This document shows positions 1 to 64,000 of a DNA stretch of 64,000 nucleotides, piece by piece. Source of the DNA: Ktedonobacteraceae bacterium (lineage in GTDB: Bacteria > Chloroflexota > Ktedonobacteria > Ktedonobacterales > Ktedonobacteraceae); the NCBI GenBank assembly GCA_050695155.1, contig JBOGTO010000180.1, positions 1-64,000 on the forward strand. The letters run 5' to 3'. The notes beneath the pieces are model-generated. The model had not been told where the DNA came from. It ran no database searches and saw only the letters and a list, made by a program, of their open reading frames with translations. Within the stretch, counting starts at the first letter, position 1; the number at the start of each line of letters is the position of its first letter. Made by a program: the position numbers and the translations under genes.

Positions 1-58
1 AGCCAAACCTTCTCTCTCAGAGAGCCGCCGAAGGCGGCAAGAAAACTCTCATAGTGAG

Positions 59-301
59 TTGGTTAACTGCAAAAGAGGTCATTTTATGGGGGTCGAACGC
101 GCTGTGACGCGCTGGTATGTGCAGCGCCAGGCGCTTCTCTATGAAATCGCGGAACTGGAGGCAAAACTTCAGCCGCTGAGCGTTGACGCGCAACCACCAC
201 CGAAAGAAAGCGCAGAGTCGGCGGCTCTCAAACGCCAGATCGCCGAAGCGCAGGAGAAACTGCGCCTGATGGGTTCCTGCCCCAAACCTATGATGGGATA
301 A
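59..301 (+). CDS. Small hypothetical protein, possibly starting at the internal Met at 86. No recognisable domain.
   Basis: Intact ORF directly upstream of the methyltransferase gene, preceded by a short GC hairpin (gccgcc-gaa-ggcggc at ~25-40). No motif recognised. Confidence 0.2.
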   Translation: MVNCKRGHFMGVERAVTRWYVQRQALLYEIAELEAKLQPLSVDAQPPPKESAESAALKRQIAEAQEKLRLMGSCPKPMMG

Positions 302-312
302 TCTAGAGGCGT

Positions 313-1158
313 ATGATGGATGATTCATTCGATGTTCCCTCGCCTGTTCCACCTGAGATGCTGGAGCATTATGCCAGCGGATATGAGTCCGAGCGCTTGC
401 TTCACGGTTCGAGCCAGATTGAATTGGCTCGCACTCAGGACATCATTATGCGCTATGCACCGCCACCGCCCGCTATCGTTTTCGATGCTGGCGGTGGCCC
501 CGGTGTATACGCCTTGTGGCTTGCGAAACAGGGATACGAAGTGCATCTTATCGATGCAACTCCTTTACACATCGAGCAGGCACGACAGGCTGCTTTGTTG
601 CAACCCGAAACACCCCTCGCAGAAATAGAGGTCGGAGATGCCCGCAGTCTGAAGCGTGCCGACATGAGTGTCGATGTCGTGCTTTTATTAGGGCCTTTGT
701 ATCATCTGACTGAACGAGCAGACCGTCTTGCAGCTTTGCGTGAAGCTCATCGTATCCTCAAACATGGCGGCATTCTATTCGCGGCAGCTATTTCTCGCTT
801 CGCCTCTCTACTTGATGGTCTCCGTCAGGGATTGTTCGATGACCCGGCCTTCGCGCCAATAGTCGAGCGTGATTTGACTGATGGGCAGCACCGGAATCCG
901 ACCAATCACCCGGCCTATTTCACAACCGCCTTTTTTCACCATCCGCAAGAGCTTGAGGACGAAGTGAAGGAAAGTGGGTTTCTCTACGAAAAGACCTTAC
1001 CGGTCGAAGGGCCGTTGTGGGTTTCACAGTATGCGATAGACAATTTCAATGACCAGAAACGGCGCGAACAGTTTCTGGCGCTCATGCGCCGCATCGAGGA
1101 TGAGCCATCATTGCTTGCAGATACCGCGCATCTGCTGGCTATTGCGCGAAAGGTGTAA
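313..1158 (+). CDS. Class I SAM-dependent methyltransferase
   Basis: Glycine-rich SAM-binding motif VFDAGGGPGVYALWLAKQGYEVHLIDAT, followed by the acidic-loop D-x-LLGPLYHL. Size is typical at 281 aa. Confidence 0.8.
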   Translation: MMDDSFDVPSPVPPEMLEHYASGYESERLLHGSSQIELARTQDIIMRYAPPPPAIVFDAGGGPGVYALWLAKQGYEVHLIDATPLHIEQARQAALLQPETPLAEIEVGDARSLKRADMSVDVVLLLGPLYHLTERADRLAALREAHRILKHGGILFAAAISRFASLLDGLRQGLFDDPAFAPIVERDLTDGQHRNPTNHPAYFTTAFFHHPQELEDEVKESGFLYEKTLPVEGPLWVSQYAIDNFNDQKRREQFLALMRRIEDEPSLLADTAHLLAIARKV

Positions 1159-1236
1159 GGAATAAAAAACCAGAGATTGCAAACTATGCACATCCCTGGT
1201 TCTGACTTTGGAATAGTCACTGATTACTTCATGGCA

Positions 1237-2334
1237 TTACCCGGCGAGCGCATCCACAATCAGCCTACCCATCTCCTGCGTCCCAACGACTGGTTTGCCT
1301 GCCTCTTTCAAATCCTCTGTGCGATAGCCAGCCTCGATGACCTGCTCGACTGCGGCTTCGATGACATCTGCTTCCGGGTGTAGTCCGAAGGAATGGCGCA
1401 GCATCATGGCGACCGTCAGAATGGCGGCAATGGGGTTGGCTTTGCCCTGCCTGGCGATGTCGGGCGCAGAACCGTGAATAGGTTCGTACATGCCGAATAG
1501 CCCGTGCGCGGTCTTGCGCGTTCCCAGGCTGGCGGATGGCAACATACCCATCGAACCGGCCAGCATAGCCGCCTCGTCAGTCAAAATATCTCCAAACGTA
1601 TTTTCGGTCACGATGACATCAAATCCGGTTGGACGACGCACTAATTGCATGGCGCAGGTATCGACCAGCAGGTGATCGGTCTCTACGTCGGGGTAATCGC
1701 CAGCTACCCGTTCGGCAACATGTCTCCAGAGACGCGATGAACTGAGTACGTTCGCTTTATCGACCGAAGTAACTTTCTTGCGCCTGCCCCGCGCAAGGTC
1801 AAAGGCTGTACGCACGATGCGCTCAATTTCATGTTCCGTATAGAACATGGTATCGACGGCTTCCAGACCCTGCGGCGTCTCGCGGATTTCGCTGGGTTTG
1901 CCGAAATACAGGCCGCCCGTCAATTCGCGCACAACCAGCAGGTCGGTGCCTTGTAAGACATCCGTCTTGATAGTCGAAGCATTTAGCAGCGCTTTGAAAG
2001 GGCGAATCGGGCGTAGATTGGCGAAAAGCTCTAATTCTTTGCGCAAGCGCAGCAGGGCGCGTTCGGGCCGCTCCTGCGTTTTTGACCCCTCATAGCGTGG
2101 AATGCCTCCGACCGCGCCAAATAAAACCGCGTCGCTCTGCCGGCACAGTTCCATTGTAGCGTCAGAGATTGCCTGGCCCTCGGCCTCAATTGCTGCTATG
2201 CCCACCAATGCATGATGCATCTGGAAAGTGTGCTGGTAGCGTTCGCCAATGGCGTGCAACACCCGCACAGCCTGCTCGATAACCTCTGGCCCGATGCCGT
2301 CTCCGGGCAATACGGTGATGGTGCATGTTCCCAA
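1237..2334 (-). CDS. leuB: 3-isopropylmalate dehydrogenase, of the isocitrate/isopropylmalate dehydrogenase family
   Basis: N-terminal [11 protein letters not shown] motif, LFGAVGGP-like and NLRP regions, 365 aa. Homoisocitrate or tartrate dehydrogenase cannot be excluded from sequence alone. Confidence 0.75.
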
Positions 2335-2349
2335 AGTTTATGTCTCCTT

Positions 2350-2685
2350 CTATGAATTATCCTCTAAAACAGCTTGAATTTTAACTGCCAGATCAGGAAT
2401 GCCAACTGTGGCTGTTTCCCAGACTATGTCCAGGTCGATCCCGTCATAATGATGAATCAGTTTGTTGCGCATATTAATCATGGATCGCCAGGGTATCTCT
2501 GGATGGAGATTTCTGAATTCTAGCGGTAAGGCGCTGGCGGCTTCACCCATAATTTGAAGATAGTAGACAATCGAATTTTGTGTCTCTTCCTCCCGATCGA
2601 ATCGGCGGCGTCCTCTTTTTGTATATTTACCGATTTTCGTAATAGCTGTCTGAATATGTTGGATTCTTTCAAGCGAATCTGTCAT
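2350..2685 (-). CDS. hepT: HepT-family (DUF86) toxin of a HepT/MntA type II TA pair
   Basis: 111 aa. Contains the R-x4-H-x-Y motif (RNKLIHHY). Its start overlaps the stop of the upstream nucleotidyltransferase ORF by 4 bp. Confidence 0.75.
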
Positions 2686-3404
2686 AGAGGTATTGCCTCT
2701 TTCAAAACGCGCTCTCGAATACGATTATGCAGTCCTTTTTCGGTTACTATATCTACATCGTGACCAAGCAGTTCCTGGAGATCAAATAAGAGTTCGCTAA
2801 GGTCAAACAGGGTTCTTCCAGGCTCAACATCCACTAATAGATCAATGTCGCTGGCTGTATCAGCCTCTCCACGCGCAACAGAACCAAAAATACGCACATT
2901 CGACACGCCATACTTGATCGCAGTGCGAAGTATCTCGTCACGCTTTGCCTTTAATAACTCAGCATAAGGTTTTGCCATCTCACCCCTGAGAAAAGTTTGC
3001 TCGGCGTTACTTCGACTAAACTGTTCCTGGGCTGCCCCTAAAACTGCATCTATTTTATCTTGTAAATTTGGAAGGTCATGCTTCACTATGTTCCATAAAG
3101 CATCTGTATCAATTTCAAGATAATAATGCGTAATTAAGCTTTGAAAGTCAGCTAATTGCTTCCAGGGTATTTCTGGGTGATGATCCTTGAAATTCTGAGG
3201 AATTGTATTTGTGGCTTCACTGATTGTTTGAAGGTAATAGATGGCTGAAAGTTGAACCTCTTCTTCAGTTTCAAACCGTTGTTTACCCTTTTTCGCGTAC
3301 TCAGTGATTCTTATAATGGCGTTTTGTATGCGACGTAGCTGCTCGGTTGAGTCTCTCATTGCTAGAAGTCTCCAAATCAGTGACACGTGTTCCTCCGCTC
3401 TCAA
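2682..3404 (-). CDS. mntA: Single ORF combining an N-terminal HepT-like DUF86 domain with a C-terminal MntA-type minimal nucleotidyltransferase. The probable HepT-domain start is Met at 3359; an internal Met at 2978 could initiate a stand-alone MntA.
   Basis: The C-terminal ~98 aa carry the NTase signature [19 protein letters not shown]. The N-terminal ~125 aa are a clear paralog of the downstream HepT ([15 protein letters not shown] vs [15 protein letters not shown]) but read FQSLITHYY in place of R-x4-H-x-Y. There is no stop between the two domains. Confidence 0.6.
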
Positions 3405-3461
3405 TGCCAGAATTATAACCGATAGCAGGGCTGCCCGTCAAAAAAGCCGCTTCCCGGCATA

Positions 3462-3490
3462 TGGTCAGGTGTGGCGTGACGTGCTATAAT
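3462..3490 (+). promoter_or_regulatory. Putative sigma70-type promoter for the nuoB-like operon, with -35 tggtca, a 17-nt spacer and an extended -10 tgcTATAAT
   Basis: Perfect TATAAT at 3485-3490 with a TG dinucleotide at 3482-3483. Lies in the divergent intergenic region about 110 bp upstream of the NuoB start. Confidence 0.3.
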
Positions 3491-3601
3491 TACGACAGGT
3501 TAGGAGACGGAAAGCGCCGACTCCTTTCTTATATTACATTCCGCGAATATATCAACCGGGCAACAGGTGCTGCTAAACCTTTGCATGGGAGTTATTACAT
3601 T

Positions 3602-4201
3602 ATGAGCAGCGATACGAAAACCAATGGGAATAAGCGCGTCACTGGGCCGCGCAAGCCTGTGCCAATTGTTATGGCAAAAGGCCCCCATGAGTACACTCCT
3701 GGCGATCAGGAGTTGCCAGTTCAGCTTACCAGCTTTATAGACATGCTGCAATGGGCGCAGAACTGGGCGCGTTCAAAATCTGTCTGGCCGCTTGGCTATG
3801 GCCTGGCCTGCTGCGCTATTGAAATGATGGCGAGCGCGCAGGCCCATTACGACCTCTCGCGTTTCGGCTCGGAGGTATTCCGTTCCAGCCCGCGCCAGGC
3901 CGATCTGATGATCGTGGCCGGCACGGTTTCGGTCAAGATGGGGCCGCGCCTGCGCCTGCTGTGGGAGCAGATGCCCGATCCCAAATGGGTACTCAGCATG
4001 GGCCAGTGCGCGAACTCCGGCGGCGAATTTTATGATAGCTACTATACCGTCCAGGGCGTCGATACTATCGTGCCGGTGGACATATATGTGCCTGGCTGTC
4101 CGCCACGTCCTGAAGCGTTGATCGAGGGCATTCTCAAGCTGCGCGAGAAAATCGCCAAACAGGGCTTGAAAGTACGTGGCGAGAAGGAAATCGAGGTGTA
4201 G
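3602..4201 (+). CDS. nuoB: NADH-quinone oxidoreductase subunit B (NuoB/Nqo6-type)
   Basis: Canonical [18 protein letters not shown] and [11 protein letters not shown] motifs that ligate the N2 cluster. Start chosen at MSSDTK (3602) with a GGGAG RBS; the tabulated ORF start at 3461 is probably an artefactual extension. Confidence 0.85.
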
Positions 4202-4204
4202 TCT

Positions 4205-4945
4205 ATGCGTGGAATTCTGAGCGGAATGGGGCTAACCTTTAGCCACCTCTTCCGGCCTAAAGTAACGCGATATTATCCCTATGAAAAGCCAAAGCTTCCC
4301 CCGCGTAGTCGTGGATTGATCCAATTGATCGCGGAGGAAGGATTGAAAGCCGACTATAACCTGAAGTGTGAGGCCTGCTTGCTCTGCGAAAAAGCCTGTC
4401 CGCCACGCGCCATTACCATCGAGTTTGAGCCGATGCACGTCTGGAAAGATCGTCCCTGGTTCGTCTCCTACGTGCGCGAGGGGGCTGAGAAGTTTGGCAC
4501 ACGCAAGATGCCCCCGGCTACAGGCGCATCCAAGGCGGGTTACTATATACAGCGCTACTCTGAATACGCGATCGAATACCATGACAAGCCAGTGGCTCCC
4601 TGCATGGCTATGCCGGTAAAGGATTACCTGGAACCAGAAATAGACCTGGGCCAGGTTGACGATTTGCTGGCGAACTGGTCGCAGGAAGCCGGAGCGCTCT
4701 CCTCGCTGCTGGATGCCGTGATGGATATTTATGGCTACCTGCCTTTGTCGGCAGCCAAGCGTATTGTGCAAGCGCGCGGCGTGGACTTGAGCGATATATT
4801 TGGTATCGCCACCATGAGTCCTAAATTCAAGCCCGCTCCCGCCGTCAAAGGCATCAAGCGCGACGACCAACCTGTACGTGGACTATCACCCGCGACACGC
4901 GGTGTGTATGGCAACATTAATCATGTGAGGCAGCCCAATGCCTGA
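4205..4945 (+). CDS. Chimeric protein: a NuoI-like N-terminus with a single 4Fe-4S motif, fused to a NuoE-like N-terminal helical region that lacks the thioredoxin-like 2Fe-2S part
   Basis: Residues ~8-100 align to NuoI (GMGLTFSHLFRPKVTRYYPYEKPKLPPRSRG, then one CxxCxxCxxxCP motif, CEACLLCEKACP). Residues ~150-225 resemble the NuoE N-terminus (LLDAVMDIYGYLPLSAAKRIVQARGVDLSDIFGIATMSPKFK). The stop overlaps the next gene by 8 bp. Confidence 0.55.
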   Translation: MRGILSGMGLTFSHLFRPKVTRYYPYEKPKLPPRSRGLIQLIAEEGLKADYNLKCEACLLCEKACPPRAITIEFEPMHVWKDRPWFVSYVREGAEKFGTRKMPPATGASKAGYYIQRYSEYAIEYHDKPVAPCMAMPVKDYLEPEIDLGQVDDLLANWSQEAGALSSLLDAVMDIYGYLPLSAAKRIVQARGVDLSDIFGIATMSPKFKPAPAVKGIKRDDQPVRGLSPATRGVYGNINHVRQPNA

Positions 4946-6269
4946 ATTTGATGCAACTTATCGTGTAATACGGCGGCGAGGCGAGCCTGATGTGCGCTCG
5001 CTCGAAGCATACCGCCGCGTCGGGGGCTATGCCGCCCTGGAAAAAGCTATTCGCGAGCAGACCCCCGATCAGGTTGTCCAGCAAGTGCTGGATGCGCAAC
5101 TGCGCGGGCGCGGCGGCGCTGGTCGCCCGACCGGGGAAAAGTGGCTTCTTGCGCGCCGGCAGGATGACGACACGCGCTATGTGATCTGTAACGCCTATGA
5201 TGCCGACGAACGTTCGTGGGCAGCGCGTACCCTGTTGGAGCGCAACCCCCACCAGGTCATAGAGGGCATCGTGCTGGCAGCCTATGCCGTAGGCGCATCG
5301 GAAGCCTATCTTTTCACACGCAGCCTTTATCTTGAGGGAATAGCCTCGGTGCAGCGAGCTTTGCAGGAAGCGTTAGACGCCAATCTCGTCGGACGCGATA
5401 TTTTAGGAACCGAGTTCAACTGCACCATCAATGTCGTAGGCGTCGATATTGGCTTCATGGGTGGCGAAGAAACCGTGCAAATCGCCATGATTAAGGGACG
5501 ACGCGGTATGCCCGAACAGCGACCACCTTATCCCGCCCAGGCTGGCCTGTGGGATCGACCCACCGTTGTCAACTCGATTGAAACACTGGCGAATGTTCCT
5601 ATTATCGCGCGCGATGGAGCGCAAGCCTTTACCAGCGTAGGAACTACCACGACCAGCGGCACTAAAGTGCTGACCGTCTACGATTATGTGCCTGATAGCG
5701 AGCCGCGCGTGGTTGAAGTGCCGTTCGGGGCCACGCTGCGCGAAATACTGCGTCACGCGGGCTATAACCGCGCCGAAAGCGAACTGCGCGGGATCGTCGT
5801 AGGAGGCGCTGAGGGAGGCGCGTTGCCGACCTCCTTGCTGGACACTCCGTTCGATTTTGACGCGCTGGAAGAAGTTGGCGTCATTGTGGGTTCCGGTATT
5901 ATCGAGTTGCTGCCGGCCAATACCTGCATGGTTGCCTGGGCGATGGAGCGCAGCCGCTACCTTAGCAAAGAGTCTTGCGGGAAATGTGTGCCGTGTCGTC
6001 TCGGTATGAAACGTATCACCGGGCTGCTGGAAGGCATCATTAGCGATCTAGGCGTCAATAACGACCTGGATGTGCTGGATGAATTTGCTAAATATGTCCC
6101 GGATGGCTCGCTGTGCGGCTTTGGCATACAGGCACCCAATTCGCTCAAAACGGCTAAACTCTACTGGCTCGAACATTTCCAGATGCACATCATGGAACAA
6201 CAGTGTCCAACCGGCACCTGTATTCCCGTGCGCGCGCATCGTTTTGTGACAAAACATGTCTTGCCCTAG
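4938..6269 (+). CDS. Divergent NuoF-like (51-kDa flavoprotein family) subunit
   Basis: Overall collinear with NuoF, including the C-terminal N3-cluster motif ESCGKCVPCRLG and later LCGFG. The glycine-rich loop reads GRGGAGRPTGEKW and the acidic region reads CNAYDADERS, where I recall GGAGFPTG and NADEsEPG in canonical NuoF. Confidence 0.7.
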   Translation: MPEFDATYRVIRRRGEPDVRSLEAYRRVGGYAALEKAIREQTPDQVVQQVLDAQLRGRGGAGRPTGEKWLLARRQDDDTRYVICNAYDADERSWAARTLLERNPHQVIEGIVLAAYAVGASEAYLFTRSLYLEGIASVQRALQEALDANLVGRDILGTEFNCTINVVGVDIGFMGGEETVQIAMIKGRRGMPEQRPPYPAQAGLWDRPTVVNSIETLANVPIIARDGAQAFTSVGTTTTSGTKVLTVYDYVPDSEPRVVEVPFGATLREILRHAGYNRAESELRGIVVGGAEGGALPTSLLDTPFDFDALEEVGVIVGSGIIELLPANTCMVAWAMERSRYLSKESCGKCVPCRLGMKRITGLLEGIISDLGVNNDLDVLDEFAKYVPDGSLCGFGIQAPNSLKTAKLYWLEHFQMHIMEQQCPTGTCIPVRAHRFVTKHVLP

Positions 6270-6318
6270 AAACTGTAGGGGCGTATTTTTCGCGTCCTGT
6301 GCCTACGAGAGGTAATAT

Positions 6319-8727
6319 ATGGCAATATCAATCCGAGATAATCTCTCTCCCATTGTGCATGATGCGCAGGCAGTGATGCCGCGCAATGAGACCGGACATC
6401 CCGGCTTCACGCTGACCATCGATGGGAAAACTGTGACAGCTTATGAGAGTCAAACCCTGCTGAGCGTGGCAGACGACAACGGCATTACCGATATTCCCAA
6501 TATGTGTAATGACGGGAAGTTGGAGCCAACGGCTGCCTGTCGCATGTGCCTGGTACATATCGAGGGCGTGAGCCAACCGCTTCCTTCGTGTACTACTGCG
6601 GCTCTGCCCGGTATGGTAGTGCGGACGAATTCGGATGAGCTTTTCCACATTCGTCGCACCAATCTGGAATTGCTGCTGTCGGACCATAACGCTTATTGCC
6701 AGCCGCCGTGCCAGGTGGATTGCCCGACGCATATCGACATCCCCGGCTACCTGGAACTGATCGCCAAAGGCTCGATGAAGGAAGCGGCTCGCCTAGTCAA
6801 AGAGGTGCTGCCATTCCCCTATATCCTGGGTCTGACCTGTCCCGCGCCCTGCCAGAAAGCCTGCCGCCGCGCGTTGGTGGAAGAGGAAATCGCCATCTGC
6901 CGTATGCACGGCCACGCCGCCGAGACCTGCCTGCTCGATCCGCCGCATCCTTTCCCGAAGGACCCGTCAACGGGCAAGAGAATCGCTATCATCGGCTCTG
7001 GCCCCGGCGGTTTGACATGCGCCTACTACCTGGCGCTGAAAGGCCATTATTGCAAAGTTTTCGAGATGCAGCCGCAGCCCGGCGGTATGCTGCGCTATGG
7101 CATCCCAGAGTACCGTTTACCGAAAGATGTGATGGACCGCGAACTCCAGCACGTCTGGGATTTAGGCGTAGACCTGCAATTAAACGTGAAACTTGGCGTG
7201 GATTTCACCATCGACGATCTGTTCGCGCAGGGCTACGATGCTATCTACCTCGCCATCGGTGCCTGGACGAGTAACCCGTTAAGCGTTCCCGGCGAAGATG
7301 CGGAAGGCGTAATCAACGCCATCGCTTTTCTGGCCGAAAAGGTTGAGGGCAAACCCGTTCCCGTTAAGGAGGGGCGCGAGGTAGTGGTGTTTGGCGGTGG
7401 ATTTACCACCTTCGACTGCACGCGCACCTCGTTGCGCCTGGGCGCGAAAGTGCATACCGGCTATCGCCGCTCCGTCAAAGAGATGACCGCGACGCCAGAA
7501 GAAATCGAAGACGCCGATGCTGAAGGCACCGAGTTGATGTTCTACGTCCAGCAGACGAAGGTCATTGTCGAGGGCGGCAAAGTAGCGGGCATCGAATGTA
7601 TCAAAAACAAACTGGGCGAGCCGGATGCCAGTGGTCGCCGCCGACCTGTGCCTATTCCCGGTTCAGAGTTCGTGATTAAGTGCGATACCATCATTCCCGC
7701 CTTCGGTCAGAATCCAGATAAAGATGTGCTGGATGAGAAGTCCGGCGTAAAATGGAGCAAACGCACCACTATTGAGACCAACCCGTTTAACTTTATGACG
7801 GACCGCTACGGCGTCTTTGCCGGTGGCGATGCTCAGATGGGCGCGAAAACTATCATCGAATGTGTTGCTCAGGGCAAGCTTGGCGCGCGTTCGATGCATG
7901 CCTTCCTCAATGGTGAAGACATGAAAGAAGTGGCCCATCGCCTGGAACTGGAAGAGCGCAAACCCGACCTCTTCGATATTGTGCCGTACAAGCCGGTTGA
8001 GCCAAAGGTCAAGATGCCGATGCTGCCCTACGAGCAGCGCAAGCGCAGTTTCGAGTTGATCGAGCTGGGCTACCTGCAAGAGCAGGCGGAACGCGAGTCG
8101 GCTCGCTGCTTGCAGTGCGCGTGTCCGGCAGCCGGGCAGTGCGACCTGCAAAAGTACAGCATCGAGCATGGGCTGGCGGATAATCGCTTCCATGATGGCG
8201 AGCCGAGCGACTACCACGACTACGAGTTTGACATGTCGCACAGCTTCATCCTGCGCGATCCCAACAAGTGTATCAACTGCACGCAATGTGTGCGCGTCTG
8301 TCATGACGTGATCGGCCCTGACTGCTACGGTATGTTCGGTAAGGGCTTCGATACCATCGTCTCCACGCCGTTCAACGTCAGCCTGCATGATACCGATTGC
8401 GTCTCCTGTGGGGCGTGCGTGCAGGTCTGCCCGACCGGCTCGCTGATGATGGCCGAACGCACACTCACACGTTACGCCTTCGCGCTTGATCGCTGCATCT
8501 TCTGCGGCGACTGCGTAGAGGTCTGCCCTCACGGCGCGCTCGGCGAGACCCCCAACTTCGAGCTATCGTTCTTCAACCGCTTCGGCGAAGATGTCACGCT
8601 GGAGAAGGGCGACCTGGCCGTTGCCCCCAACTACCTCGTGCGCCAGCGCCTGCCACGCGGCAAAAAGGATGTACCCGTGATGAGCCCGCTGGTGCGGCCA
8701 TTGCCGGCGAGAGGAATCAGGGAGTAA
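6319..8727 (+). CDS. Multidomain oxidoreductase: NuoG-type N-terminal 2Fe-2S domain, then a GltD-like NAD(P)H-dependent flavin oxidoreductase, then C-terminal 4Fe-4S ferredoxin motifs
   Basis: N-terminal C-x11-C-x2-C-x13-C (PNMCNDGKLEPTAACRMCLVH...SC). GltD-family Fe-S region DIPGYLELIAKGSMKEAARL...CPAPCQKAC. Dinucleotide-binding motif RIAIIGSGPGGLTCAY. C-terminal CINCTQCVRVC, CVSCGACVQVCP and CIFCGDCVEVCP motifs. Confidence 0.75.
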   Translation: MAISIRDNLSPIVHDAQAVMPRNETGHPGFTLTIDGKTVTAYESQTLLSVADDNGITDIPNMCNDGKLEPTAACRMCLVHIEGVSQPLPSCTTAALPGMVVRTNSDELFHIRRTNLELLLSDHNAYCQPPCQVDCPTHIDIPGYLELIAKGSMKEAARLVKEVLPFPYILGLTCPAPCQKACRRALVEEEIAICRMHGHAAETCLLDPPHPFPKDPSTGKRIAIIGSGPGGLTCAYYLALKGHYCKVFEMQPQPGGMLRYGIPEYRLPKDVMDRELQHVWDLGVDLQLNVKLGVDFTIDDLFAQGYDAIYLAIGAWTSNPLSVPGEDAEGVINAIAFLAEKVEGKPVPVKEGREVVVFGGGFTTFDCTRTSLRLGAKVHTGYRRSVKEMTATPEEIEDADAEGTELMFYVQQTKVIVEGGKVAGIECIKNKLGEPDASGRRRPVPIPGSEFVIKCDTIIPAFGQNPDKDVLDEKSGVKWSKRTTIETNPFNFMTDRYGVFAGGDAQMGAKTIIECVAQGKLGARSMHAFLNGEDMKEVAHRLELEERKPDLFDIVPYKPVEPKVKMPMLPYEQRKRSFELIELGYLQEQAERESARCLQCACPAAGQCDLQKYSIEHGLADNRFHDGEPSDYHDYEFDMSHSFILRDPNKCINCTQCVRVCHDVIGPDCYGMFGKGFDTIVSTPFNVSLHDTDCVSCGACVQVCPTGSLMMAERTLTRYAFALDRCIFCGDCVEVCPHGALGETPNFELSFFNRFGEDVTLEKGDLAVAPNYLVRQRLPRGKKDVPVMSPLVRPLPARGIRE

Positions 8728-8731
8728 TAAA

Positions 8732-8801
8732 GAATAGTCAACCAAAGGGACAGGACGACTACGGAGGGTTGTAGTCGTCCTGTCCCTTTGGTTGACTATT
8801 C
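8732..8801. terminator. Very long perfect hairpin (31-bp stem, 8-nt loop) between convergent genes. Probably a bidirectional terminator or structural element.
   Basis: agaatagtcaaccaaagggacaggacgactac / ggagggtt / gtagtcgtcctgtccctttggttgactattct; begins 5 bp after the stop at 8727. No strong T tract follows. Confidence 0.5.
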
Positions 8802-8993
8802 TCTTCTTCCTGGGAGTATATTGTGAGTGTGAACCGTGAACCCACGCGGAAAGTGTACCAACATAGCATTTTTAGGAAGTATTCGCTCACGTTGTAGCGC
8901 CCATCGCTGCGCCTCTATCCATGCCTCTTGTTCATCTTCCGCATACAGGGGAACAAGGAGGCTCGCCTTCATATCTTCATAGGGAGGGAACAT
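8796..8993 (-). CDS. Small hypothetical protein (65 aa), divergent from the XRE regulator
   Basis: Intact ORF in a low-GC intergenic stretch. No domain recognised. Confidence 0.25.
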   Translation of the reverse strand: MFPPYEDMKASLLVPLYAEDEQEAWIEAQRWALQRERILPKNAMLVHFPRGFTVHTHNILPGRRE

Positions 8994-9163
8994 CCAATAT
9001 CCACAAAGTTTTTACCGTCTCCATCTTGCCCTCACTTTCTGAGTAGTACTTTATATACTAGTATCTAACATACTACTACAAAATGTGCTGAGATAGCAAG
9101 CGTAGTTCTCTATATCATAGGAGACTGGTACAATTGCCTCAGAACAAGTGAAGGAAACGGGCA

Positions 9164-9373
9164 ATGATACGCTTGAAGATACGAGAGGTAGCGCAACGAA
9201 AGGGATTCAGCATGTCCCGGCTGTCAAGAGAATCGAATATGGCCTATAAAACGATACAGACGATTTGGAGAGATCCCAACCATGAAGTCACTACCACCAC
9301 ACTGAATAAACTTGCTCGCACACTCGGAGTAGACCCATCTGAATTGATAGAATACATTCCAGAAGACAAGTAA
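9164..9373 (+). CDS. XRE-family (Cro/CI-type) helix-turn-helix transcriptional regulator, 69 aa
   Basis: IREVAQRKGFSMSRLSRESNMAYKTIQTIWRD matches the Cro/C1 HTH pattern. The C-terminus GVDPSELIEY is typical of XRE proteins. Confidence 0.7.
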   Translation: MIRLKIREVAQRKGFSMSRLSRESNMAYKTIQTIWRDPNHEVTTTTLNKLARTLGVDPSELIEYIPEDK

Positions 9374-9465
9374 TAGTTATCCGCTCGCTTGCTGGAGGCT
9401 TCTGATTTGTACGTGGTACAATATTTATACCTTGAACATCTTTCAGAGCCGAGGAGTTGCACGGT

Positions 9466-10860
9466 ATGGCATGGCAGCGCAGTCAGCGTAGTCTTCGTTT
9501 TCCTGATGGCTTTTTGTGGGGAACGGCATCCTCTTCCCATCAATGTGAGGGTGGCAACACCAACAATCAGTGGTATCGCTGGGAGCAGGCGGGGCGTGTG
9601 TTTACGGGCGAGACAAGCGGGGATGCCGCGAACTGGTGGCGGGAGGCTGAGCAGGATTTCAGCCTGGCGGAACAGATGGAGAACAATGCTCTGCGCCTGA
9701 GCATCGAATGGAGCCGCGTCGAGCCGTCCGAGGGGTATTGGGATAGCGCGGCCATTGATCGCTATCGCATGATGCTGACCGACCTGCATAGACGGCATAT
9801 GAAACCCCTGGTCACGCTGCACCACTTCACCGACCCTCTGTGGTTCGCGGATCGCGGCGGCTTTACGAAGGTCGAGAATATACGCTACTTTGCGCGCTAT
9901 GTATCCTATGTGGTGGAGAAACTGCAAGACCTGTGCGACTTCTGGATTACCATTAACGAGCCAAATGTATATGCCATGCTGGGTTACTTATTAGATGAGT
10001 ATCCTCCGGGCGAGCAAGATTTGATGCGAGCCTTGCAAGTATTGCGCAATCTGATGCAGGCGCACGTTGAAGCTTTCTATGCCATCTATCGTATCCAGCC
10101 GCAGGCCGAGATTGGCTATTGCCTGAATTACCGCCTCTTTGACTCTGCCAGCCCGCTTTCACCACTGGACCGCGCAGTCGCGGGAATACAGGATACGTTC
10201 TTCAACTGGGCGACACTGCGAGGCGCGGAAACGGGAACATTCACCTTCCCATTAAACTTGCTGCTCGCGCCCATCAAACGCGCGGCGGGGGCGCGCGATT
10301 TTCACGGCGTCAACTACTACACGCGCGATCTGGTGCGTTTCGACCTCACACGGCCTACCGAAATATTCGGGCGGCGTTTCACCCTTCCTGGCGCGGTTCG
10401 CAACGATCCGGGTATGAAGAACAACTTTGGCGAGATTTACCCGGCTGGCCTCTATCGCGTACTCAAGTCGGTCTATCAAAAAACGCGCGGCAATAAGCCC
10501 CTGTACGTCACCGAAAATGGATTTAGCGATACGCTCGATGATCGTCGTCCGCGCGCCATCCTGGAACACCTGGCGATGATACACCGCGCCATCAGCGAAG
10601 GTATCCCCGTGCGCGGCTATCTACACTGGACGCTGGTGGACAATTTCGAGTGGACAGAGGGCTGGGGTGTGCGCTTTGGTCTGATAGAACTCGACCAGCA
10701 GACCCAGGAACGCACGCCGCGCATCAGCGCCAGCATGTTCGGCGAAATCTGCCGCGCCAACGCTATCACCGAAACAATCGTCGCCCGTTATGCGCCAGAT
10801 GCGATGGAGAGCATTTTTGGAACGAGTATCAATGCGGTTGGTCAAGCCTCAGTTACATAA
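9466..10860 (+). CDS. Glycoside hydrolase family 1 beta-glucosidase
   Basis: FPDGFLWGTASSSHQCEGG N-terminal signature; acid/base TINEPN and nucleophile YVTENG motifs. ATG at 9466 with a GAGGAG RBS is preferred over the TTG at 9457. Confidence 0.85.
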   Translation: MAWQRSQRSLRFPDGFLWGTASSSHQCEGGNTNNQWYRWEQAGRVFTGETSGDAANWWREAEQDFSLAEQMENNALRLSIEWSRVEPSEGYWDSAAIDRYRMMLTDLHRRHMKPLVTLHHFTDPLWFADRGGFTKVENIRYFARYVSYVVEKLQDLCDFWITINEPNVYAMLGYLLDEYPPGEQDLMRALQVLRNLMQAHVEAFYAIYRIQPQAEIGYCLNYRLFDSASPLSPLDRAVAGIQDTFFNWATLRGAETGTFTFPLNLLLAPIKRAAGARDFHGVNYYTRDLVRFDLTRPTEIFGRRFTLPGAVRNDPGMKNNFGEIYPAGLYRVLKSVYQKTRGNKPLYVTENGFSDTLDDRRPRAILEHLAMIHRAISEGIPVRGYLHWTLVDNFEWTEGWGVRFGLIELDQQTQERTPRISASMFGEICRANAITETIVARYAPDAMESIFGTSINAVGQASVT

Positions 10861-12748
10861 ACTGCCATAGTTTGATGGAATGATCTTCGCCGCCAGTGGC
10901 AAGTATGCGTAACTCTGGTCGCGCAGCCATGGCGGTCACGCGGCCTTGATGTGCTTGAATTAAGAGATGTTGTTGGTTGTGTTTAGTATTCCAGCAGTAA
11001 AGTATCCCACTTTTATCTGAATAAACAATCTCGTTTTTCAATGCGATCGCATTGCCAGCGGGCATAGGTAGCTGAGTAGGAAGTGGTAAATGGATACCAG
11101 AATTCAGATTGAGCAAGATCAAATCCCCTTTTTTGGTCAAACAAAGCAGGTGTTGTGCGTCGAAAACCAGTAACTTTACGATTTGACCAGCATCTTCTAT
11201 TTGCGTTTTCCAAACCAGTTGTCCGTTTTTAAGGTTCCATAAACCTACCAACCCATTATCCGCTCCTGCTGCGAGCATGTCACTCTCTGAAAGATAGAGG
11301 AGCGACCAGACTGGCCCGCCAGGATGTCGTATGCTCCGTATTTGACGACCACCCGGCAATTCCCAGATACGTATTGTCCCGTCGCGCGAACCAGATAGCA
11401 GAACCCTATCATTCATTGCCAGGGTAATAGTAAGAATGATGTCGCTGTGTCCGATTATAGTACGTTGTAGACGCCTTTGTTCTATATTCCACAAACGGAT
11501 ACTTCGATCCCAGGAACCTGTAGCCAGGGTCTTACCATCAAAGGTGATAGCTGAGGCCCAAATCGTGCGCGTGTGTCCTGGCACCTCAACTATGGCCTGT
11601 GGCGTTCCTGGTTTCCAGAGAGAAATGGTGCCGAGAGCACTCGAGATAACTTGACTGACATCAGGTAAAAGAGCAATGGTATCAACTGCGGTGAAGAGAT
11701 TTTTCCACTCTGTGAGCAAACGGAGCGTTCCAGACCCTGGATGTGCGGAGGTTTTTTTATCGATGTTGGCTGTAGTATATACGGACATACCCGGCAACGT
11801 CTCAGTTTGCAGAACAGGCCCTGTCCTTATAAATTCCTGTTCCTCGTTGTAATGCGCTGGCAGGGTCGGCATTTGAGTTGGGGAAACTGATGTTGGTTCT
11901 TTAGACCATTCTATTGTCGTGGCGCGCGTTGATTGTACTATTGCTTGCTTTGCTGCTTCCGCGAATTCTCGCGCCGTTGTGAAACGTTGAGAGGGTTCTT
12001 TGGCGAGCGCGCGTTGAATAACAGGTTCTAATGCTTCCGGGGCATTTGCATTGTATTCTTTGATTGGCCTGGGCCTCTCTTGCAAGTGCTGGAGCATTAT
12101 ACTTCCCCAGCCATCACCAGTAAAAGGCGGCGTGCCTGCTACTATCTCATAAAACATAATACCCAGCGCGTAAATATCAGTCTGTGCGCAAATATTTTGA
12201 CCCAGCCACTGTTCCGGTGCCATATATAATGGAGTGCCTACATAACCGTGAGTAGATTGTGCTGTATTGTTTATTAACTTCGCAACACCAAAATCGGCAA
12301 GCAAGGGCCAATTGTTCTCACGAAGAAGCACATTGGCAGGCTTAATATCACGATGAATAATAGATCGTTGATGCGCGAAATCCAGGGCTGACGCCAGTTG
12401 TTCCAGAAGGTTTATTGTTTCCGCCAGCGACCATGTGCCGCTTTTCAGGCGCTCTTTCAGAGTACCACCTGCTATATAAGGCATAACAAGATAGGCAATC
12501 TCATCCTGATAGCCGTATTCATATAATGTCACAATATGAGGATGTTCTAATGCTGCAAGCGCCTGTGCCTCTTGTTTAAAACGCTGAATAAAATTCGGAT
12601 CTTCATCATATCCTGTCTGAATGACCTTAACTGCCACCTTACGGTTCAATAAAGGTTGAATTGCCAGATAAATTTCGCCCATGGCTCCCTTACTAATGAA
12701 CTGTATCAGTTCACAAGAACCAAGAGTACGATGAAGGAGATTCGACAC
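10853..12748 (-). CDS. Ser/Thr protein kinase with C-terminal WD40 repeats
   Basis: VAVKVI Lys, HRDIKPANVLL catalytic loop, DFGVAKL, APE motif. The C-terminal ~300 aa carry WD repeats (GHSDIIL...SGSRDGTIRIWEL; HSIKLWQF). Confidence 0.85.
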   Translation of the reverse strand: MSNLLHRTLGSCELIQFISKGAMGEIYLAIQPLLNRKVAVKVIQTGYDEDPNFIQRFKQEAQALAALEHPHIVTLYEYGYQDEIAYLVMPYIAGGTLKERLKSGTWSLAETINLLEQLASALDFAHQRSIIHRDIKPANVLLRENNWPLLADFGVAKLINNTAQSTHGYVGTPLYMAPEQWLGQNICAQTDIYALGIMFYEIVAGTPPFTGDGWGSIMLQHLQERPRPIKEYNANAPEALEPVIQRALAKEPSQRFTTAREFAEAAKQAIVQSTRATTIEWSKEPTSVSPTQMPTLPAHYNEEQEFIRTGPVLQTETLPGMSVYTTANIDKKTSAHPGSGTLRLLTEWKNLFTAVDTIALLPDVSQVISSALGTISLWKPGTPQAIVEVPGHTRTIWASAITFDGKTLATGSWDRSIRLWNIEQRRLQRTIIGHSDIILTITLAMNDRVLLSGSRDGTIRIWELPGGRQIRSIRHPGGPVWSLLYLSESDMLAAGADNGLVGLWNLKNGQLVWKTQIEDAGQIVKLLVFDAQHLLCLTKKGDLILLNLNSGIHLPLPTQLPMPAGNAIALKNEIVYSDKSGILYCWNTKHNQQHLLIQAHQGRVTAMAARPELRILATGGEDHSIKLWQFM

Positions 12749-12819
12749 AATTGACCTCTCAACTCTATCTTGTGTATATTAGTAATAGAACGAATGATAG
12801 TACAAAATTAATAAATGTG

Positions 12820-12848
12820 TTGACTTATATTGTGTTCGATGTTACAAT
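12820..12848 (+). promoter_or_regulatory. Putative sigma70 promoter with -35 TTGACT, a 17-nt spacer and -10 TACAAT, upstream of the DUF4126-like gene
   Basis: ttgacttatattgtgttcgatgttacaat sits about 50 bp upstream of the ATG at 12901, in an AT-rich divergent intergenic region. Confidence 0.3.
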
Positions 12849-12900
12849 CGCTATGCTTCGATTTTAGATAGTTGTTTTAGTATGAAAGCCTGGTAGTGCG

Positions 12901-13980
12901 ATGGAAAGTCTTGGAACTTCGTATGGTTTAGCCCTTGCAGCAGGCATTAATGCCTATTTACCGCTTCTTTCTATCTCCATCTCTGTGCGCTGGTTTCATT
13001 TGTTTACTATCAGTAAAAACTTTGCATTTCTTACCCAGAATGGATTTATCATTGCTCTCGTTATTCTGGCTGTTATCGACATTGTAGCAGACAAGATACC
13101 ATTTGTCGATAGCATTTGGGATAGTATTCATACTATAGTGCGTCCAATTTCCGGGGCCATAGTTGCAGGCGCAACGGGCGAAAGTAGTACTTCTCTTGGA
13201 TTGCCGGTAGTTCTCCTACTTGGAGCCACATTAGCGTCGATGAGCCATATTACAAAGGCTGTGACACGTTTGAGCGCCTCTGTCTCGGCCGGAGGCTGTT
13301 TAACACTGGCTTTGAGTCTTGTAGAGGATGTTGTAGTCATTGTCGCAATTCTGCTTGCACTCTTTGCCCCTGTCATTATGCTGGCGTTTTCGGCAATCTT
13401 TATTGTCCTTTTTGTGATATTTGCCCCTTTGCTATTTAGCGCATTACGTTACCGGTTACGTGTTGCTGCTTCAACCTTTTCCTGGTTTATCCATTCCTAC
13501 TTCTGGCGCGGTTCAGAGTCTAGTTCTCTGGACTTTATGCTCGATCTGTCAGATGCCGAGAGGTCCCAGTTGCTCCAGATCATGCCACCCGAAACTGCGT
13601 TATTGGGAGGCGCTCGCGTACAGTGGATCAGGCGGCTAGATGGGCGAGGATTATGGGGACGGCGGCGCGTTGCGCTTTCTACCTGGTTTATTGTTTCCGA
13701 AGGCGCTGTTATCATTCTCTGTGGAACGCGCCCCCATTTATCTCAGGTTGTGTTTTTCAACGATGTGCAGGCCCTGGCCCTCGATCAAGGATTATTAATG
13801 GGTTCTTTGCGGCTCCTCACCTTGAAAGGGCAGGCCATAAACTTTGCGATTTTGCGTGACTCTTTAGGTGATGCAATCGAATTAGTAGAAGTTCTACATA
13901 CGCGCCATCATCTTCCCTCTAATGCAACGACTCGCACAGGCTCTATACGCACTCGCTCTGTAGGGCCGCAACGTATTTAG
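12901..13980 (+). CDS. Polytopic membrane protein with a DUF4126-like N-terminus and a C-terminal region resembling a bacterial PH (bPH_2/DUF304-like) domain
   Basis: GLALAAGINAYLPLL start followed by 4-5 hydrophobic helices. The C-terminal soluble region LLGGARVQWIRRLDGRGLWGRRRVALSTWFIVSEGAVIIL is PH-like. Confidence 0.55.
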   Translation: MESLGTSYGLALAAGINAYLPLLSISISVRWFHLFTISKNFAFLTQNGFIIALVILAVIDIVADKIPFVDSIWDSIHTIVRPISGAIVAGATGESSTSLGLPVVLLLGATLASMSHITKAVTRLSASVSAGGCLTLALSLVEDVVVIVAILLALFAPVIMLAFSAIFIVLFVIFAPLLFSALRYRLRVAASTFSWFIHSYFWRGSESSSLDFMLDLSDAERSQLLQIMPPETALLGGARVQWIRRLDGRGLWGRRRVALSTWFIVSEGAVIILCGTRPHLSQVVFFNDVQALALDQGLLMGSLRLLTLKGQAINFAILRDSLGDAIELVEVLHTRHHLPSNATTRTGSIRTRSVGPQRI

Positions 13981-14010
13981 ATACATTTTTATTTTTCCTA
14001 ATATTTCCTA

Positions 14011-15012
14011 TTGGAAAGGAGTTTGGAGTTGAGCGGATTTTTTGACAAAGTAAAGCATACGACCGGTCTTGGCTTAAATCAAGATGAACTCTACAATCGG
14101 GCATTCGCTAAAGGAGTGTTGCTTGGGAACTTCAAGGATGCGGCTGATATCTTTGAGAAAGCTGCCAGGAAGTTTACAGAGACTGGCGACCAGATGATGA
14201 TGGCCCAGGCGACGGCCAACTCCTTGCTGTATCGTTATCTGGCAACCGGTGATGACAGGATGATTCAACAGTTGATCCAGGCGTTGAGTGTCCTACCTCA
14301 GATTGAGGAGATCAAATCGCAAACAGAGACGATGCCGGTCGCGCCACTTTGCGCTGAACTGGATTGCCGCATGGTCGAAACTGCCATCAAACAGGCGCAG
14401 GATAACATGGTAAAATTGCGTGATCTGCACAGGTATGCGCGAGATAAGTTTCAAGCGATTCTACGCAATCAACTACTGACCTACAGTTATGTACCCGAAC
14501 CCGATGGACATAATGAGAAAACAGAGGCGCGCTATTTCTATCATAGTGGAATGTCCTCTTTCTGTGAAGCGATGATAAAAAAAGATAGCGACCCTGCCGC
14601 AGCCTCTGATGATCTCGCGTTAGCGGGGCAATCCTTCCGGCGTTGCAATGATCAAAAATGGATGCAGAGCGCCGCAACGTTGTTGGAAAACTGGCGAGTT
14701 TCAAGAACGTGCTGGATGTGCCATAGGGAAATGCAGGGATTTGAGCTGCACTTTTCAATGTGCCAGGCTACTGTCACCCCCTACACAAAATATATTCTCG
14801 ATCGCTTAAAACAAGATGGCTCTTCTGTCAATCTGGAGAGTGGCGAAATCGCTGTCTGTACGCCTTGCGGGTCAATGGTAACAATAAAGGCGGAAATGGA
14901 AGCAGACAAGGTCCGGCAGGAATTGGGTGCCAAAATAGATGTACTGATTGGCGCGATGCAGTCACTCGAAAATCGGGTTCGTCATCTTGAGCGCAATTCT
15001 CATCACCATTAA
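14011..15012 (+). CDS. Conserved hypothetical protein with a C-terminal Cys4 zinc-ribbon-like motif (CWMC...C...CTPC)
   Basis: 333 aa. No known catalytic motif. Sits 30 bp downstream of the membrane gene and 17 bp upstream of the next gene. Confidence 0.5.
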   Translation: MERSLELSGFFDKVKHTTGLGLNQDELYNRAFAKGVLLGNFKDAADIFEKAARKFTETGDQMMMAQATANSLLYRYLATGDDRMIQQLIQALSVLPQIEEIKSQTETMPVAPLCAELDCRMVETAIKQAQDNMVKLRDLHRYARDKFQAILRNQLLTYSYVPEPDGHNEKTEARYFYHSGMSSFCEAMIKKDSDPAAASDDLALAGQSFRRCNDQKWMQSAATLLENWRVSRTCWMCHREMQGFELHFSMCQATVTPYTKYILDRLKQDGSSVNLESGEIAVCTPCGSMVTIKAEMEADKVRQELGAKIDVLIGAMQSLENRVRHLERNSHHH

Positions 15013-15029
15013 AGGAGAGCGTATCCTGT

Positions 15030-16898
15030 ATGGAAAAACAAGATATTCTCGATATTCTGGATTCGCTCGATTTACAGATATCGATGGGGAAAATTGATCA
15101 GGCGACCTATAATGACCTTAGACAGAAGTGGGTACAGAAGCTGCAAGTATTGGAAGCTAGTGTTGCTGCTGGTGCTACAGGGTCTCTTGCCGGTTCGTCT
15201 GGTAGATCAACATCAGGTCAATTTGCTGGATTCTCATCGTCGGCCCCACCATCGCCACCGGCAATTGAGGTGCTGGCTTGTCCGATGTGCGCTGCTCCAG
15301 CAGATATACATGGTATACAGGACCTGACCAGGCCCATAGAGTGTCCTCACTGCTGTACTGTTTATACATTTCGTCAGAGCCAGGATAATGCTCAACATCT
15401 CAAACAGGAGTTAAAGGCCTGGCTCGATCAAATGATCGTGGGGAGCGGCTATAATGGCGCTGGCGGTTCCAGCAGTATTGACGCCAATGCCCGGCGCTTC
15501 ATCTTTACCGAGAGCCTTTATCCTGCGCTAAAAAAAGATATCGACCGGCATCTGGAAGACCTTGAATATGCCCCGGAAGCTCCGATGGTCCAGCTAAAAG
15601 TGTTAGTAGGGTTCGAGGAATACCAGCCAGGCTCACAACTTTTAGCTATTGGCAGAGGAGAGAACCAATGGCTGAAGACGCTCACCACGCGGGTCTCCGC
15701 GCCGCAGTTGCAGGACTTTGCTGTAACACAAGATGACAAACTGAAAATGCTTCAACTTCAGTTCCGCGTCATGAGCTTAATCTATTACGCTAATATCGCT
15801 AATCACCTTACCGCTGCTACGGTTGCCTCCTATCAGGCGATACATCAGAACCTCCAAGCTCTGCAAAAAGACTATCGAGAACATGCACAAAATGTTGTAG
15901 ACGAGGGTTATCGCTCTTACATTGTGGCCCTGGATGCGCGTATCACCGGCGCAATGCTTCTGCTTGATCTGCTGATTGCAACATTTGAGAAAGGAAGAGG
16001 CGTAGCTCCTGAAGCTGTTCTCGCCCAGCTTGATCGTGCGATAGCGCAACTCACCCAGTCAGAGCAACAGGCTTTAGCATGTATGTATAATCCACTTTAT
16101 ACGGTTCCTCTACAGCAAGGTATACAAAAAGACCTCATGGTTGCGCGTATTTTCCAGGCGATAATCAAATGCTACGAGGTAGCCACTCGCTTACAGTCGG
16201 TAGACTTTGAGCCGTTCTATGAAGATTTGATGAGCTATGCCGCAACGCTTGGAAGCAATCAAACTACCCACCAGTTACTTGGTCTTATTCAATCCATCAG
16301 TCGTTTGCTGTCCGCTCGCGCTGGAGATGAACCTCTCCCCGTTCTTGTCGACTGGAGCTGGATTGAAGGGACGATTGAGGCTAATCGATATAAGCCTACC
16401 TTTGGCGCTGCCGAAACCGTTGGGACTGTAGGTTATCATTTTCATCCTTACTGGGTGGCAACGCTGAATTATGCTGAGAAAAGTGGCATCATTTTCAAGT
16501 CGGGAACTGGGCGTGAAGCGCTTATTCTTGTGGATGCTACTACCACGAATTCACCCATTGTTGGGCATATACTGGTCAGCGATCCTCTTTTGCCAGTGAT
16601 CCAGCAAGCGACCCACACCTTCAATTTCCTGGATAAACGAGTGATGGCACTTCCCGCCTTACTCTCACAAGATATGGCAGAAAGAACGATGAAATCCTAC
16701 GCGAACCAGCACACGCGTGAGTTGGGAGCGACGATTGTCAAAATGATTGGCCTGCTCTATCTTCCAACGGCCTTTGTGCGTTATGCCGGTAAGAATGGAA
16801 GCCGTGAGATGGTGATAGGCCGTTTGAATTTTGTGAATAAAAATTTGACAGGCGCACTGTTGCAAACGCAACAGTTCTTGCAAAAATATGGAGCTTAA
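15030..16898 (+). CDS. Conserved hypothetical 622-aa protein with an N-terminal SHOCT-like helix, a low-complexity linker, a zinc ribbon (CPMCAAP...CPHC) and a large uncharacterised C-terminal domain
   Basis: N-terminus ILDILDSLDLQISMGKIDQATYNDLRQKW resembles the SHOCT consensus. Four Cys in a C-x2-C-x20-C-x2-C arrangement. Confidence 0.55.
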   Translation: MEKQDILDILDSLDLQISMGKIDQATYNDLRQKWVQKLQVLEASVAAGATGSLAGSSGRSTSGQFAGFSSSAPPSPPAIEVLACPMCAAPADIHGIQDLTRPIECPHCCTVYTFRQSQDNAQHLKQELKAWLDQMIVGSGYNGAGGSSSIDANARRFIFTESLYPALKKDIDRHLEDLEYAPEAPMVQLKVLVGFEEYQPGSQLLAIGRGENQWLKTLTTRVSAPQLQDFAVTQDDKLKMLQLQFRVMSLIYYANIANHLTAATVASYQAIHQNLQALQKDYREHAQNVVDEGYRSYIVALDARITGAMLLLDLLIATFEKGRGVAPEAVLAQLDRAIAQLTQSEQQALACMYNPLYTVPLQQGIQKDLMVARIFQAIIKCYEVATRLQSVDFEPFYEDLMSYAATLGSNQTTHQLLGLIQSISRLLSARAGDEPLPVLVDWSWIEGTIEANRYKPTFGAAETVGTVGYHFHPYWVATLNYAEKSGIIFKSGTGREALILVDATTTNSPIVGHILVSDPLLPVIQQATHTFNFLDKRVMALPALLSQDMAERTMKSYANQHTRELGATIVKMIGLLYLPTAFVRYAGKNGSREMVIGRLNFVNKNLTGALLQTQQFLQKYGA

Positions 16899-16918
16899 TG
16901 CTCTAAGGGAGGTATATC

Positions 16919-18304
16919 ATGGGGTTATTGCACTTTCTAGCCGATCGTGGCATCAAAATGATGGACAATACGGAGAAGGATCTGAAAGCTATCGGGCAGA
17001 GGTTAGGCTACATGCCTCTATCCTGGCGACAGGTCATTATGACTCATCCCGATAAAGATGGATTGCTGTGGCGTCTTCCTGATCCCCAGGTTCCGATGGC
17101 TAGCTCCTTGAGTCGCATACAATCGATACTAGTTTCTGAATATGAGCGAGCGATCGTACTCAAGGATGGTATGTTGACTGAGCAGGTAGTTCTCCCGCCT
17201 GGCCTTTATGATATTAGTCGCACTGTCAACGTGCGCGGCCAGATTGAAATCATCTGGACGACTACCAGTGAATTTCAGTTGCGCTGGGGCATTCCCGATG
17301 TTATCACTGGCGACCGTGTAAGCGTGGGCGCAAGCGGTTTCTTCAGCGCGGCTATTATTGATCCCGAAACTTTTTTACGCAATGTTGGAAGTAGTCAGCA
17401 GGTCTTCAAGAAGGAAAACATGGCTACCTTTGCCAAACCAGAAGTAGATTCGCTGTTGCGTGAACTCATTGCTCATAAAACCGTGATGGAATTTCAGCTT
17501 GCTCGACAAGAATTTATCGGTGCTGCGCGAGAGGCTCTCCAGCCCATTTTTGAGCGCTGGGGTCTGGAATTCCGTGGTCTGACCATTGAAAACCAGAGGA
17601 TTCCGGAAAAATTCCGTGAAGCCGCAGAACGGCGCACGATTGTGAGTATGGAGAAGGAAGCGCAAATCGTGGCGGCCACAGAAGATGTGAACCTGGCGCA
17701 ATTGGAAGCGCAGAAACAATACTACTTATCTCAAGCTGATGCCAGCAAGTACTATATCACTGGAAGTGCGGAAGTCGAGAACATGCGTCGTCAACTGAGT
17801 ATTGGATTGGACCCTCTCAAGCTGAAGATGGCAGCAGCAATGGAAATTCTTGCAGCCACACCGAGCGAAGGCTCATTGGTGGATGGCCGCGTTCAGGTGA
17901 TGAACTACCTTTCCGGGTCCCTCAATACCGTCACTGGCGGTGTACCCCCAACTTCTGCTGACACTGCAAATGCTGCTTTAGGACAACCAATTGGCCTTCC
18001 TGCCCCAGCAACCGCCGGTGGGGTGTCTGGACGCGGCCCTAATACAGGGCTTTCGTCAGATTCTGCTAACACCGGTGGATTCGCCCCTTTCATCCCTCCC
18101 GATGCTTCAAATCCGTTAGGTACAGGCGCTTTAGCTGCGCAAGTTTCGCTATCTCAGCCAACAACAACCGGGGGTATGACTCGTGAAAAAATTAAGGAGA
18201 TGCTTGATAAACTTGATGAACGCCTTATCGCGGGAGAAATAACCGAACAGAAGCATTCGGAGCTTTATGATAGGCTACAAAAAAAGCTGAGTGAGTTGCC
18301 ATAG
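16919..18304 (+). CDS. SPFH/band-7 domain protein with a Pro/Gly-rich linker and a C-terminal SHOCT-like motif
   Basis: Core collinear with the HflK/C-stomatin SPFH domain (EYERAIVLKDG..., WGLEFRGLTIENQRIPEKFREAAERR...EKEAQI). C-terminus GEITEQKHSELYDRLQKKL is SHOCT-like. Confidence 0.6.
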   Translation: MGLLHFLADRGIKMMDNTEKDLKAIGQRLGYMPLSWRQVIMTHPDKDGLLWRLPDPQVPMASSLSRIQSILVSEYERAIVLKDGMLTEQVVLPPGLYDISRTVNVRGQIEIIWTTTSEFQLRWGIPDVITGDRVSVGASGFFSAAIIDPETFLRNVGSSQQVFKKENMATFAKPEVDSLLRELIAHKTVMEFQLARQEFIGAAREALQPIFERWGLEFRGLTIENQRIPEKFREAAERRTIVSMEKEAQIVAATEDVNLAQLEAQKQYYLSQADASKYYITGSAEVENMRRQLSIGLDPLKLKMAAAMEILAATPSEGSLVDGRVQVMNYLSGSLNTVTGGVPPTSADTANAALGQPIGLPAPATAGGVSGRGPNTGLSSDSANTGGFAPFIPPDASNPLGTGALAAQVSLSQPTTTGGMTREKIKEMLDKLDERLIAGEITEQKHSELYDRLQKKLSELP

Positions 18305-18424
18305 TTCGATTTGAGCGGACTGCGAATGGCTCATGAGGTGTAATAAATACGGAATCTCCGGTTATTCGCACAAATGAGAATCCATAAACGCAAGTTGGAG
18401 AAGCGAATACTTCTCCAACTTGCT

Positions 18425-18670
18425 CTATTGTTCATCGCTCTGTTCCCGCAACACCGCTTGAAGTATCAAGCGATCGGGGCAATGCTCTGGGAATCTTCGC
18501 GCGTAACACACCATGCAGTACTCGCCTACTAATTCATCATCGTCGCCTGTGCCATAATAAGTGATGGTGTGCGGCGGACAGGCGTAATGCCCGCAAGGGC
18601 GCAGTTCGGCTACCTCGGCATGTGGCAGCCTGTGCGGGTATTGTTCGATATAACAGGTTGGTTCGGTCAT
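18425..18670 (-). CDS. Small Cys/His-rich hypothetical protein (81 aa)
   Basis: Motifs CGHYACPPH and CMVCYARRFPEHC suggest metal binding. Isolated ORF in an AT-rich intergenic zone. Confidence 0.3.
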   Translation of the reverse strand: MTEPTCYIEQYPHRLPHAEVAELRPCGHYACPPHTITYYGTGDDDELVGEYCMVCYARRFPEHCPDRLILQAVLREQSDEQ

Positions 18671-18857
18671 GTTGCTTTACTCATTCTCTGATCTTGTAGT
18701 AAGTAGTATCAGGTTCCATACTTGATAACTCATGTGCATGATATTCCTCACAATAAGAGGTGTCAAGGAAAATTTCATCCTTTAATTACCGTATATCATT
18801 GGCTACGCTAGATGTAATCATTTCCTGACAATGGAAGTATTACCAGGTTCACCTTTA

Positions 18858-20384
18858 TCAAGGCTCAATACACGAGCCATGTGTAGATTTCAGTTGTAGA
18901 TACGGGGTGATTCGCCATCTACCCTGGATTTGCTGGGCTATGAAGTATCCAGCATAAGCATTAATAGCTGTTCCTGGGCCGGATGGTTTGTCTTCAATGG
19001 CGTTAATAGTAATAATTACTTGTACTGTGCCATCAGAAAGCGGTGTAGTTGGACCGAAGTTTGTGCAAGAGTAATGAACATGTTGATAATTTGACCGCTG
19101 ATAGGCATAGCCTTTTTGATAAGTCGGGCTAAGTAAATTATAGGCTGAAAGGTATGCGCCTTTGTTCCAGTTCTCATAATACTCTTGAACTGTCGCCTGG
19201 GCCTGTTGAGGTAGTGTTAATGTGGGCGTGGGTGTTACAGTGGATTGAGAGGATGAAAATAGTGTAGGAGCGTAAGTAACTCCAAAAACAATGAGTGTTA
19301 TGGCAAGTAGCGTGATAATGAGCGCCCACACAAAAAATTTCGCTGAAGGCCGGACTATTTCGTGACCAATACCGGGCATACCAACTTGACCAGCTAGAGC
19401 GGTAGGAGAGATTGCTGTACCTTGAGGAGAGAAAGATAATGGTAGAAAGGATAGGTCTACTTCGGTGGGAGCATTGTTATTGTAAGGTTCAACTGCGCGG
19501 GATAGTGCTGTTGCTAACTCCTTGACCGACATGAATCGGTCTTCACGATTCTTAGCAGTTGCCTTTCTCAGCACGCTATCTACGGTACCTGGAATATGTG
19601 GATGCAATGAGTGTAGCGATGGCAGATCATTATTGAAATGCTGATCCATGATAGCATAAAAATCTGAACCTGTGAAAGGAATCGTCCCATGTAGCATTTC
19701 ATATATGACGATCCCCATAGCATAAATATCAGCTCGGGGATCAGCTTTTTTGCCTCGTAATATTTCAGGAGCCATATATTCGGGAGTGCCGATAACTTTG
19801 TTTGTTGTTGTCAATGTAGCCCAGTTGGGGTTTCCAGTCGAGCGCGCAATACCAAAATCTGTTAATATCAGGCAATGGTTGTCGTCCACTAAAAAATTGC
19901 CTGGTTTGATGTCTCGATGAGTTATGTTTTGAGAATGAGCGCAGTCAAGCGCAGGAGCAATTTGCTCAATATATCGAGCTGTGTCTTGAAGTGATATTCG
20001 ACCTTGTTGTCTGATTAAATCCCCTAAAGTCCCGTTTGAATAAAAAGGCATGACGAGATAAGCTAATTCCTGGTATTCAGAGTAAGCAAGGATTGGTACA
20101 ATGTAAGAATGTCTAAGATTTGCAATAAAATAAGCTTCTCGCTGAAAACGAATAAGATATTTCCTGTATTCCCTGCTGCCGGATCTGATGTTTGGAAATA
20201 ATACCTTGACTGCAACTGCGCGTTCTGTTACTAGCTCTTTTCCGTAGTATACTGCGCTCATGTGCGTTTCTCGGATAAGACTTTGAATCGTGTAATTCCC
20301 AAGTCCTTTGTTTATAAGTTCTGACCAGTCTCCAAGCATAGAACTAGCTCTCCTTACAAAGGCAGTCTGTATATCGCTCCCCAA
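18858..20384 (-). CDS. Membrane-anchored Ser/Thr protein kinase with an extracellular C-terminal domain
   Basis: VAVKVL, HRDIKPGNFLV, DFGIAR, TPEYMAPE, then a TM helix (WALIITLLAITLIVFGV), then a ~150-aa C-terminal domain. Confidence 0.8.
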   Translation of the reverse strand: MGSDIQTAFVRRASSMLGDWSELINKGLGNYTIQSLIRETHMSAVYYGKELVTERAVAVKVLFPNIRSGSREYRKYLIRFQREAYFIANLRHSYIVPILAYSEYQELAYLVMPFYSNGTLGDLIRQQGRISLQDTARYIEQIAPALDCAHSQNITHRDIKPGNFLVDDNHCLILTDFGIARSTGNPNWATLTTTNKVIGTPEYMAPEILRGKKADPRADIYAMGIVIYEMLHGTIPFTGSDFYAIMDQHFNNDLPSLHSLHPHIPGTVDSVLRKATAKNREDRFMSVKELATALSRAVEPYNNNAPTEVDLSFLPLSFSPQGTAISPTALAGQVGMPGIGHEIVRPSAKFFVWALIITLLAITLIVFGVTYAPTLFSSSQSTVTPTPTLTLPQQAQATVQEYYENWNKGAYLSAYNLLSPTYQKGYAYQRSNYQHVHYSCTNFGPTTPLSDGTVQVIITINAIEDKPSGPGTAINAYAGYFIAQQIQGRWRITPYLQLKSTHGSCIEP

Positions 20385-20600
20385 ATAATATTACGATACT
20401 TTATGATTGATGTACAGGGTAAAACCCGGCGGTGGACTCCAAAATCAAGTTGTTAGCTGAAAGGTGGGTAATAGACAAGCTCGCTTTCTGATATGCTTAA
20501 TGCGCTTGTCATACATGGCCTGACGTGCTACACTTCTATATAAGGACAGGGCAGACAAGCGCTTTTGTCTTTCATTTTATTGCAGTGCGAGGTTGGTTGT

Positions 20601-21602
20601 ATGAGTAAGGCAACACGTATTTCCGAAATGGCTAAATTTCATTTTGGCAACACCATATTTTGCTCCGATGGCGAGGGCGGTACCCTGGAGAACGTCACGT
20701 TTGAGGCCGGGACGCGCCGCATGGCGTATCTTGGCGCGAAGCAGGGGCGTTTCTTTAGCAAGATGGGATATTTGCCCTTTGAGAGCGTGATAAGGGCGAC
20801 TGGCGATGGCGTGACGGTCAGGGCAGCGCGTGCCGAATTGGCCGCTGCCAGCCATGCGCCGTCGGAGGGAGTCTTTTTCGATAACAAAAGCGCCGTCGAG
20901 CGCGCTGGCTCCTCTACTAAAGGCACCTTGAGATTGGTTGCGACGCAACCGGAGAGCGGTGAACTGGCTTATATCGTAGCGCGTAACTTGCGCGCGGGGC
21001 AGGATACCCTTTTGCGAGCGGAATATGTTGCCAGTATGGAGAAAGATCGTATCACCGTAAGCATCTCCGATGATGCGCTGAATGCGCTTCCCCCGTACCG
21101 TTCTGATGCTGACTTGCAACAGGAAGTCGAGTCTATTTTGTTTGATCTCGCTCCTATGCATATAGACCTCAAGGGCATGACCATTCGCGTACTGGATAGT
21201 GTACTCTATCTTGATGGCAATATCTCGAGTTCACTACGTTCGGATATGGCGCAAGACCAGGTTCTGGGCGTGGAGGGTCTGTTAGAGATCAAAAACAACC
21301 TGGTTGGCGATGACCGGCTTGCGGCAGATTTGGCGCGCGCGCTTGGACAGGACCCCCGCACGCGCGATCTCCCCATTGGCGTCTATCCGAAACTTGGCGT
21401 GGTGCGACTGAGCGGGGCCGTGCATACCGTCCAGCAGAAAGCCGCCGCGGAAGAGATTGCTCGCAAGTTTCCGGGTGTGCGCTCAGTAGATAATACCCTG
21501 ATCGTTGATCCGACCTCGAATATGCTGCATGTCATGTCCGCGCCAGAGGGTGGCGAAGCGCAAGATAAAATTCCCGGCAAATATATCCGGCATACGCAAT
21601 AA
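20601..21602 (+). CDS. PRC-barrel-like plus two BON domains protein
   Basis: The C-terminal half has two BON-like units (MTIRVLDSVLYLDGNISS...VEGLLEIKNNLV, and VVRLSGAVHTVQQKAAAEEIARKFPGVRSVDNTLIV). The N-terminal half resembles PRC barrels. Start chosen at MSKATR (20601). Confidence 0.55.
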   Translation: MSKATRISEMAKFHFGNTIFCSDGEGGTLENVTFEAGTRRMAYLGAKQGRFFSKMGYLPFESVIRATGDGVTVRAARAELAAASHAPSEGVFFDNKSAVERAGSSTKGTLRLVATQPESGELAYIVARNLRAGQDTLLRAEYVASMEKDRITVSISDDALNALPPYRSDADLQQEVESILFDLAPMHIDLKGMTIRVLDSVLYLDGNISSSLRSDMAQDQVLGVEGLLEIKNNLVGDDRLAADLARALGQDPRTRDLPIGVYPKLGVVRLSGAVHTVQQKAAAEEIARKFPGVRSVDNTLIVDPTSNMLHVMSAPEGGEAQDKIPGKYIRHTQ

Positions 21603-21604
21603 TT

Positions 21605-23122
21605 ATGGAACCCACAAAGCAGGAAGAACCTGTTGAAGCAGGCGTGAGCGAACCACCAGCACAACATGAAGACGCGCCAGTGTTAGCGACTCTTACGCCC
21701 GAAGTGCCTTTACCACCAGCGCCAAAATCTACATACGAGGGAGTACAATACGCTATGCCCATGCAACGCCGGGAGATCGCTGCGCAGGCCATCAAAGAAC
21801 TGTGGCAGGAAATGCAGATTGCTGATGAGGCCCCGCTCATCTTTGCTTCGCCCGTCCAACGTCGCATACAATTGGAGCATCATCCTTTGTTGCTCAACCG
21901 CGTCACATCCAACGGCAAATCGCGCAAGAAGGCCAACGTAGAACCATTAAAATCCTGGGAAGCGCTGGATGCTCCTACTTATGCTCAGGGTATCGCGGCC
22001 AGTGGCGAGGTAAATACCCTGCTCAAGGCGGATATGTTCCGCTCCGCCGTTGTTGGCGAGCGTGGCACCATCCCGTCCGCACCCTATGGCTGGATTTGCT
22101 ATACCTTCGCTGCTGGCTGGAAAGCGCTTTCCGTCTACTACTACGACTCCGATAACAGCGAATCGCATACCTTCAACGCTGTTCCCCCTGGACATCAGGA
22201 TGAGTGGCTGGCCTTTCTCAAGCTACTGGACGAAACCCACGAGGATATCTGGCGACAGCAGAGGCGCGGCACCGTCGAGATTGTGGGCGGAGATGACGAC
22301 CTGGCGGAGGTGATCAAAAAATCCTCGTATGACGACCTCGTCTTGCTGCCTGCGACCCAGGCGCATATCACAGCCCAGCGTCATATTTTCGATAAAGATG
22401 TGCTTGATCGTTATGCCGCGCTGCGCATTCCTCGCCTGCGCAAGGTGCTTTTGATTGGCCCTCCTGGAACCGGCAAAACGACCATACTCAAAGCGGAGGG
22501 CGCGTATCACGCGCAGCAGGGCGGGCTGGTATTTTATGTATGTACCCCCACGCGCAATAGCAGCGCCTGGGGACAGCTTGCCTATGCTCTGCGACTGGCC
22601 GGAGAAAGTCGTCTTCCAACGCTGATCCTGGTCGAAGATTTTGAAATGTTTGTCACCAATCCACCAGACATGCAATCAGCGCTGAATATGCTCGACGGCG
22701 TAGGAACGCCCGATAATCCGGCGGGAACCCTGCTGCTCGCCACCAGCAACGAACCCGAAAAGATCGACCAGCGCATTCGTGACCGTACCGGGCGTATCGA
22801 TGTATTGATTGAAATTGGTCTGGTAGAGGATAGTGATTTGGCGCGGCGGATGCTGGCGCATTTCCTGGGAGACGCTTACCGCGAGGAAGAACATGCCCCG
22901 GTCGCGCCGAATCTGCTCAAGCATCCCGGCAGTCATTTCCGTGAAGTGTGCCTCGCCGCCCTCATGCGCGCCTTGCAGGATGGGCGCAAAGACGTTACCG
23001 CCGAGGATTTGCTCTGGGCGCACGAAGCTATTCTGATGGGTCAGGCCAGCGCAGAAGAATCCGAACGCTTCACCCCAACTACGACGCGCAGGCGCGGCAG
23101 CTACTTTGGCAAAAACCAGTGA
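21605..23122 (+). CDS. AAA+ ATPase with a unique ~270-aa N-terminal domain
   Basis: Walker A LLIGPPGTGKTT, Walker B LILVEDFE, sensor region TSNEP and arginine-finger region. Separated by 2 bp from the BON gene, so probably the same operon. Confidence 0.75.
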   Translation: MEPTKQEEPVEAGVSEPPAQHEDAPVLATLTPEVPLPPAPKSTYEGVQYAMPMQRREIAAQAIKELWQEMQIADEAPLIFASPVQRRIQLEHHPLLLNRVTSNGKSRKKANVEPLKSWEALDAPTYAQGIAASGEVNTLLKADMFRSAVVGERGTIPSAPYGWICYTFAAGWKALSVYYYDSDNSESHTFNAVPPGHQDEWLAFLKLLDETHEDIWRQQRRGTVEIVGGDDDLAEVIKKSSYDDLVLLPATQAHITAQRHIFDKDVLDRYAALRIPRLRKVLLIGPPGTGKTTILKAEGAYHAQQGGLVFYVCTPTRNSSAWGQLAYALRLAGESRLPTLILVEDFEMFVTNPPDMQSALNMLDGVGTPDNPAGTLLLATSNEPEKIDQRIRDRTGRIDVLIEIGLVEDSDLARRMLAHFLGDAYREEEHAPVAPNLLKHPGSHFREVCLAALMRALQDGRKDVTAEDLLWAHEAILMGQASAEESERFTPTTTRRRGSYFGKNQ

Positions 23123-23125
23123 GGT

Positions 23126-24346
23126 TTATATAAGCGCCTGCTCTAAATCCCGAATGATGTCTCCTACACCCTCGATGCCGACCGAGAGGCGGATGCAGCC
23201 ATCGGTGATGCCGATTTGCTGGCGTTCAGCCGTCGTCAGGTTGCGGTGCGAGGACATGGGCGGGTAGCTTAATTCTGTATAGACATCGCCAAGCGTGGTG
23301 GCGGGCAGGCAGAGTTGCAGATTGTCCATAAAACGATATGCTGCCTCGCGCGATTGCTCTTTTAGCTCAAATGCCAGTAGTCCGCCGAAGCGACCGTTGC
23401 GAAATAAGCGCGTGGCAAGCTCATACTGTGGATGGTCAGATAACCCTGGATAATGTACCCGCGCAATGGCTGGATGCTGTTGCAAATAACGCGCAACTGC
23501 CAGCGCGTTGTCGCATTGTCGCTCCATGCGCAGTGGCAACGTTTTCAATCCGCGCGAGACCAGGAAAGCGTCGAATGGGCTGAGCATGGCTCCCAGCATG
23601 GTCGCATAGGTGCGGATTTGCCCAACATGCGCGTTCTGGGAGCAAATCACCACGCCGGCGGTAGCATCTCCATGACCGCTTATGTATTTGGTCGCGCTAT
23701 GTACCACGATGTCGAAGTTGTGTTCGATGGGCTTGAGAAGGTAGGGTGTGGAGAAGGTGCTGTCAACGACCGTCACGGCACCAACCTCGCGCGCGGCCTC
23801 GCTGATGGCGTCCAGGTCGATCAATTTGACCAGCGGGTTTGAGAGCGATTCCACATAAATCACATCGGGCTGCTCGTCGCGTATCATTTGCCCGACATCG
23901 GGGCTGCATAGATCGCGTAGTAACACCTCAACTCCAAAGGGCAAAAATATCGTGCGCAGCATCCCGATGGTTGGCCCGTAGAGGTCGCGCGCGATGAGTA
24001 TCTTCGCCCCTGGAGTCAGCCCGGCGGTCAGTACGGCAGCGTGTATAGCCGCCATGCCAGAACCGAAGACCACCGCGCCAACGCCACCTTCAGCCTCTGC
24101 GAGTACGTTTTCGAGCGCCTGCGCGTTGGGATTGCCCTGTCGCGCGTAGACATACGTCTTTTCGCCTGATGGAAGCTGTCCACCGAAGGCGCTGTCGAGC
24201 GTTTCCGCGTCGGGATGCAGGTAAGTAGTGCTGGGGGAAATAGGCTGCACGGTTGGTCTGCCGGAGCGCGGCGAGACGACGGGTTGGCGGCTGCCATGCA
24301 CGAGCAGTGTGTCCAGCGTCCAGGGTCGTTGTTCATTGTGTTTCAT
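23126..24346 (-). CDS. PLP-dependent Cys/Met metabolism enzyme of the cystathionine gamma-synthase/beta-lyase/methionine gamma-lyase family
   Basis: PLP-Lys motif SATKYISGHGDATAGVV, ~400 aa. Start taken at MKHNEQ (24346) rather than the table start, to avoid an 80-bp overlap with the neighbour. Confidence 0.8.
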   Translation of the reverse strand: MKHNEQRPWTLDTLLVHGSRQPVVSPRSGRPTVQPISPSTTYLHPDAETLDSAFGGQLPSGEKTYVYARQGNPNAQALENVLAEAEGGVGAVVFGSGMAAIHAAVLTAGLTPGAKILIARDLYGPTIGMLRTIFLPFGVEVLLRDLCSPDVGQMIRDEQPDVIYVESLSNPLVKLIDLDAISEAAREVGAVTVVDSTFSTPYLLKPIEHNFDIVVHSATKYISGHGDATAGVVICSQNAHVGQIRTYATMLGAMLSPFDAFLVSRGLKTLPLRMERQCDNALAVARYLQQHPAIARVHYPGLSDHPQYELATRLFRNGRFGGLLAFELKEQSREAAYRFMDNLQLCLPATTLGDVYTELSYPPMSSHRNLTTAERQQIGITDGCIRLSVGIEGVGDIIRDLEQALI

Positions 24347-24908
24347 GTGATCCTCCAGAGTAGTATAAAAGCGATCGGCCCAGGTCTCCCAACGCCAGCG
24401 ATGCGCAGGCATAGATACCGGGAAGCCAGTAGGGAACGCCGAGCATATCGGGATGGAGATAAGCGAACGCGCCCGCCGCCACCAGAATCATTTCGATCAA
24501 CGTGCCGGTAATAGCCGTCACCAGCGAAAATACCAGGTTTTGCCAGTCGCTGCCAGCCAGCAGCCAGAAATTGCAATAGATGAGCAGGATAAGCGCGGTT
24601 TTGGTCAACGTATCGAAGAAACTCGCGCTAATCAGGTACATCAACGGTAGCCACGCCAGCCCCAGCAGGCTGCTGAAAAGCGGACGGAAACGCCGGTGAT
24701 GCAGCAGCGGATCGAGCAGTGGATGCGAGTAGCTGATAGCCACAGCCGCGCCTCCAAACAGCAGGGGAACCCACCATGCCACTCCCAGCAGAGAGGGAAA
24801 TGCATAGCGTTCGACATGGCTAAAGACATGGAACGCATCAAGCGCTGTGCCGAGCAATGCGCCCAGTAAAAATAGCCACAGAAGCGTCCTGCCTCGAAAT
24901 TGCTGCAT
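24333..24908 (-). CDS. Small polytopic membrane protein (DUF2878-like guess)
   Basis: 191 aa with 5-6 hydrophobic helices and no soluble domain. Confidence 0.45.
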   Translation of the reverse strand: MQQFRGRTLLWLFLLGALLGTALDAFHVFSHVERYAFPSLLGVAWWVPLLFGGAAVAISYSHPLLDPLLHHRRFRPLFSSLLGLAWLPLMYLISASFFDTLTKTALILLIYCNFWLLAGSDWQNLVFSLVTAITGTLIEMILVAAGAFAYLHPDMLGVPYWLPGIYACASLALGDLGRSLLYYSGGSHETQ

Positions 24909-25004
24909 GACCAGCGTAGTATTCCTCCTGTTTTCAGGGTGTGCAATTAATATTGTACATTATCAGAGCCGGGAACGTATAAATTCACCTGTTGGAGAAT
25001 ATCA

Positions 25005-26141
25005 ATGAACCTGCTATCCTTACCCATTGGGCCAGAAGAGGTCACGCCTGAATGGTTGACTGCCATATTCCGAGAGAACAAGTTTATTACCTCCGAGGTG
25101 GTGGATGCGAATATAGACATCATTGGTCAAGATTGGGGCTTCACCGGGGTGATGGCCCGTGTGCGGCTCCAGTATGCAAGCCGCGAAGAGAATGCACCTG
25201 ACTCTGTGGTGGTCAAATTTCCGACCGCGACCCGCGATACCTCCTCGGCCTATCATACCGTTCAACAACAAGATGAGATAGCCGCGCGTCGCTACTTTGA
25301 GCGCTGCGCCCGCGAGGTGGCCTTCTATCAGCAGGTCGCACCCATGAACTCTATATCTGTCCCATGCTTGTATTATGGCGCAGTCGATAGCGCGGCCAAT
25401 CGAGTCGTGCTGGTGCTTGAAGACCTCCGTAATGCTCGTGTCGGCGATGCGCTTCGTGGCTGCTCTTCGCTGGATGCCGCTCTTGTAATCGACGAGTTAG
25501 CGAAATTCCATACGCGGTGGTGGAACCACCCACAACTGGATACCTTTAACTGGTTGCCATTGTGGGGCGGAGATGCATTATCCATGCAGAACCGTTATGC
25601 GCAGCTTATCGGTCCCTTTTTTGAGCGTTTCGGACAACGTGTGTCCCGGCAAGTGCGAGAGATCATTGATGCCCTTGCTACGAGCTATGGAGCCGTCCGG
25701 CAGCGACTACAGCAGGCACCGGTAACAATGATACATGGCGATCTCCATCTTGACAACATTTTCTTCCATGCTCTTGAACACAGGTCACCAGTAACGGTAA
25801 TCGACTGGCAAAGCGTGGCGCGAGGGCGCGGAGCAATCGATCTGGCCCTCTTCCTCTTCGGTTCGCTCGAAACCGCCACGCGCCGGGCCGTCGAGGATGA
25901 CCTCTTACAGCGATACTATGAATTGCTTATCGAGGGTGGTGTCACAGGATATAACTTTGCTCAGTTGATAAAAGACTGTCGGCTGGCTCTGCTATGGCTT
26001 TTGGGAGCAAACGTCGTGTGGCTGGGGTCACTCGATATTGATAGTCTGAAAGGGCGCGAAAAGGCTCTTGTAGAGGCTAGTTTGCAAGACGGCTTTGCTG
26101 CCCTGCTCGATTATGATGCTGGTTCTCTGCTGCCTTTGTAG
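25005..26141 (+). CDS. Phosphotransferase-family protein (APH/choline-kinase-like small-molecule kinase)
   Basis: Brenner motif IHGDLHLDNIFF and downstream IDWQSVARG, the Mg-binding D equivalent. 378 aa. Confidence 0.7.
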   Translation: MNLLSLPIGPEEVTPEWLTAIFRENKFITSEVVDANIDIIGQDWGFTGVMARVRLQYASREENAPDSVVVKFPTATRDTSSAYHTVQQQDEIAARRYFERCAREVAFYQQVAPMNSISVPCLYYGAVDSAANRVVLVLEDLRNARVGDALRGCSSLDAALVIDELAKFHTRWWNHPQLDTFNWLPLWGGDALSMQNRYAQLIGPFFERFGQRVSRQVREIIDALATSYGAVRQRLQQAPVTMIHGDLHLDNIFFHALEHRSPVTVIDWQSVARGRGAIDLALFLFGSLETATRRAVEDDLLQRYYELLIEGGVTGYNFAQLIKDCRLALLWLLGANVVWLGSLDIDSLKGREKALVEASLQDGFAALLDYDAGSLLPL

Positions 26142-26155
26142 TTATCTTGTTCCGT

Positions 26156-29100
26156 CTAATCTTCGTTAAGCCGTATCGCCTGGCCCAATGATGGGCGCAT
26201 CACCGTCCAGACCATGGTGCCGATAGCGATGATGCAGATGGCGGCGAACAGCGCGAGAGCCATACCCAGTGTAGGGGGTATCACAACTTGTCGGGGAAAT
26301 GTATGCTGGATCGCGTAAAACTGGCTATCGCTCAAATTGCTCAAGATGCCGCTTATGGGAACGTCAGAAAATACGAGCGTGGGGACAACGGTGGCCGAGA
26401 GGATGCCTCCTAACACGAAACCGATCAGCAGCGCAATCACAAAAACGAAACCCTGTTCGAGTACGAACTGACCGGCTACCTGTAGCGAGGTGGCTCCCAG
26501 CGAGCGCAGCGTGGTAAAGGTGCCTGAGCGCAGTTTCGCGTTCTGCCAGGAAGCAAGCACATAGCCTATCAATACCAGCAAAAGGGTAATCGTTGCCCCG
26601 ATGGTTAGCAAAGTCAACAGGTCAAGATAAAGCGGCTCGACATTCAGGGTGTCAAGCAACGCGCGCCGGTCAAAGAGGTTAGCGAGGCGCAGAGGCGAAG
26701 CGTTCAGCGCGGCTCGCACATGGGCTAATGCCTGCGCATCATCGGTTGTGTGTAGCCATATATGATTGACGGGTAATACCGCATTCTTCGTTGCGAACAA
26801 CTCGGCTAACAGATTGGGGCTGATATTGAGCATAGAGGGTGAAAGTACAGGTCCGATCATATTGAGAGAATTATTAACCCGGTAGACGTGGGCGAAGGTC
26901 GTATAATCCAGCAACATACCTCCACCAACGGTGATGGTACTACCGCCAGCGTCCTGTGTGGTTCCGGCGTTCACAGTAGGGATGTGCTGCACTATCGCAA
27001 TTACAACGCTGTTTAATGCGCTTGTATTCGTATCAAGCGCATAGTCCGGTAAGCCGCTCATTGTTACCACGAATTTGGAGCCAACTTGCAAGTTGAGGCT
27101 GCTCGCCGCTGATGCATCGATGATAACAGGGACGCGACCTTGCGCAATGGAATCCTGGCGTTGCTGAACCAACTGAGCCATCAGGGAGGCAAGCGATTGA
27201 GATGAATCCTGTGTCGTCCAGTATGCCGTTTGCGCGAAGATGTCCGCAGCGACGGCCCTTACCGCGATATGAGTATCCTGAAACTGGACAGTGACAACGC
27301 CATCTCCATTATAACCGCCGCTTGCCGAGATCACACCGGGAAGTTTCTGGTAAGGCGTAGTTACATTGCTCAGAGACGCCTTTTGTGCATTGCTGGAAGT
27401 GACAACATCACCGCTAAAGTCGGCCCCGGATTCGAAGGCCGCAATATCGGATGAACGTTGCGTTTGCGAGGCGGTGAAAACCAGCGAGAAGATGGCGAAA
27501 GCGACGGTGAGCGCCAACAGCAGGGTTACGCGCAAGGTCTGACGTGGGGAACGAGCCATGTGCGCGAACGCAAGCATCGGAGTAGCGCCTTTGCCACGCG
27601 CAGAGAGCCACGCGCCCAACTGCAAAAGCAGTGGATACAGGCGCAGAAGCAGCAGGATACACCCGATCACCAGAAATAAAGGCGTAATCAGCGTGAGCGG
27701 AGATGAAAAGAGTACGATGCTGCGCGTAGCCGACACATTCTGTGTGCTGTTGACGTACAGCGAGATGAAGTAGCCGGCAAAGGCGATCACGATGGCGACG
27801 ACATCTAAGCGCAAACGCTGCCAGATGGGACGATGAACAGCGCGTGCCGTTTCTTGCCGCAGCGCGTGGATATTCATGCCCGCCGCGTAGCGCAGCGCGA
27901 TAATCAGGGCGAGAATCGCGGCTGCCGCCGTTGCCAGCGCGTACCAGCCGACTGATAATAGCGCATCCCAGAGATGGCCGGTAAAGTAGGTCAGCGCGTC
28001 TTGCCCCGTTGGCGACAGGTTGCGGCTGGCAAGCAAAGTGGCGGCGATGAGCGCCAGCAGCGGGCCGATGACCAGCGCGATGAGGCCGAGTATGATGCTT
28101 TGCATGACCATCGCATTGAATATTTGACGGCTGCTAGCTCCCCGGCTGCGCAAGACAGCGATAGCATCGGCCTGTCGATCAACCAGCAGATAAGCGATCA
28201 GGCTGACAAAGTAAAGCATCAGGCCGATAATCAGCACTGAAAGGATGAAAATGGGAATCGCTATTACATCTACACGGCTCTGGTAGCGGGTCAGGATGCC
28301 GGGAAGATCAGAAGTACCCGCCACGGAATCGGAAAGCGCCACTTGCAGTAAATAAGGAAAGCTGGTGATACCGGACACAGGTTGATTGTTCTGAATATTC
28401 CCGGACAGGTGCGCAATATCCGCCTGCAATTGTCCCAGCGAACCCATAGCCGCATTCAGTTGGCTTGTTGTGAGCGCGGCGACGTTCAGATGATAGTTCC
28501 AGGTCAGAACAAAAGGTTGAGATGTGAAAACCGCGTCTGTATGAAGTGCGCTGGCAGCCTGATCCAATGCCGCCAGAAAAGCCTCATTGGACACTAGAAG
28601 CGTATCGCTATACTCCTGGGTACCTTGCGTTACTGGCTCAAAGTCATTGCCATGCCAGACACTATCGTCCGGCGCTACTTTTATCAGACCGACAACCAGC
28701 ATATGCAGCGTGATGATTTGATTGATGGGCGACCCGTTTGCATTGGCGGCATAAATATTGAGATTGATTGCCAGGCTGGAACCAACGTTTACTCCCAGGG
28801 TACGAGCAGTATCCGGCGTAAGCAGCGTCTCGATAGCGCCACTGTTATTGCCCGGTAATCGTCCTTGCAACAGCGTCAGATGTGAGGCTGCCTGCTGCAT
28901 AGGTGCGCTCACGAGGCTTACCAGGGAGACTTGTGATGCTGGTAATGCGACAGGCTGAAAATCAGGCTCCTGAATGGTAAAGAAAGGGGAACCTGTGAGG
29001 TACTGACCCATATCTTTTTGCGCCAACGGATCGATGCTGTGTTTTACTCCCTGCACTGTCTTTGTCGATAAAGCCTGCGTCGAGGTATTGAGCAGAATCT

Positions 29101-32100
29101 GGGATGTGGCGGGATTCGCGCGCAGGAGGCTATGCAATCCGCCATCGGTGGTGATGGCGGAAAAGAATGGTACCACGCACATAACGCCGATGGCCGCGAT
29201 CATTGTCAATCCTGCTACGGAAATGAGCAGTGGGCTGCGGCGTAATTGTAAAAGTGTTAGTTGCCACGTCGTCATGCTGATGGAGAGACGCTCGCGGCGT
29301 CTCTTTGCTGGTTTTACTTTTGAGCGAGGCGTGGCAACCTCTTCGCGCGTGATAAAATCCAGCCGCGCATCATCTTGTAAACGCAGTTCCTGGCTCATCG
29401 AACGCCGTATCACCAGCGAGACCATCAGACTGAGCGCAATGGCGCAGGTTGCCACAAAAACCAGCAGGGCTATTAGCAGCGAGAAAGGCAGCGTCACCTG
29501 TACCGGGATGATGTGTTGCAGGGTGAGAAAATCAAAACCGTTCGTGTTGAATGCGCCGGGAGGAACACCTGTGAAGACCAGCACAGGCACCACCGTGAAG
29601 GCGAGCAACACCCCGAAGAGCAATCCGAGCAGCAGCGCCAGCGTATAAATGATGCCCTGTTCCCACAGGAAGAGGCTGGCAATCCCTCGTATGGACGTAC
29701 CAAGCGCGCGTAAGACCACAAAGCTGGTGAGCCTGCTGCGCGCGCTTAGCCAGGAGGCCAGCAAATTTCCAAATAATGCCAGCAGAAAAGCGGCGGTTAC
29801 GCCGAGCGCCAGTATTGCGATCACGTTGAAATAGAGTGGGTCGTTGAGCAAAGCGCTTGCCAGCGCGTAGCGGTTCGAGAGGTTGTCCAGATGTAAACCT
29901 GAAGAAGTTAATTGCGTATTTACGCTATTAACAACCTCGGTGTCATTGGAGGTGCGCAACCAGACGTGGTTTACCGCAATTGGTAACTGTTCGATATTGG
30001 CCTGGATTGCTGCCAATGCTTGATAATCTACCAGAATGCCGTTTTCGACGCTCTCGTCAATGGCTGGTATATGGTTGACAATGGCGATTACCACAAGTTG
30101 TGCGCTGCTGATAGAGGAGTTCCCTTGAAAGACGCCGTTCGAGTACACTGGAAATGTCGAGCCGACATGCAGTTTCAGGTTGCTTGCTGTAGCTGTAGTA
30201 ATAATGGCGGGTACGCTATTCGATTTAATAGCGCTATTGCGCCGTGAAAGCAGTTGTGCCATCAACGATGAGAGCGATTGCTGCGAATCTTGCTCAGTCC
30301 AGTAGGCGGTGCTGGCATAAGTAGTCGGATCAACAGCGCGTACCAGCAGTGGAACATAAGGCGTTACCACCACCGAGCGCGCCGCCTCTTCGTATCCAAC
30401 CGAGGCCGAAGTTACCCCCGGAATGTGGCGATAGAGTGCGGTTTCCTCTGATAATGGATAGGTGGCAGAATCCGCCGGAATAGCGCCGTTGAAATCCGCT
30501 CCCACCTCGAAAGAGGCGATGTCATTGGCTCGTTGCGCCTGCGATGCGGCAAAGACCAGCGTGAAGAAAGCGAAGGAGATAGTCAGGGCCAATAGCAGCA
30601 CCATACGCAGGGATTTGCGTGGGGCGCGGCTGATCTGCGCCAGGGCCAGCAAAGGGGTAGCGTTGCGCCCCCTGGCGGCAAGCCTGGCTGCCAATCGTAA
30701 CAGCCAGGGGAAGATGCGCATGAGCAGCAGCATGGCGGCCAGCAGCAGGAAAAATGGCCCGATGAAGGCCAGGGGTGTCACAACCAGTGCCTGTATCTGG
30801 GTATCTAATTGTTGCTGGATTGAACCCAGGTAGATCGATATGCCGTAACCTACCAGCGCCACCAGCGCGGCGAAGAGATCAAGATTGAGACGCCGCCAGA
30901 GCGGAAAACGCGCTCTGCGTCCGCTGGCATTGTTTGCTGCCAGCAGATTGAGGCGTGTAATGCTCAAGAGCGACAGACCCATCACGACGATGGCGACCAG
31001 TACGGTAATCAGCGCGTAATAACGCACGCTCCATAGCGCCTGGACAGGCGCATTCATGACCACCGACAGCGCGCCCAGGTCCCTGTCGCCGAGCAATAGC
31101 CGCACAATCAGAGGTAAGGCGAGCGGCGTCAGCAGCACACCAAAAATAAGCGCAGCGATGCTCAGGCCAATGCATTGCGTGAGCAGCGAAACAAAAATCT
31201 GGAAATTGCTGGCTCCCCGGCTGCGTAAGACCACGATAGTCTCTGCCTGCCGGTCAACCAGTAAGATAATCATCACGCTGATGAAGAAAAGCAGCAAGAA
31301 GACAACCAGCCCGGTAAGCAAGCCGATGGGAACGCGCAGAGTCCCAAGCCGCGTGCGGAATTGTTCCAGCAAGCTCGGTTGAGTCTGTGAATGGAAAGCC
31401 GCGCCGGAGAGAAACAGACTTAATCCGCTGCTGGCAAAGTTTTTGGAGATATCTAGCTGCACTTGATTGAGACTGGCGATGAGATCGTCAAGCTGGCCGG
31501 TTGAGATGCTTAGAGGATTTAGATGATAGTACCAGTGGAGCAATGATGGATAGGCAAAAGTGAGTTGACTCTGCTGGTATTTTTGCGCAATAGCGTCAAA
31601 GGCGGGAAGTAAGATGGTGTTCGAGGTTAGCGCTGAAAGCGTTGTGAGGGGAAACTTGTCTGACGGAGGTATTGGCTGGTAGTTATTGTCATGCCAGTAC
31701 GGATCGTTTGTTCGCACATTGAAGATGCCGACAACATGTAATTTGAGTGGTTGCTCTGTAGGCACAAGCTGGTGAGTCACCGGAGACTGAGCCAAAAGCG
31801 CTAATTGCAACGTGATAACATCATTGAGTTTCACACCTAAAAACTTTGCTGTTGCCGGTGTGATAGCTATTTCGACAGTATTGGCGTTGTCGGATGGCAA
31901 TCTTCCCTGCAATAATGTAACGTGGCTGGCCGAGAGGCGCATCGAAGTGGCATATATGGTCATTACGGATGGGGGGAGTTTTGCTGGTGAGATAAAGCTG
32001 AAATCGGGAGTCTGTATCTCCGATCGTGGAGGGTCATTGAAAAAGCCACGCAAATCGCTCTGAAAAGAAGGATCAATCAATGAGGAGACAGTGTTGACCG

Positions 32101-32374
32101 TTTGAGTGGTGAGGCCTGGTACGCTGACCTGCGCGGCCAGTTCTGCATTCTCCGGCGGCGAAGTAAGCGCGCTGCGCAGCCCGGCGGTTTGTAGCACCTC
32201 CGAAAGCAGGGGAATGGTACAAACAAGGGTGATGGAAACGATCATGCCCAGCGTGATAACCAGCAAAAGCAGCCAGTGCTGTCGCCAACGCGCTCGAGCC
32301 AGCGTAAATAGAGAAGAGATGCCGGGAGAGGACTTGTGGGGCGCTTGTGCTGTACTCATACGTTTTCCATCCAT
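26156..32374 (-). CDS. Giant (2072 aa) membrane protein with four FtsX/MacB-type permease modules, that is, an internally duplicated double-FtsX ABC-transporter permease
   Basis: Four occurrences of the FtsX core (LLVDRQAETIVVLRSRGASNFQI; VLRALGTSIRGIASLF; LLVDRQADAIAVLRSRGASSRQI; TLRSLGATSLQVAGQF), each preceded by a TM helix and a large extracytoplasmic domain. The N and C halves are mutually homologous. Confidence 0.8.
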   Translation of the reverse strand: MDGKRMSTAQAPHKSSPGISSLFTLARARWRQHWLLLLVITLGMIVSITLVCTIPLLSEVLQTAGLRSALTSPPENAELAAQVSVPGLTTQTVNTVSSLIDPSFQSDLRGFFNDPPRSEIQTPDFSFISPAKLPPSVMTIYATSMRLSASHVTLLQGRLPSDNANTVEIAITPATAKFLGVKLNDVITLQLALLAQSPVTHQLVPTEQPLKLHVVGIFNVRTNDPYWHDNNYQPIPPSDKFPLTTLSALTSNTILLPAFDAIAQKYQQSQLTFAYPSLLHWYYHLNPLSISTGQLDDLIASLNQVQLDISKNFASSGLSLFLSGAAFHSQTQPSLLEQFRTRLGTLRVPIGLLTGLVVFLLLFFISVMIILLVDRQAETIVVLRSRGASNFQIFVSLLTQCIGLSIAALIFGVLLTPLALPLIVRLLLGDRDLGALSVVMNAPVQALWSVRYYALITVLVAIVVMGLSLLSITRLNLLAANNASGRRARFPLWRRLNLDLFAALVALVGYGISIYLGSIQQQLDTQIQALVVTPLAFIGPFFLLLAAMLLLMRIFPWLLRLAARLAARGRNATPLLALAQISRAPRKSLRMVLLLALTISFAFFTLVFAASQAQRANDIASFEVGADFNGAIPADSATYPLSEETALYRHIPGVTSASVGYEEAARSVVVTPYVPLLVRAVDPTTYASTAYWTEQDSQQSLSSLMAQLLSRRNSAIKSNSVPAIITTATASNLKLHVGSTFPVYSNGVFQGNSSISSAQLVVIAIVNHIPAIDESVENGILVDYQALAAIQANIEQLPIAVNHVWLRTSNDTEVVNSVNTQLTSSGLHLDNLSNRYALASALLNDPLYFNVIAILALGVTAAFLLALFGNLLASWLSARSRLTSFVVLRALGTSIRGIASLFLWEQGIIYTLALLLGLLFGVLLAFTVVPVLVFTGVPPGAFNTNGFDFLTLQHIIPVQVTLPFSLLIALLVFVATCAIALSLMVSLVIRRSMSQELRLQDDARLDFITREEVATPRSKVKPAKRRRERLSISMTTWQLTLLQLRRSPLLISVAGLTMIAAIGVMCVVPFFSAITTDGGLHSLLRANPATSQILLNTSTQALSTKTVQGVKHSIDPLAQKDMGQYLTGSPFFTIQEPDFQPVALPASQVSLVSLVSAPMQQAASHLTLLQGRLPGNNSGAIETLLTPDTARTLGVNVGSSLAINLNIYAANANGSPINQIITLHMLVVGLIKVAPDDSVWHGNDFEPVTQGTQEYSDTLLVSNEAFLAALDQAASALHTDAVFTSQPFVLTWNYHLNVAALTTSQLNAAMGSLGQLQADIAHLSGNIQNNQPVSGITSFPYLLQVALSDSVAGTSDLPGILTRYQSRVDVIAIPIFILSVLIIGLMLYFVSLIAYLLVDRQADAIAVLRSRGASSRQIFNAMVMQSIILGLIALVIGPLLALIAATLLASRNLSPTGQDALTYFTGHLWDALLSVGWYALATAAAAILALIIALRYAAGMNIHALRQETARAVHRPIWQRLRLDVVAIVIAFAGYFISLYVNSTQNVSATRSIVLFSSPLTLITPLFLVIGCILLLLRLYPLLLQLGAWLSARGKGATPMLAFAHMARSPRQTLRVTLLLALTVAFAIFSLVFTASQTQRSSDIAAFESGADFSGDVVTSSNAQKASLSNVTTPYQKLPGVISASGGYNGDGVVTVQFQDTHIAVRAVAADIFAQTAYWTTQDSSQSLASLMAQLVQQRQDSIAQGRVPVIIDASAASSLNLQVGSKFVVTMSGLPDYALDTNTSALNSVVIAIVQHIPTVNAGTTQDAGGSTITVGGGMLLDYTTFAHVYRVNNSLNMIGPVLSPSMLNISPNLLAELFATKNAVLPVNHIWLHTTDDAQALAHVRAALNASPLRLANLFDRRALLDTLNVEPLYLDLLTLLTIGATITLLLVLIGYVLASWQNAKLRSGTFTTLRSLGATSLQVAGQFVLEQGFVFVIALLIGFVLGGILSATVVPTLVFSDVPISGILSNLSDSQFYAIQHTFPRQVVIPPTLGMALALFAAICIIAIGTMVWTVMRPSLGQAIRLNED

Positions 32375-32612
32375 ATCATAATAGATGTGAGTAATGTCAC
32401 CTACTCAAGATGCTCCTACTTTACTCCAGAGATACCAGAGAGTCAACAATATTTTACATAGTTGGTGATATAGCGTAGCCCGCGCCAACTCATATCATCA
32501 ACTAGAAAGAGACCTGCTTGCAATCATCCGCAGAAAGAAGCATAATTACAGTAATACAATCAGCATTGTCGCTGATTATGCCTGAGTAATCCTCTGGAGG
32601 ACTTTAATAAAC

Positions 32613-33653
32613 ATGAACGGAAAGATGAAGGCGGCCCTCAAAGTGGAGGCAGCGCCTGGAGCAACGGTTGCCCTGGTGGATATTCCTACCATTGGTTCGC
32701 GTGATGTGCTGGTACAGGTGAAGGCGGCTTCTATCTGTGGCACAGACATGCATATCTACGAGTGGGATGCGTGGGCGCAGAGCCGTGTGCGCACCCCGCG
32801 TATCTTCGGTCACGAATTCGCGGGCGAAGTGGTTGAAGTAGGCCATGAAGTCGTCGAGCTTGTACCCGGTGATTTTGTGGCGGCTGAAACGCACATCACC
32901 TGCGGTCATTGCTACCAGTGCCGCACCGGTCAGGCGCACGTCTGTCGCAATGTGCAGATACTGGGCGTTGACCGCGACGGCGCGTTCGCCGAGTATATCG
33001 CCATCCCCGAAAGCGTCGCCTGGAAAACGGGCAAAGAAATTGACCATAGCGTCGCCTCGATTCAAGAGCCGTTTGGCAACGCGGTACACGCCACCTTCGC
33101 GGGCGAAATCGCCCAGCGCACAGTAGCAGTCTATGGCTGCGGCCCTATCGGCTTATGGGCGGTTGGCCTGTCGCGTATCTCAGGAGCAAGTACCATCTTC
33201 GCCATTGAACCCAACCACAAACGCCTTGATATGGCGACCGCTATGGGAGCAACCTATGCCCTCAACCCGCGCGAAGTCGATCCTGTAGAACATATCCTCG
33301 ATGTCACGGATGGTCTCGGTGTGGATGTGGTACTAGAAATGTCGGGACATCCCGGAGCCATCCGCCAGGGCTTCAAGTCCCTACGCAACGGTGGCCGTGT
33401 TTCGCTGCTAGGCTTACCTACAAGTATGATTGAGCTTGACCTTGCCAACGACATCATCTTCAAAGGCGCAACCGTGCAGGGCATCTCCGGGCGGCGTATC
33501 TTTGACACCTGGTATCGCACGCGCCGTATCCTCGAATCCGGCGAGCTAGACCTTAAACAGGTAATCACCCATACTCTACCCTTCGAGCGCATTCACGACG
33601 CTATGGAAATCATGAAATCCGGCGATTGCGGCAAAATCGTCATGACGTTTTAA
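32613..33653 (+). CDS. tdh: L-threonine 3-dehydrogenase (zinc-dependent MDR family)
   Basis: Collinear with E. coli Tdh: ICGTDMHIYEWD, GHEFAGEVVEVG, ITCGHCYQCRTGQAHVC. Immediately followed by kbl. Confidence 0.85.
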   Translation: MNGKMKAALKVEAAPGATVALVDIPTIGSRDVLVQVKAASICGTDMHIYEWDAWAQSRVRTPRIFGHEFAGEVVEVGHEVVELVPGDFVAAETHITCGHCYQCRTGQAHVCRNVQILGVDRDGAFAEYIAIPESVAWKTGKEIDHSVASIQEPFGNAVHATFAGEIAQRTVAVYGCGPIGLWAVGLSRISGASTIFAIEPNHKRLDMATAMGATYALNPREVDPVEHILDVTDGLGVDVVLEMSGHPGAIRQGFKSLRNGGRVSLLGLPTSMIELDLANDIIFKGATVQGISGRRIFDTWYRTRRILESGELDLKQVITHTLPFERIHDAMEIMKSGDCGKIVMTF

Positions 33654-33667
33654 TAAAGAGGAAAAAC

Positions 33668-34846
33668 ATGGATAAACTGCAAGCATACTTGAAAAACGAA
33701 CTGGACGGCCTGCGCGCCAAAGGTGTATTCCACCTGCCGCGTGTGCTGGAAACAGAGCAAAAGGCTACCGTCGTCATTGATGGACACGAAGTGATTACCC
33801 TGTCGTCAAATAACTATCTGGGCCTCACTGTCCATCCCCGCCTGCGCGAAGCGGCCATCAAAGCCATCGAGCAATATGGCGTGGGTTCTGGCTCAGTGCG
33901 CACCATCGCGGGTACCATGACGCTGCATAATGTGCTGGAAGAGAAGCTGGCGCATTTCAAGCATACCGAGGCTTCGCTGACCATCCAGTCCGGTTACGCG
34001 ACGAACCTGGGGGTGATCTCCGCTGTGATGCAGGGTGGCGACATGATTATCAGCGATGAACTGAACCACGCCAGCATCATCGACGGTATCCGCCTGAGCA
34101 AGTCGCCGCGCAAGGTCTTCCCGCATAAGGATATGGCCGGGTTGCGCCGCGTGTTGGAAGAGTCGAAGGGCGCGAACAAGGTGATGGTCGTCACCGATGG
34201 CGTCTTCAGCATGGATGGCGATATTGCTCCCCTGCCCGAAATCGTGGCGCTGGCCGAGGAATATGGCGCATTCGTGATGGTTGATGACGCGCATTCGAGC
34301 GGCGTGCTGGGCAAAAATGGACGTGGCAGCGTCAGCCATTTTGGCCTGGATGGCCGTGTCGCGCTGCAAATCGGCACGCTCTCGAAAGGCATCGGCGCGT
34401 TGGGAGGCTACGTGGCCTGTAGTCAGGATATGCGTGATTTCCTGCTGCAACGCGCGCGCCCCGTGCTGTTCAGCACCTCGCACCCGCCCTCTGTCGTGGC
34501 AACCTGCATAGCCGCGCTGGACATTCTCGAAGAAGACAATAGCCTCGTCGAACGGCTGTGGGAGAATACTGCATTCTTCAAACGCGGTCTGGAGCAGCTT
34601 GGTTTCAACACGGGCAAGAGTGAAACGCCCATCACGCCCGTCATCGTGGGCGAAGGCGCGTTAGCCATGAAGCTCAGCCAGCGTCTCTTTGAGGATGGCG
34701 TCTTCGCGCAAGGCATCGTCTATCCAACCGTTCCCGCCGATAAGTGCCGTGTGCGCACCATCGTGACGGCCATTCACACCCGCGAGGAACTGGCGAAGGC
34801 GCTGGACATCTTCGAGCGCGTGGGCAAGGAACTGAGTATCATTTAA
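33668..34846 (+). CDS. kbl: 2-amino-3-ketobutyrate CoA ligase (glycine C-acetyltransferase)
   Basis: Alpha-oxoamine synthase family; PLP-Lys motif region TLSKGIGALGGY. RBS AGAGGAAAAAC before the ATG at 33668. Forms the classic tdh-kbl operon. Confidence 0.85.
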   Translation: MDKLQAYLKNELDGLRAKGVFHLPRVLETEQKATVVIDGHEVITLSSNNYLGLTVHPRLREAAIKAIEQYGVGSGSVRTIAGTMTLHNVLEEKLAHFKHTEASLTIQSGYATNLGVISAVMQGGDMIISDELNHASIIDGIRLSKSPRKVFPHKDMAGLRRVLEESKGANKVMVVTDGVFSMDGDIAPLPEIVALAEEYGAFVMVDDAHSSGVLGKNGRGSVSHFGLDGRVALQIGTLSKGIGALGGYVACSQDMRDFLLQRARPVLFSTSHPPSVVATCIAALDILEEDNSLVERLWENTAFFKRGLEQLGFNTGKSETPITPVIVGEGALAMKLSQRLFEDGVFAQGIVYPTVPADKCRVRTIVTAIHTREELAKALDIFERVGKELSII

Positions 34847-35640
34847 GAGCAGGCAAGACCAGCTTTTCGATGGCGACAGCAACGCCGTCCTCGGCGTTGC
34901 TGCTCGTCACATAATCCGCCTCGGCCTTCACTTCGTCGTGTGCATTACCCATCGCCACGCCCAATCCTGCGAAGCGCAACATGCCGATGTCGTTATGATG
35001 ATCGCCGAACGCCACCACTTCTTCCGCTTTGATACCCAGGTCTGCCGCGATGTTGATGAGCGCGTTGCCCTTAGAAACGTCGGGGTGCAAGAACTCGATC
35101 AGGTCAAACGATGATTGTGTGACGTACAATTTTCCGGCGTACATGCGCTCAAACTCGTCGCGTTTGGCGCGAATCAATTCTTCAGGGCCGATACCTACAA
35201 CCTTCACACAGGGCAGGGATAAGCTGGTAATATCTTCGACCTGTATGGCGGGTGGTACGGGAGGGCGATACCACTCTTGTACGCGAGGAGCGCCAATATC
35301 CGCAAAGACGCGATGCACGGTGTGATAGGCGCGATAGAAGCCAGCCTCGCGCAGCATGAGCAGCGTTGGGAGGACGAATTCTTGCGGCAAAAGCTTTTCA
35401 TGATAGATAGTGCCGGAAATATCGGCGATGATCGCGCCGTTCTCAATGATTTGTGGCCCGTTCAGCGGTAAATCGCCGCATTCGTGCCGCAACACGGCCA
35501 GGTTCTGTCCGGTGGCAATCACGATAGTCATACCAGCATCGGCAGCCACGCGCAGGGCATTACGAGCGCGCGGAGTTATGATTTTGTGGGGGCGTGGGCT
35601 AAGCAGAGTGCCGTCAAGGTCGATAGCCAGCAGGCGGTAC
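34839..35640 (-). CDS. Cof-type HAD-family hydrolase; start reassigned to a TTG with an AGGAG RBS
   Basis: HAD motif I LLAIDLDGTLL, motif IV VVAFGDHHNDIGMLRFAGLGVAMGNA. The tabulated ORF runs a further 350 bp 5' through a palindromic repeat, which looks artefactual. Confidence 0.7.
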
Positions 35641-35721
35641 AAATGATATGCTCCTGAATTGATAAACGTTTGTCTTGTTGTCTCACTTAGTATATCTGCC
35701 AGGCAGGCTGTATTGCAAGAT

Positions 35722-35848
35722 CCGCCCCACCCCGGATGCCCGCAAGGGGCATCCCTACATATCCAGACGCCCCTTTCCCACACGGGGGTAGGGGTTGGGT
35801 CGCCATATATGTAGGGATGCCCCTTGCGGGCATCCGGGGGTGGGGCGG
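35722..35848. repeat. Long GC-rich inverted repeat with ~41-bp arms around a ~44-bp spacer, in the divergent intergenic region between the HAD and mrp genes
   Basis: ccgccccaccccggatgcccgcaaggggcatccctacatat ... atatgtagggatgccccttgcgggcatccgggggtggggcgg. The arms are complementary apart from one G indel. Confidence 0.6.
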
Positions 35849-35932
35849 CGGCTATTCCTTGTGTCTCGCGTCCTTGCCAAATGCATCTAACGCCCTTATA
35901 CTTCAAGCAGGTTATCATTTTAGATTTTTGGA

Positions 35933-36841
35933 ATGTGGAGATTTCGTGTGCAAGGACGTATTCGACGAGAGCGCGTAGAGCGAGTGGCACATCTTATTGT
36001 GGTGGGTAGTGGCAAGGGCGGCGTTGGCAAATCGACGGTGAGCGTTAATCTCGCGGTTGCGCTGGCGCGGCGCGGCTACCGGGTTGGACTGCTCGATGCT
36101 GATACTTATGGCCCCAGCGTACCGATGATGCTGGGGGTGCGCAAACGCGGGGAGAGCCAGGGATGGCGCGCCACCCTGCCGCTTGCCCAACGCGGGATCA
36201 TAGCGCCGGAACAGATGGTGCAACCATTGTTGCGGTACGGTGTCAAGGTGATCTCGGTGGGCTTCTTTATTGGCGAGGAACAGGCGGTTGGTTCGATGCC
36301 GGATGTGCAGGGAATGCTCATGCGCCAGCTTCTTCACAGCGTGAACTGGGGAACACTCGACTACTTGCTGATCGACCTTCCTCCGGGCAATGGCGAGCCA
36401 CAGGCTACGCTGTGCCGCGAACTGGAACTGGATGGAGCCATTCTGGTGACTACACCGCAGGATATTGCCCGCATCGATACCGCCAAAGGCGCGGGCATGT
36501 TTCAGAGCGCAGGCGTTCCTATCCTGGGCCTGGTGCAAAATATGGCCGGTTTTATCTGTCCCAACTGTGGCGAGCGCGTGGATATTTTCCCTGTCAGCAG
36601 CGAAGCTTCTTCCCTCTTGCATGATATGCCCTTGTTGGGCGTAGTTCCACTTGACCTCGCCACCGCTAGAAGCGGCGATGCGGGACAACCAATCGTCGTC
36701 ACCATGCCAGAATCACTCGTGTCGGCTGAATTTTACGGCATCGCCCGGCAGCTTGTGGAGCGGGTTGAGGCTCATCATACATCCGATCAAGAAAGCGCCG
36801 GGGATGAAACGGAGATTGAAGCGTCAGAAGATGAACAATGA
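35933..36841 (+). CDS. apbC: Mrp/NBP35/ApbC-family Fe-S cluster carrier ATPase
   Basis: Deviant Walker A GSGKGGVGKST, DYLLIDLPPG, and the C-x2-C motif CPNCGERVDIF. Confidence 0.8.
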   Translation: MWRFRVQGRIRRERVERVAHLIVVGSGKGGVGKSTVSVNLAVALARRGYRVGLLDADTYGPSVPMMLGVRKRGESQGWRATLPLAQRGIIAPEQMVQPLLRYGVKVISVGFFIGEEQAVGSMPDVQGMLMRQLLHSVNWGTLDYLLIDLPPGNGEPQATLCRELELDGAILVTTPQDIARIDTAKGAGMFQSAGVPILGLVQNMAGFICPNCGERVDIFPVSSEASSLLHDMPLLGVVPLDLATARSGDAGQPIVVTMPESLVSAEFYGIARQLVERVEAHHTSDQESAGDETEIEASEDEQ

Positions 36842-36899
36842 CGAACAATAACGCTACTAATAGAGCAGTACGAGAGGTATCACACGACATAACGCAAGC

Positions 36900-37379
36900 A
36901 TGAAAGCGATAGGCATGAAAGAGAAGATTAAGGGTATTCTGGCAGGTCTGATTTACAAGATCATCGTACTGCTGACATTAGGGCAGATTTCTCCACTGCT
37001 TGGCGCGGGCATCATCATTGAACAGGATGGCAAGATATTGTTGATTGACCGTTCTGACGGATTGGGCTACACCATCCCCGGCGGTATTGTGCGCCACAGT
37101 GAAACTGTCGAGCAGTGCGTGCTGCGCGAGGCACACGAGGAGACGGGCTATACCGTCAAGATTACCGGTCTGGTGGGCGTCTATTCAGCGCCCCGGCGCG
37201 ACCCACGCTTCCGCGCTATAGCCATTGCCTATAAAGGTTGCATAGTTGAAGGCACTTTGTGCGGTTCTGGCGAAGGCGCGGCGTGTTGGCGTACCCTGGA
37301 TGAGGTATGGGGGCGTATGGCATTCGATTGCGAAGAGATGCTTAAAGATTATCTCAGCGGTCAAATCCGTTACCTTTGA
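36900..37379 (+). CDS. NUDIX hydrolase
   Basis: Nudix box GGIVRHSETVEQCVLREAHEETGYTV (G-x5-E-x7-REUxEExGU). Confidence 0.75.
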   Translation: MKAIGMKEKIKGILAGLIYKIIVLLTLGQISPLLGAGIIIEQDGKILLIDRSDGLGYTIPGGIVRHSETVEQCVLREAHEETGYTVKITGLVGVYSAPRRDPRFRAIAIAYKGCIVEGTLCGSGEGAACWRTLDEVWGRMAFDCEEMLKDYLSGQIRYL

Positions 37380-37540
37380 GGTGCAGATTGTGGCTCGTTG
37401 AACTGCATTGAAACATGCGAAAGTACTAGAAATTGAGCGCAACTTGACTATATCACAAGCGTAGGGTAAACTTCACAAGATCAACTGTGCCAATCATCCA
37501 GCTTTGCCCCTGCATGGCAGATTGAGGGAGGGAATACTTC

Positions 37541-39256
37541 ATGCGTTCTACGATGCGAATAGTGCTTTACTCGGTGGCGGGAGTGGCAGTGGTGATGGCC
37601 CTCATTTTAGCGCTTCATCTGGGTGGTCCGGCAGTACTTAGCATTGGTAAATACTCACAACTCATAGGCGCGTTTATTGGTGGTTCCCTCGCTATTATTT
37701 CAGTTAATATTCCCATGAAGCGGGACGAAAATGTAGAACCCTGGCTGGGACGCGAGAGGTTGGCCTGGACGTTGATCGGAGCTGGTTGTATCGCCTGGGG
37801 TATTGGAGAGAGCTTCTGGCGCTGGTACCTCGCGCATGGCAACCCTAATCCCTTTCCTTCGGCTGCTGATTTCGGCTATTCCAGCCTGCCGCCTCTGATC
37901 TTCCTGGGCCTTGTCCTCCAACCATCGTCTGGTTCTGGACGCAAGCGTGTAATGGTATTGCTGGACAGCCTGATCTCGATGGGCGCTATTCTTGCTATCG
38001 CGTGGTTCTTGCTGCTCGGCTCCCTGGCGCGGGCAGGAGTATTGCAGAGTCTCGGTAATTTCCTGGGCATCTGGTACCCGGCTTCAGACGTAGCTTTGCT
38101 CAGTTGCGTTGTCTTCTTGCTGCTGCGGGGTCAGGGGCGCGTCTATCAGGCTACGGCGCGGCGCGTGAGTTTGCTGGTAATTGGCATCGGCCTGTGCGTC
38201 TTCGCCACTTCAGATTTTATTTTCAATATCCAGCAGGCCGCCAGCACCTATATTGATGGAACCTGGATCGACCTGGGCTGGCCCTTTGGCATGATGATTA
38301 TGGGCGTAGCCGCGTATTTGCGTCGTTACCTGCCCGGCACCTCGTCGGAAATCATTGAACAGCGCATACGCCACCGCAACGAACGTACCGGGTTTGGCCC
38401 GGCACAGGTCGTTCCCTATACCTTGCTGACAATCCTCTTTATCGTGCTGGCGGTTAATGTGCTTTCGAAGGATGCCACACAGGATAGCAATCGCCCGGTA
38501 CTGGTCTTCACGACCTTGCTGGTGGTTGGATTGCTGGTTGCGCGACAGATATTGACGCAGTTGGATAACGAGCGACTGGCGCGACGGCAGGCGATTGCGC
38601 TTGATCGGCTGGAGATTGCTAACAGTCGCGTCGAAGAACAGGCACGTATGATTACCGAGCGCAATATGACTCTTGAAGAGGGCATCGCGCATCTTAAAGA
38701 GGTGCAGGCGCAAATTGCGAATGGCAATCTGCGCGCCCGCGCGCGTTTGGTCGGCGGCGAATTATTGCCACTCGCGGGTAGCCTGAACTTGATGGCAGAT
38801 CGCCTGATTCATTTCGAGCAGACCGATCTGCGCACACAAAAGCTCAGCAGAGCGCTGGCCGAATTGAGCGCGACGCTGGAACGCTACCGCGTGGGAACGC
38901 GCCTGATTGTACCCGCTTCCTGCAATGAGTTCCCTGAAATTCGTCGCCTCTTGCTGGCAATGGGACTGCGGCAGGCTATGTCAGATGCGCAGCAGACCTC
39001 GCAACCGCCGAATCGGCGCACACCATCCCAGGCGCTTGCGCCTCTACCGCCGCAACCGGTGGGCAATCGCTCACCATCGCAAGGATTGACTCCAGCGAAT
39101 GGCATGGCTCCCGTAACACCGTTGCCTGAATTGCCGCAACCATCTAACTTACCGGGTCAGCGTTTGACACCTCCACAGGTGAACATACCGGGGAGAACAT
39201 CGCAGTTGCTCCCAAATCCCTGGGATACGAAGCGAGCAGATAACGGCGGCAGGTAA
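37541..39256 (+). CDS. Polytopic membrane protein (~8 TM) with a cytoplasmic coiled coil, a HAMP-like motif and a Pro-rich tail, but no recognisable output domain
   Basis: HAMP-like IANGNLRARARLVGGELLPLAGSLNLMADRL. The C-terminal 90 aa are P/Q-rich. A paralog lies at 51521-52807. Confidence 0.6.
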   Translation: MRSTMRIVLYSVAGVAVVMALILALHLGGPAVLSIGKYSQLIGAFIGGSLAIISVNIPMKRDENVEPWLGRERLAWTLIGAGCIAWGIGESFWRWYLAHGNPNPFPSAADFGYSSLPPLIFLGLVLQPSSGSGRKRVMVLLDSLISMGAILAIAWFLLLGSLARAGVLQSLGNFLGIWYPASDVALLSCVVFLLLRGQGRVYQATARRVSLLVIGIGLCVFATSDFIFNIQQAASTYIDGTWIDLGWPFGMMIMGVAAYLRRYLPGTSSEIIEQRIRHRNERTGFGPAQVVPYTLLTILFIVLAVNVLSKDATQDSNRPVLVFTTLLVVGLLVARQILTQLDNERLARRQAIALDRLEIANSRVEEQARMITERNMTLEEGIAHLKEVQAQIANGNLRARARLVGGELLPLAGSLNLMADRLIHFEQTDLRTQKLSRALAELSATLERYRVGTRLIVPASCNEFPEIRRLLLAMGLRQAMSDAQQTSQPPNRRTPSQALAPLPPQPVGNRSPSQGLTPANGMAPVTPLPELPQPSNLPGQRLTPPQVNIPGRTSQLLPNPWDTKRADNGGR

Positions 39257-39394
39257 ATACTATGGAAAGGATTTTGATGCTTTCCAGCGGAATGCTATTG
39301 GGAGCGGCTCTGCCTCTGACCTTGCTAGATATGATATAGTGCAGGATGAATGGTGTGTCAGGATTATACAACAATGGTGAACGAGGTGTTGCCT

Positions 39395-39805
39395 ATGTCT
39401 ATCTGCATGATTTGTGATGATAGCGGGCTGCAAAATTCGGATTCCGCCCATCCAGTGTTTTGTTTCTGCTCCGCTGGCAAGCAAGCGCAGCGCCAGTGGG
39501 AGGCCAACAAAGGCGGGAAAGGTCAGGGCCAGGGCAAGAATCAGCCCAGAGCGGCCAGCTTCATTGATATTGCCAATCTGGATGAAGTGAATGCCAGCGT
39601 TGAGGCCATGCGCGCTTCATTGCTCGGCTCATTATCGAACGAGGCCAGCGCTTCTACCCGGCATCCGGCAGTGCAATTGCTCTATAAAGTAGCCCATGCG
39701 AACCATGAAGTCTCCGTTGCCGAAGCGACTCAACTCTATGAGCTGGCAAAGGCGCTTGAAGTCTTCCTTGCTGGATTGGCTCCTATCGGGCGCAATGTCA
39801 AATAG
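39395..39805 (+). CDS. Hypothetical protein with an N-terminal Cys/His cluster (CMICDDSG...HPVFCFCSAG)
   Basis: Start at MSICMI with a GAGGTG RBS; the rest is helical. No known domain. Confidence 0.4.
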   Translation: MSICMICDDSGLQNSDSAHPVFCFCSAGKQAQRQWEANKGGKGQGQGKNQPRAASFIDIANLDEVNASVEAMRASLLGSLSNEASASTRHPAVQLLYKVAHANHEVSVAEATQLYELAKALEVFLAGLAPIGRNVK

Positions 39806-40058
39806 ACGACGCGCAATAGCAAATTAGGGTATCTAGTATTGACAGTATTGCATGTTTTTGACTACTATACTCTTGCGGGAACAATCTCTTCATCTACAAA
39901 GTGCATGAACCCGAGATGAACGGTGTCTCGGGGTTTGTTATTTATCACTCAAGGGTATCTTGAAAAATATTTGTTTGGTGTTCCGGTTTAAGCTGGCGTC
40001 ATAAGCAGCGTAGTTGTGCTGCTTGCCCTCATTACCGGGATGCAGAGAGAGGTACACC

Positions 40059-41990
40059 ATGTTATGTCCGCGTTGTGGCAACGAGTGGGATGCCAGCAGA
40101 AGTTCTTGCTCAAACTGTGGGTTCAGGGTGCGAGCAGCCGCTCCTACAGCAGCATCAGCTTCACCCGCCGATCTCTCGCAGAGAGGTGGCGTATCACAGG
40201 GTCAAACTTTCACTCCTGGTCAGCCGAATGGTAATGGGTCGATGGCGAGGCAGCAACGCGGTAATGCACCGGCGGTGTCAACACCGAACTCGCAGCCTGC
40301 TAATAGCCCGATATCAGGAGCGAACTGGCCTATTGCGAAACAACATTCGGGAAAACACCCAACGGTGAAGAAGCAAACAGACGGGCTATCTGCTTCACAG
40401 CTCCCCAACACTCCGCGCCCGATGTCTCCACCTTCGTCTTCCCTGATTCCGCAGCGTGGGGCCAATGTGCATACGAATGGGCCGCTCCCAACGAATGATG
40501 TTACTACGAGGCCCGCCTTTGAAAAGCATTCTCTGCGCAAAGTGTCTCCCGGTAGAGATGCGGAAGCGGGACAGGCTTTCACGCAGCCGCCATTTTCCGC
40601 CAACAATGCAGCGCCATCTTTCGGAACGACGCAGCAGGCGCGGCCTCGCCCGGCGACGCAGCCAGCGCCAGACGATTTTCAACAGGATATGCCTCGCCCA
40701 CAGGCGCAGCCAATGACACAGCGCCGCCCTGCTCCATTTGACGGGGGAACGAATGCCAGAGGGGCATCTCGCCCAGGAGGAGGCGCATCCACGCGGCAGC
40801 CGACAGGCCCCAATGCTCAGGTAAAATCGACAGGCCAGCCCTCGAACGCCCGCCCACTGACTCCCGGTGTGCAGTTGCGTGGCAATCGCTACCGCTTGCA
40901 AGAGCTAATGGAGCGGCAAGATTGGTTGTCGGGGGTATTTGAGGCAGCATGGATTGGTAGGGATTCGCAGCGCGGCGGACAGCAGGTTGTGATCTGTGAA
41001 GTAGCATTACCTGAAACTGCTTCGGTTATGTCGCAATCTATTTTACGAACCGCTACCATGTCCCTGGCGAATGTTGGACGCCACCCGCGCATACCTGCCC
41101 TGTGGGATGCTTTTGGCGATCAGGGACATAGCTTCTTCGTGTTTGAACCGGTTGAGGGTGAGTCGCTTTTGCAGCGTCTCCGTTACACTGGACGGCCCTT
41201 GCCAGAGCAGGAAGTCATCGAATGCTGTCTCCAGATGACCGAGGTATTGGACCTGTTATCGCAGCAATCGCCGCAAATGGTGCATGGCTTAATTCGCCCG
41301 GAACATATTATCGCCGGACGTAATGGTTCGCAGTATTCCCTCACGAATTTTTCGGTCGTGCTGGCGGGCGGAGCAACACAATTTGTAGTGGGCATGGAAC
41401 GCAATCGGCTTTCGGCATATACCGCTCCCGAATTTGTGCGCGGGGTGGTGGATGTGCGCACCGACATGTATTCGTTGATCGCCACTGTCTATCATGCCGT
41501 AACTGGGACAGTGCCATCAGGCATCAGTGGCAGCATTCCACAGGCGCAGCGCATCAACCATGCGATTTCATCTGAGTTCGACGCTATCCTTACAAAAGGG
41601 TTACGCGCGGTTGCTAACCAGCGCTATCAACGCCCCTCCGAGTTGCGTCAGGACCTGCTGGCCCTCCGTTCAGTGAGCGGTTCGTTAGTCTCTCCCGGCA
41701 ATTCCCCGGCGGCAAGCTTTTCCATGTCTGCCGGAAATTATGCTCCTGCACAGCCAGCAAGAGGCAATCAGCAGGCGCAATTCACCCAGCGCGCCCAGGC
41801 AGAATTCATGCCGCTGCCTATTAGCATGGCAACCGATGATCCAGGGAGTGATCGGATACTCTTATTACCGAAGCCCGAAGATCTGCCCCCCATGACGCAA
41901 GCTGATGATCGTCTTAACGCTGCTTTCTGGCTGGGAGCAATCCTGATTAGCCTCATTATCCTGGTAATACTGACCCAGATCCTCAGTTAA
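40059..41990 (+). CDS. Predicted pseudokinase: N-terminal zinc ribbon, a ~250-aa Pro/Gln/Ala-rich disordered region, a degenerate protein-kinase fold and a C-terminal TM anchor
   Basis: CPRCGNEW...CSNCGF ribbon. Kinase-like region with VVICEVAL (no VAIK Lys), HGLIRPEHII (no HRD Asp, no Asn) and NFS in place of DFG, but a conserved APE-like YTAPEF. C-terminal helix AAFWLGAILISLIILVILTQIL. Confidence 0.6.
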   Translation: MLCPRCGNEWDASRSSCSNCGFRVRAAAPTAASASPADLSQRGGVSQGQTFTPGQPNGNGSMARQQRGNAPAVSTPNSQPANSPISGANWPIAKQHSGKHPTVKKQTDGLSASQLPNTPRPMSPPSSSLIPQRGANVHTNGPLPTNDVTTRPAFEKHSLRKVSPGRDAEAGQAFTQPPFSANNAAPSFGTTQQARPRPATQPAPDDFQQDMPRPQAQPMTQRRPAPFDGGTNARGASRPGGGASTRQPTGPNAQVKSTGQPSNARPLTPGVQLRGNRYRLQELMERQDWLSGVFEAAWIGRDSQRGGQQVVICEVALPETASVMSQSILRTATMSLANVGRHPRIPALWDAFGDQGHSFFVFEPVEGESLLQRLRYTGRPLPEQEVIECCLQMTEVLDLLSQQSPQMVHGLIRPEHIIAGRNGSQYSLTNFSVVLAGGATQFVVGMERNRLSAYTAPEFVRGVVDVRTDMYSLIATVYHAVTGTVPSGISGSIPQAQRINHAISSEFDAILTKGLRAVANQRYQRPSELRQDLLALRSVSGSLVSPGNSPAASFSMSAGNYAPAQPARGNQQAQFTQRAQAEFMPLPISMATDDPGSDRILLLPKPEDLPPMTQADDRLNAAFWLGAILISLIILVILTQILS

Positions 41991-42005
41991 TCGCCTGGTG
42001 AAAAC

Positions 42006-42052
42006 GGGTGAGCGGCGACGCATTCTATACATCGCCGCTCACCCATTTTTAC
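42006..42052. terminator. Bidirectional rho-independent terminator between the pseudokinase gene (+) and the polyprenyl synthase gene (-)
   Basis: 12-bp stem gggtgagcggcg / cgccgctcaccc with a 15-nt loop, followed by ATTTTTAC on the + strand and preceded by the complement of GTTTT on the - strand. Confidence 0.6.
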
Positions 42053-42062
42053 AAAGTATTTG

Positions 42063-43052
42063 CTAATGGTTGCGCATGATAACGAAGTCGATCAACTCAT
42101 CAAGCACATCGCGGTCTGCTGAATGTGGGAAGCGTTTAAGCGAAGCGCGCGCGCTGGCCGCGTAGCGGTGCGCATCATCGCGGGCCTGCTTGATGCCAGG
42201 TCCCTTAACGACCCACTGCACAATGGGCATAATATCCTCATCGGTATGCGCCCCGCCATTGAGGATGGTATGGACCTGTCGCAGGTTGCCATTCAACGGC
42301 TGTTCCTGTAAAGCATAGATCAAGGGAAGCGTAACCATGCCCTGACGTAAGTCATTGCCTGCCGGTTTTCCTATAGTTGTCTGGTCTTCGGTATAATCGA
42401 GGATGTCATCGATGATCTGGAACGCAATACCCAGGTTCATGCCGTAGTCATGCAGCAGGCGAATGTCCTCACTCGATGCCTCGCTGACAATGGCACCTCC
42501 TTTGCAACAGGCAGCGATCAGGCAGGCGGTCTTATGGCTGATCTTCTCGTAGTAATTTTCAACGGTAAGATCGACGCGCCCGGCGGTCATAATCTCCATG
42601 ATGGTTCCCTCGCAGACGGTTGCGACGGTATCGGAGAAGAGATGATCGATGCGGTTATCGTTGATGTCCGCGATCAAGCCTGCCGTTTTGGCGAAGTAGT
42701 AGTCGCCCAGCAGGATGGCGATATTGTTGCCCCACAGCGCATTGACGGTCGGGTTTCCCCGGCGCGTCATGGCATTGTCAACGATATCGTCATGTAGTAA
42801 CGTTGCCAAATGTACCATTTCAAAGGCTACACTGAGGGGCAATAATTTGTCAAAGCGGTACGAGTTTAGTTTTCCTGAGAGTAAAGTGAGCGCGGTACGC
42901 AGGCGTTTGCCGGGCGATCCAAGCGCGTGCATCGATGCCGAGTTTAGAATATCCAGTCCAGAGGTGGCGCGTTCCTGAAATGTGGCATCCACTTGATCCA
43001 GGTCAGATTGGATACCGGAAAATAAGCGGCTCAAAGTGGCCGTATCGCTCAT
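42063..43052 (-). CDS. Trans-polyprenyl diphosphate synthase (GGPP / hepta- or octaprenyl diphosphate synthase family)
   Basis: First aspartate-rich motif LLHDDIVDN and second FQIIDDILD. 329 aa. Confidence 0.85.
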   Translation of the reverse strand: MSDTATLSRLFSGIQSDLDQVDATFQERATSGLDILNSASMHALGSPGKRLRTALTLLSGKLNSYRFDKLLPLSVAFEMVHLATLLHDDIVDNAMTRRGNPTVNALWGNNIAILLGDYYFAKTAGLIADINDNRIDHLFSDTVATVCEGTIMEIMTAGRVDLTVENYYEKISHKTACLIAACCKGGAIVSEASSEDIRLLHDYGMNLGIAFQIIDDILDYTEDQTTIGKPAGNDLRQGMVTLPLIYALQEQPLNGNLRQVHTILNGGAHTDEDIMPIVQWVVKGPGIKQARDDAHRYAASARASLKRFPHSADRDVLDELIDFVIMRNH

Positions 43053-43138
43053 GAGAAGTCTCCGTTTCGGGCATCAGCTTAGCTTATCAACTCTTTTAAG
43101 ATTATAGCACGCGCTATCCATTGCGCCGGGAGGGGTGG

Positions 43139-44084
43139 CTACACATTAGAGGTTTCGTCCAACTCCATCAAGTCTTCCTGAACGTAGCCTGCCGTCAGAT
43201 TCAGTTCTTCCAGCGCGTCCATAGCGGCGCTATATTCCATCCAGGTGAGGCGGCGATTCAAAATGGGGTCGTTGATGGCTTTCCAGGCCGGGAAGTATTG
43301 ATCCATCAGGCTGACAGGCGTTTCGGGGCTGAGTTCTTCTGCGATCCAGCGCAACACTTCGCGCGTGCCTGAGATGTCTTCTGGCATCACCAGGTGACGA
43401 ATCAGCAGGCCGCGCCGCGCAATACCCTCTTCATCGAGCTGCAACGGCCCAACCTGGCGATACATTTCGCGTAAAGTGATCTGGTTTGAATCGACGTAAT
43501 GCGGCATCTTGGAAGTGCGCAGCGCGTTTTTGTTGTCAGAATACTTGGAATCGGGCAGGTACACATCGACCACTCCATCTAACAATTGCAGCGTTTCCAG
43601 GTTTTCGTAGCCCGCGCAGTTATACACAATTGGCAGATGCAGACCCTTGCCACAGGCGACCACCAGCGCTGCTAAAATCTGTGGTACAAAATGCGTAGGC
43701 GTCACCAGATCGAGGTTGTGACATTTTTTCTTCTGGAGGTACATCATCATGTCTGCCAGGCGCTCCGGCCCGACACGATGCCCCAGGCCGCCCTGGCTCA
43801 GCGAGAAATTCTGACAGTAGGTACAACGCGCCTGGCAATAGCCGAAGAAAATAGTACCTGCTCCCCGCGTACCGCTAATGGGCGGTTCCTCCCTGCGGTG
43901 GACGTTCCACGATGCCACGATGGCTTCGGTGCCGGACCTGCATACGCCCGTCTTGCCTGCGATGCGATTGCATTTGCAATTCTGCGGGCAAATGGTGCAA
44001 CTACGCAGTACTTCCCACGCGGCGGCGGCGCGTTCGGCCAGTTCGCCTGTTTCATAGAGATTAAGATAACTCGGATAAAGCATG
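43139..44084 (-). CDS. Radical SAM protein of the PflX-like (COG1313) pyruvate formate-lyase-activase-related family
   Basis: CQARCTYCQN CxxxCxxC cluster motif, preceded by an N-terminal Cys-rich region CTICPQNCKCNRIAGKTGVCRSG. Start reassigned to MLYPSY (44084); the upstream table extension overlaps the divergent yceI gene. Confidence 0.7.
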
Positions 44085-44257
44085 AAGCCAGTATACCATA
44101 TTTTCTCACATTTGAAGAGGGAAACTTGACAAAAGCAATTCCCTAATATAATATTAGTTCCGTATAGAAAGTATGTATTGGAAAGATAATAAGCAGAACG
44201 GTTTTTTTGCCTTTCCAAACATAAGTAAGCTATTTTGTTTTTCAGGAAGGAAATACC

Positions 44258-44818
44258 ATGACTACACAGAGCGAAGCGCAAGGCGCAACCACGAGTCGCT
44301 GGGCGTTTGATCCTTACCACACGCAAGTCGAGTTCGCGGCGAAACACCTGGGCATGATGACGGTGCGCGGCCACTTTGCCGATGTCGAAGCAACCGGCAC
44401 TATTTACCCCGACAATCCCGAAGCATCATCAGTGGACGTTACCGTTCAGACTGCCAGTATTCGTACTCATAATGAGAAGCGGGACGGCGACCTGCGCACA
44501 TCGAATTTTTTGGAGACCGACAAGTATCCAACCATGACATTCAAAAGCGCCAGCATCAAAGCGACCGGGCAAGACCGCTTCGACATGACTGGCGACCTGA
44601 CCATCAAGGGTACCACGCGGCCCGTGACGCTTGCCGTAGTGAAGTATGGCGAGTTCAATGATCCCAGAATGGGCCACCGCATTGGCTATAGCGCCGAGGG
44701 CCAGATCAACCGCAAAGACTTCGGCATGACGTTCAATATGCTGATGGATGGCAAGTGGATGGTCAGCGACGAGATTCAGATCATGATCGAAGGCGAGTTC
44801 GTCGAGCAGCAATCTTGA
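44258..44818 (+). CDS. YceI-family (polyisoprenoid-binding, lipocalin-like) protein
   Basis: WAFDPYHTQVEFAAKHLGMMTVRGHF N-terminal signature; 186 aa. Confidence 0.75.
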   Translation: MTTQSEAQGATTSRWAFDPYHTQVEFAAKHLGMMTVRGHFADVEATGTIYPDNPEASSVDVTVQTASIRTHNEKRDGDLRTSNFLETDKYPTMTFKSASIKATGQDRFDMTGDLTIKGTTRPVTLAVVKYGEFNDPRMGHRIGYSAEGQINRKDFGMTFNMLMDGKWMVSDEIQIMIEGEFVEQQS

Positions 44819-45844
44819 TCAGTCAGGAAAAGTAAGTAAACGTCTGGGCGTGTCGATAAACATGGTGTCCAGTTCTTGTTGCGAGACGCCTGCGTGGCGC
44901 AGGCGTGGCACGATATTGGTGAGCAGGTGATCCCAGCCCCAACCGCCGTAGCGATGGAACTGGATGCGTGTGCAAATATCGTGTGCCAGGGTGATTTGCG
45001 ATGCATAGCCTTTTTCTAGCAGGCGCAAGATACACTCGATACGCTCGGTGTCGCGTGGTTCCTGCCCGAACTGTGCATCGAAATAGGTTTCCGACCCGAA
45101 GGTATCGAACGAAAGCACCGCGCCCCGTTCGGCAATTTTGGCGTGCCAATCTGGTTCGACGAGTTCATCGCAATGGCTAATGGCAACGCGGGTCAGGTCC
45201 GCGCCCTCTGCTTCCAGGATGTCCAGAATATGCAGGTGTTCGTGTCCCCAGATGAGCGGATGCACGTTGATGCTGGCTCCTGTTTGCTTCTGCGCCCGCG
45301 CGGCGGCGCGTAACTGTCTTTCCTCGAATGGATAAATGGGTGAGCTGGTTCCCAGTTCACCCATCAGTCCGGCGCGAATGGTTGTGCCGTACATGCCTTC
45401 CTGTAACCAGCGCAGGAGATCATCCGTGATTTCTTCCACACTGCGCTCATGGAGAGACGCAGGTAAAAGCGGCTGCCGGTAGTAGCCGCAGCCTGCAATC
45501 ACATTGAGACCTGTACGTTCGGCAATGCCGCGCAATCCCTGTGGATCTGGCCGAATGCCAATCGTTGTCATGTCGATGAGTGCCTGGCCGCCAGCCTGCC
45601 GGTACCAGTGCAGTTCGCGGATACTCAATTCAGCATCATTAAGTAACAGGTTGGGTTTAGAATGATAGGGATTGCGCATCAAATCGCCCCGGTTTTCCAG
45701 CGTTGGTTCCTGGTCGATCAGATGCGCTCGATGCGCGGGTGGCTCATCCCATAAACCACGCAGGTCGATGAGCAGGTGCTCATGACCCAGCGTGGTACCC
45801 AGTTGCGCTGGCGCAATGTCACCTGTCACCGTTCTAATGTGCAT
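44819..45844 (-). CDS. php: Phosphotriesterase-related protein (PTE/Php amidohydrolase family)
   Basis: GTTLGHEHLLIDL metal-binding N-terminal motif. Collinear with E. coli Php through the His/Asp ligands (VHP...GHEHL...HCD). Confidence 0.8.
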   Translation of the reverse strand: MHIRTVTGDIAPAQLGTTLGHEHLLIDLRGLWDEPPAHRAHLIDQEPTLENRGDLMRNPYHSKPNLLLNDAELSIRELHWYRQAGGQALIDMTTIGIRPDPQGLRGIAERTGLNVIAGCGYYRQPLLPASLHERSVEEITDDLLRWLQEGMYGTTIRAGLMGELGTSSPIYPFEERQLRAAARAQKQTGASINVHPLIWGHEHLHILDILEAEGADLTRVAISHCDELVEPDWHAKIAERGAVLSFDTFGSETYFDAQFGQEPRDTERIECILRLLEKGYASQITLAHDICTRIQFHRYGGWGWDHLLTNIVPRLRHAGVSQQELDTMFIDTPRRLLTFPD

Positions 45845-45877
45845 ATACCATATCCTGCAAAGGAGTAATGGGTTATC

Positions 45878-47172
45878 CTATTCTTCCTCAGCCTGTTCAG
45901 AAGCCTGCGTGGGTTGTTCCGACTCAGGCCATTTGAAGCCGCGACGCGAAGGCCGCAGATGAGGCGTATCCGGGTTGGTGTCGTCTTTGCGACCCCGCTT
46001 TGTCTTCGGGCTGGCGGCGCGAGCGCGCGTTGCCCTGGCCTTTTTGGGCTTTGGTGATGCCTCGCTTGCTGCTTCGTCCGTCGCGCTATCGTTGGCTGGT
46101 TCGGCTGGCACGATATGCTCGATCAAGCTATCGGTCTGCTGGTTCACTTCCGCCATGAACTCAGCGTCTTTTTGCTGGTCTTCGCGTGGTTTGCGCGCGG
46201 CGTCCCTGCCGTGGCGCGGTGTCTCGCGGCTTTCGACTACGTCGGGAGAAGTTGCACGCGCATCGAACTGTTCGTAGTCGCCTTCGAACTGCTCGCGCTC
46301 ATGTGTTGGCCGCGCAACATCCCTGGTTTTAGGCGTGAAGCGTTGAGGACGACTTTGCCAGCGTGAATTGTGCGGGTCGGGGCGTCCCGCCGCGCGTTCC
46401 TGCCTCTGCTCGCGGTAATAGCCGCGCGGGCGTGGCTCATGGCTGTCAGATCTGCGCGGGGGCCGCTCGTCGCGCTCGAAACTGCGCGGCTGGCGATTGT
46501 CGTAGTCGGAGCTGCGCGGCTGGCGATCGTCATGCTCAAAATCGCGTGGAGGTCGCTCATTCCGCTCAAAGCTACGCGGTTGCCTGTTTTCGCGGTCGAA
46601 ACTGCGCTGAGGCCGCTCATCACGCTGGAAATTGCGTGGTGTCCGGTCATCACGGCGATCATCGTAGCCGCGAGATGGTGGCCGGTTGTTGGAGTAGCGA
46701 GAATCTTCGCGCGGGCGTAAATCGTTGCTCTCTGGTCGGGGTTGGTAGTCCCGGCGTTGATTATATTGTCGCTCGTCAAATTTGCGCATCCCTGACTCGA
46801 AAGGCTGCGGACGCGCTCCCTGATAGCGATTGGGAGTATGCTCACCCTGTCTGCGATCAAACGGGCGGTTTCCGTAGGGTGCGCGGTTATTCCCACTATT
46901 GTTAGTGCGACTGTTATAAGCGGAGGATTGCCCTGATTGCTGCGGGCGTCGCCAGTTATCGCGGGGCGGCTGACCGCCTCGCGTATCGCGCGCGCGATAA
47001 TCGGAATGATTCTGGCGCGCTCCGTTTTCCCAGGCTTTGTCTACCGTGTCACGATTAAGTCGAGGTCTGGCAGGTCGAGGAGACCGCTCTTCTCCCTGGC
47101 CGCCGGAGGATGAATGGCGAGAGTACGGTCGCTCGTCGTCTCGCCTTTGCTTACTGAAATCTCTGGTCATGT
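45878..47172 (-). CDS. Highly charged Arg/Asp/Glu/Pro-rich low-complexity protein with imperfect tandem ~10-aa repeats (RQPRSFERDE-like); likely intrinsically disordered
   Basis: Start at MTRDFSK (47172). More than 60% R/D/E/P/Q/S. Repeats include DERPQRSFDRENRQPRSFERNERPPRDFEHDDRQPRSSDYDNRQPRSFERDERPPR. Confidence 0.5.
46370..46720. repeat. Imperfect tandem ~30-bp coding repeats inside the R/D/E-rich gene
   Basis: Recurring units (cgcgcggctggcgattgtcgtagtcggagctg / cgcggctggcgatcgtcatgctcaaaatcg / cgtggaggtcgctcattccgctcaaagctacg ...) seen on the + strand. Confidence 0.5.
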
Positions 47173-47392
47173 GTCCTTTCCAAATGGGTTGGTGAGGATT
47201 AATCTTACGGGGTTGACGGATTGGCAAGTTCCTTGTATAAGAAGTGTCCCGTCGGTCATTCCGCCCTCGCTCCAAATTTACGCGCTTCGTGCTGCTGGCA
47301 TAGAAGAAAAGAGGGAAGCGCTGTCTACATCCACAGTATACCACATATTCGCGGCGCTGGCGATAATCTGGCGATATTGGCTATTTAATTTC

Positions 47393-48388
47393 CTATGGCG
47401 TTGCTGTGGGTACTGGCACAGGCCCGGATTTCAAGGGTACACCAACGTAGTCCAGTTCCGCGCTGCCCAGCATGGCGAGCGTTTTTTGCGCCGCTTCATC
47501 TGGCAACAGGGGCCGTAACGTGACGCTATAATATTGTCCCATGTAAAGAAAGACGCCCTGTTGCTGCCCGTTCAGCAGAGTGACAATGCTTCGTCGTTGC
47601 TGCTCGCTCAGCAGGAAAGCGTTATACGGAACAGTATAGGTCAGGCAACCGGTGTCGCCGTTGGGGCCGGTCTCGTCGGGCGGGATAATGCCGCACTCGT
47701 AAACAGCCAGATTATAGAGATTGAAATCCGCTAAAGACCAGTCAGGAATGGTCTGCGACAGGTCGGGGCTGAAGTCCTGGTGAACGAGCAAGGCCATTTG
47801 CTTGCCAGCATAAGAGTGCGTAGGGCCATTCAAAGCGTTCGTTATGCTGGTCAAGGCTGCTCCCAGGCGGTGGTATGCATTCATATCCTGTGTGCTTTCC
47901 TGCAAGTTGCCAAATGGCCCATACTGAAAAGTGTAGTTAGTGCCATTAAGCGTCAGTTGCAAGAAGGTTGCGTTCTGATCTGGTATATCATAGAACTGCT
48001 TTGTCGTAAACTTGAGCAGTCCATCCGTATCTACCAGCGTATGTAACAATTGCGCAAGCGCGTCGCCGCTCAATTGCCCCTCGCGCATTTGTAGACCGGG
48101 GCCAAGAATATATGAACCGTCGCCATAGATGCTAATTTCCGGGCTATACTCGAAGCTGCCCAATTTCCCGCCGCCGTAAAACGTGCGTATCAACACATCC
48201 TGTGGATTTGTGCTGTACGTAATAACCCCGTTATTCGTCGTGGAGATGCTCTGATTTTTCGTCTTGTTGTTGGGTGCGGAGTCACAGGCGCTAAGTGTGA
48301 GCAGCAGCGCGACGATACCAAGTACGAAGTAGGATTTTCTGCCAGGCGCAGATAGGGTCCGAGGGCGACCGCAAGGGTCCCCTCCCAT
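47393..48388 (-). CDS. Putative secreted lipoprotein (hypothetical); start uncertain
   Basis: Lipobox-like LLTLSAC after a hydrophobic stretch, and a Ser/Thr/Asn-rich mature region. The first ATG (48388) lies inside a palindromic repeat, so the true start may be downstream or non-ATG. Confidence 0.45.
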   Translation of the reverse strand: MGGDPCGRPRTLSAPGRKSYFVLGIVALLLTLSACDSAPNNKTKNQSISTTNNGVITYSTNPQDVLIRTFYGGGKLGSFEYSPEISIYGDGSYILGPGLQMREGQLSGDALAQLLHTLVDTDGLLKFTTKQFYDIPDQNATFLQLTLNGTNYTFQYGPFGNLQESTQDMNAYHRLGAALTSITNALNGPTHSYAGKQMALLVHQDFSPDLSQTIPDWSLADFNLYNLAVYECGIIPPDETGPNGDTGCLTYTVPYNAFLLSEQQRRSIVTLLNGQQQGVFLYMGQYYSVTLRPLLPDEAAQKTLAMLGSAELDYVGVPLKSGPVPVPTATP

Positions 48389-48500
48389 CCCAGCTCCGCC
48401 CCCGCCCTTACAATGACTACGTTTCTGGCTTGTCAGCCGACGTTCAATGTAAGGGCGGGGGTGGTTGGGTGGATGGGAGGGGACCCTTGCGGTCGCCCTC
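48361..48500. repeat. Long GC-rich inverted repeat with ~45-50-bp arms (outer 29 bp perfect) and a ~40-bp spacer, at the 5' end of the lipoprotein gene
   Basis: gagggcgaccgcaagggtcccctcccatc... / ...gatgggaggggacccttgcggtcgccctc. Shares a ccgcaaggg/cccttgcgg core with the 35722-35848 element. Confidence 0.6.
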
Positions 48501-48723
48501 GTTCCTACTTCAGATTGTCCCCGTCTATACCACCATATACCCCATGCACCCATATTTCGATTTTGCTTGCCAATCATCATTGTACCAATGTCTTTTTATA
48601 GCTGTTGTAACGAAAGGTATCGTGTGCCTTTGAAAAATGCCACGCAATGTCTCCATATAGCTATTGTAACGAAGGGCGTTGCATATCGGCAACTGAGGAA
48701 TGCTTTGGATGTTTGCTTGCTAT

Positions 48724-49599
48724 TTAGCGGTCTGCATGGAAGCGGTAGCCGATCAATTTGTAGACGAGCTTGGCGACCAGGAAGTCGGCGCGCGTTTGTC
48801 CCGCCATTGGGCAAAGTTCCACTACGTCCATGCCGACGACGGTGGTGCGGCGGACGATTTCGCGTAGGATATCGAGCAGTTGGTACCAGTGCAGACCGCC
48901 CGGCTCAGGTGTGCCAACGGCAGGCATTTCGGCGGGATCGATGGCGTCGAGATCAATCGTCAGATAGGTATGTTTGCTCAGGCGTTGCCAGGGGATGGCT
49001 GCATCACCCCGGCCTAATTGATAGCCCCAGACAATAGCCACATCGGGGCGCGTTTTCATAAATTCGGCTTCTTCCGGGCTAAAACTGCGAATGCCGATTT
49101 CTGTTAAGGGGATACCCATATCAACGACGCGCCGTTCTATGGAGGCGTGCGAGAGCCGCGAGCCTTCGTACTCGTCGCGTAGATCGCCATGCGCGTCGAT
49201 ATGCACAACGGTGAGGTCGGGGAAAAATTCGCGCGCGGCGGCAATGGGCGGCGCGGAAAGGGAGTGTTCACCACCGAGGATGAGAGGGAGTTGTCCGCGC
49301 CGCAATACTTCGCGCGCGGCCTCTCCGGTAACTTGAAGCGCGGCGGCGTGATCCAGGCCCCGGTAATCGAGGGCTGGACGAGTATGCACGCCCACTGCGA
49401 TTGGACACCAATCCAACTCTTCATCGTAGAGTTCCATCTGACTGGAAGCATCGAGGATCGCCTGTGGCCCGCGTTCGGTGCCTTTCATATAGCACACGCT
49501 ATATTCCAGCGGCGCTGGAATGATGGTGACGCGGGCAGTGGCAAGTTCACAAAAGGGCGCATCCGGCGCGCCGAACTGGGTCACAGACGATTCACTCAT
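48724..49599 (-). CDS. speB: Agmatinase / arginase-family ureohydrolase
   Basis: Mn-binding motifs VHIDAHGDL, DLDAIDP, and the S-x-A/SIERR region. 291 aa. Confidence 0.8.
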   Translation of the reverse strand: MSESSVTQFGAPDAPFCELATARVTIIPAPLEYSVCYMKGTERGPQAILDASSQMELYDEELDWCPIAVGVHTRPALDYRGLDHAAALQVTGEAAREVLRRGQLPLILGGEHSLSAPPIAAAREFFPDLTVVHIDAHGDLRDEYEGSRLSHASIERRVVDMGIPLTEIGIRSFSPEEAEFMKTRPDVAIVWGYQLGRGDAAIPWQRLSKHTYLTIDLDAIDPAEMPAVGTPEPGGLHWYQLLDILREIVRRTTVVGMDVVELCPMAGQTRADFLVAKLVYKLIGYRFHADR

Positions 49600-49621
49600 G
49601 CTGGTAAAATGCTCCTTCTTT

Positions 49622-50053
49622 TTAGCGCACCGCCATTCTAGCCGTGCGCGCTGCCATCGCTTCCTCGTAGCGAGCCGGTTCAGGCGTCTCTGGACGCAGT
49701 GAACGGGTGGCGCGTACTACAAAATGCGACTCGACATCGTCGGACTGGAATATCTCCCTGGCGAAAGCGATGGCGTCTTCCTGACTGAATTCCTTGCAGG
49801 AACACACGTCAATATCGACTTCGCCATACTCAGGCCAGGCGTGTAAACTGATGTGGCTCTGGGCAATCACCACGAAGCCCGAAAGGCCAGCATCGAGCGG
49901 ATTCGACGTTTCAATCTGGTACAGGTGAACCGGGCTGACCTTCTCCATGCCCACGCAGGCGGGATATTCGTCCAGCGCGCGCCTCACCAGGCTCTCATTC
50001 TCCAACAGTTGTCGATCACAACCGTAGAGTTCTAACATCAAATGCACAAGCAT
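49622..50053 (-). CDS. speH: S-adenosylmethionine decarboxylase proenzyme (small bacterial SpeH type)
   Basis: HLMLELYGCD and the self-processing site region AQSHISLHAWPEYG (serinolysis at ES/HS). Start at MLVH (50053) has an AGGAGG RBS 8 nt upstream. Confidence 0.8.
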   Translation of the reverse strand: MLVHLMLELYGCDRQLLENESLVRRALDEYPACVGMEKVSPVHLYQIETSNPLDAGLSGFVVIAQSHISLHAWPEYGEVDIDVCSCKEFSQEDAIAFAREIFQSDDVESHFVVRATRSLRPETPEPARYEEAMAARTARMAVR

Positions 50054-50279
50054 TACATCTACCTCCTCATAGATTTGGGTCTGCGAGCCACTGCTCATCG
50101 CTTCGCGGGATGACCCCTTAGTGTGACAGGCACACCAGCATATATTATACATTAGATTGTCAAGCTAATGCATAACTGAGGAGATGTTGTTTGTATCTAA
50201 TAGCCAGTTTGCTTCCATCTAATGACAAGCGCGAAATGTATCTAATGCGTATTGTAACTTGCTATTAGGTGGAAAACGC

Positions 50280-51383
50280 TTATGGTCTGGCCGTTTTGCC
50301 AGTTTCGTATGCCGCTTTCAGTTCTTTGAGCAGCGTTTCGCGCTGCGCATAGAGCTGTTTGCGCGGGCGCGCTTGCGCTTTACTTACGGCATAGGCGGTG
50401 AGTAGCGGCAGCGCGATGGTCGAATCGCCGTACACGACGACCGTACTACTGAGTTGATCGGGCTTGATCTTGCCCCACGAGACCGCCTCCGATGGTGTCG
50501 CGCCTGAGAGTCCGCCCCAGTGCGGCGCGTCGGCGGTAATCTGTATGAAATAATCGTGTCCGCCCTTGTTGATGCCCAGCACTTCCCACAATTGCGGCTG
50601 TGTCTGCAAATAGAAGTTTTTGGGGCTGCCGCCGCCCAGAATAATTACGCCGTTGCGCGTGCCGTGTTGCACAATAGCGGTCGTCTCGTTGACATCTGCC
50701 AGGGGATCGAGCGTGAGTGCGCTGCCATCCAGCGCGTGGCGAGCAAGGTTCATGCCAATCGACGAATCGCCCGGCGAGGACGTGTAGATGGGGACATTCC
50801 AGGCAGCGGCCTGTGCCAGCACCGAATATTCTGGTTTGACCCCTGCTCGTAGCAACTCCTTTCCCAGGTGGTAGTGCAATTCAGACGTTGCAATGGGTCG
50901 GGCAGGCAAACTTTCCAGACATGCGCGTACAAAGGCATCCGTATCGAGCAGCACTTTGTCCTTAAAGAGAATATCGTAAATACGAATGACACCTTCTTCC
51001 TGAAGTTTGGTATCGTCAATGCGAAAATCGCCGCGATGCAGGGTCATCGCCAGCGCGTGATGCATGTCATGATAGAGATTTGCGCCGGTACTGATAATGA
51101 AATCAACGAAGCCATACTCCATCAACGTAATCAAGCAGCCACCTAATCCGGCGGGGGTGAGCGCGCCTGCCATCGTCAGCCCGATCGTGACATCGTTTGC
51201 TGGCGCGAGCATTTCCTCGACATACAGACGCGCTGCTTCGTTCAACCGCGCCGCGTTGTACGCCTGAAATTGTGTATCGATCAGTTCGGCTACCGTCATA
51301 TCGGGTGTGACGCGGTGGGGCAATATCTGCGCTCCGCTCAGGTACTCGCTCTGTTGATGCTCATGAGATGCATCGTGATTCAT
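50280..51383 (-). CDS. Deoxyhypusine synthase-like protein (in bacteria often homospermidine synthase)
   Basis: 367 aa, DHS-family fold signature (GLTMAGALTPAGLGG...IISTGANLYHD). Co-oriented with speH and speB. Confidence 0.7.
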   Translation of the reverse strand: MNHDASHEHQQSEYLSGAQILPHRVTPDMTVAELIDTQFQAYNAARLNEAARLYVEEMLAPANDVTIGLTMAGALTPAGLGGCLITLMEYGFVDFIISTGANLYHDMHHALAMTLHRGDFRIDDTKLQEEGVIRIYDILFKDKVLLDTDAFVRACLESLPARPIATSELHYHLGKELLRAGVKPEYSVLAQAAAWNVPIYTSSPGDSSIGMNLARHALDGSALTLDPLADVNETTAIVQHGTRNGVIILGGGSPKNFYLQTQPQLWEVLGINKGGHDYFIQITADAPHWGGLSGATPSEAVSWGKIKPDQLSSTVVVYGDSTIALPLLTAYAVSKAQARPRKQLYAQRETLLKELKAAYETGKTARP

Positions 51384-51520
51384 CGTTCATTATCCTTTCT
51401 CAGCTACTCCGCTCGACAAAAGTTGACTGTAACATATTGTATCACTGTGCGGGAGGCAAAATTGAAGACGGTGTGCGGGCTGTCCGCACACCGTCTTCCT
51501 CTGCTTGTGAGCCGTATTAG

Positions 51521-52807
51521 CTAACCTGGAGATATTTGATTTTCTGACTCTTGCAACCTCCTGCTCAAGCGATTCTGGCGGTCGCGCAAATTGTCGAGAG
51601 AATTGTACCGGGGCGTTTCTGGGATGCGATCAAAGAACGGATTAACTTCTGGCAACGGAGTTTCAGGCGCATATTGCTTCTGCTCTGGTTGCTGCTCGCG
51701 CACAGGTCGCATTCCTCCTGTGTTCGGGGCATTGTTGGCAGAGGGTGCTGCAAGCGCGCGTCGAATATCATCGATGAGCGGATTGAGCGCCACTTCTCTG
51801 GAGGGACGCCACTGCAATTGCTGACCACTTTGCCAGTAGCGCACCGCGATACGTAGTTGGGCGATGTCCTGGTTGATACGCTGCAGGCTGTATTCCGCCC
51901 TGGCTGCGTTTTTGAAGCGCGCCAGCAAGTTGTTAAGGGCGAGGCCGATTTGCCAGAGCGCGTGATCTTGATAGGTGGGCGCGCGGGCGTTCAAATCGCC
52001 ATTCGCTACGCGCACATGCACCATCAGAATTTGCTCGATTTCTTGTTCGAGTTGTTTCTTCTGTTCAGCCTCGCGTCTTTCCAGTTCTGCTATCAGTTCG
52101 GCGCGGTCGGCTCGCTGCAATGCTCTTAGCGCGCTGCGCACCCACAAAAATGCGACTGCGGCGACAACAAAGTACAGTGTGATTGGCCGCGCGAGAAGCG
52201 AATAGGCCAGCGTCTGTGACATCACCATCTGCATCCACATCATCGAACGCGGTTGAAAATTGATGTCGAGTACAATCAAAAGTATGTTAATCAAAGCAAC
52301 CGCGAAGACGCTGGATGGATTCAGAATCGAGGCTGCGATTAATTCGGTGACAACGAGCAAATCAAACATGCTTAGAAAAATCGGGTCCAGGCCGTTGCGC
52401 TCGCTTAGAATGATCCCTGCCACAATTACATCGACTGCCACAATTAAGAGGATACCGGTCAATTGGACTCGTCCCATACGGTTCATGGGGATAGCCACCA
52501 GACAACAGGCAACGCCGGCTACCGCGCTGGCAAAGACCCAGGGAAGATTGAACGGCACCGGTGCGTAGATAATAATAATGGGGAGAAGTATGATAATCGC
52601 GCACAGCGTACCCAGGATAATCAGGCTGGCAACGCGCCCGCGCCGGTATTGTTCGCGGATGGTGAAATTCGCGCTTTCCGCAACCTCGGCAGGGGCGCTT
52701 ACACGGTACCACCACTCCATGCGACTGTTTGTTCTGCTCTCAGAAGCGCTGTGAGTACTACTTACAGGAATTTTATGCTTTGGGATAATTGAAGGGATGT
52801 CGGCCAC
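51521..52807 (-). CDS. Membrane protein with a HAMP-like motif and a Pro/Gln-rich C-terminus; paralog of the gene at 37541-39256
   Basis: ~6 TM helices, then a coiled coil, then VANGDLNARAP...WQIGLALNNLLARF (HAMP-like). No output domain. Confidence 0.55.
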   Translation of the reverse strand: MADIPSIIPKHKIPVSSTHSASESRTNSRMEWWYRVSAPAEVAESANFTIREQYRRGRVASLIILGTLCAIIILLPIIIIYAPVPFNLPWVFASAVAGVACCLVAIPMNRMGRVQLTGILLIVAVDVIVAGIILSERNGLDPIFLSMFDLLVVTELIAASILNPSSVFAVALINILLIVLDINFQPRSMMWMQMVMSQTLAYSLLARPITLYFVVAAVAFLWVRSALRALQRADRAELIAELERREAEQKKQLEQEIEQILMVHVRVANGDLNARAPTYQDHALWQIGLALNNLLARFKNAARAEYSLQRINQDIAQLRIAVRYWQSGQQLQWRPSREVALNPLIDDIRRALAAPSANNAPNTGGMRPVREQQPEQKQYAPETPLPEVNPFFDRIPETPRYNSLDNLRDRQNRLSRRLQESENQISPG

Positions 52808-53031
52808 CTTTCCCCTCCTTATGGGTGGATATAGAGCGTTTACAGGGACATATATTGATAGAAATCTATATTGTGCAACGAACTTTCATCTCATCAGTAA
52901 CAGCCAGTTGAAATTATTCAACCAGAAATCAATCTACAAGTGTAAATGAAGATGATAGAGTCGAATCAGTATTCTTGATTAGAAAGAGGCAGCATCAGCA
53001 TTCTGCGCTGATGAGGTGCAGCCGTCTGTAA

Positions 53032-55026
53032 TTACTCAATCATCGAGCGCCGAATCTCGATGATCTGGTCGCGTAGTTGCGCCGCCTTCTCAAACTCCAG
53101 TTGTTTGGCGGCTGTGCGCATCTGCGATTCCAGGTCTTTAATCAGGCGCAGCGCCTCTTCTCTGGGAATGCCCGCCAGGGCCACTGCCACGCCTTTCGCA
53201 TCAACCGTTTCTGCATTCGCGCCGCTCATGGCTTTGATGCGTTCCGACAACGTCCTGACATCTTTGATGATGCCGCGCGGTGTAATATTGTGGCTCTCGT
53301 TGAAGGCTGTTTGTAGTTTGCGGCGGCGGTTAGTTTCATCGATGGCGCGTTGCATTGACTTCGTGACGGTATCAGCGTACATAATCACGCTGCCCTCGAT
53401 GTGACGCGCCGCGCGTCCGATGGTCTGGATCAGCGAGCCTTCGGAGCGCAGGAAGCCCTCTTTATCGGCATCGAGAATGGCTACTAGCGAAACTTCCGGC
53501 AGGTCAAGACCCTCGCGCAACAGATTGATGCCTACTACCACGTCATAGACGCCCAGGCGCAGATCGCGCAGGATTTCGATGCGCTCAATCGTATCAATCT
53601 CCGAGTGCAGGTAATGCACTTTGATGTTGAGTTCCTGCATGTAATCCGCCAGGTCTTCCGCCATCTTCTTGGTCAACGTTGTGACAAGCACGCGCTGCTT
53701 ATTCTCGGTGCGCTGGCGAATCTGTGCCAGCAGATCATCGATCTGCCCTTTTGTGGGGTGTACGCTGATCTGTGGATCGAGCAAGCCGGTCGGGCGAATG
53801 ACCTGTTCCACGATAGCAGCGCTATGTTCGTGTTCGTAGGGGCCGGGAGTTGCGGAGACGAAAAGCGCCTGATTGATCTGCTTCTCGAACTCTGGAAAGG
53901 TCAGCGGGCGATTGTCCAGCGCGGACGGCAGGCGAAAGCCGTAATCAACCAGCACCTGCTTGCGCGAGCGGTCGCCGGCGAACATGCCGCGCACCTGTGG
54001 CAGCGCCACATGCGACTCGTCCACTACCAGCAGGTAATCATCGGGGAAGTAGTCCATCAGTGTCCAGGGCTGCTCGCCAGCACCGCGCCCGGCCAGGTGG
54101 CGCGAATAGTTCTCGACGCCGGAGCAGAAGCCGGTTTCGCGCAGCATCTCGATGTCGAAGTTAGTGCGCTGCCTCAGACGCGCCGCCTCCAGCAGCTTGC
54201 CCTCGGCCTCCAACTCGGCCAGGCGTTCCTCTAATTCGGCCTCGATCAGTTCGATGGATTTATTCAAACGTTCCTGCGTTGTGACCCAGTGCTTGGCGGG
54301 GTAAATGTCCAGCCGTTGTCGCTTGCCCAGCACTTCGCCTGTGAGCGGGTCGATCTCCGTCATGCGCTCGATCTCGTCGCCGAAAAACTCGATACGCACC
54401 GCGACATCCTCGTAAGCCGGGAAAATCTCCAGCACATCGCCGCGCACGCGGAAACGCCCGCGCACGAAGTTTGCGTCGTTGCGCTCGTACTGGATCTCGG
54501 TCAGGTGGCGCAAAATCCTATCGCGGCGGCGTTCCTCGCCCACTTTGAGGGTCAGGACGACCTCGCCATATTCTTCAGGGCTACCCAGGCCGTAGATGCA
54601 CGAAACCGAAGCCACGATCAGCACATCGCGCCGCTCGAACAGGCTGCGCGTGGCGGACAGGCGCAACTTCTCGATCTCCGCGTTGAGCATACTCTCTTTC
54701 TCAACGTAGGTATCGGTGCGCGGGATGTACGCTTCCGGCTGGTAATAGTCATAGTATGAGACGAAATACTCGACCGCGTTGTTGGGAAAGAACTCCTTAT
54801 ACTCGCTATAAAGTTGCGCTGCCAGCGTCTTATTGGGCGCGAGTACCAGCGTCGGCTTCTGTACTTGCTCCACAATGCGCGCGACGGTAAAGGTCTTGCC
54901 GCTGCCCGTCACGCCCAGCAATGTCTGTTTTTCATAGCCTTTTTGAATGCCATCCACTAGCTTAGTAATCGCCTCCGGCTGATCTCCCGTCGGCGTAAAA
55001 GGAGCCTCTACTTTGAAATCCGGCAT
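53032..55026 (-). CDS. uvrB: Excinuclease ABC subunit B
   Basis: Full-length (664 aa) with Walker [11 protein letters not shown], helicase motifs DESH and QTIGRAARH, and the C-terminal UVR domain ([17 protein letters not shown]). Confidence 0.95.
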
Positions 55027-55179
55027 ATGCTCTTTCCCTCAGTAATTCATAGAATATTCTTTCCAAATGTACCTGTATTATACCACGCCTTTAAGCGATA
55101 TTACACGGTTTAGATTGCCTCCTGACAAAAGCATCTTTCTATGTTATGATTGAACAAATTGGTGAAGTGAGTAGATTGT

Positions 55180-55401
55180 ATGCCTCGTAAGATACGCCAG
55201 TTAAAAGCTGAATTACGACAAGTAGGAGCATATCAGGTGTCACAAGAGGGAAGTCATACCAAATGGAAACATGTTTCTGCTCCAAAGATTACTGTTATTT
55301 TATCCGGCCACGATGGCGACGACGCCAAGCCGTATCAAGAAAAAGCTGTACGTGACTTCCTGATACAAATAGCGAAAGGAAAACGAGGTACTCAGCTATG
55401 A
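55180..55401 (+). CDS. hicA: HicA-family toxin (mRNA interferase) of a HicAB type II TA pair
   Basis: 73 aa; KIRQLKAELRQVGAYQVSQEGSHTKWKH matches the HicA/YcfA pattern (KGSH-x-x-W/Y-x-H). Overlaps hicB by 4 bp. Confidence 0.65.
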   Translation: MPRKIRQLKAELRQVGAYQVSQEGSHTKWKHVSAPKITVILSGHDGDDAKPYQEKAVRDFLIQIAKGKRGTQL

Positions 55402-55622
55402 GTCAAAAGCATCTTCACTACTCAATGGTCATCGAATGGTCAGATGAAGATCAAGCATATCTCGTTTTACTGCCAGAATGGGCAGGTAGCGTTATTATGC
55501 CTGCTACACATGGAAGTACCTATAGCGAAGCAGTTCAAAATGCACTTGAGGTGCTTGAGATGCTTGTGAATAGCGCGACCAAAAACGGCGAACCACTTCC
55601 TCCTCCCAAAGTATACGCCTGA
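55398..55622 (+). CDS. hicB: HicB-family antitoxin (UPF0150-like)
   Basis: HYSMVIEWSDEDQAYLVLLPEWAGSVIMPATHGSTYSEAVQNALE fits the HicB N-terminal RNase-H-like fold signature. Confidence 0.65.
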   Translation: MSQKHLHYSMVIEWSDEDQAYLVLLPEWAGSVIMPATHGSTYSEAVQNALEVLEMLVNSATKNGEPLPPPKVYA

Positions 55623-55723
55623 TCAGAGCTAATCTAGTGCAGGATGTTGCAACCTATGGGGGTAATGTGGTCCCAGCAACGGGCGGCACAAGCATCCTCT
55701 CTCTTCTCTATACCATCCTCACC

Positions 55724-55878
55724 TTTCACCAGTAGGTTTTTTGAAATGCACTGGTCTTGCCTGTCATTCTGAGCGCAGCGAAGAATCTGCGTGCTGCCCG
55801 ACGAGAGATTCTTCGCTGCGCTCAGAATGACACCTCCCACCTGGCTGCGGCTTTTCCGAAAAAACCTACCAGTGAAAG
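55724..55878. mobile_element. MITE-like non-autonomous element of ~155 bp: imperfect 19-bp terminal inverted repeats, a nested perfect 26-bp internal inverted repeat, and a flanking 12-bp direct repeat (accatcctcacc) consistent with a target-site duplication
   Basis: Termini tttcaccagtaggtttttt ... aaaaaacctaccagtgaaa. Internal hairpin gtcattctgagcgcagcgaagaatct / agattcttcgctgcgctcagaatgac (55763-55788 / 55806-55831). Direct repeats at 55712-55723 and 55879-55890. Confidence 0.5.
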
Positions 55879-55953
55879 ACCATCCTCACCCCCTACAATG
55901 CATGTACCTATTGATTTTTGAAGAATACTGATCGTAATCCCTCCGAGAGACAC

Positions 55954-56010
55954 TTGACAAATTTCGCTCTACAGAGTACTCTACGCCGTAGAGTACTCTG
56001 TAGAGCGAAA
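55954..56010 (+). promoter_or_regulatory. Putative promoter (TTGACA -35 at 55954-55959) overlapped by a perfect 24-bp-arm palindrome, likely the operator for the downstream wHTH regulator
   Basis: tttcgctctacagagtactctacg c cgtagagtactctgtagagcgaaa, about 25 bp upstream of the RBS/ATG (56035) of a membrane-protein / regulator / ABC operon. Confidence 0.5.
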
Positions 56011-56034
56011 AATAAATGAGAGAGGAGCGGCGCA

Positions 56035-56601
56035 ATGAATATCTCACCGGAAGAAGCACAAGAGGCGCTGGCGGTAATTCGGCAGACGACCGAAAAAACA
56101 CGTAAGGGACATGGGTACGTTGGGTATTACCTGATGATCTGGGGTGCGGTATGGTTTGTCGGGTTCATGGTCAGCCAGTATCTGCAATCGAAGCCCGCTG
56201 TAGTTGGTTGGACGTGGGGAGGACTCGTTCTGGTCGCGTGGGTAAGTTGTGCTGTGATGGGTGTCAAGCAAGGAAGATATATACGCTCGCAGGTTGGACC
56301 GCAAATCGGTTTCTTTTATCTGACTCTGTTTGCTTTCACTGCGCTGTGGTATGTTCTACTGATGCCTCAGAACACAAAGCAGGGTGCTATGTTCTTCGTC
56401 TCCATAATCATGTTCGCCGGCATCGTAATAGGAATATTCTCCCGCAACCTTTCAACTGTGATCGGCTCGGTATCGGTCATGATACTTGCGATTGTAGGTT
56501 ATTATCTGTTGCCTGCCTACTTCTACCTGTGGGAAGCAATATTCGGCGGATTTGCCATGTTTGCTACTGGCCTGGCCTTGCTCTTCTGGCGATGGAGGTA
56601 G
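56035..56601 (+). CDS. Small membrane protein (4-5 TM), first gene of the ABC-2 operon
   Basis: 188 aa, hydrophobic helices; RBS GAGAGGAG upstream. Its stop overlaps the regulator start. Confidence 0.55.
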   Translation: MNISPEEAQEALAVIRQTTEKTRKGHGYVGYYLMIWGAVWFVGFMVSQYLQSKPAVVGWTWGGLVLVAWVSCAVMGVKQGRYIRSQVGPQIGFFYLTLFAFTALWYVLLMPQNTKQGAMFFVSIIMFAGIVIGIFSRNLSTVIGSVSVMILAIVGYYLLPAYFYLWEAIFGGFAMFATGLALLFWRWR

Positions 56602-56930
56602 CTGTGGCGGAACTGAATGAGATAATTCACCAGCCTGCGCGCCTGCGCATCATGTCGGTGCTGATTTCGCTCGATAGCGATTTACAGCCGAGCTTCAACT
56701 ACCTCAAGGATGTGTTGGAGTTGACTGACGGCAACCTCGGTGCGCATTTACGCAAGCTCGAAGAGGCTAGTTATATTGAGATTTGCAAGACCTTTATTAA
56801 TAACAAACCTCATACTTATGTCGAGGTAACTTCGATGGGGCGGCGCGCCTTTGCGGAACATGTAGCCGCACTCCAGGATATATTGAAGACCAATGGACAC
56901 CTGGCAAACGATAACAAAACCAATTCATAA
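56592..56930 (+). CDS. Winged helix-turn-helix transcriptional regulator (113 aa)
   Basis: LNEIIHQPARLRIMSVL...LTDGNLGAHLRKLEEASYIE is a wHTH pattern of the kind often found with ABC-2 exporters. It is the C-terminal, in-frame part of the table ORF 56151-56930; start set at MEVAVAEL. Confidence 0.65.
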   Translation: MEVAVAELNEIIHQPARLRIMSVLISLDSDLQPSFNYLKDVLELTDGNLGAHLRKLEEASYIEICKTFINNKPHTYVEVTSMGRRAFAEHVAALQDILKTNGHLANDNKTNS

Positions 56931-56966
56931 GATGCGATTCATCATCCCTTAGAAAGGACAGGAGCC

Positions 56967-57887
56967 ATGCCAGCAGTTATCCAGGTGGAACACCTGCGCA
57001 AAGCTTACGGGTCGGTAGTGGCCGTTGATGATGTCTCCTTTGAAGTGGAACGAGGGGAGATTTTTGGCATGGTCGGCCCGAATGGAGCGGGCAAGACCAG
57101 CACGGTCGAATGTGCCGAAGGGTTGCGTGCCTCTAGTGGTGGCACGATTCGGGTGTTGGGGATGGACCCAGAGAGCGACAAATATAAGGTGCGCCTGCGT
57201 ATTGGCGTGCAACTACAAGAATCGGCGTTGCAGGCTCGTCTCAAAGTGTGGGAAGCGCTAGACCTGTACGCCTCGTTTTACCCGAGTTCGGTAGATCAAA
57301 CCGCCTTGCTTAAACAGGTGGGGTTGACCGAGAAACGCAACACCCGTTTTGGTAAACTGTCGGGCGGGCAGAAGCAGCGCCTCTTTATCGCGCTGGCACT
57401 GGTGCATGACCCAGAAGTTGTTTTCCTGGATGAATTGACCACCGGGCTTGACCCCCAGGCGCGGCGGTCGATGTGGGAGATGGTGCGCGAGGTACGCGAG
57501 CGCGGCAAAACCGTCTTTCTCATCACACATTCGATGGAGGAAGCCGAGCGACTGTGTGATCGCGTCGCCATTGTGGATCATGGGCGTATCGTTGCCCTCG
57601 ATGCGCCGCATCACCTGGTGAGCAAACTGGGGGCGGATAATCGCGTCATTTTTACGGTAGACGGCGTTCCCGATCTGCAACGCCTGCGTGCTTTACAAGA
57701 GGTGGCCTATATTGAGCAGGTAGAAGATCGCGTTATCATCTCCGGCAAAGGCGATGGTGATGCCCTGCTGGTCAGCGTAGTAACGACGCTACCTGGCAGC
57801 GGCATTCGTTACCACGATCTACACACCGAGCGACCGACATTAGAAGATGTTTTCCTGCAAGTGACCGGGCGCGCCATACGCGACTAA
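56967..57887 (+). CDS. ABC transporter ATP-binding protein (ABC-2/DRA subfamily)
   Basis: Walker A GPNGAGKTST, signature LSGGQKQRL, Walker B VVFLDELTTGLD, H-loop ITHSMEEA. Confidence 0.85.
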   Translation: MPAVIQVEHLRKAYGSVVAVDDVSFEVERGEIFGMVGPNGAGKTSTVECAEGLRASSGGTIRVLGMDPESDKYKVRLRIGVQLQESALQARLKVWEALDLYASFYPSSVDQTALLKQVGLTEKRNTRFGKLSGGQKQRLFIALALVHDPEVVFLDELTTGLDPQARRSMWEMVREVRERGKTVFLITHSMEEAERLCDRVAIVDHGRIVALDAPHHLVSKLGADNRVIFTVDGVPDLQRLRALQEVAYIEQVEDRVIISGKGDGDALLVSVVTTLPGSGIRYHDLHTERPTLEDVFLQVTGRAIRD

Positions 57888-57900
57888 AGGAGCGGAGATC

Positions 57901-58641
57901 ATGCATAGCTGGTTGAAATTAACCTGGGTCGAGACTAAACTGTTTTTGCGCGAGCCGGGCGCGTATTTCGCGCTGGTTTTCCCGCTTGCTTTCCTGTTCA
58001 TCTTCGGCTCGATCTATGGGAATAAGCCCAGTGCTTTCCTGGGTGGACACGGTTCGCTCGATTTCTACACGCCTGCCTATATTGCCATACTCATCATTGC
58101 CATCGGCTTCTATTCATTACCATTCGCCATTATCAATTATCGTGAACGCGGTATCCTCTTTCGCCTGCAAACCACGCCCCTGCACCCGCTCACCATTTTG
58201 TCCGCGCAGTTTGGCGCGAACTTCCTGATGACAACCGCAGGCGCGATTATCCTGGTAGTAGCAGGAAAGCTCTTCTATAACGTGCATATTACCAGCAGTA
58301 TGCCGAATGTGTTGCTGGCCTATGTATTAAGCGTGTTGAGCATCTTCGCGCTGGGATTTCTCATGGCGAGTATCGTGCCGAACGTGCGCGTCGCGCCTAT
58401 CGTCGGCACGCTCTTGTTCCTATCCATGTTTTACCTGTCGGGCGCGACGGTTCCGCTCAAACTTTACCCGCCGGTGGTTCAGCAAATTGCCTGGTTTCTG
58501 CCGTTGACTCACGCGATAAAACTCATGCAGGACATGTGGTTTGGTGGGGCCTGGGTTGATCACTGGGTCAACGTGCTGGCTCTACTGGGCCTGCTGTTAG
58601 TATGTATGTTGCTTTCGGTGAAATTGTTTCGTTGGCGATAG
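57901..58641 (+). CDS. ABC-2 family transporter permease
   Basis: 246 aa, six predicted TM helices, directly downstream (13 bp) of the ATPase. Confidence 0.8.
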   Translation: MHSWLKLTWVETKLFLREPGAYFALVFPLAFLFIFGSIYGNKPSAFLGGHGSLDFYTPAYIAILIIAIGFYSLPFAIINYRERGILFRLQTTPLHPLTILSAQFGANFLMTTAGAIILVVAGKLFYNVHITSSMPNVLLAYVLSVLSIFALGFLMASIVPNVRVAPIVGTLLFLSMFYLSGATVPLKLYPPVVQQIAWFLPLTHAIKLMQDMWFGGAWVDHWVNVLALLGLLLVCMLLSVKLFRWR

Positions 58642-58679
58642 CAGAAGTGTGACCTGTACCATTGTTTCTCAAGGTGACT

Positions 58680-58718
58680 GTGCTACAATAAGCTAGCAAG
58701 TAGCATAGTTTTTTGTTT
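58680..58718 (+). terminator. Putative rho-independent terminator after the ABC operon
   Basis: 6-bp stem tgctac / gtagca with a 13-nt loop, followed by TAGTTTTTTGTTTTG. Confidence 0.4.
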
Positions 58719-58745
58719 TGTCACTGGAAAGAAACGAAGTTTGCT

Positions 58746-59900
58746 ATGGCACAGGTTCTTCCGCGCTATTGTCCGCGTTGTGGCACACCTACAGTGGAGG
58801 GTATGCGTTTCTGCGCAAATTGTGGTCTGTCCGCAGAAGCCATACTGGCTCATGCCGGAGTACCGCATCCTCCTCAATCGGTGGAGCAGGCGCGACCGGC
58901 AGGACCGCAAAACCCATCTTCATCACCAGCGTTTACGAGGGAAGACCAGCAGCCGATGTGGAGGACATCGAGTACACCAAAGGCAAAGAGATCATCTGGT
59001 CGCGGCGGATTGGTGCTGGCGCTGGTGGCGCTTTTGATCCTTATCGGAGGTGGTGTGTTTATAGTCGCGCGCGCTGCTGGAGCGTCGCTTCCCGGCTTTA
59101 CGCCAACACAATCTTCGATTTCGACTACTTCAATCTCAAATTCATTTCCTTATAAAGGAGTATCTGTCACACTTGTCAACGCGCGGCAGGCGCAGAATTT
59201 TCTCGATGACCCCAATACTCATAGCGATGGCATGGTGCGCTTGAACTTGCAAGCCACCAATAGTACTTCTATCAAGATAAGCTGGCGGTATGAAGATGTC
59301 GCGCAACTTGTTTTGCCCGGTAATACCGTTGTCCAACCTACCTATGTAAAAGGCGAAGTAGACCTGGCGGCAGGAAAAACACAAAGCAGCCTCGTCGATT
59401 TTGCGGTACCCGGCGGCACCAGCCTGGCGAAGCTGACATTGCGCATTGGCACGGCGAACGAAGCACAAATGGATATTCCATTGAAAGCGGGGGCAGATCT
59501 GAGCAGGTATCTTTCACAAAAGACTTCTCTTACTGGTCAGGCGGTCTACTATGGGCTGAACTGGACGCTACAAAGCGCGGCTACCAGCCTGAGTATTCCT
59601 GGCGAGCAGGCAGCCAGAGGCGCGCGTTTTCTTACGCTGACGCTCAGCGTAGATAATACGCTTTCGCAGGAGGCCATCACCGGTTCGCCCTACGATTATG
59701 CGCGTTTGAAATCTGGCAACACGAATGCTACGGCAGTGGATAGCACATTGCCGGTCTCGTTTCAGGCTGGTGCGAACGGCGTCACAGGCACGTTGAGTTT
59801 TCTCATGTCACAAAAGAGTACAGACTTCACGTTATTATTCTTGCCACAGGGTCAGAATAGTACTGACCAGGCTACCCTGCCTTTTCAAATACACCCATAG
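58746..59900 (+). CDS. Zinc-ribbon / Pro-rich linker / single TM / extracytoplasmic beta-rich domain protein (DUF4352-like guess)
   Basis: CPRCGTPTVEGMRFCANCG, then the TM helix LVLALVALLILIGGGVFIV, then a C-terminal ~250-aa domain paralogous to the next gene. Confidence 0.6.
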   Translation: MAQVLPRYCPRCGTPTVEGMRFCANCGLSAEAILAHAGVPHPPQSVEQARPAGPQNPSSSPAFTREDQQPMWRTSSTPKAKRSSGRGGLVLALVALLILIGGGVFIVARAAGASLPGFTPTQSSISTTSISNSFPYKGVSVTLVNARQAQNFLDDPNTHSDGMVRLNLQATNSTSIKISWRYEDVAQLVLPGNTVVQPTYVKGEVDLAAGKTQSSLVDFAVPGGTSLAKLTLRIGTANEAQMDIPLKAGADLSRYLSQKTSLTGQAVYYGLNWTLQSAATSLSIPGEQAARGARFLTLTLSVDNTLSQEAITGSPYDYARLKSGNTNATAVDSTLPVSFQAGANGVTGTLSFLMSQKSTDFTLLFLPQGQNSTDQATLPFQIHP

Positions 59901-60066
59901 GATACGGATGTCATTTATACCCTTTTATATGAATAGCCAGAAGATAGTAACGCAAACGTCCGGTATTATTGCGTATTGCCAGAAAGTAGTTTACCATAAT
60001 ACTATGTTGCAGTTGAGCTAAACTTCATTTAATAGCTATAATGTTGTGTGTTTAAGGAGTTCATGT

Positions 60067-61569
60067 ATGGCCCAGAATCCCCCGCGTCTCTGTCCTAATT
60101 GCGGTACACCTGCGGAACCCAATCAGCGTTTCTGTGCTGAGTGTGGCACAACGCTGAGTATGGTGTCGAATCACCCAACGGCCCTGGCAAGCGGAGAGCA
60201 GCAGGCCATTCCGATGCAAGGCGCTCAATATGCGACCCAGCCAGAGGCGGGAAACGGCGCGTCTGGTAACACAGCAATAGCGCCTACCCAACTGGTTGGT
60301 ACTTCGGGGCAGGCCCCCGCAGCCTATCCAGCTTCTACTGTACCTTCTTCTGGCGCACAGTTCTACGCGCAAACGACCGATGTCAACCCTATTGCGCCGC
60401 CTCCTCCGCCCGATTCGCTGGTCGCGCCATTGTACCAACCCTCCTACCAGGCACCTGAACAAGTTTCATCTCCAGACCGGCAGCCAACGCCCGCGCCCGG
60501 CACGTATGTGGTGCCGGATTACGCCCGTGTTCCGCGCCGTTCCAGGGCTGGTTTGATTGTGAGCCTTGTGTTGTTGCTCGTGCTTGTGCTTGGCGGTGTT
60601 GCGGCCTATGCCCTCTTTTTCCATAAATCAAACAGTAATAATCAGGGCAATCAGGGTAGTACGCCCCCACACAATACACCAGTTACCAACGCTAATACCC
60701 CCGTCAGCAATGTAACAGCTACGACGGGAACGAACAACGGCTCTACGCCTGGAAGCGGCAGCACAACACCGACGACGACCGCAAATGGGGCAACAAGCGA
60801 GCAGGTGAACCTGGTATTCACATATGCCGGAATCAATTTTACTATTAACTCCGTCCAGTATGCCGCAAGCTTTCCTGATGACAGCAACTTATCAGCAGGA
60901 GGCGTGCGTGTCGCATTTAACGAGAATAATGCGATAACTTCGAACCCGGATTTTTTATATAGCGACGTTTCCAGGCTGATTTTATCAGATCATTCCTCGG
61001 TCGCCCCTACAAATGAGTCGCATCCTATAAGCCCAGATTCGCAAACCACGCGGTCCAACTGGCTTGATTTTCCGGTAACATCACAACCTGCCGATCTGAG
61101 CCAACTGATACTCCAGATGGGAACGGCGACGGAGAACCAGATGCAAATTCCGCTTAGCGCGGGGGCAGATCTGAGCAAATACCAGGCAAAGACGGTGACT
61201 CCCGGTACACAATTCCAGTACGCCGGGCTGAACTGGACGCTGAAGAGCGCAACGGAAAGCCTGAGCGCGGGTGGCAGGCAGGCTACCAGTGGGAACGTTT
61301 ACGTCACCGTGACGTTGGACGTTTTTAATCCCACCTCCAATGGTTACAGTGCCTATTACGGCGATATTGCGCGCCTTTCCGTTGGGGGCGCTACTAGTAG
61401 CCCGACCAGCGATTCCAATTTTCCCACTTCGGTTGCTTCTCAGACAAATGCAACAGGGACGCTCATTTTCCTGGTGCCGCAGGGCAACACGTCGTATACG
61501 CTGGTAATGTTGGCGGTTCAGTCCAGCCCTCCTATCCAGCAAAAGACGGTACCTTTCACGATTCAATAA
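60067..61569 (+). CDS. Paralog of the previous gene: zinc ribbon, TM, Ser/Thr/Asn-rich linker and the same C-terminal extracytoplasmic domain
   Basis: CPNCGTPAEPNQRFCAECG; TM LIVSLVLLLVLVLGGVAAYALFF. The C-terminal domain aligns with the upstream paralog (MGTATENQMQIPLSAGADLSKY...YAGLNWTLKSATESLS vs IGTANEAQMDIPLKAGADLSRY...YYGLNWTLQSAATSLS). AAGGAG RBS 7 nt before the ATG. Confidence 0.6.
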   Translation: MAQNPPRLCPNCGTPAEPNQRFCAECGTTLSMVSNHPTALASGEQQAIPMQGAQYATQPEAGNGASGNTAIAPTQLVGTSGQAPAAYPASTVPSSGAQFYAQTTDVNPIAPPPPPDSLVAPLYQPSYQAPEQVSSPDRQPTPAPGTYVVPDYARVPRRSRAGLIVSLVLLLVLVLGGVAAYALFFHKSNSNNQGNQGSTPPHNTPVTNANTPVSNVTATTGTNNGSTPGSGSTTPTTTANGATSEQVNLVFTYAGINFTINSVQYAASFPDDSNLSAGGVRVAFNENNAITSNPDFLYSDVSRLILSDHSSVAPTNESHPISPDSQTTRSNWLDFPVTSQPADLSQLILQMGTATENQMQIPLSAGADLSKYQAKTVTPGTQFQYAGLNWTLKSATESLSAGGRQATSGNVYVTVTLDVFNPTSNGYSAYYGDIARLSVGGATSSPTSDSNFPTSVASQTNATGTLIFLVPQGNTSYTLVMLAVQSSPPIQQKTVPFTIQ

Positions 61570-61575
61570 CCGTAG

Positions 61576-61639
61576 AGAGAATACACGCGCCTGCCAGTGG
61601 CGATCTTGCGGTCACCACTGGCAGGCGCGTGTATTCTCT
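61576..61639. terminator. Bidirectional terminator-like perfect hairpin (25-bp stem, 14-nt loop) between convergent genes
   Basis: agagaatacacgcgcctgccagtgg / cgatcttgcggtca / ccactggcaggcgcgtgtattctct, followed by TTTA. Confidence 0.55.
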
Positions 61640-61649
61640 TTAGCCTTGC

Positions 61650-62348
61650 TTATTCCAGAATATAGCTGCCCAAGAGTGCGCGGCGTAGAGCAGCTTTTTC
61701 TTCTTCGTCCAGGTTGGGATTGTTGGTGATGGGGCCATTATTGGTGGGGTTATTCGTAATCGGGGCTGTCCAGTTGCCTACATGGCGGTTAGATGCTGAC
61801 GAAAACTCGGCCACCAGGGCATCTTCAAGAAAATTGGAGGATGCATGGGCTGGCACAGGTTCTTCATTCTCCGAAACATCCTCGATCACAAATTCAGAGC
61901 CTTGTGATAGTGTTTCGCGCTCTGCCGCCTGCATGGTCTCACTTGAGATAGAGGTCGTCGGCTGGAGCGCCGGGTCAGCGGTAGTGGCCGCGATAGTTGT
62001 TGTTTCCTGAAGGGCGGGATCAGGTTCTGCCACCTGCATGATGCAGGTTTCCTGGAGCGCAGCATCTTTTTTCGCCGCTGGTGTTACAGCGGGAACAGGC
62101 GCTGTCTCTTCCATCATAGTGAGCGCCGGGATAGTGCCATTTGAAACTACGCCAGCGACATGGGTATCAGGTGAGCCAGCAAGCGCAATACGGGTACCCA
62201 GAATTTCAAGGAATACGCCGTGACCTGCTTTCAAATCAGCGAGTTGCTGATGTAAGGCTTCATTCTCTGCTTGCAAACCTTCTAACACTTGCTTTTGTTG
62301 GATAAGTGCTTCTAAGATGCTGTCGAATTTGCTACTACTTGATTTCAT
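61650..62348 (-). CDS. Hypothetical protein with an N-terminal coiled coil
   Basis: LEALIQQKQVLEGLQAENEALHQQLADLKA heptad pattern; the remainder is low-complexity Thr/Ala/Pro-rich. AAGGAG RBS upstream. Confidence 0.5.
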   Translation of the reverse strand: MKSSSSKFDSILEALIQQKQVLEGLQAENEALHQQLADLKAGHGVFLEILGTRIALAGSPDTHVAGVVSNGTIPALTMMEETAPVPAVTPAAKKDAALQETCIMQVAEPDPALQETTTIAATTADPALQPTTSISSETMQAAERETLSQGSEFVIEDVSENEEPVPAHASSNFLEDALVAEFSSASNRHVGNWTAPITNNPTNNGPITNNPNLDEEEKAALRRALLGSYILE

Positions 62349-62357
62349 ACGAACTCC

Positions 62358-62510
62358 TTATAGAGTACCTTTTCTCAAAATTCCTCTGGCAGTCCCCATG
62401 GATGCGCCAATGATTTCATACTCTCTAGTCAATAAACGTAATTCCGGCTCACCTTTGTATAAAAACGTATCAAATTGTTTGAAGTAACTATGCATGAGTC
62501 TCGATTGCAT
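62358..62510 (-). CDS. Small ORF (50 aa from ATG; up to 83 codons open) encoding a possible HTH motif, immediately upstream of and co-oriented with the coiled-coil gene
   Basis: Manual translation of the - strand gives ...MQSRLMHSYFKQFDTFLYKGEPELRLLTREYEIIGASMGTARGILRKGTL*, whose tail resembles a sigma-region-4/LuxR-like HTH. The stop is 12 bp before the next RBS. The ORF is below the table size cut-off. Confidence 0.3.
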   Translation of the reverse strand: MQSRLMHSYFKQFDTFLYKGEPELRLLTREYEIIGASMGTARGILRKGTL

Positions 62511-62717
62511 GTAGAGCGCGTATTGTGCCAATTGTAGCAGGTGATTGTCACCAACCCGCTCAAAAACCTGAGCAGTAAATCCTTGTTGGGTATGGAACCC
62601 TATGATACACTATACAAAGGCTATGACGTAAGTTGTAGCTGTGTGTCATGGCTGGCTAGATCGGCTAAAGATGGCAAAAGAAATATCTACTGCTCATGGC
62701 AAAGATTAGGATGGTTT

Positions 62718-64000
62718 ATGGCGCAAGAATCAACGGCACCGGACGCTTCGGAAGCGTCGTCTGGGGAAGACGAGCATCAATCGGAAAAAAGCCTGCTAGG
62801 GCCGATTCTCTGTTGGGCGGTCGTCTTTGCGGACATCGGCACATCCGTCTATTATGTCCCAGGTATCCTGTATGGTACTAACGGTGTAGGTAGCCTTGCG
62901 GGTTTTTTCGTTTTTCTGACCATGTCTGTCTTTGTGCTGCTTACCCTGAAATACGCAGAAGTAACCCATCGTTTCCCTCAGGGCGGCGGCGTTGTCACGG
63001 TCGCGGCCCAGGCCATCAACCGTTGGGTTGGCGCGCTCGGCGGTATGTTTATTCTGGTTGATTACTTCCTCACGGCAGCCATCAGTTGTCTGTCCGGGAT
63101 GCTCTATCTGAGCGTTGTTGCAGGTCCTATCGGTTCATACGTGCTTGAAATTACCATTGTGGTATTGATTTTGCTGGGTATCCTCAACTGGGTGGGCATC
63201 AGCGAAAGCGCGAAGGTCAGTCTGGTGGGGGCGGTGATTGCCTTTGCCAGTGACATTGCCATTCTCATTACCGTTTTTTCACATATTTCTTTCTCCTACT
63301 TTCTTTCGCTCTTTCCCAGGATGTTTGAGAATCATGTGATAGGACCGGCTACTATTCTGGTAGGTTTTGCTGGCTCGTTCCTGGCTTTCTCTGGCCTGGA
63401 AAGCATCTCTCAACTTTCGCCTGTCATGAAGACTCCTCGCAAGAAAGTGGCAGGCATGGCGCTTTTGCTGGTGGTTTTAACCATTGGCATAACCAGTCCG
63501 GTGCTGACTATGCTCTCAACACTCTTACTTCCAAAGAGTGTTGTAGATGATCCTTATCTTTCCACTCAGGTGATCTCGCTGCTCGGCGGCAAGTATGGCA
63601 GTATCATTCTGCAAACCGAGGTGGCGATTAGCGCGAGCGCCTTGCTGGTATTTGCCAGTAACACCGCTATCATTGGAGCGTATCATGTGTTTATGGCCTT
63701 GTCGCGCATGGAATTTTTCCCCGCCTTCATTCTTAAACGGAACAAACTGCGCGGAACTCCGCACTATTCGATTGCTATTGTGACGGCCATCCCTATTCTG
63801 GTGCTTATTGCCGTGCGGGGAAATATCAATATCCTGGGTGATATGTATGCTTTTGGTCTGCTGGGCGCATTTACTCTGACCTGTCTGGGGCTGGACATTG
63901 TGCGACACCGCGAAAGAAAGGTGGCGCGTAATTTAGCCCGGCAGTTACGGAATGGCGCCGGTAAGAGCATGAGCAACGATGAGGTCTCGAAAGACCTCAC
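62718..64000 (+). CDS. APC-superfamily amino acid permease, 3'-truncated by the window end
   Basis: Manual translation from the ATG at 62718 is open to the window end: MAQESTAPDASEASSGEDEHQSEKSLLGPILCWAVVFADIGTSVYYVPG... with multiple TM helices and GISESAKV. It is absent from the ORF table because no stop lies within the window; the table ORF 62696-62881 is in a different frame. Confidence 0.75.
   Translation, partial: MAQESTAPDASEASSGEDEHQSEKSLLGPILCWAVVFADIGTSVYYVPGILYGTNGVGSLAGFFVFLTMSVFVLLTLKYAEVTHRFPQGGGVVTVAAQAINRWVGALGGMFILVDYFLTAAISCLSGMLYLSVVAGPIGSYVLEITIVVLILLGILNWVGISESAKVSLVGAVIAFASDIAILITVFSHISFSYFLSLFPRMFENHVIGPATILVGFAGSFLAFSGLESISQLSPVMKTPRKKVAGMALLLVVLTIGITSPVLTMLSTLLLPKSVVDDPYLSTQVISLLGGKYGSIILQTEVAISASALLVFASNTAIIGAYHVFMALSRMEFFPAFILKRNKLRGTPHYSIAIVTAIPILVLIAVRGNINILGDMYAFGLLGAFTLTCLGLDIVRHRERKVARNLARQLRNGAGKSMSNDEVSKDL

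Follow-up and report, generated by a model that had tools for sequence, protein, structure and literature searches.

In respiratory complex I (NDH-1, NuoA-N), it is already an established idea that different electron-input modules can be seated on an 11-subunit core. Examples are FpoF in Fpo, the replacements of NuoE/F in Campylobacter and Helicobacter, and the ferredoxin-accepting NDH-1 of cyanobacteria. NfnABC from Caldicellulosiruptor saccharolyticus (PDB 9BOV, PMC11829005) and StnABC from Sporomusa ovata (PDB 8OH5, PMC10482914) belong to the Bfu family, with a flavobicluster, [B1-FMN-C1], as the minimal bifurcation site and B3/B4 feeding ferredoxin (PMC11829005). The Mbx-like operons have a GltD-related flavoprotein in place of NuoI (Degli Esposti 2015, PMC4758237). 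In the bidirectional [NiFe] hydrogenase HoxEFUYH, NuoE/F/G-N-like diaphorase subunits are combined with a small subunit resembling NuoB, in a single operon for a soluble enzyme.

The locus described here lies in a 64,000-nt stretch of DNA from a Ktedonobacteraceae bacterium (the window). It comprises four intact ORFs on the + strand, in the order nuoB, a NuoI-N/NuoE-N chimera (ORF2), a divergent NuoF (ORF3) and a 2Fe-2S/GltD/ferredoxin fusion (ORF4). The preliminary description had presented them as four co-directional ORFs with complex I homology in a non-canonical make-up, and both coordinates and domain assignments were confirmed. The 64 kb window holds no nuoA, nuoC, nuoD, nuoH or nuoJ-N gene (the lack of nuoC/D/H had been noted before), and none lies in the 10 kb on either side of the cluster in the 47 Ktedonobacteraceae loci. 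The features are:

3462..3490, + strand: promoter-like site, TGGTCA-17-TATAAT with extended -10 (10/12 consensus match only)
3602..4201, + strand: nuoB (ORF1), 199 aa from ATG 3602, mechanical ORF from 3461 (PRK06411, Nqo6, Cys)
4205..4435, + strand: ORF2 residues 1-77, NuoI N-terminal half (TYKY match, NuoI model, Cys conservation)
4436..4624, + strand: ORF2 residues 78-140, linker between NuoI N-half and NuoE-N domain (22% invariant, pLDDT about 30)
4625..4945, + strand: ORF2 residues 141-246, NuoE/NfnC/StnA-type helical bundle and conserved tail (9bov_C, 8oh5_A, 8a6t_C)
4938..6269, + strand: ORF3, NuoF/NfnB-core-like subunit, 443 aa (TIGR01959, NfnB/StnB alignment)
6319..8454, + strand: ORF4 residues 1-712, NfnA/StnC-type body (9bov_A E=7e-176, 8oh5_C E=3e-160)
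8455..8727, + strand: ORF4 residues 713-802, NuoI C-terminal half and tail (PDB hits, NuoI model, Cys conservation)

NuoB is fully canonical, as first described: it scores 233 bits against NCBIfam PRK06411 (cutoff 116), matches Thermus Nqo6 with E=1e-61 and about 63% identity, and carries all four N2 ligands, C70/C71 (nt 3809-3814), C136 (4007-4009) and C166 (4097-4099), which are invariant in 45+3 homologs. The true start is most likely the ATG at 3602 (199 aa) and not 3461, the start given originally, since homologs are conserved only from about residue 45, a GGGAG at 3588-3592 precedes this ATG, and the promoter-like site, upstream of the probable start, falls inside the longer ORF beginning at 3461. 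Of the two start/stop overlaps reported, the one at 4938-4945 is real (8 nt) and that at 4201/4205 is a 3-nt gap.

Judged by profile and structure-database matches, NuoI is complete yet divided over two polypeptides, ORF2 and ORF4. The N-terminal half consists of the amphipathic N-terminal arm and Cys motif 1 (CEACLLCEKACP, nt 4367-4402). ORF2 residues 4-77 match TYKY/NuoI residues 30-99 (E=1e-11), and C55/58/61/65 are invariant, distant lineages included; the arm has residues that are the same in Ktedonobacteraceae as in the operon-embedded type described below. ORF2 has a single CxxCxxCxxxCP motif, as noted initially, but the second half of NuoI, taken as lost, sits at the C-terminus of ORF4 (an 802-aa protein, …TRYAFALDRCIFCGDCVEVCPHGALGETPNFELS…), with Cys motif 2 at C726/729/732/736. 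Nearly all of the top ~35 PDB hits of this C-terminus are NuoI/NdhI/TYKY C-halves (E about 1e-11), and residues 713-765 match TYKY 104-141 and Nqo9 85-146. Against TIGR01971 the halves alone score 50.8 bits (N, positions 1-63) and 41.4 bits (C, positions 70-111); joined in silico, they align as a single stretch (positions 1-111/121) with 95.4 bits, just under the curated NuoI cutoff of 113.05 bits. All 8 cysteines of the split NuoI are invariant.

Beyond the linker, which contains a cysteine (C133) conserved in Ktedonobacteraceae only, ORF2 residues ~140-215 match the N-terminal helical domain of NuoE/HydC/StnA. The thioredoxin-like 2Fe-2S half of NuoE is absent from ORF2 by domain and motif comparison, in agreement with the original assignment of this chimera. 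AF2 models aa 141-210 with pLDDT of 74-90 and gives no confident fold for the NuoI half alone.

ORF3 contains Complex1_51K and N3 domains, scores 341.6 bits against TIGR01959 (under the 558.65 cutoff) and aligns with residues ~108-530 of the 584-aa NfnB/StnB. In this alignment, ORF3 lacks two domains of the Bfu B subunits, the thioredoxin domain at the N-terminus and the 2x[4Fe-4S] domain at the C-terminus. The N3/B1 ligands C347/350/353/393 are kept and the FMN/NADH motifs are altered, reading GRGGAGRPTGEKW (nt 5106-5144) and CNAYDADERSW (nt 5187-5219), which bears out the divergent NuoF of the first account.

The domain hits of ORF4 (Fer2_4, Fer4_20, Pyr_redox_2 and three Cys motifs) correspond to a [2Fe-2S] domain (aa 31-110), a 2x[4Fe-4S] Fer4_20 domain (aa 111-205), a GltD/NfnL-type FAD and NAD(P)H domain with a 'YRR' motif (aa 206-535), a Cys4 cluster (aa 597-608) and a dicluster ferredoxin domain (aa 640-712). 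The FAD and NAD(P)H motifs, 'YRR' included, are conserved, and all ligand cysteines are invariant. The domains of the fusion were thus assigned correctly from the outset, except that the third ferredoxin motif is specifically the C-terminal half of NuoI.

Among 45 Ktedonobacteraceae genomes, the invariant fraction is 93% for the ORF4 dicluster domain, 75% for both the NuoB core and the NuoI C-half, 74% for Fer4_20, 52-68% for the NuoI N-half, and 30% for ORF3, the least conserved subunit. All Fe-S ligands of the module are invariant, and the four-gene order is strictly syntenic in 47 Ktedonobacteraceae genomes.

In sequence terms, the E/F/G-like parts are nearer to the Bfu-family subunits of Nfn and Stn than to NuoE/F/G of complex I. 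Residues ~6-700 of NfnA/StnC align end to end with ORF4 31-734 (E=7e-176 and 3e-160), through the 2Fe-2S domain, the NfnL/GltD insertion with its FAD and NADPH motifs, and the Fe-S domains; the NfnB/StnB core aligns with ORF3, and the NfnC/StnA N-terminal domain with the helical domain of ORF2. Unlike NfnABC/StnABC, the module lacks the C1 [2Fe-2S], the NfnB thioredoxin N-terminal domain, the B3/B4 C-terminal domain and the Fdh-like tail; none of the Bfu elements for bifurcation and ferredoxin is left, and the C1 [2Fe-2S] of the NuoE-like subunit and B3/B4 of the NuoF-like subunit are the parts that define bifurcation. The NuoI halves come in addition, and NuoB is encoded alongside. Where NfnA has its A2-A4-A5 'dead-end branch', there is here an apparent productive exit to NuoI and NuoB.

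With complex I the locus shares a bona fide NuoB with N2 ligands and the full NuoI sequence with both Cys motifs, and relatives encode the module between nuoH and nuoJ, in full operons with nuoA-D and nuoJ-N. It differs in that NuoI is in two halves on two different subunits, NuoG lacks its molybdopterin-like C-terminal domain and contains an inserted GltD-type FAD/NADPH domain, the N1a domain of NuoE is absent in the window, and the NuoF motifs are altered. The order in the relatives is A-B-C-D-H-[I_N::E]-F-[G'::I_C]-J..N, not A-B-C-D-E-F-G-H-I-J..N, and in Ktedonobacteraceae the module is accompanied by nuoB only. In the Mbx-like operons, too, a GltD-type NAD(P)H flavoprotein is connected to a Q module like that of complex I, but these encode Mbx/Mrp-type complexes in which the NuoI homolog has been exchanged, whereas here both halves of NuoI are retained, in a module that derives from NfnABC and has NuoE- and NuoF-like subunits. 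In comparison with HoxEFUYH, the small subunit is not a HoxY but a genuine NuoB, at 233 bits against the NuoB model, and the window holds no large subunit; that of the type-2 relative is no NiFe subunit but a NuoD that carries quinone-site residues.

The split-NuoI and GltD module occurs within complete operons of Limnocylindria and other lineages, in the order nuoA-B-C-D-H-[I_N::E]-F-[G'::I_C]-J-K-L-M-N. Loci L055, L056 and L057 read nuoA-(B)-C-D-H-[I_N::E]-F-[G'::I_C], followed by nuoJ-N in L056 and L057, with no separate nuoI, nuoE or nuoG in these operons. L061 is arranged as nuoH-[I_N::E]-[F::GltD]-[G_N::I_C]-nuoJKLMN, and L062, L048 and L049 show related arrangements. Among the closest outgroups, L050 has nuoH abutting a chimera that likewise lacks the 2Fe-2S half; the NuoF encoded after it is the one that most resembles ORF3. 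The type-2 relative (L059/L060) has nuoB-nuoD-chimera-F-G', with NuoB 76% and ORF4 62% identical to those of the window; its NuoD keeps the quinone-site His and Tyr, and no nuoA/C/H/J-N is found near the cluster. Inserting an E-F-G' cassette in frame into nuoI would produce this operon order. Toward the window the lineage shows progressive loss, first of the NuoE 2Fe-2S (N1a) domain, then of nuoD from the cluster, which could equally reflect release from the membrane complex.

As the same module stands inside complete complex I operons of related soil bacteria, it most likely marks an apparently undescribed, 'split-NuoI' variant of respiratory complex I, no description of which was found in the searchable literature. 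The four genes probably encode peripheral-arm subunits of a membrane-bound NAD(P)H:quinone oxidoreductase, with putative partner genes elsewhere in the genome. An NfnABC/StnABC-like dehydrogenase cassette (NuoE-like, NuoF-like and NuoG-N-like subunits, the last with the inserted GltD-type FAD/NADPH domain) is covalently joined to both NuoI halves, the N-half ahead of the NuoE-like helical domain in ORF2 and the C-half behind the NuoG-like Fe-S domain in ORF4. The halves would reassemble beside NuoB as one 2x[4Fe-4S] NuoI fold, stapling the NADPH-type dehydrogenase onto it. Electrons would then pass from NADPH, the presumed donor, to FAD, the Fer4_20 clusters, the dicluster domain, N6a/N6b of the split NuoI, N2 of NuoB and finally quinone, reduced at a NuoB/NuoD/NuoH site with subunits encoded elsewhere. 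The NuoF-like subunit, with its FMN-site substitutions, would form a side branch via the 2Fe-2S cluster, maybe with an altered NAD(P)H site, or be largely structural in Ktedonobacteraceae. A nuo module has been stated for Ktedonobacteria at KEGG level (PMC13374853); this implies that a canonical complex I, NuoB and NuoI included, is present as well, which would make the module here a paralogous one of uncertain docking.

The main rival is an autonomous soluble cytoplasmic NADPH-dependent Fe-S flavoenzyme of NuoB, split NuoI and the NuoF-like and NfnA-like subunits, in which N2 would be the terminal cluster, reducing some soluble acceptor without a membrane arm, by analogy to a Hox-type diaphorase with its small subunit. 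This we hold to be possible but rather unlikely. The cluster stands alone in the 64 kb window and in 47/47 Ktedonobacteraceae loci, as it does in the type-2 relative (without nuoA/C/H/J-N nearby), parts are lost stepwise (the N1a domain, then nuoD), and with a nuo module reported for Ktedonobacteria anyway (PMC13374853), the four genes could encode a separate enzyme. However, NuoB is under very high conservation, at 75% invariant and with about 63% identity to Thermus Nqo6, the N-terminal arm of NuoI is retained, and the closest relatives include a nuoH-adjacent form and one whose NuoD retains quinone-site residues. In known complex I structures, NuoB and the NuoI N-terminal arm contact NuoD and NuoH, and we know of no soluble enzyme with a lone NuoB as terminal subunit. 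The soluble diaphorase recruiting NuoB, suggested at first, is less supported than the membrane-bound variant, homologous modules being present in complete nuo operons of several lineages.

The other suggestion, a novel bifurcating-type module, holds for ancestry: among solved structures, those closest to ORF3, ORF4 and the C-terminal part of ORF2 are NfnABC (9BOV), StnABC (8OH5) and an archaeal Nfn-Bfu (9N5U). A flavin-based bifurcating transhydrogenase of this family, coupling NADPH, NAD and a low-potential acceptor, is nevertheless disfavoured and seems very improbable, given that ORF2 has no C1-bearing domain, ORF3 has neither the B3/B4 C-terminal domain nor the thioredoxin N-terminal one, its FMN-site residues are altered, and in place of the Fdh-like tail there is a NuoI half pointing to NuoB.

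The reading as a remnant of a nuo operon, in decay or mis-assembled, with an I/E chimera due to a frameshift or sequencing error, has only the unusual composition and apparent frameshifts in a few long-read MAG loci (L021, L039, L045, L047) in its favour, and is refuted by the synteny in 47 genomes, the invariant ligand cysteines, fusion joints common to distant lineages, and an ORF2 of exactly 246 aa with 77-93% identity in more than 100 sequence clusters, cultured Dictyobacter species included, so that a selected functional assembly, as originally argued, stands. Nor does a frameshift at 4860-4945, a site proposed for inspection, hide the rest of NuoE: between the NuoE-N domain and the start of ORF3 there are just 88 nt, and this tail is itself conserved.

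The module is made up of four genes of the + strand:

Genes of the module in the window
3461-4201, + strand: ORF1, NuoB
4205-4945, + strand: ORF2, chimera of 246 aa
4938-6269, + strand: ORF3, 443 aa, 51-kDa FMN domain and N3 cluster domain
6319-8727, + strand: ORF4, 802 aa, with 2Fe-2S, Fer4_20 and GltD-type flavoprotein domains and three Cys-rich motifs

The start/stop overlap proposed in the preliminary description is present at 4938-4945, where ORF2 and ORF3 share 8 nt, and absent at 4201/4205, where nuoB and ORF2 are separated by a gap of 3 nt. ORF1 is a NuoB: the four N2 cysteine ligands (tandem CC, C and C) are in place, the scores exceed the curated cutoffs (233 bits against 116 for PRK06411 of NCBIfam, 227.8 against 142.7 for TIGR01957), and the best solved relative is Nqo6, the NuoB of Thermus (E=1e-61). 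Its true start is probably ATG 3602, which gives a protein of 199 aa, since conservation in 47 genomes begins only at about residue 45 of the long ORF; GGGAG is found upstream of this ATG, and the long ORF would enclose a promoter-like site at 3462-3490. As had been noted, the module lacks NuoC, NuoD and NuoH, and no further nuo or hydrogenase gene occurs anywhere in the 64 kb window.

No single ORF of the window carries, in a NuoI context, both of the CxxCxxCxxxCP motifs that bind clusters N6a/N6b, and a one-polypeptide NuoI is not found. The chimeric nature ascribed to ORF2 is borne out: residues 4-77 match residues 30-99 of NuoI/TYKY (E=1e-11), followed by a NuoE-type part. ORF2 has one lone CxxCxxCxxxCP motif and scores 47.5 bits against the NuoI model (cutoff 113). 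The second NuoI motif, thought to be missing, stands in the C-terminus of ORF4. This protein contains a complete two-motif dicluster domain and a third, lone motif near its end, and its last 93 residues align with the C-terminal half of NuoI/NdhI/TYKY (E from 1e-11 to 3e-9), namely with residues 104-141 of 176 in TYKY, 89-154 of 163 in NdhI and 85-146 of 182 in Nqo9. The match takes in the flanking strand (…TRYAFALDRCIFCGDC…) and the PNFE(L/F)S signature, and nearly all of the ~35 top matches are of the NuoI type. Taken separately, the two halves cover positions 1-63 (50.8 bits) and 70-111 (41.4 bits) of TIGR01971, and are thus complementary, with no overlap. Joined in silico, residues 1-85 of ORF2 and 712-802 of ORF4 match the same model in one stretch (positions 1-111 of 121, 95.4 bits); the same join from a Limnocylindria operon reaches 107.7 bits, both values being slightly under the curated NuoI cutoff of 113. 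In the AlphaFold2 model of ORF2 alone the NuoE-like bundle has pLDDT values of 74-90 and the NuoI half of about 30, which is consistent with half of a ferredoxin fold lacking its partner. The residues G3, I4, G7, T11, T21, Y24, P25, R36 and G37 of the NuoI N-terminal arm are common to the Ktedonobacteraceae and to the operon-embedded type discussed below. C133 of ORF2 was also considered as a fourth ligand that could rescue one cluster, and was discarded as a general solution: it is conserved in Ktedonobacteraceae only, not in distant chimeras, and the true partner motif is found in ORF4.

Residues ~140-215 of ORF2 correspond to the NuoE-type N-terminal helical domain (top matches 9bov_C, 8oh5_A and 8a6t_C), and the thioredoxin-like [2Fe-2S] N1a domain of NuoE was not found in ORF2. 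Inspection for a frameshift near the end of the gene showed no hidden NuoE remainder: the 88 nt between the NuoE-like bundle and the start of ORF3 hold a conserved tail. ORF2 has 722 detectable homologs, and the best 120 of these, 79-93% identical and from Ktedonobacteraceae including cultured Dictyobacter species, are nearly all 246 aa long (two have 239 aa). A genome scan returned 47 loci, every one from Ktedonobacteraceae or unclassified Chloroflexota, in which the order NuoB-ORF2-ORF3-ORF4 is retained as far as the contigs extend, usually with an isopropylmalate dehydrogenase gene on one side and a beta-glucosidase gene on the other. The Fe-S ligand cysteines are all invariant (N2 in NuoB, motif 1 in ORF2, N3 in ORF3 and 30 cysteines in ORF4). 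Conserved length and identity, synteny and invariant ligands uphold the earlier view of a selected assembly rather than operon decay, and the conservation and synteny rule out a frameshift or pseudogene origin of the chimera. In a comparison of 45 Ktedonobacteraceae genomes, the share of invariant positions is highest in the dicluster domain of ORF4 (93%), followed by the NuoB core and the NuoI C-half (75% each), Fer4_20 (74%), the NuoI N-half (52-68%), the NuoE-like bundle (36%), ORF3 (30%) and the ORF2 linker (22%); the NADPH-FAD-FeS-NuoI-NuoB route is therefore the most constrained.

Genes broken across frames were seen at some loci, for the cluster genes in L021, L039, L045 and L047 (MAG loci, mostly long-read) and for NuoF in L036, L037 and L042, the last being the cultured D. 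kobayashii. These are read as sequencing or assembly frameshifts, not pseudogenes, because the adjoining genes are intact.

ORF3 is under every curated NuoF cutoff (341.6 bits against 558.65 for TIGR01959). The phosphate loop GRGGAG, the GEET motif and the N3 cysteines are retained. The alteration of the FMN/NADH motifs reported earlier was confirmed and extends to three contact motifs, which read GAGR(P/L)TG, NAYDAD and N(S/C/N)(I/V)ET in place of those of canonical NuoF; the replacements are lineage-specific yet conserved, and binding of FMN or a nucleotide by ORF3 is putative. Its nearest relatives are NfnB/StnB, with an alignment that covers only residues ~108-530 of 584. Among the homologous loci of other genomes, the NuoF proteins of L048 and L049 have canonical FMN/NADH motifs. 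In the operon-embedded loci of Limnocylindria (L055-L058) the second N3 cysteine of NuoF is replaced by alanine (CGKAVPC) and the NADE region reads ANLMGADPT; the NuoF-like subunit is thus degenerate there too, though NuoE retains its 2Fe-2S domain.

The fusion of 2Fe-2S, GltD and ferredoxin domains ascribed to the last protein was found in ORF4. PF14691 and PF07992 score above gathering, as expected of a GltD/NfnL/SudA-type protein with its Fer4_20 2x[4Fe-4S] domain and two Rossmann folds, and the GltD domain retains the FAD GxGxxG and NAD(P)H GxGxxx…YRR motifs; the cutoff of the NCBIfam equivalog PRK12814 is not reached (560.7 bits against 916). ORF4 falls short of a standard NuoG, in which N1b/N4/N5 domains are combined with a molybdopterin-oxidoreductase-like C-terminal domain (104.9 bits against a cutoff of 470 for TIGR01973): the N-terminal Fe-S domains are present, the C-terminal domain is absent, and GltD is inserted. 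Over residues ~31-734, ORF4 gives an end-to-end alignment with NfnA of Caldicellulosiruptor saccharolyticus (9bov_A, E=7e-176), StnC of Sporomusa ovata (8oh5_C, E=3e-160) and an archaeal NfnA (9n5u_A), in each case to their residues ~6-700, the PDB entries being assigned to NfnABC, StnABC and archaeal Nfn from their published papers. ORF4 is a protein of the BfuA type, with the 2Fe-2S domain at the N-terminus and the Fe-S domains of such subunits and, in this case, an NfnL/GltD insertion.

In NfnABC the electrons run from NADPH through FAD and A7-A6-A3-A2-A1 to the flavobicluster [B1-FMN-C1], where C1 is the [2Fe-2S] cluster in the C-terminal domain of NfnC. The C-terminal domain of NfnB holds B3/B4, which pass electrons to ferredoxin, and the Fdh-like tail of NfnA (A4/A5) is a dead-end branch (PMC11829005). 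The module has no such flavobicluster: ORF2 has neither the C1 domain nor cysteines for C1. ORF3 has neither the B3/B4 C-terminal ferredoxin domain of BfuB nor an N-terminal thioredoxin-like domain. In contrast to NfnABC, the module has no Fdh-like tail, and the NuoI C-half stands in its place. The module thus has Bfu ancestry without the bifurcation and ferredoxin apparatus, and its Fe-S chain appears to lead to NuoI and NuoB instead.

More distant full-length relatives came from an exhaustive search of representatives with ORF2. In several of these the NuoI N-half is joined to an entire NuoE with its 2Fe-2S cysteines retained, and their loci include nuo operons. A search for a NuoD of Ktedonobacteraceae, with an outgroup NuoD as query, gave relatives of this Limnocylindria protein as its best 120 matches and led to a further stand-alone cluster (type 2).

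Gene order at homologous loci in other genomes ([I_N::E], NuoI N-half fused to NuoE; [G'::I_C], NuoG-like protein fused to NuoI C-half)
L055, L056 and L057 (Limnocylindria-type): nuoA-(B)-C-D-H-[I_N::E]-F(~455 aa)-[2Fe2S-GltD-Fd, ~795 aa]
L049: nuoA-B-C-D-H-[I_N::E_N::F]-G'
L048: nuoA-B-C-D-H-[I_N::E]-HydB-like F
L062: nuoD-H-[I_N::E]-F-G'
L061: nuoH-[I_N::E]-[F::GltD, 1048 aa]-[NuoG-N-like, 265 aa]-nuoJ-K-L-M-N
L059 and L060 (type 2): stand-alone nuoB-nuoD-[I_N::E_N]-F(404 aa)-G'(806 aa), then a PF02636 methyltransferase

In L056 and L057 the module is followed, with one unrelated gene in between, by nuoJ-K-L-M-N; L057 lacks a nuoB call, and at L055-L057 there is no separate nuoI, nuoE or nuoG. 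The NuoG-like protein ends in the NuoI C-half in L061, L062 and L055-58. As this half recurs while the position of GltD varies, the split NuoI is the unifying feature. The arrangement nuoH-[I_N::E]-F-[G'::I_C]-nuoJ matches exactly what would result if an E-F-G' cassette had been inserted in frame into nuoI within an 11-subunit operon (A-B-C-D-H-I-J..N), and a single insertion of this kind would account for both the gene order and the two fusion joints.

Some of these loci have features of their own. L049 (10001-11824) encodes a NuoI-N::NuoE-N::NuoF fusion protein of 607 aa, and the 1048-aa protein of L061 (2076-5222) fuses a thioredoxin-like 2Fe-2S domain, NuoF and GltD, with canonical FMN motifs. 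The gene between G' and nuoJ in L056 (14793-16175) encodes a 460-aa NmrA/epimerase-type NAD(P)H-binding protein that L055 and L057 do not share. Its broad fold family also includes NDUFA9, the 39-kDa accessory subunit of mitochondria.

The window proteins are nearest to two lineages of Limnocylindria, the type 2 and L050. The identity to type 2 is 76% for NuoB, 62% for ORF4, 42% for ORF3 and 36% for ORF2. The type-2 NuoD is a full NuoD/NdhH homolog which retains the quinone-site His (GPQHPSTHG) and Tyr (SDY), and the Ktedonobacteraceae locus looks like a type-2 cluster minus nuoD. The chimera of L050 (P0132) is the non-Ktedonobacteraceae protein most similar to ORF2 (44%); as in ORF2, it has no 2Fe-2S half. 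It is abutted by nuoH (PF00146, E=4e-35), and after it comes the closest NuoF to ORF3 (47%). The truncated type of chimera thus also adjoins a membrane subunit gene. A metagenome scan with P0132 returned a canonical nuo operon (L064) and short fragments only. Directly after the type-2 cluster (15535-16638 of L059/L060) lies a Methyltransf_28 gene (PF02636, E=1.6e-54), of the family of NDUFAF7/MidA, the assembly factor methylating the NuoD homolog of mitochondrial complex I. By eye, the arginine position that is usually methylated appears as Gln in type-2 NuoD; cyanobacterial NdhH has Arg at the aligned position.

With NuoC/D/H and membrane-subunit genes variously surrounding homologous modules (L048, L049, L055-57, L061, L062 and L050), we favour, with moderate confidence, the assignment of the module to a membrane-bound complex I. 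None of nuoA/C/D/H/J-M is found within ±10 kb of the cluster in the 47 Ktedonobacteraceae loci, nor in the window, as would suit an autonomous soluble enzyme, the main rival, which we consider less likely given these surroundings. A hydrogenase of the HoxEFUYH type is dismissed, as the window has no NiFe large subunit and ORF1 is a genuine NuoB, not a HoxY-type small subunit (hydrogenase small-subunit models reach E of about 1e-4 at best). Cave Ktedonobacteria are stated to have a nuo complex at the level of KEGG modules (PMC13374853), and the supplementary KEGG KO tables of that paper gave no hits. The statement suggests that a canonical complex I also exists, because ORF2 and ORF4 would escape recognition as NuoI, NuoE and NuoG; in that case the window cluster would be a paralogous module, which may act alone or may use NuoC/D/H and the membrane arm in common.

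As a member of complex I, the module would have arisen from an NfnABC/Hox-like E-F-G' cassette that entered nuoI of an 11-subunit complex I, giving an N module of an origin independent of canonical NuoEFG. The two NuoI halves would act as staples that attach a GltD-type NADPH dehydrogenase directly to the Q module, and the product would be a proton-pumping NADPH:quinone oxidoreductase; in the reverse direction it would serve as a pmf-driven NADP+ reductase, useful to trace-gas-oxidising autotrophs. In Dictyobacter, alternative dehydrogenase heads in the form of tandem ORF4 paralogs would be swapped on one docking site. Taken as a whole, a respiratory complex I lineage that has apparently not been described before and is widespread among Chloroflexota of soils (Limnocylindria, Ktedonobacteraceae and others), with nuoI split by a cassette, an NADPH:quinone activity and exchangeable heads in Dictyobacter, is proposed tentatively, at slightly under even confidence.

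Alternative input modules on the 11-subunit core of complex I include FpoF, the NuoE/F replacements of Campylobacter/Helicobacter and ferredoxin-accepting NDH-1 (cf. PMC3144371). GltD-type flavoproteins in place of NuoI occur in Mbx-like operons (PMC4758237). In the literature covered, mostly papers outside the subscription journals, there was no account of a NuoI in two parts or of nuo operons with an Nfn/Stn-type module, nor such a description under complex I of Ktedonobacteria or Limnocylindria. The arrangement would represent a second, independent way for the 11-subunit core to gain a nucleotide-oxidising module, which bears on the old question of the modular assembly of complex I. The prediction is a complex I fed by NADPH via the FAD/GltD domain. 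Such an enzyme would form a direct, two-way link between NADPH on one side and the quinone pool and proton motive force on the other; the soil Chloroflexota in which it occurs are abundant and are known to live on H2 and CO from the atmosphere. A 2x[4Fe-4S] ferredoxin fold split into a two-point inter-subunit staple would be an unusual protein architecture, directly testable since cultured Dictyobacter species carry the genes. The module proteins are annotated by pipelines as 'hypothetical protein', 'ferredoxin', 'NAD(P)H-dependent oxidoreductase subunit E' or 'glutamate synthase small subunit', and genome-based reconstructions would therefore score complex I without NuoI, NuoE and NuoG in these lineages.

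Cultured Dictyobacter (L016, L017, L019, L023 and L042; ~12100-19760 in locus coordinates) have 2-3 tandem full-length ORF4 paralogs. Copies from one genome share 99-100% identity in Fer4_20 and in the docking half, which consists of linker, dicluster and NuoI C-half. In the FAD/NAD(P)H domain the identity drops to 78-83%, and the nucleotide motif is YRRGR in copy 1 and YYRTR in copy 2. Across species the identity is 94% between first copies, 91% between second copies and 86% between copy 1 and copy 2. The pattern resembles that of an old duplication after which the docking half evolved in concert, and the paralogs may be interchangeable dehydrogenase heads of differing nucleotide preference.

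Between the isopropylmalate dehydrogenase gene and nuoB the window has two ORFs (2350-3404, - strand), which by eye look like a toxin-antitoxin-like pair with HEPN/DUF86 and nucleotidyltransferase domains. The pair is full only in some relatives (L005), with remnants in L002 and L039; given this patchy presence, it is a variable insertion adjoining the conserved cluster. The largest ORF of the window, of 2072 aa, is located at 26156-32374 on the - strand.

What the first reader, a model, noticed from the sequence alone, without database searches (positions are those of the whole stretch)
10853..20384. Lower-GC island: a four-gene conserved-hypothetical operon (DUF4126-like membrane protein, two Zn-ribbon proteins, SPFH/SHOCT-like protein) bracketed by two Ser/Thr kinases
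Four co-directional genes at 12901-18304 are packed with 17-30-bp spacers, with a -35/-10 promoter candidate at 12820-12848. I cannot place any of them in a characterised pathway. The membrane protein is DUF4126-like with a PH-like tail. The 333-aa protein ends in a Cys4 ribbon. The 622-aa protein has a SHOCT-like helix at its N-terminus and a CxxC...CxxC ribbon. The last protein is an SPFH/band-7 scaffold ending in a SHOCT-like helix. Sharing SHOCT-like helices across two neighbouring proteins suggests they co-assemble, for example as a membrane-microdomain scaffold complex. The block lies between a WD40 Ser/Thr kinase (10853-12748, -) and a membrane Ser/Thr kinase (18858-20384, -), next to a tiny Cys/His-rich ORF. 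By eye the whole 9.5-kb stretch is AT-richer than the flanks, hinting at horizontal acquisition or a distinct regulon. This is my best candidate for an undescribed system in the window, possibly a kinase-controlled SPFH-based membrane, stress or defence module.
Basis: partly seen in the sequence, partly recalled or inferred. Interest (0 to 1): 0.7.

Follow-up and report, generated by a model that had tools for sequence, protein, structure and literature searches.

The report
Conserved SPFH scaffold cassette, two novel partners
The four genes are a real operon whose core, two previously unclassified zinc-ribbon proteins followed by an anchor-less SPFH (stomatin/flotillin-type) protein, recurs in the same order in many bacterial phyla and some archaea, so it is probably an undescribed membrane-scaffold system; the two flanking kinases are not part of it.

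Summary
ORFs, spacers, the promoter-like site and the low-GC stretch (0.468 vs 0.541) are all present.

The window is a Ktedonobacteraceae MAG. The conserved unit is three genes:
- A: 327 aa, alpha-solenoid, Cys4 ribbon, long helix.
- B: 622 aa, helix-Gly-helix motif, linker, Cys4 ribbon, alpha-solenoid, alpha/beta domain.
- A TM-less Band_7/Band_7_1 SPFH protein with a disordered linker and the same helix-Gly-helix motif.

In 85 non-redundant loci, B follows A in 65 of 66 and SPFH follows B in 48 of 52. These span Chloroflexota, Myxococcota, Acidobacteriota, Spirochaetota, Krumholzibacteriia and Methanomicrobiales.

A fourth, integral-membrane gene varies. The DUF4126-plus-tail type seen here recurs in about four lineages, upstream or downstream. 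The kinases recur only in some Ktedonobacterial loci.

Best reading: a peripheral-membrane SPFH scaffold with two adaptors and an exchangeable anchor, analogous to B. subtilis YdjGHI. I found no published description.

The parts
12820..12848 (+). sigma-70-like promoter candidate (TTGACT-17-TACAAT, TG-extended) upstream of the operon
   Evidence: Position fits the operon. Such sites are not enriched over shuffles, so this is weak evidence.
12901..13980 (+). Integral-membrane protein of 359 aa: DUF4126 domain (aa 6-174) plus a ~170-aa C-terminal tail. Variable or accessory membrane partner of the cassette.
   Evidence: Pfam 9e-38. Several hydrophobic segments. Homologs including the tail lie next to the cassette in L004/L022, L041 and L032 (upstream) and in L065/L067 (downstream); weak in L025/L026.
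14029..15012 (+). Protein A, 327 aa (ORF opens at 14011; real start is TTG 14029 after AAGGAG). Conserved N-terminal peptide MSGFFDK..GLGL, TPR/Bro1-like alpha-solenoid (aa ~20-225), Cys4 zinc ribbon (nt 14710-14868), and a ~45-aa C-terminal helix ending in HHH.
15030..16898 (+). Protein B, 622 aa. N-terminal helix-Gly-helix (SHOCT-like) motif (nt 15036-15170), disordered linker, Cys4 zinc ribbon (nt 15279-15353), alpha-solenoid (aa 114-431), and a C-terminal alpha/beta domain (aa 436-622) of unidentified fold.
16919..18304 (+). SPFH/Band-7 protein, 461 aa, no TM segment. N-terminal MGLLHF.. extension, SPFH domain (nt 17132-17683), coiled-coil region, ~100-aa low-complexity linker, and a C-terminal helix-Gly-helix SHOCT-like motif (nt 18179-18292).
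   Evidence: Pfam Band_7 4.9e-18 and Band_7_1 1.6e-9. Nearest solved relatives are stomatins, E 2e-5. No TM. Motif.
18390..18423 (+). terminator-like hairpin (14-bp stem) closing the operon
18425..18670 (-). 81-aa Cys/His-rich ORF, convergent with the operon. Probably a real small gene; membership of the system is doubtful.
   Evidence: 73% identical homolog in the same relative position in L019, also in L057. Absent from other loci.
10853..12748 (-). Ser/Thr kinase with a WD40 propeller, divergent from the operon. A neighbour, not a core component.
   Evidence: An ortholog is adjacent only in L004/L022/L045. Other kinases lie 3-8 kb away in some Ktedonobacterial loci and are absent from most distant loci.
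18858..20384 (-). Membrane Ser/Thr kinase (one TM segment, extracytoplasmic tail). A neighbour, not a core component. Lowest GC of the island (0.43).

Best explanation
The locus encodes an undescribed, horizontally mobile SPFH scaffold system. Its invariant core is three cytoplasmic proteins made from one operon.

1. The SPFH protein is of the Band_7_1/YdjI type. It has no membrane anchor, a coiled-coil region and a long flexible tail.
2. A and B each combine a Cys4 zinc ribbon with a TPR/Bro1-like alpha-solenoid.

Inferred mechanism:
- The SPFH subunit oligomerises into a ring or cage on the cytoplasmic face of the membrane, as structurally solved SPFH proteins do.
- Because it lacks a TM segment, it is held there by the adjacent integral-membrane protein. 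Here that is the DUF4126-plus-tail protein. Elsewhere it is a Zn-ribbon/2-TM protein or a small 4-TM protein.
- A and B act as adaptors or regulators. They use their solenoid grooves to bind short helical or peptide elements: the helix-Gly-helix SHOCT-like module on its flexible linker, and the conserved N-terminal MGLF-type peptides of A and SPFH. In this way they assemble, cap or recruit clients to the scaffold.
- The likely physiological role is local membrane organisation or envelope-stress protection, by analogy with B. subtilis YdjI/YdjG/YdjH.

Shown: gene linkage, domain architectures, absence of TM segments, motif distribution.
Inferred: oligomerisation, anchoring by the membrane partner, A/B as adaptors, the stress role.
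For: Gene order A-B-SPFH on one strand is kept down to 20-37% identity. B follows A in 65 of 66 loci and SPFH follows B in 48 of 52. The genomes range from 33 to 73% GC and come from at least six phyla plus Methanomicrobiales. Everything else in the neighbourhood varies.

A, B and SPFH have no TM segment; the adjacent gene does. A co-directional multi-TM gene abuts the cassette in many loci and falls into three recurrent families: DUF4126-like, ZnR-2TM and 4-TM.

The helix-Gly-helix motif sits on B, on SPFH, or on both, depending on the clade, and is present in every complete cassette. This is a Rosetta-stone-like sign that B and SPFH work in one complex.

The ZnR plus following helix of A and B are the only similar stretch between them.

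SPFH passes the Band_7 and Band_7_1 cut-offs. In the low-GC and archaeal clade it is Band_7_1 (5e-51) plus double zinc ribbons, which is the YdjI architecture.

[quoted passage not shown] SHOCT is most often fused to PF13421 (PMC3581485). SHOCT-like modules are predicted to be inner-leaflet anchors (PMC11237479).

A and B have no conserved catalytic-type residues or enzyme-family hits.

The solenoid folds are confidently modelled (pLDDT 90 and 83).
Against: No experiment and no complex prediction was possible, so every protein-protein contact is inferred.

Several complete loci show no adjacent membrane gene (L006, L007, L027, L028). Anchoring may therefore be intrinsic, through N-terminal amphipathic peptides or the SHOCT-like module, or supplied in trans.

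Some 'membrane neighbours', such as an aquaporin or Yip1, may be coincidental.

No PspA/Vipp1 homolog lies within +/-10 kb in any of 113 loci, so the YdjI analogy does not extend to a hard-wired PspA link.

The C-terminal domain of B is unidentified and could carry an activity I cannot see.
Confidence: 0.55

Rival explanations
1. A prokaryotic Bro1-like/ESCRT-III (PspA/Vipp1) recruitment module. A and B are true homologs or functional equivalents of eukaryotic Bro1 domains. They dock the C-terminal helix of an ESCRT-III-superfamily protein encoded elsewhere onto the SPFH platform for membrane repair or remodelling.

For: YdjI-type SPFH recruits PspA in B. subtilis (PMC8581546). SPFH is contextually linked to archaeal ESCRT loci (PMC10936438). 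One distant locus has two dynamin-like GTPases just upstream.
Confidence: 0.15
2. An anti-phage or conflict system. A and B sense an invader, and the SPFH scaffold with the exchangeable membrane protein acts as a membrane-disrupting effector (abortive infection).
For: Distribution is patchy and cross-domain, with clear horizontal transfer: cassette GC is 0.10-0.15 below the flanks in the archaeal loci. The window shows a compositional island. The membrane 'effector-like' partner is exchangeable. Some loci lie near STAND/TIR, NB-ARC, restriction-modification or Tn7-like genes. The system is enriched in multicellular or complex bacteria (Ktedonobacteria, Myxococcota).
Against: A, B, SPFH and DUF4126 give no PADLOC hit. 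There are no copies in viral contigs or plasmids. Most flanks are housekeeping genes. There is no nuclease, NTPase or toxin domain. In most genomes cassette GC equals flank GC, which suggests long residence.
Confidence: 0.15
3. One reading: a Ser/Thr-kinase-controlled module in which the two flanking kinases phosphorylate the scaffold proteins.
For: Both strong kinases of the 64-kb window flank the operon. The WD40 kinase ortholog is again divergent and adjacent in L004/L022/L045. Kinases lie within 3-8 kb in several other Ktedonobacterial loci and in L027, L092 and L104. The SPFH linker is Ser/Thr/Pro-rich.
Against: Kinases are absent from most loci, including many Ktedonobacterial ones (L006, L015, L017-L021). 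Most of the kinase-bearing loci share one syntenic block, so they count as few independent events. Ktedonobacteria are kinase-rich (background knowledge).
Confidence: 0.1

Closest known systems
Bacillus subtilis pspA-ydjGHI module (YdjI SPFH protein with membrane proteins YdjG and YdjH)
   Same: The SPFH protein is of the Band_7_1 type, has no TM anchor, and carries a low-complexity region plus a small C-terminal module. In the low-GC and archaeal relatives that module is a zinc ribbon. The operon also contains zinc-ribbon proteins and an integral-membrane partner needed, or here presumed needed, for membrane recruitment.
   Different: No pspA in the operon or within 10 kb. A and B are soluble. 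They have no TPM domain, and there is no evidence for an NTF2/YpeB-like domain. They show no Pfam similarity to YdjG or YdjH. The membrane partner is DUF4126 or another family.
Eukaryotic Bro1 domains (Bro1, ALIX, HD-PTP, BROX)
   Same: Best structural matches of the alpha-solenoids of both A and B. Like Bro1, these are non-enzymatic adaptors in a membrane-associated context.
   Different: No sequence similarity. The solenoid of A covers only about 200 of ~360 Bro1 residues. A and B carry zinc ribbons and other extra domains. There is no linked ESCRT-III or Vps4 gene.
Classical SPFH operons (stomatin/QmcA-NfeD, HflK/C-FtsH, FloA/FloT-NfeD)
   Same: An SPFH scaffold is encoded next to a dedicated membrane partner. 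The nearest solved relatives of the SPFH domain are stomatins.
   Different: The SPFH protein lacks the N-terminal TM or hairpin. There is no NfeD or protease partner. Two extra obligatory soluble subunits are present.
Archaeal 'Meth_adaptin' ESCRT loci (Makarova et al. 2024, PMC10936438)
   Same: They contain an SPFH protein with coiled coil and zinc ribbon, plus Zn-ribbon-bearing adaptor-like proteins. The cassette studied here also occurs in methanogen MAGs.
   Different: Those loci are built around Vps4 and ESCRT-III and have adaptin-appendage (Ig plus TBP) proteins. None of these lie next to the cassette in L035/L036. I could not compare the proteins directly.

Membership tests
SPFH / Band 7 superfamily (Pfam PF01145, PF13421) | Sequence match to the SPFH domain above the curated threshold | tested here: met
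   Band_7 66.2 bits (cut-off 23.6); Band_7_1 38.2 bits (cut-off 24). Relatives reach Band_7_1 5e-51.
SPFH / Band 7 superfamily (Pfam PF01145, PF13421) | Homo-oligomeric ring or cage on a membrane | not testable with these tools
   Inferred only from solved relatives: the stomatin entries list 16 or more chains, and the HflK/C 24-mer is cited in PMC10936438.
PspA-YdjGHI-type module | [quoted passage not shown] | tested here: met
PspA-YdjGHI-type module | pspA (ESCRT-III superfamily) gene in the operon or neighbourhood | tested here: not met
   phmmer with E. coli PspA found no hit at E<=1e-3 in ORFs of 113 loci, +/-10 kb. Ten further window proteins of 232-428 aa outside the island were scanned and none hit a PspA family.
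PspA-YdjGHI-type module | YdjG-like (2 ZnR + NTF2-like + TM) and YdjH-like (TPM domain, TM) partners | tested here: not met
   A and B have one ZnR each, no TM and no TPM hit. The fold of B's C-terminal domain is unidentified.
Bro1 domain (Pfam PF03097) | Bro1-type alpha-solenoid fold | tested here: inconclusive
Bro1 domain (Pfam PF03097) | Detectable sequence or profile homology to Bro1 | tested here: not met
   No BRO1 hit in Pfam at E<=10 for 10 A and 28 B sequences. No Bro1 chain in the PDB profile searches at E<=10.
Bro1 domain (Pfam PF03097) | Binding of the C-terminal helix of an ESCRT-III protein | not testable with these tools
SHOCT domain (Pfam PF09851) and SHOCT-like DUF1707 | Sequence match above threshold; short bihelical module at a protein terminus | tested here: inconclusive
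   Sub-threshold only: SHOCT E 0.042 (window SPFH) and 0.0045 (L007 SPFH); DUF1707 0.013; GvpG C-terminus 0.016 to 3.6e-4. The helix-Gly-helix pattern and terminal position are conserved.
DUF4126 (PF13548) | Sequence match above threshold; multi-pass membrane protein | tested here: met
   130.2 bits against a cut-off of 27.5. Several hydrophobic segments.
Known anti-phage defence systems (PADLOC-DB v2) | Match of the system's proteins to a defence-system model | tested here: not met
   No hit for DUF4126, B or SPFH. Only noise for A (E >= 0.005, CARF/HEPN models). The kinases hit generic kinase models (PD-T4-6, mad6) through the kinase domain alone.
SPFH-NfeD operons | NfeD-family membrane partner adjacent to the SPFH gene | tested here: not met
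   No NfeD hit in the window proteins or in ten sampled membrane neighbours.

The most novel reading that the evidence does not exclude
A and B are the first prokaryotic Bro1-domain relatives. The cassette would then be an ancient adaptor platform, spread across bacteria and archaea, that couples an SPFH scaffold to ESCRT-III-superfamily (PspA/Vipp1/CdvB) polymers. That would make it a prokaryotic forerunner of the eukaryotic Bro1/ALIX-ESCRT-III connection, which published surveys could not find even in Asgard archaea (PMC10936438).
Probability: 0.12. Interest if true: 0.9.

Novelty: new variant of a known kind. Interest (0 to 1): 0.62.

Why it matters
SPFH proteins are universal, but their mechanisms are poorly understood. 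Each new obligatory partner set gives a handle on what the scaffold does.

This cassette supplies two unclassified protein families (no Pfam, NCBIfam or PDB relatives) locked to a TM-less SPFH protein across at least six bacterial phyla and methanogenic archaea. It also has an exchangeable membrane anchor and a mobile helix-Gly-helix module. That gives the widespread but functionless SHOCT-like and DUF4126 families a concrete, testable context.

If the Bro1-like resemblance reflects function, it would extend the SPFH/ESCRT-III connection seen in B. subtilis and in archaeal ESCRT loci, and would bear on the origin of eukaryotic ESCRT adaptors.

Tried and rejected
- Pfam, NCBIfam and PADLOC on all island proteins. 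A and B gave nothing. The PADLOC kinase hits were rejected as generic kinase-domain matches.
- PDB sequence searches with profiles of A and B: nothing meaningful.
- Relaxed Pfam scans of 10 A and 28 B sequences: only zinc-ribbon noise.
- hhalign of A against B: no homology except the ZnR-plus-helix stretch, E 0.017.
- A third word-indexed homolog search with the diverse B alignment was wasted. It returned only close relatives.
- The search for related loci with the diverse B alignment failed for lack of a conserved stretch. The A alignment worked instead.
- AFDB Foldseek was unavailable. PDB Foldseek for B gave no significant hit and did not identify the C-terminal domain.
- Viral contigs and plasmids: no copies.
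- A PspA search around all loci was negative.
- tRNA and flanking-repeat searches for island borders were negative.
- The idea that the downstream ZnR-2TM protein of other Ktedonobacterial loci has a counterpart elsewhere in the window was rejected.
- The BON-plus-AAA pair downstream (20565-23122) was considered as a Vps4-like partner and rejected. It is not conserved next to the cassette and its N-terminal half has no family hit.
- Literature searches for a prior description (SHOCT/SPFH/zinc ribbon, Bro1 with PspA, Bro1-like with prokaryotes, DUF4126, SPFH gene neighbourhoods) found none.
Full report
**1. Checking the observation**

The ORFs are at the stated coordinates.

| Coordinates | Strand | Pfam result |
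|---|---|---|
| 10853-12748 | - | Pkinase + WD40 |
| 12901-13980 | + | DUF4126, 9e-38, aa 6-174 of 359 |
| 14011-15012 | + | none (333 aa) |
| 15030-16898 | + | none (622 aa) |
| 16919-18304 | + | Band_7 4.9e-18; Band_7_1 1.6e-9; both above curated cut-offs |
| 18858-20384 | - | Pkinase |

NCBIfam and PADLOC add nothing for the four operon proteins. A hydropathy scan finds TM-like segments only in the DUF4126 protein and the second kinase. The 333-aa protein, the 622-aa protein and the SPFH protein are therefore cytoplasmic.

The 333-aa ORF really starts at TTG 14029, seven bases after AAGGAG. That gives 327 aa, matching all homologs and the public annotation.

A TTGACT-17-TACAAT site lies at 12820-12848 and a 14-bp-stem hairpin at 18390-18423. 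Promoter-like sites as a class are not enriched over shuffles.

The GC dip is real. GC is 0.468 for 10853-20384 against 0.541 for the rest. GC3 is 0.35-0.52 against about 0.6. The two kinases contribute the lowest values. No tRNA or flanking repeats mark the borders.

**2. What is conserved**

The 622-aa protein (B) is 100% identical to a hypothetical protein of a Ktedonobacteraceae MAG. It has about 77 close homologs, all Ktedonobacteraceae where named.

An exhaustive profile search of 1.84 billion cluster representatives found only 143 relatives (71 at E<=1e-30). Many of them lack the N-terminal helix motif. The 327-aa protein (A) has a similar family.

Neighbourhoods of B homologs show the same three genes in the same order: a ~325-aa gene, B, then Band_7. 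This holds in Ktedonobacterial contigs. It also holds around B relatives of only ~20-25% identity from contigs of 68%, 62% and 34% GC. The upstream genes in those loci match the A profile at 1e-70 to 1e-103.

Scans with an A alignment retrieved 26 genomic loci. They come from:
- Ktedonobacteraceae and other Chloroflexia, and Dehalococcoidia;
- Archangium, Polyangiaceae and other Myxococcota;
- Thermoanaerobaculia, Terracidiphilus and other Acidobacteriota;
- Spirochaetaceae and Krumholzibacteriia;
- two Methanomicrobiales archaea.

A further 73 metagenomic loci were also retrieved.

Pooling 85 non-redundant loci, B follows A in 65 of 66 loci with enough downstream sequence. SPFH follows B in 48 of 52. 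Clustering of all neighbours shows nothing else is universal. Flanks are unrelated housekeeping genes.

The cassette is absent from viral contigs and plasmids. In most genomes its GC equals that of the flanks. In the archaeal loci it is 0.10-0.15 lower, which indicates transfer.

**3. The fourth gene and the kinases**

A co-directional multi-TM gene abuts the cassette in many loci, but its family changes.
- DUF4126-plus-tail. Found in the window and its close relatives, and in a Dehalococcoidia MAG (32% identity over 335 aa, directly upstream of A). In a different clade (L065/L067) it lies downstream of SPFH. Weak DUF4126-like proteins lie downstream in Thermoanaerobaculia and Myxococcales loci.
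- A Zn-ribbon/PQ-linker/2-TM protein, found in eight other Ktedonobacterial loci. It has no counterpart in the window.
- A ~250-aa 4-TM protein, found in the low-GC and archaeal clade.

The kinases are different. The WD40 kinase is adjacent again only in the nearest relatives (L004/L022/L045). Other kinases lie 3-8 kb away in a set of loci that share one syntenic block. Most loci have none.

**4. Anatomy of the proteins**

*Protein A* (AF2 pLDDT 90.3) has four parts:
- a conserved, poorly ordered N-terminal peptide, M(S/G)GLFDK..TGLGL;
- an eleven-helix TPR-like solenoid;
- an invariant Cys4 ribbon, with motifs RTCWxCxRExQG and CxxCGS;
- a ~45-residue helix.

*Protein B* (pLDDT 83.3) has five parts:
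- a helix-Gly-helix hairpin;
- a disordered linker;
- an invariant Cys4 ribbon;
- a large helical solenoid (aa 114-431);
- an alpha/beta domain (aa 436-622) that I could not identify.

A and B are not detectably homologous, apart from the second ribbon knuckle plus the following helix. Conserved polar residues do not form a recognisable catalytic motif.

*The SPFH protein* has five parts:
- a conserved N-terminal MGL..(W/F) extension;
- the SPFH domain;
- a coiled-coil region;
- a ~100-residue low-complexity linker;
- a C-terminal helix-Gly-helix element.

*The helix-Gly-helix motif.* The motif LDxLDxxLxxGxI(T/S/D)xxx(Y/H) scores below threshold against SHOCT, DUF1707 and the GvpG C-terminus. 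Its distribution is informative:
- In Ktedonobacteria, both B and SPFH carry it.
- In the high-GC clade, only SPFH carries it.
- In the low-GC and archaeal clade, only B carries it. There the SPFH ends in double zinc ribbons, exactly the YdjI architecture.
- Every complete cassette has at least one copy.

A module that migrates between two subunits yet is never lost argues that B and SPFH act in one complex. It also argues that one copy per complex is enough.

**5. Structural leads**

- For B, the top hits are BROX (11.2, 221 aligned), Bro1 (10.7), Naa35 (10.6), ALIX (10.2) and HD-PTP (9.9).

Foldseek gives no significant hit for B, but BROX entries carry the highest probabilities, 0.72-0.96. 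No sequence-level signal exists.

I therefore treat 'Bro1-like' as a fold-level resemblance that suggests a peptide- or helix-binding adaptor. It is not evidence of family membership.

The literature held here contains no report of bacterial Bro1-like proteins. Makarova et al. state that Bro1/Alix orthologs were not identifiable even in Asgard archaea (PMC10936438).

**6. How it most likely works**

Shown: the operon, the conserved triad, the cytoplasmic nature of A, B and SPFH, the variable membrane partner, and the mobile motif.

Inferred:
- The SPFH protein oligomerises on the inner face of the membrane, as solved SPFH proteins do.
- It is anchored through the adjacent membrane protein and/or the SHOCT-like module. 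Ravi et al. predict that module to be an inner-leaflet anchor (PMC11237479).
- A and B are non-enzymatic adaptors. Their solenoid grooves would bind the flexible helical or peptide elements of the system or of clients.

The closest experimentally studied analog is B. subtilis YdjI. [quoted passage not shown] It needs the membrane proteins YdjG and YdjH, and it recruits PspA (PMC8581546).

The analogy fails on one defining point. No PspA homolog lies within 10 kb of any of 113 loci, and A and B are unrelated to YdjG and YdjH.

I put about 0.55 on the scaffold-adaptor-anchor model, and about 0.15 on a specific ESCRT-III/PspA link. A defence role gets about 0.15: distribution is patchy and the membrane partner is exchangeable, but there is no defence-model hit and the flanks are mostly housekeeping. 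Kinase control gets about 0.1.

**7. Novelty and verdict**

The SPFH-plus-partner theme is known. This particular system is not described in any resource or paper I could search. That covers the two new families, the strict A-B-SPFH order across bacteria and archaea, the interchangeable membrane partner and the migrating SHOCT-like module. It is best filed as a new variant of a known kind.

Its interpretation is right in spirit (an undescribed SPFH membrane module). It is wrong in making the kinases part of the system, and unproven on defence.

Noticed in passing
window 2350-3404 (-): A second small low-GC patch (GC 0.42-0.43, GC3 0.37-0.40). The 240-aa ORF at 2682-3404 hits both HepT-like RNase and MNT nucleotidyltransferase, which looks like a HepT/MNT toxin-antitoxin unit. 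The 111-aa ORF at 2350-2685 was not scanned.
   Followed up: partly
window 18425-18670 (-): The 81-aa Cys/His-rich ORF is probably a real gene. A 73%-identical copy lies in the same position, downstream of SPFH on the opposite strand, in another Ktedonobacteraceae contig (L019 5787-6008) and in L057. Function unknown; absent from other loci.
   Followed up: partly
window 20565-23122 (+): A PRC-barrel(weak)/BON protein and a 505-aa AAA+ ATPase with an unassigned 250-aa N-terminal half are separated by only 2 bases (stop at 21602, start at 21605), so they may be translationally coupled. They are not conserved next to the cassette elsewhere.
   Followed up: partly
window 26156-32374 (-): A single 2072-aa ORF, the largest in the window. 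Not examined.
   Followed up: no
L035 9025-13991 and L036 2894-7900: The cassette plus the 4-TM gene occurs in two Methanomicrobiales MAGs with GC 0.10-0.15 below the flanks. The proteins are nearly identical to those of a Dehalococcoidia and a Spirochaetaceae MAG, which looks like recent inter-domain transfer (or MAG contamination).
   Followed up: partly
L013 542-6275: In one high-GC locus, two dynamin-like GTPases, an FGE-sulfatase-domain protein and an M48 peptidase lie directly upstream of the cassette on the same strand. This is a membrane-remodelling context seen only once.
   Followed up: no
L015, L031, L038: Cassette copies in long-read Chloroflexia MAGs are split by frameshifts in A, B or SPFH. 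These are either pseudogenes or assembly errors. One genome (contig CAVZQK010000001) carries two copies, L020 intact and L038 broken.
   Followed up: no
P0024, P0028 (B homologs, alignment A1 columns ~100-150): Some Ktedonobacterial B proteins carry an inserted second CxxC...CxxC ribbon in the disordered linker, giving 673-674 aa.
   Followed up: no
L027: A MAG labelled 'uncultured Rickettsiales' has 69% GC at this locus and carries the high-GC-clade cassette. The taxonomic label looks unreliable.
   Followed up: no
window 40014-41987 (+): A 658-aa ORF with only weak similarity to the kinase domains (E ~1e-6). It also begins with a Zn-ribbon-like CxxC...CxxC motif picked up by tblastn. Not characterised.
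   Followed up: no
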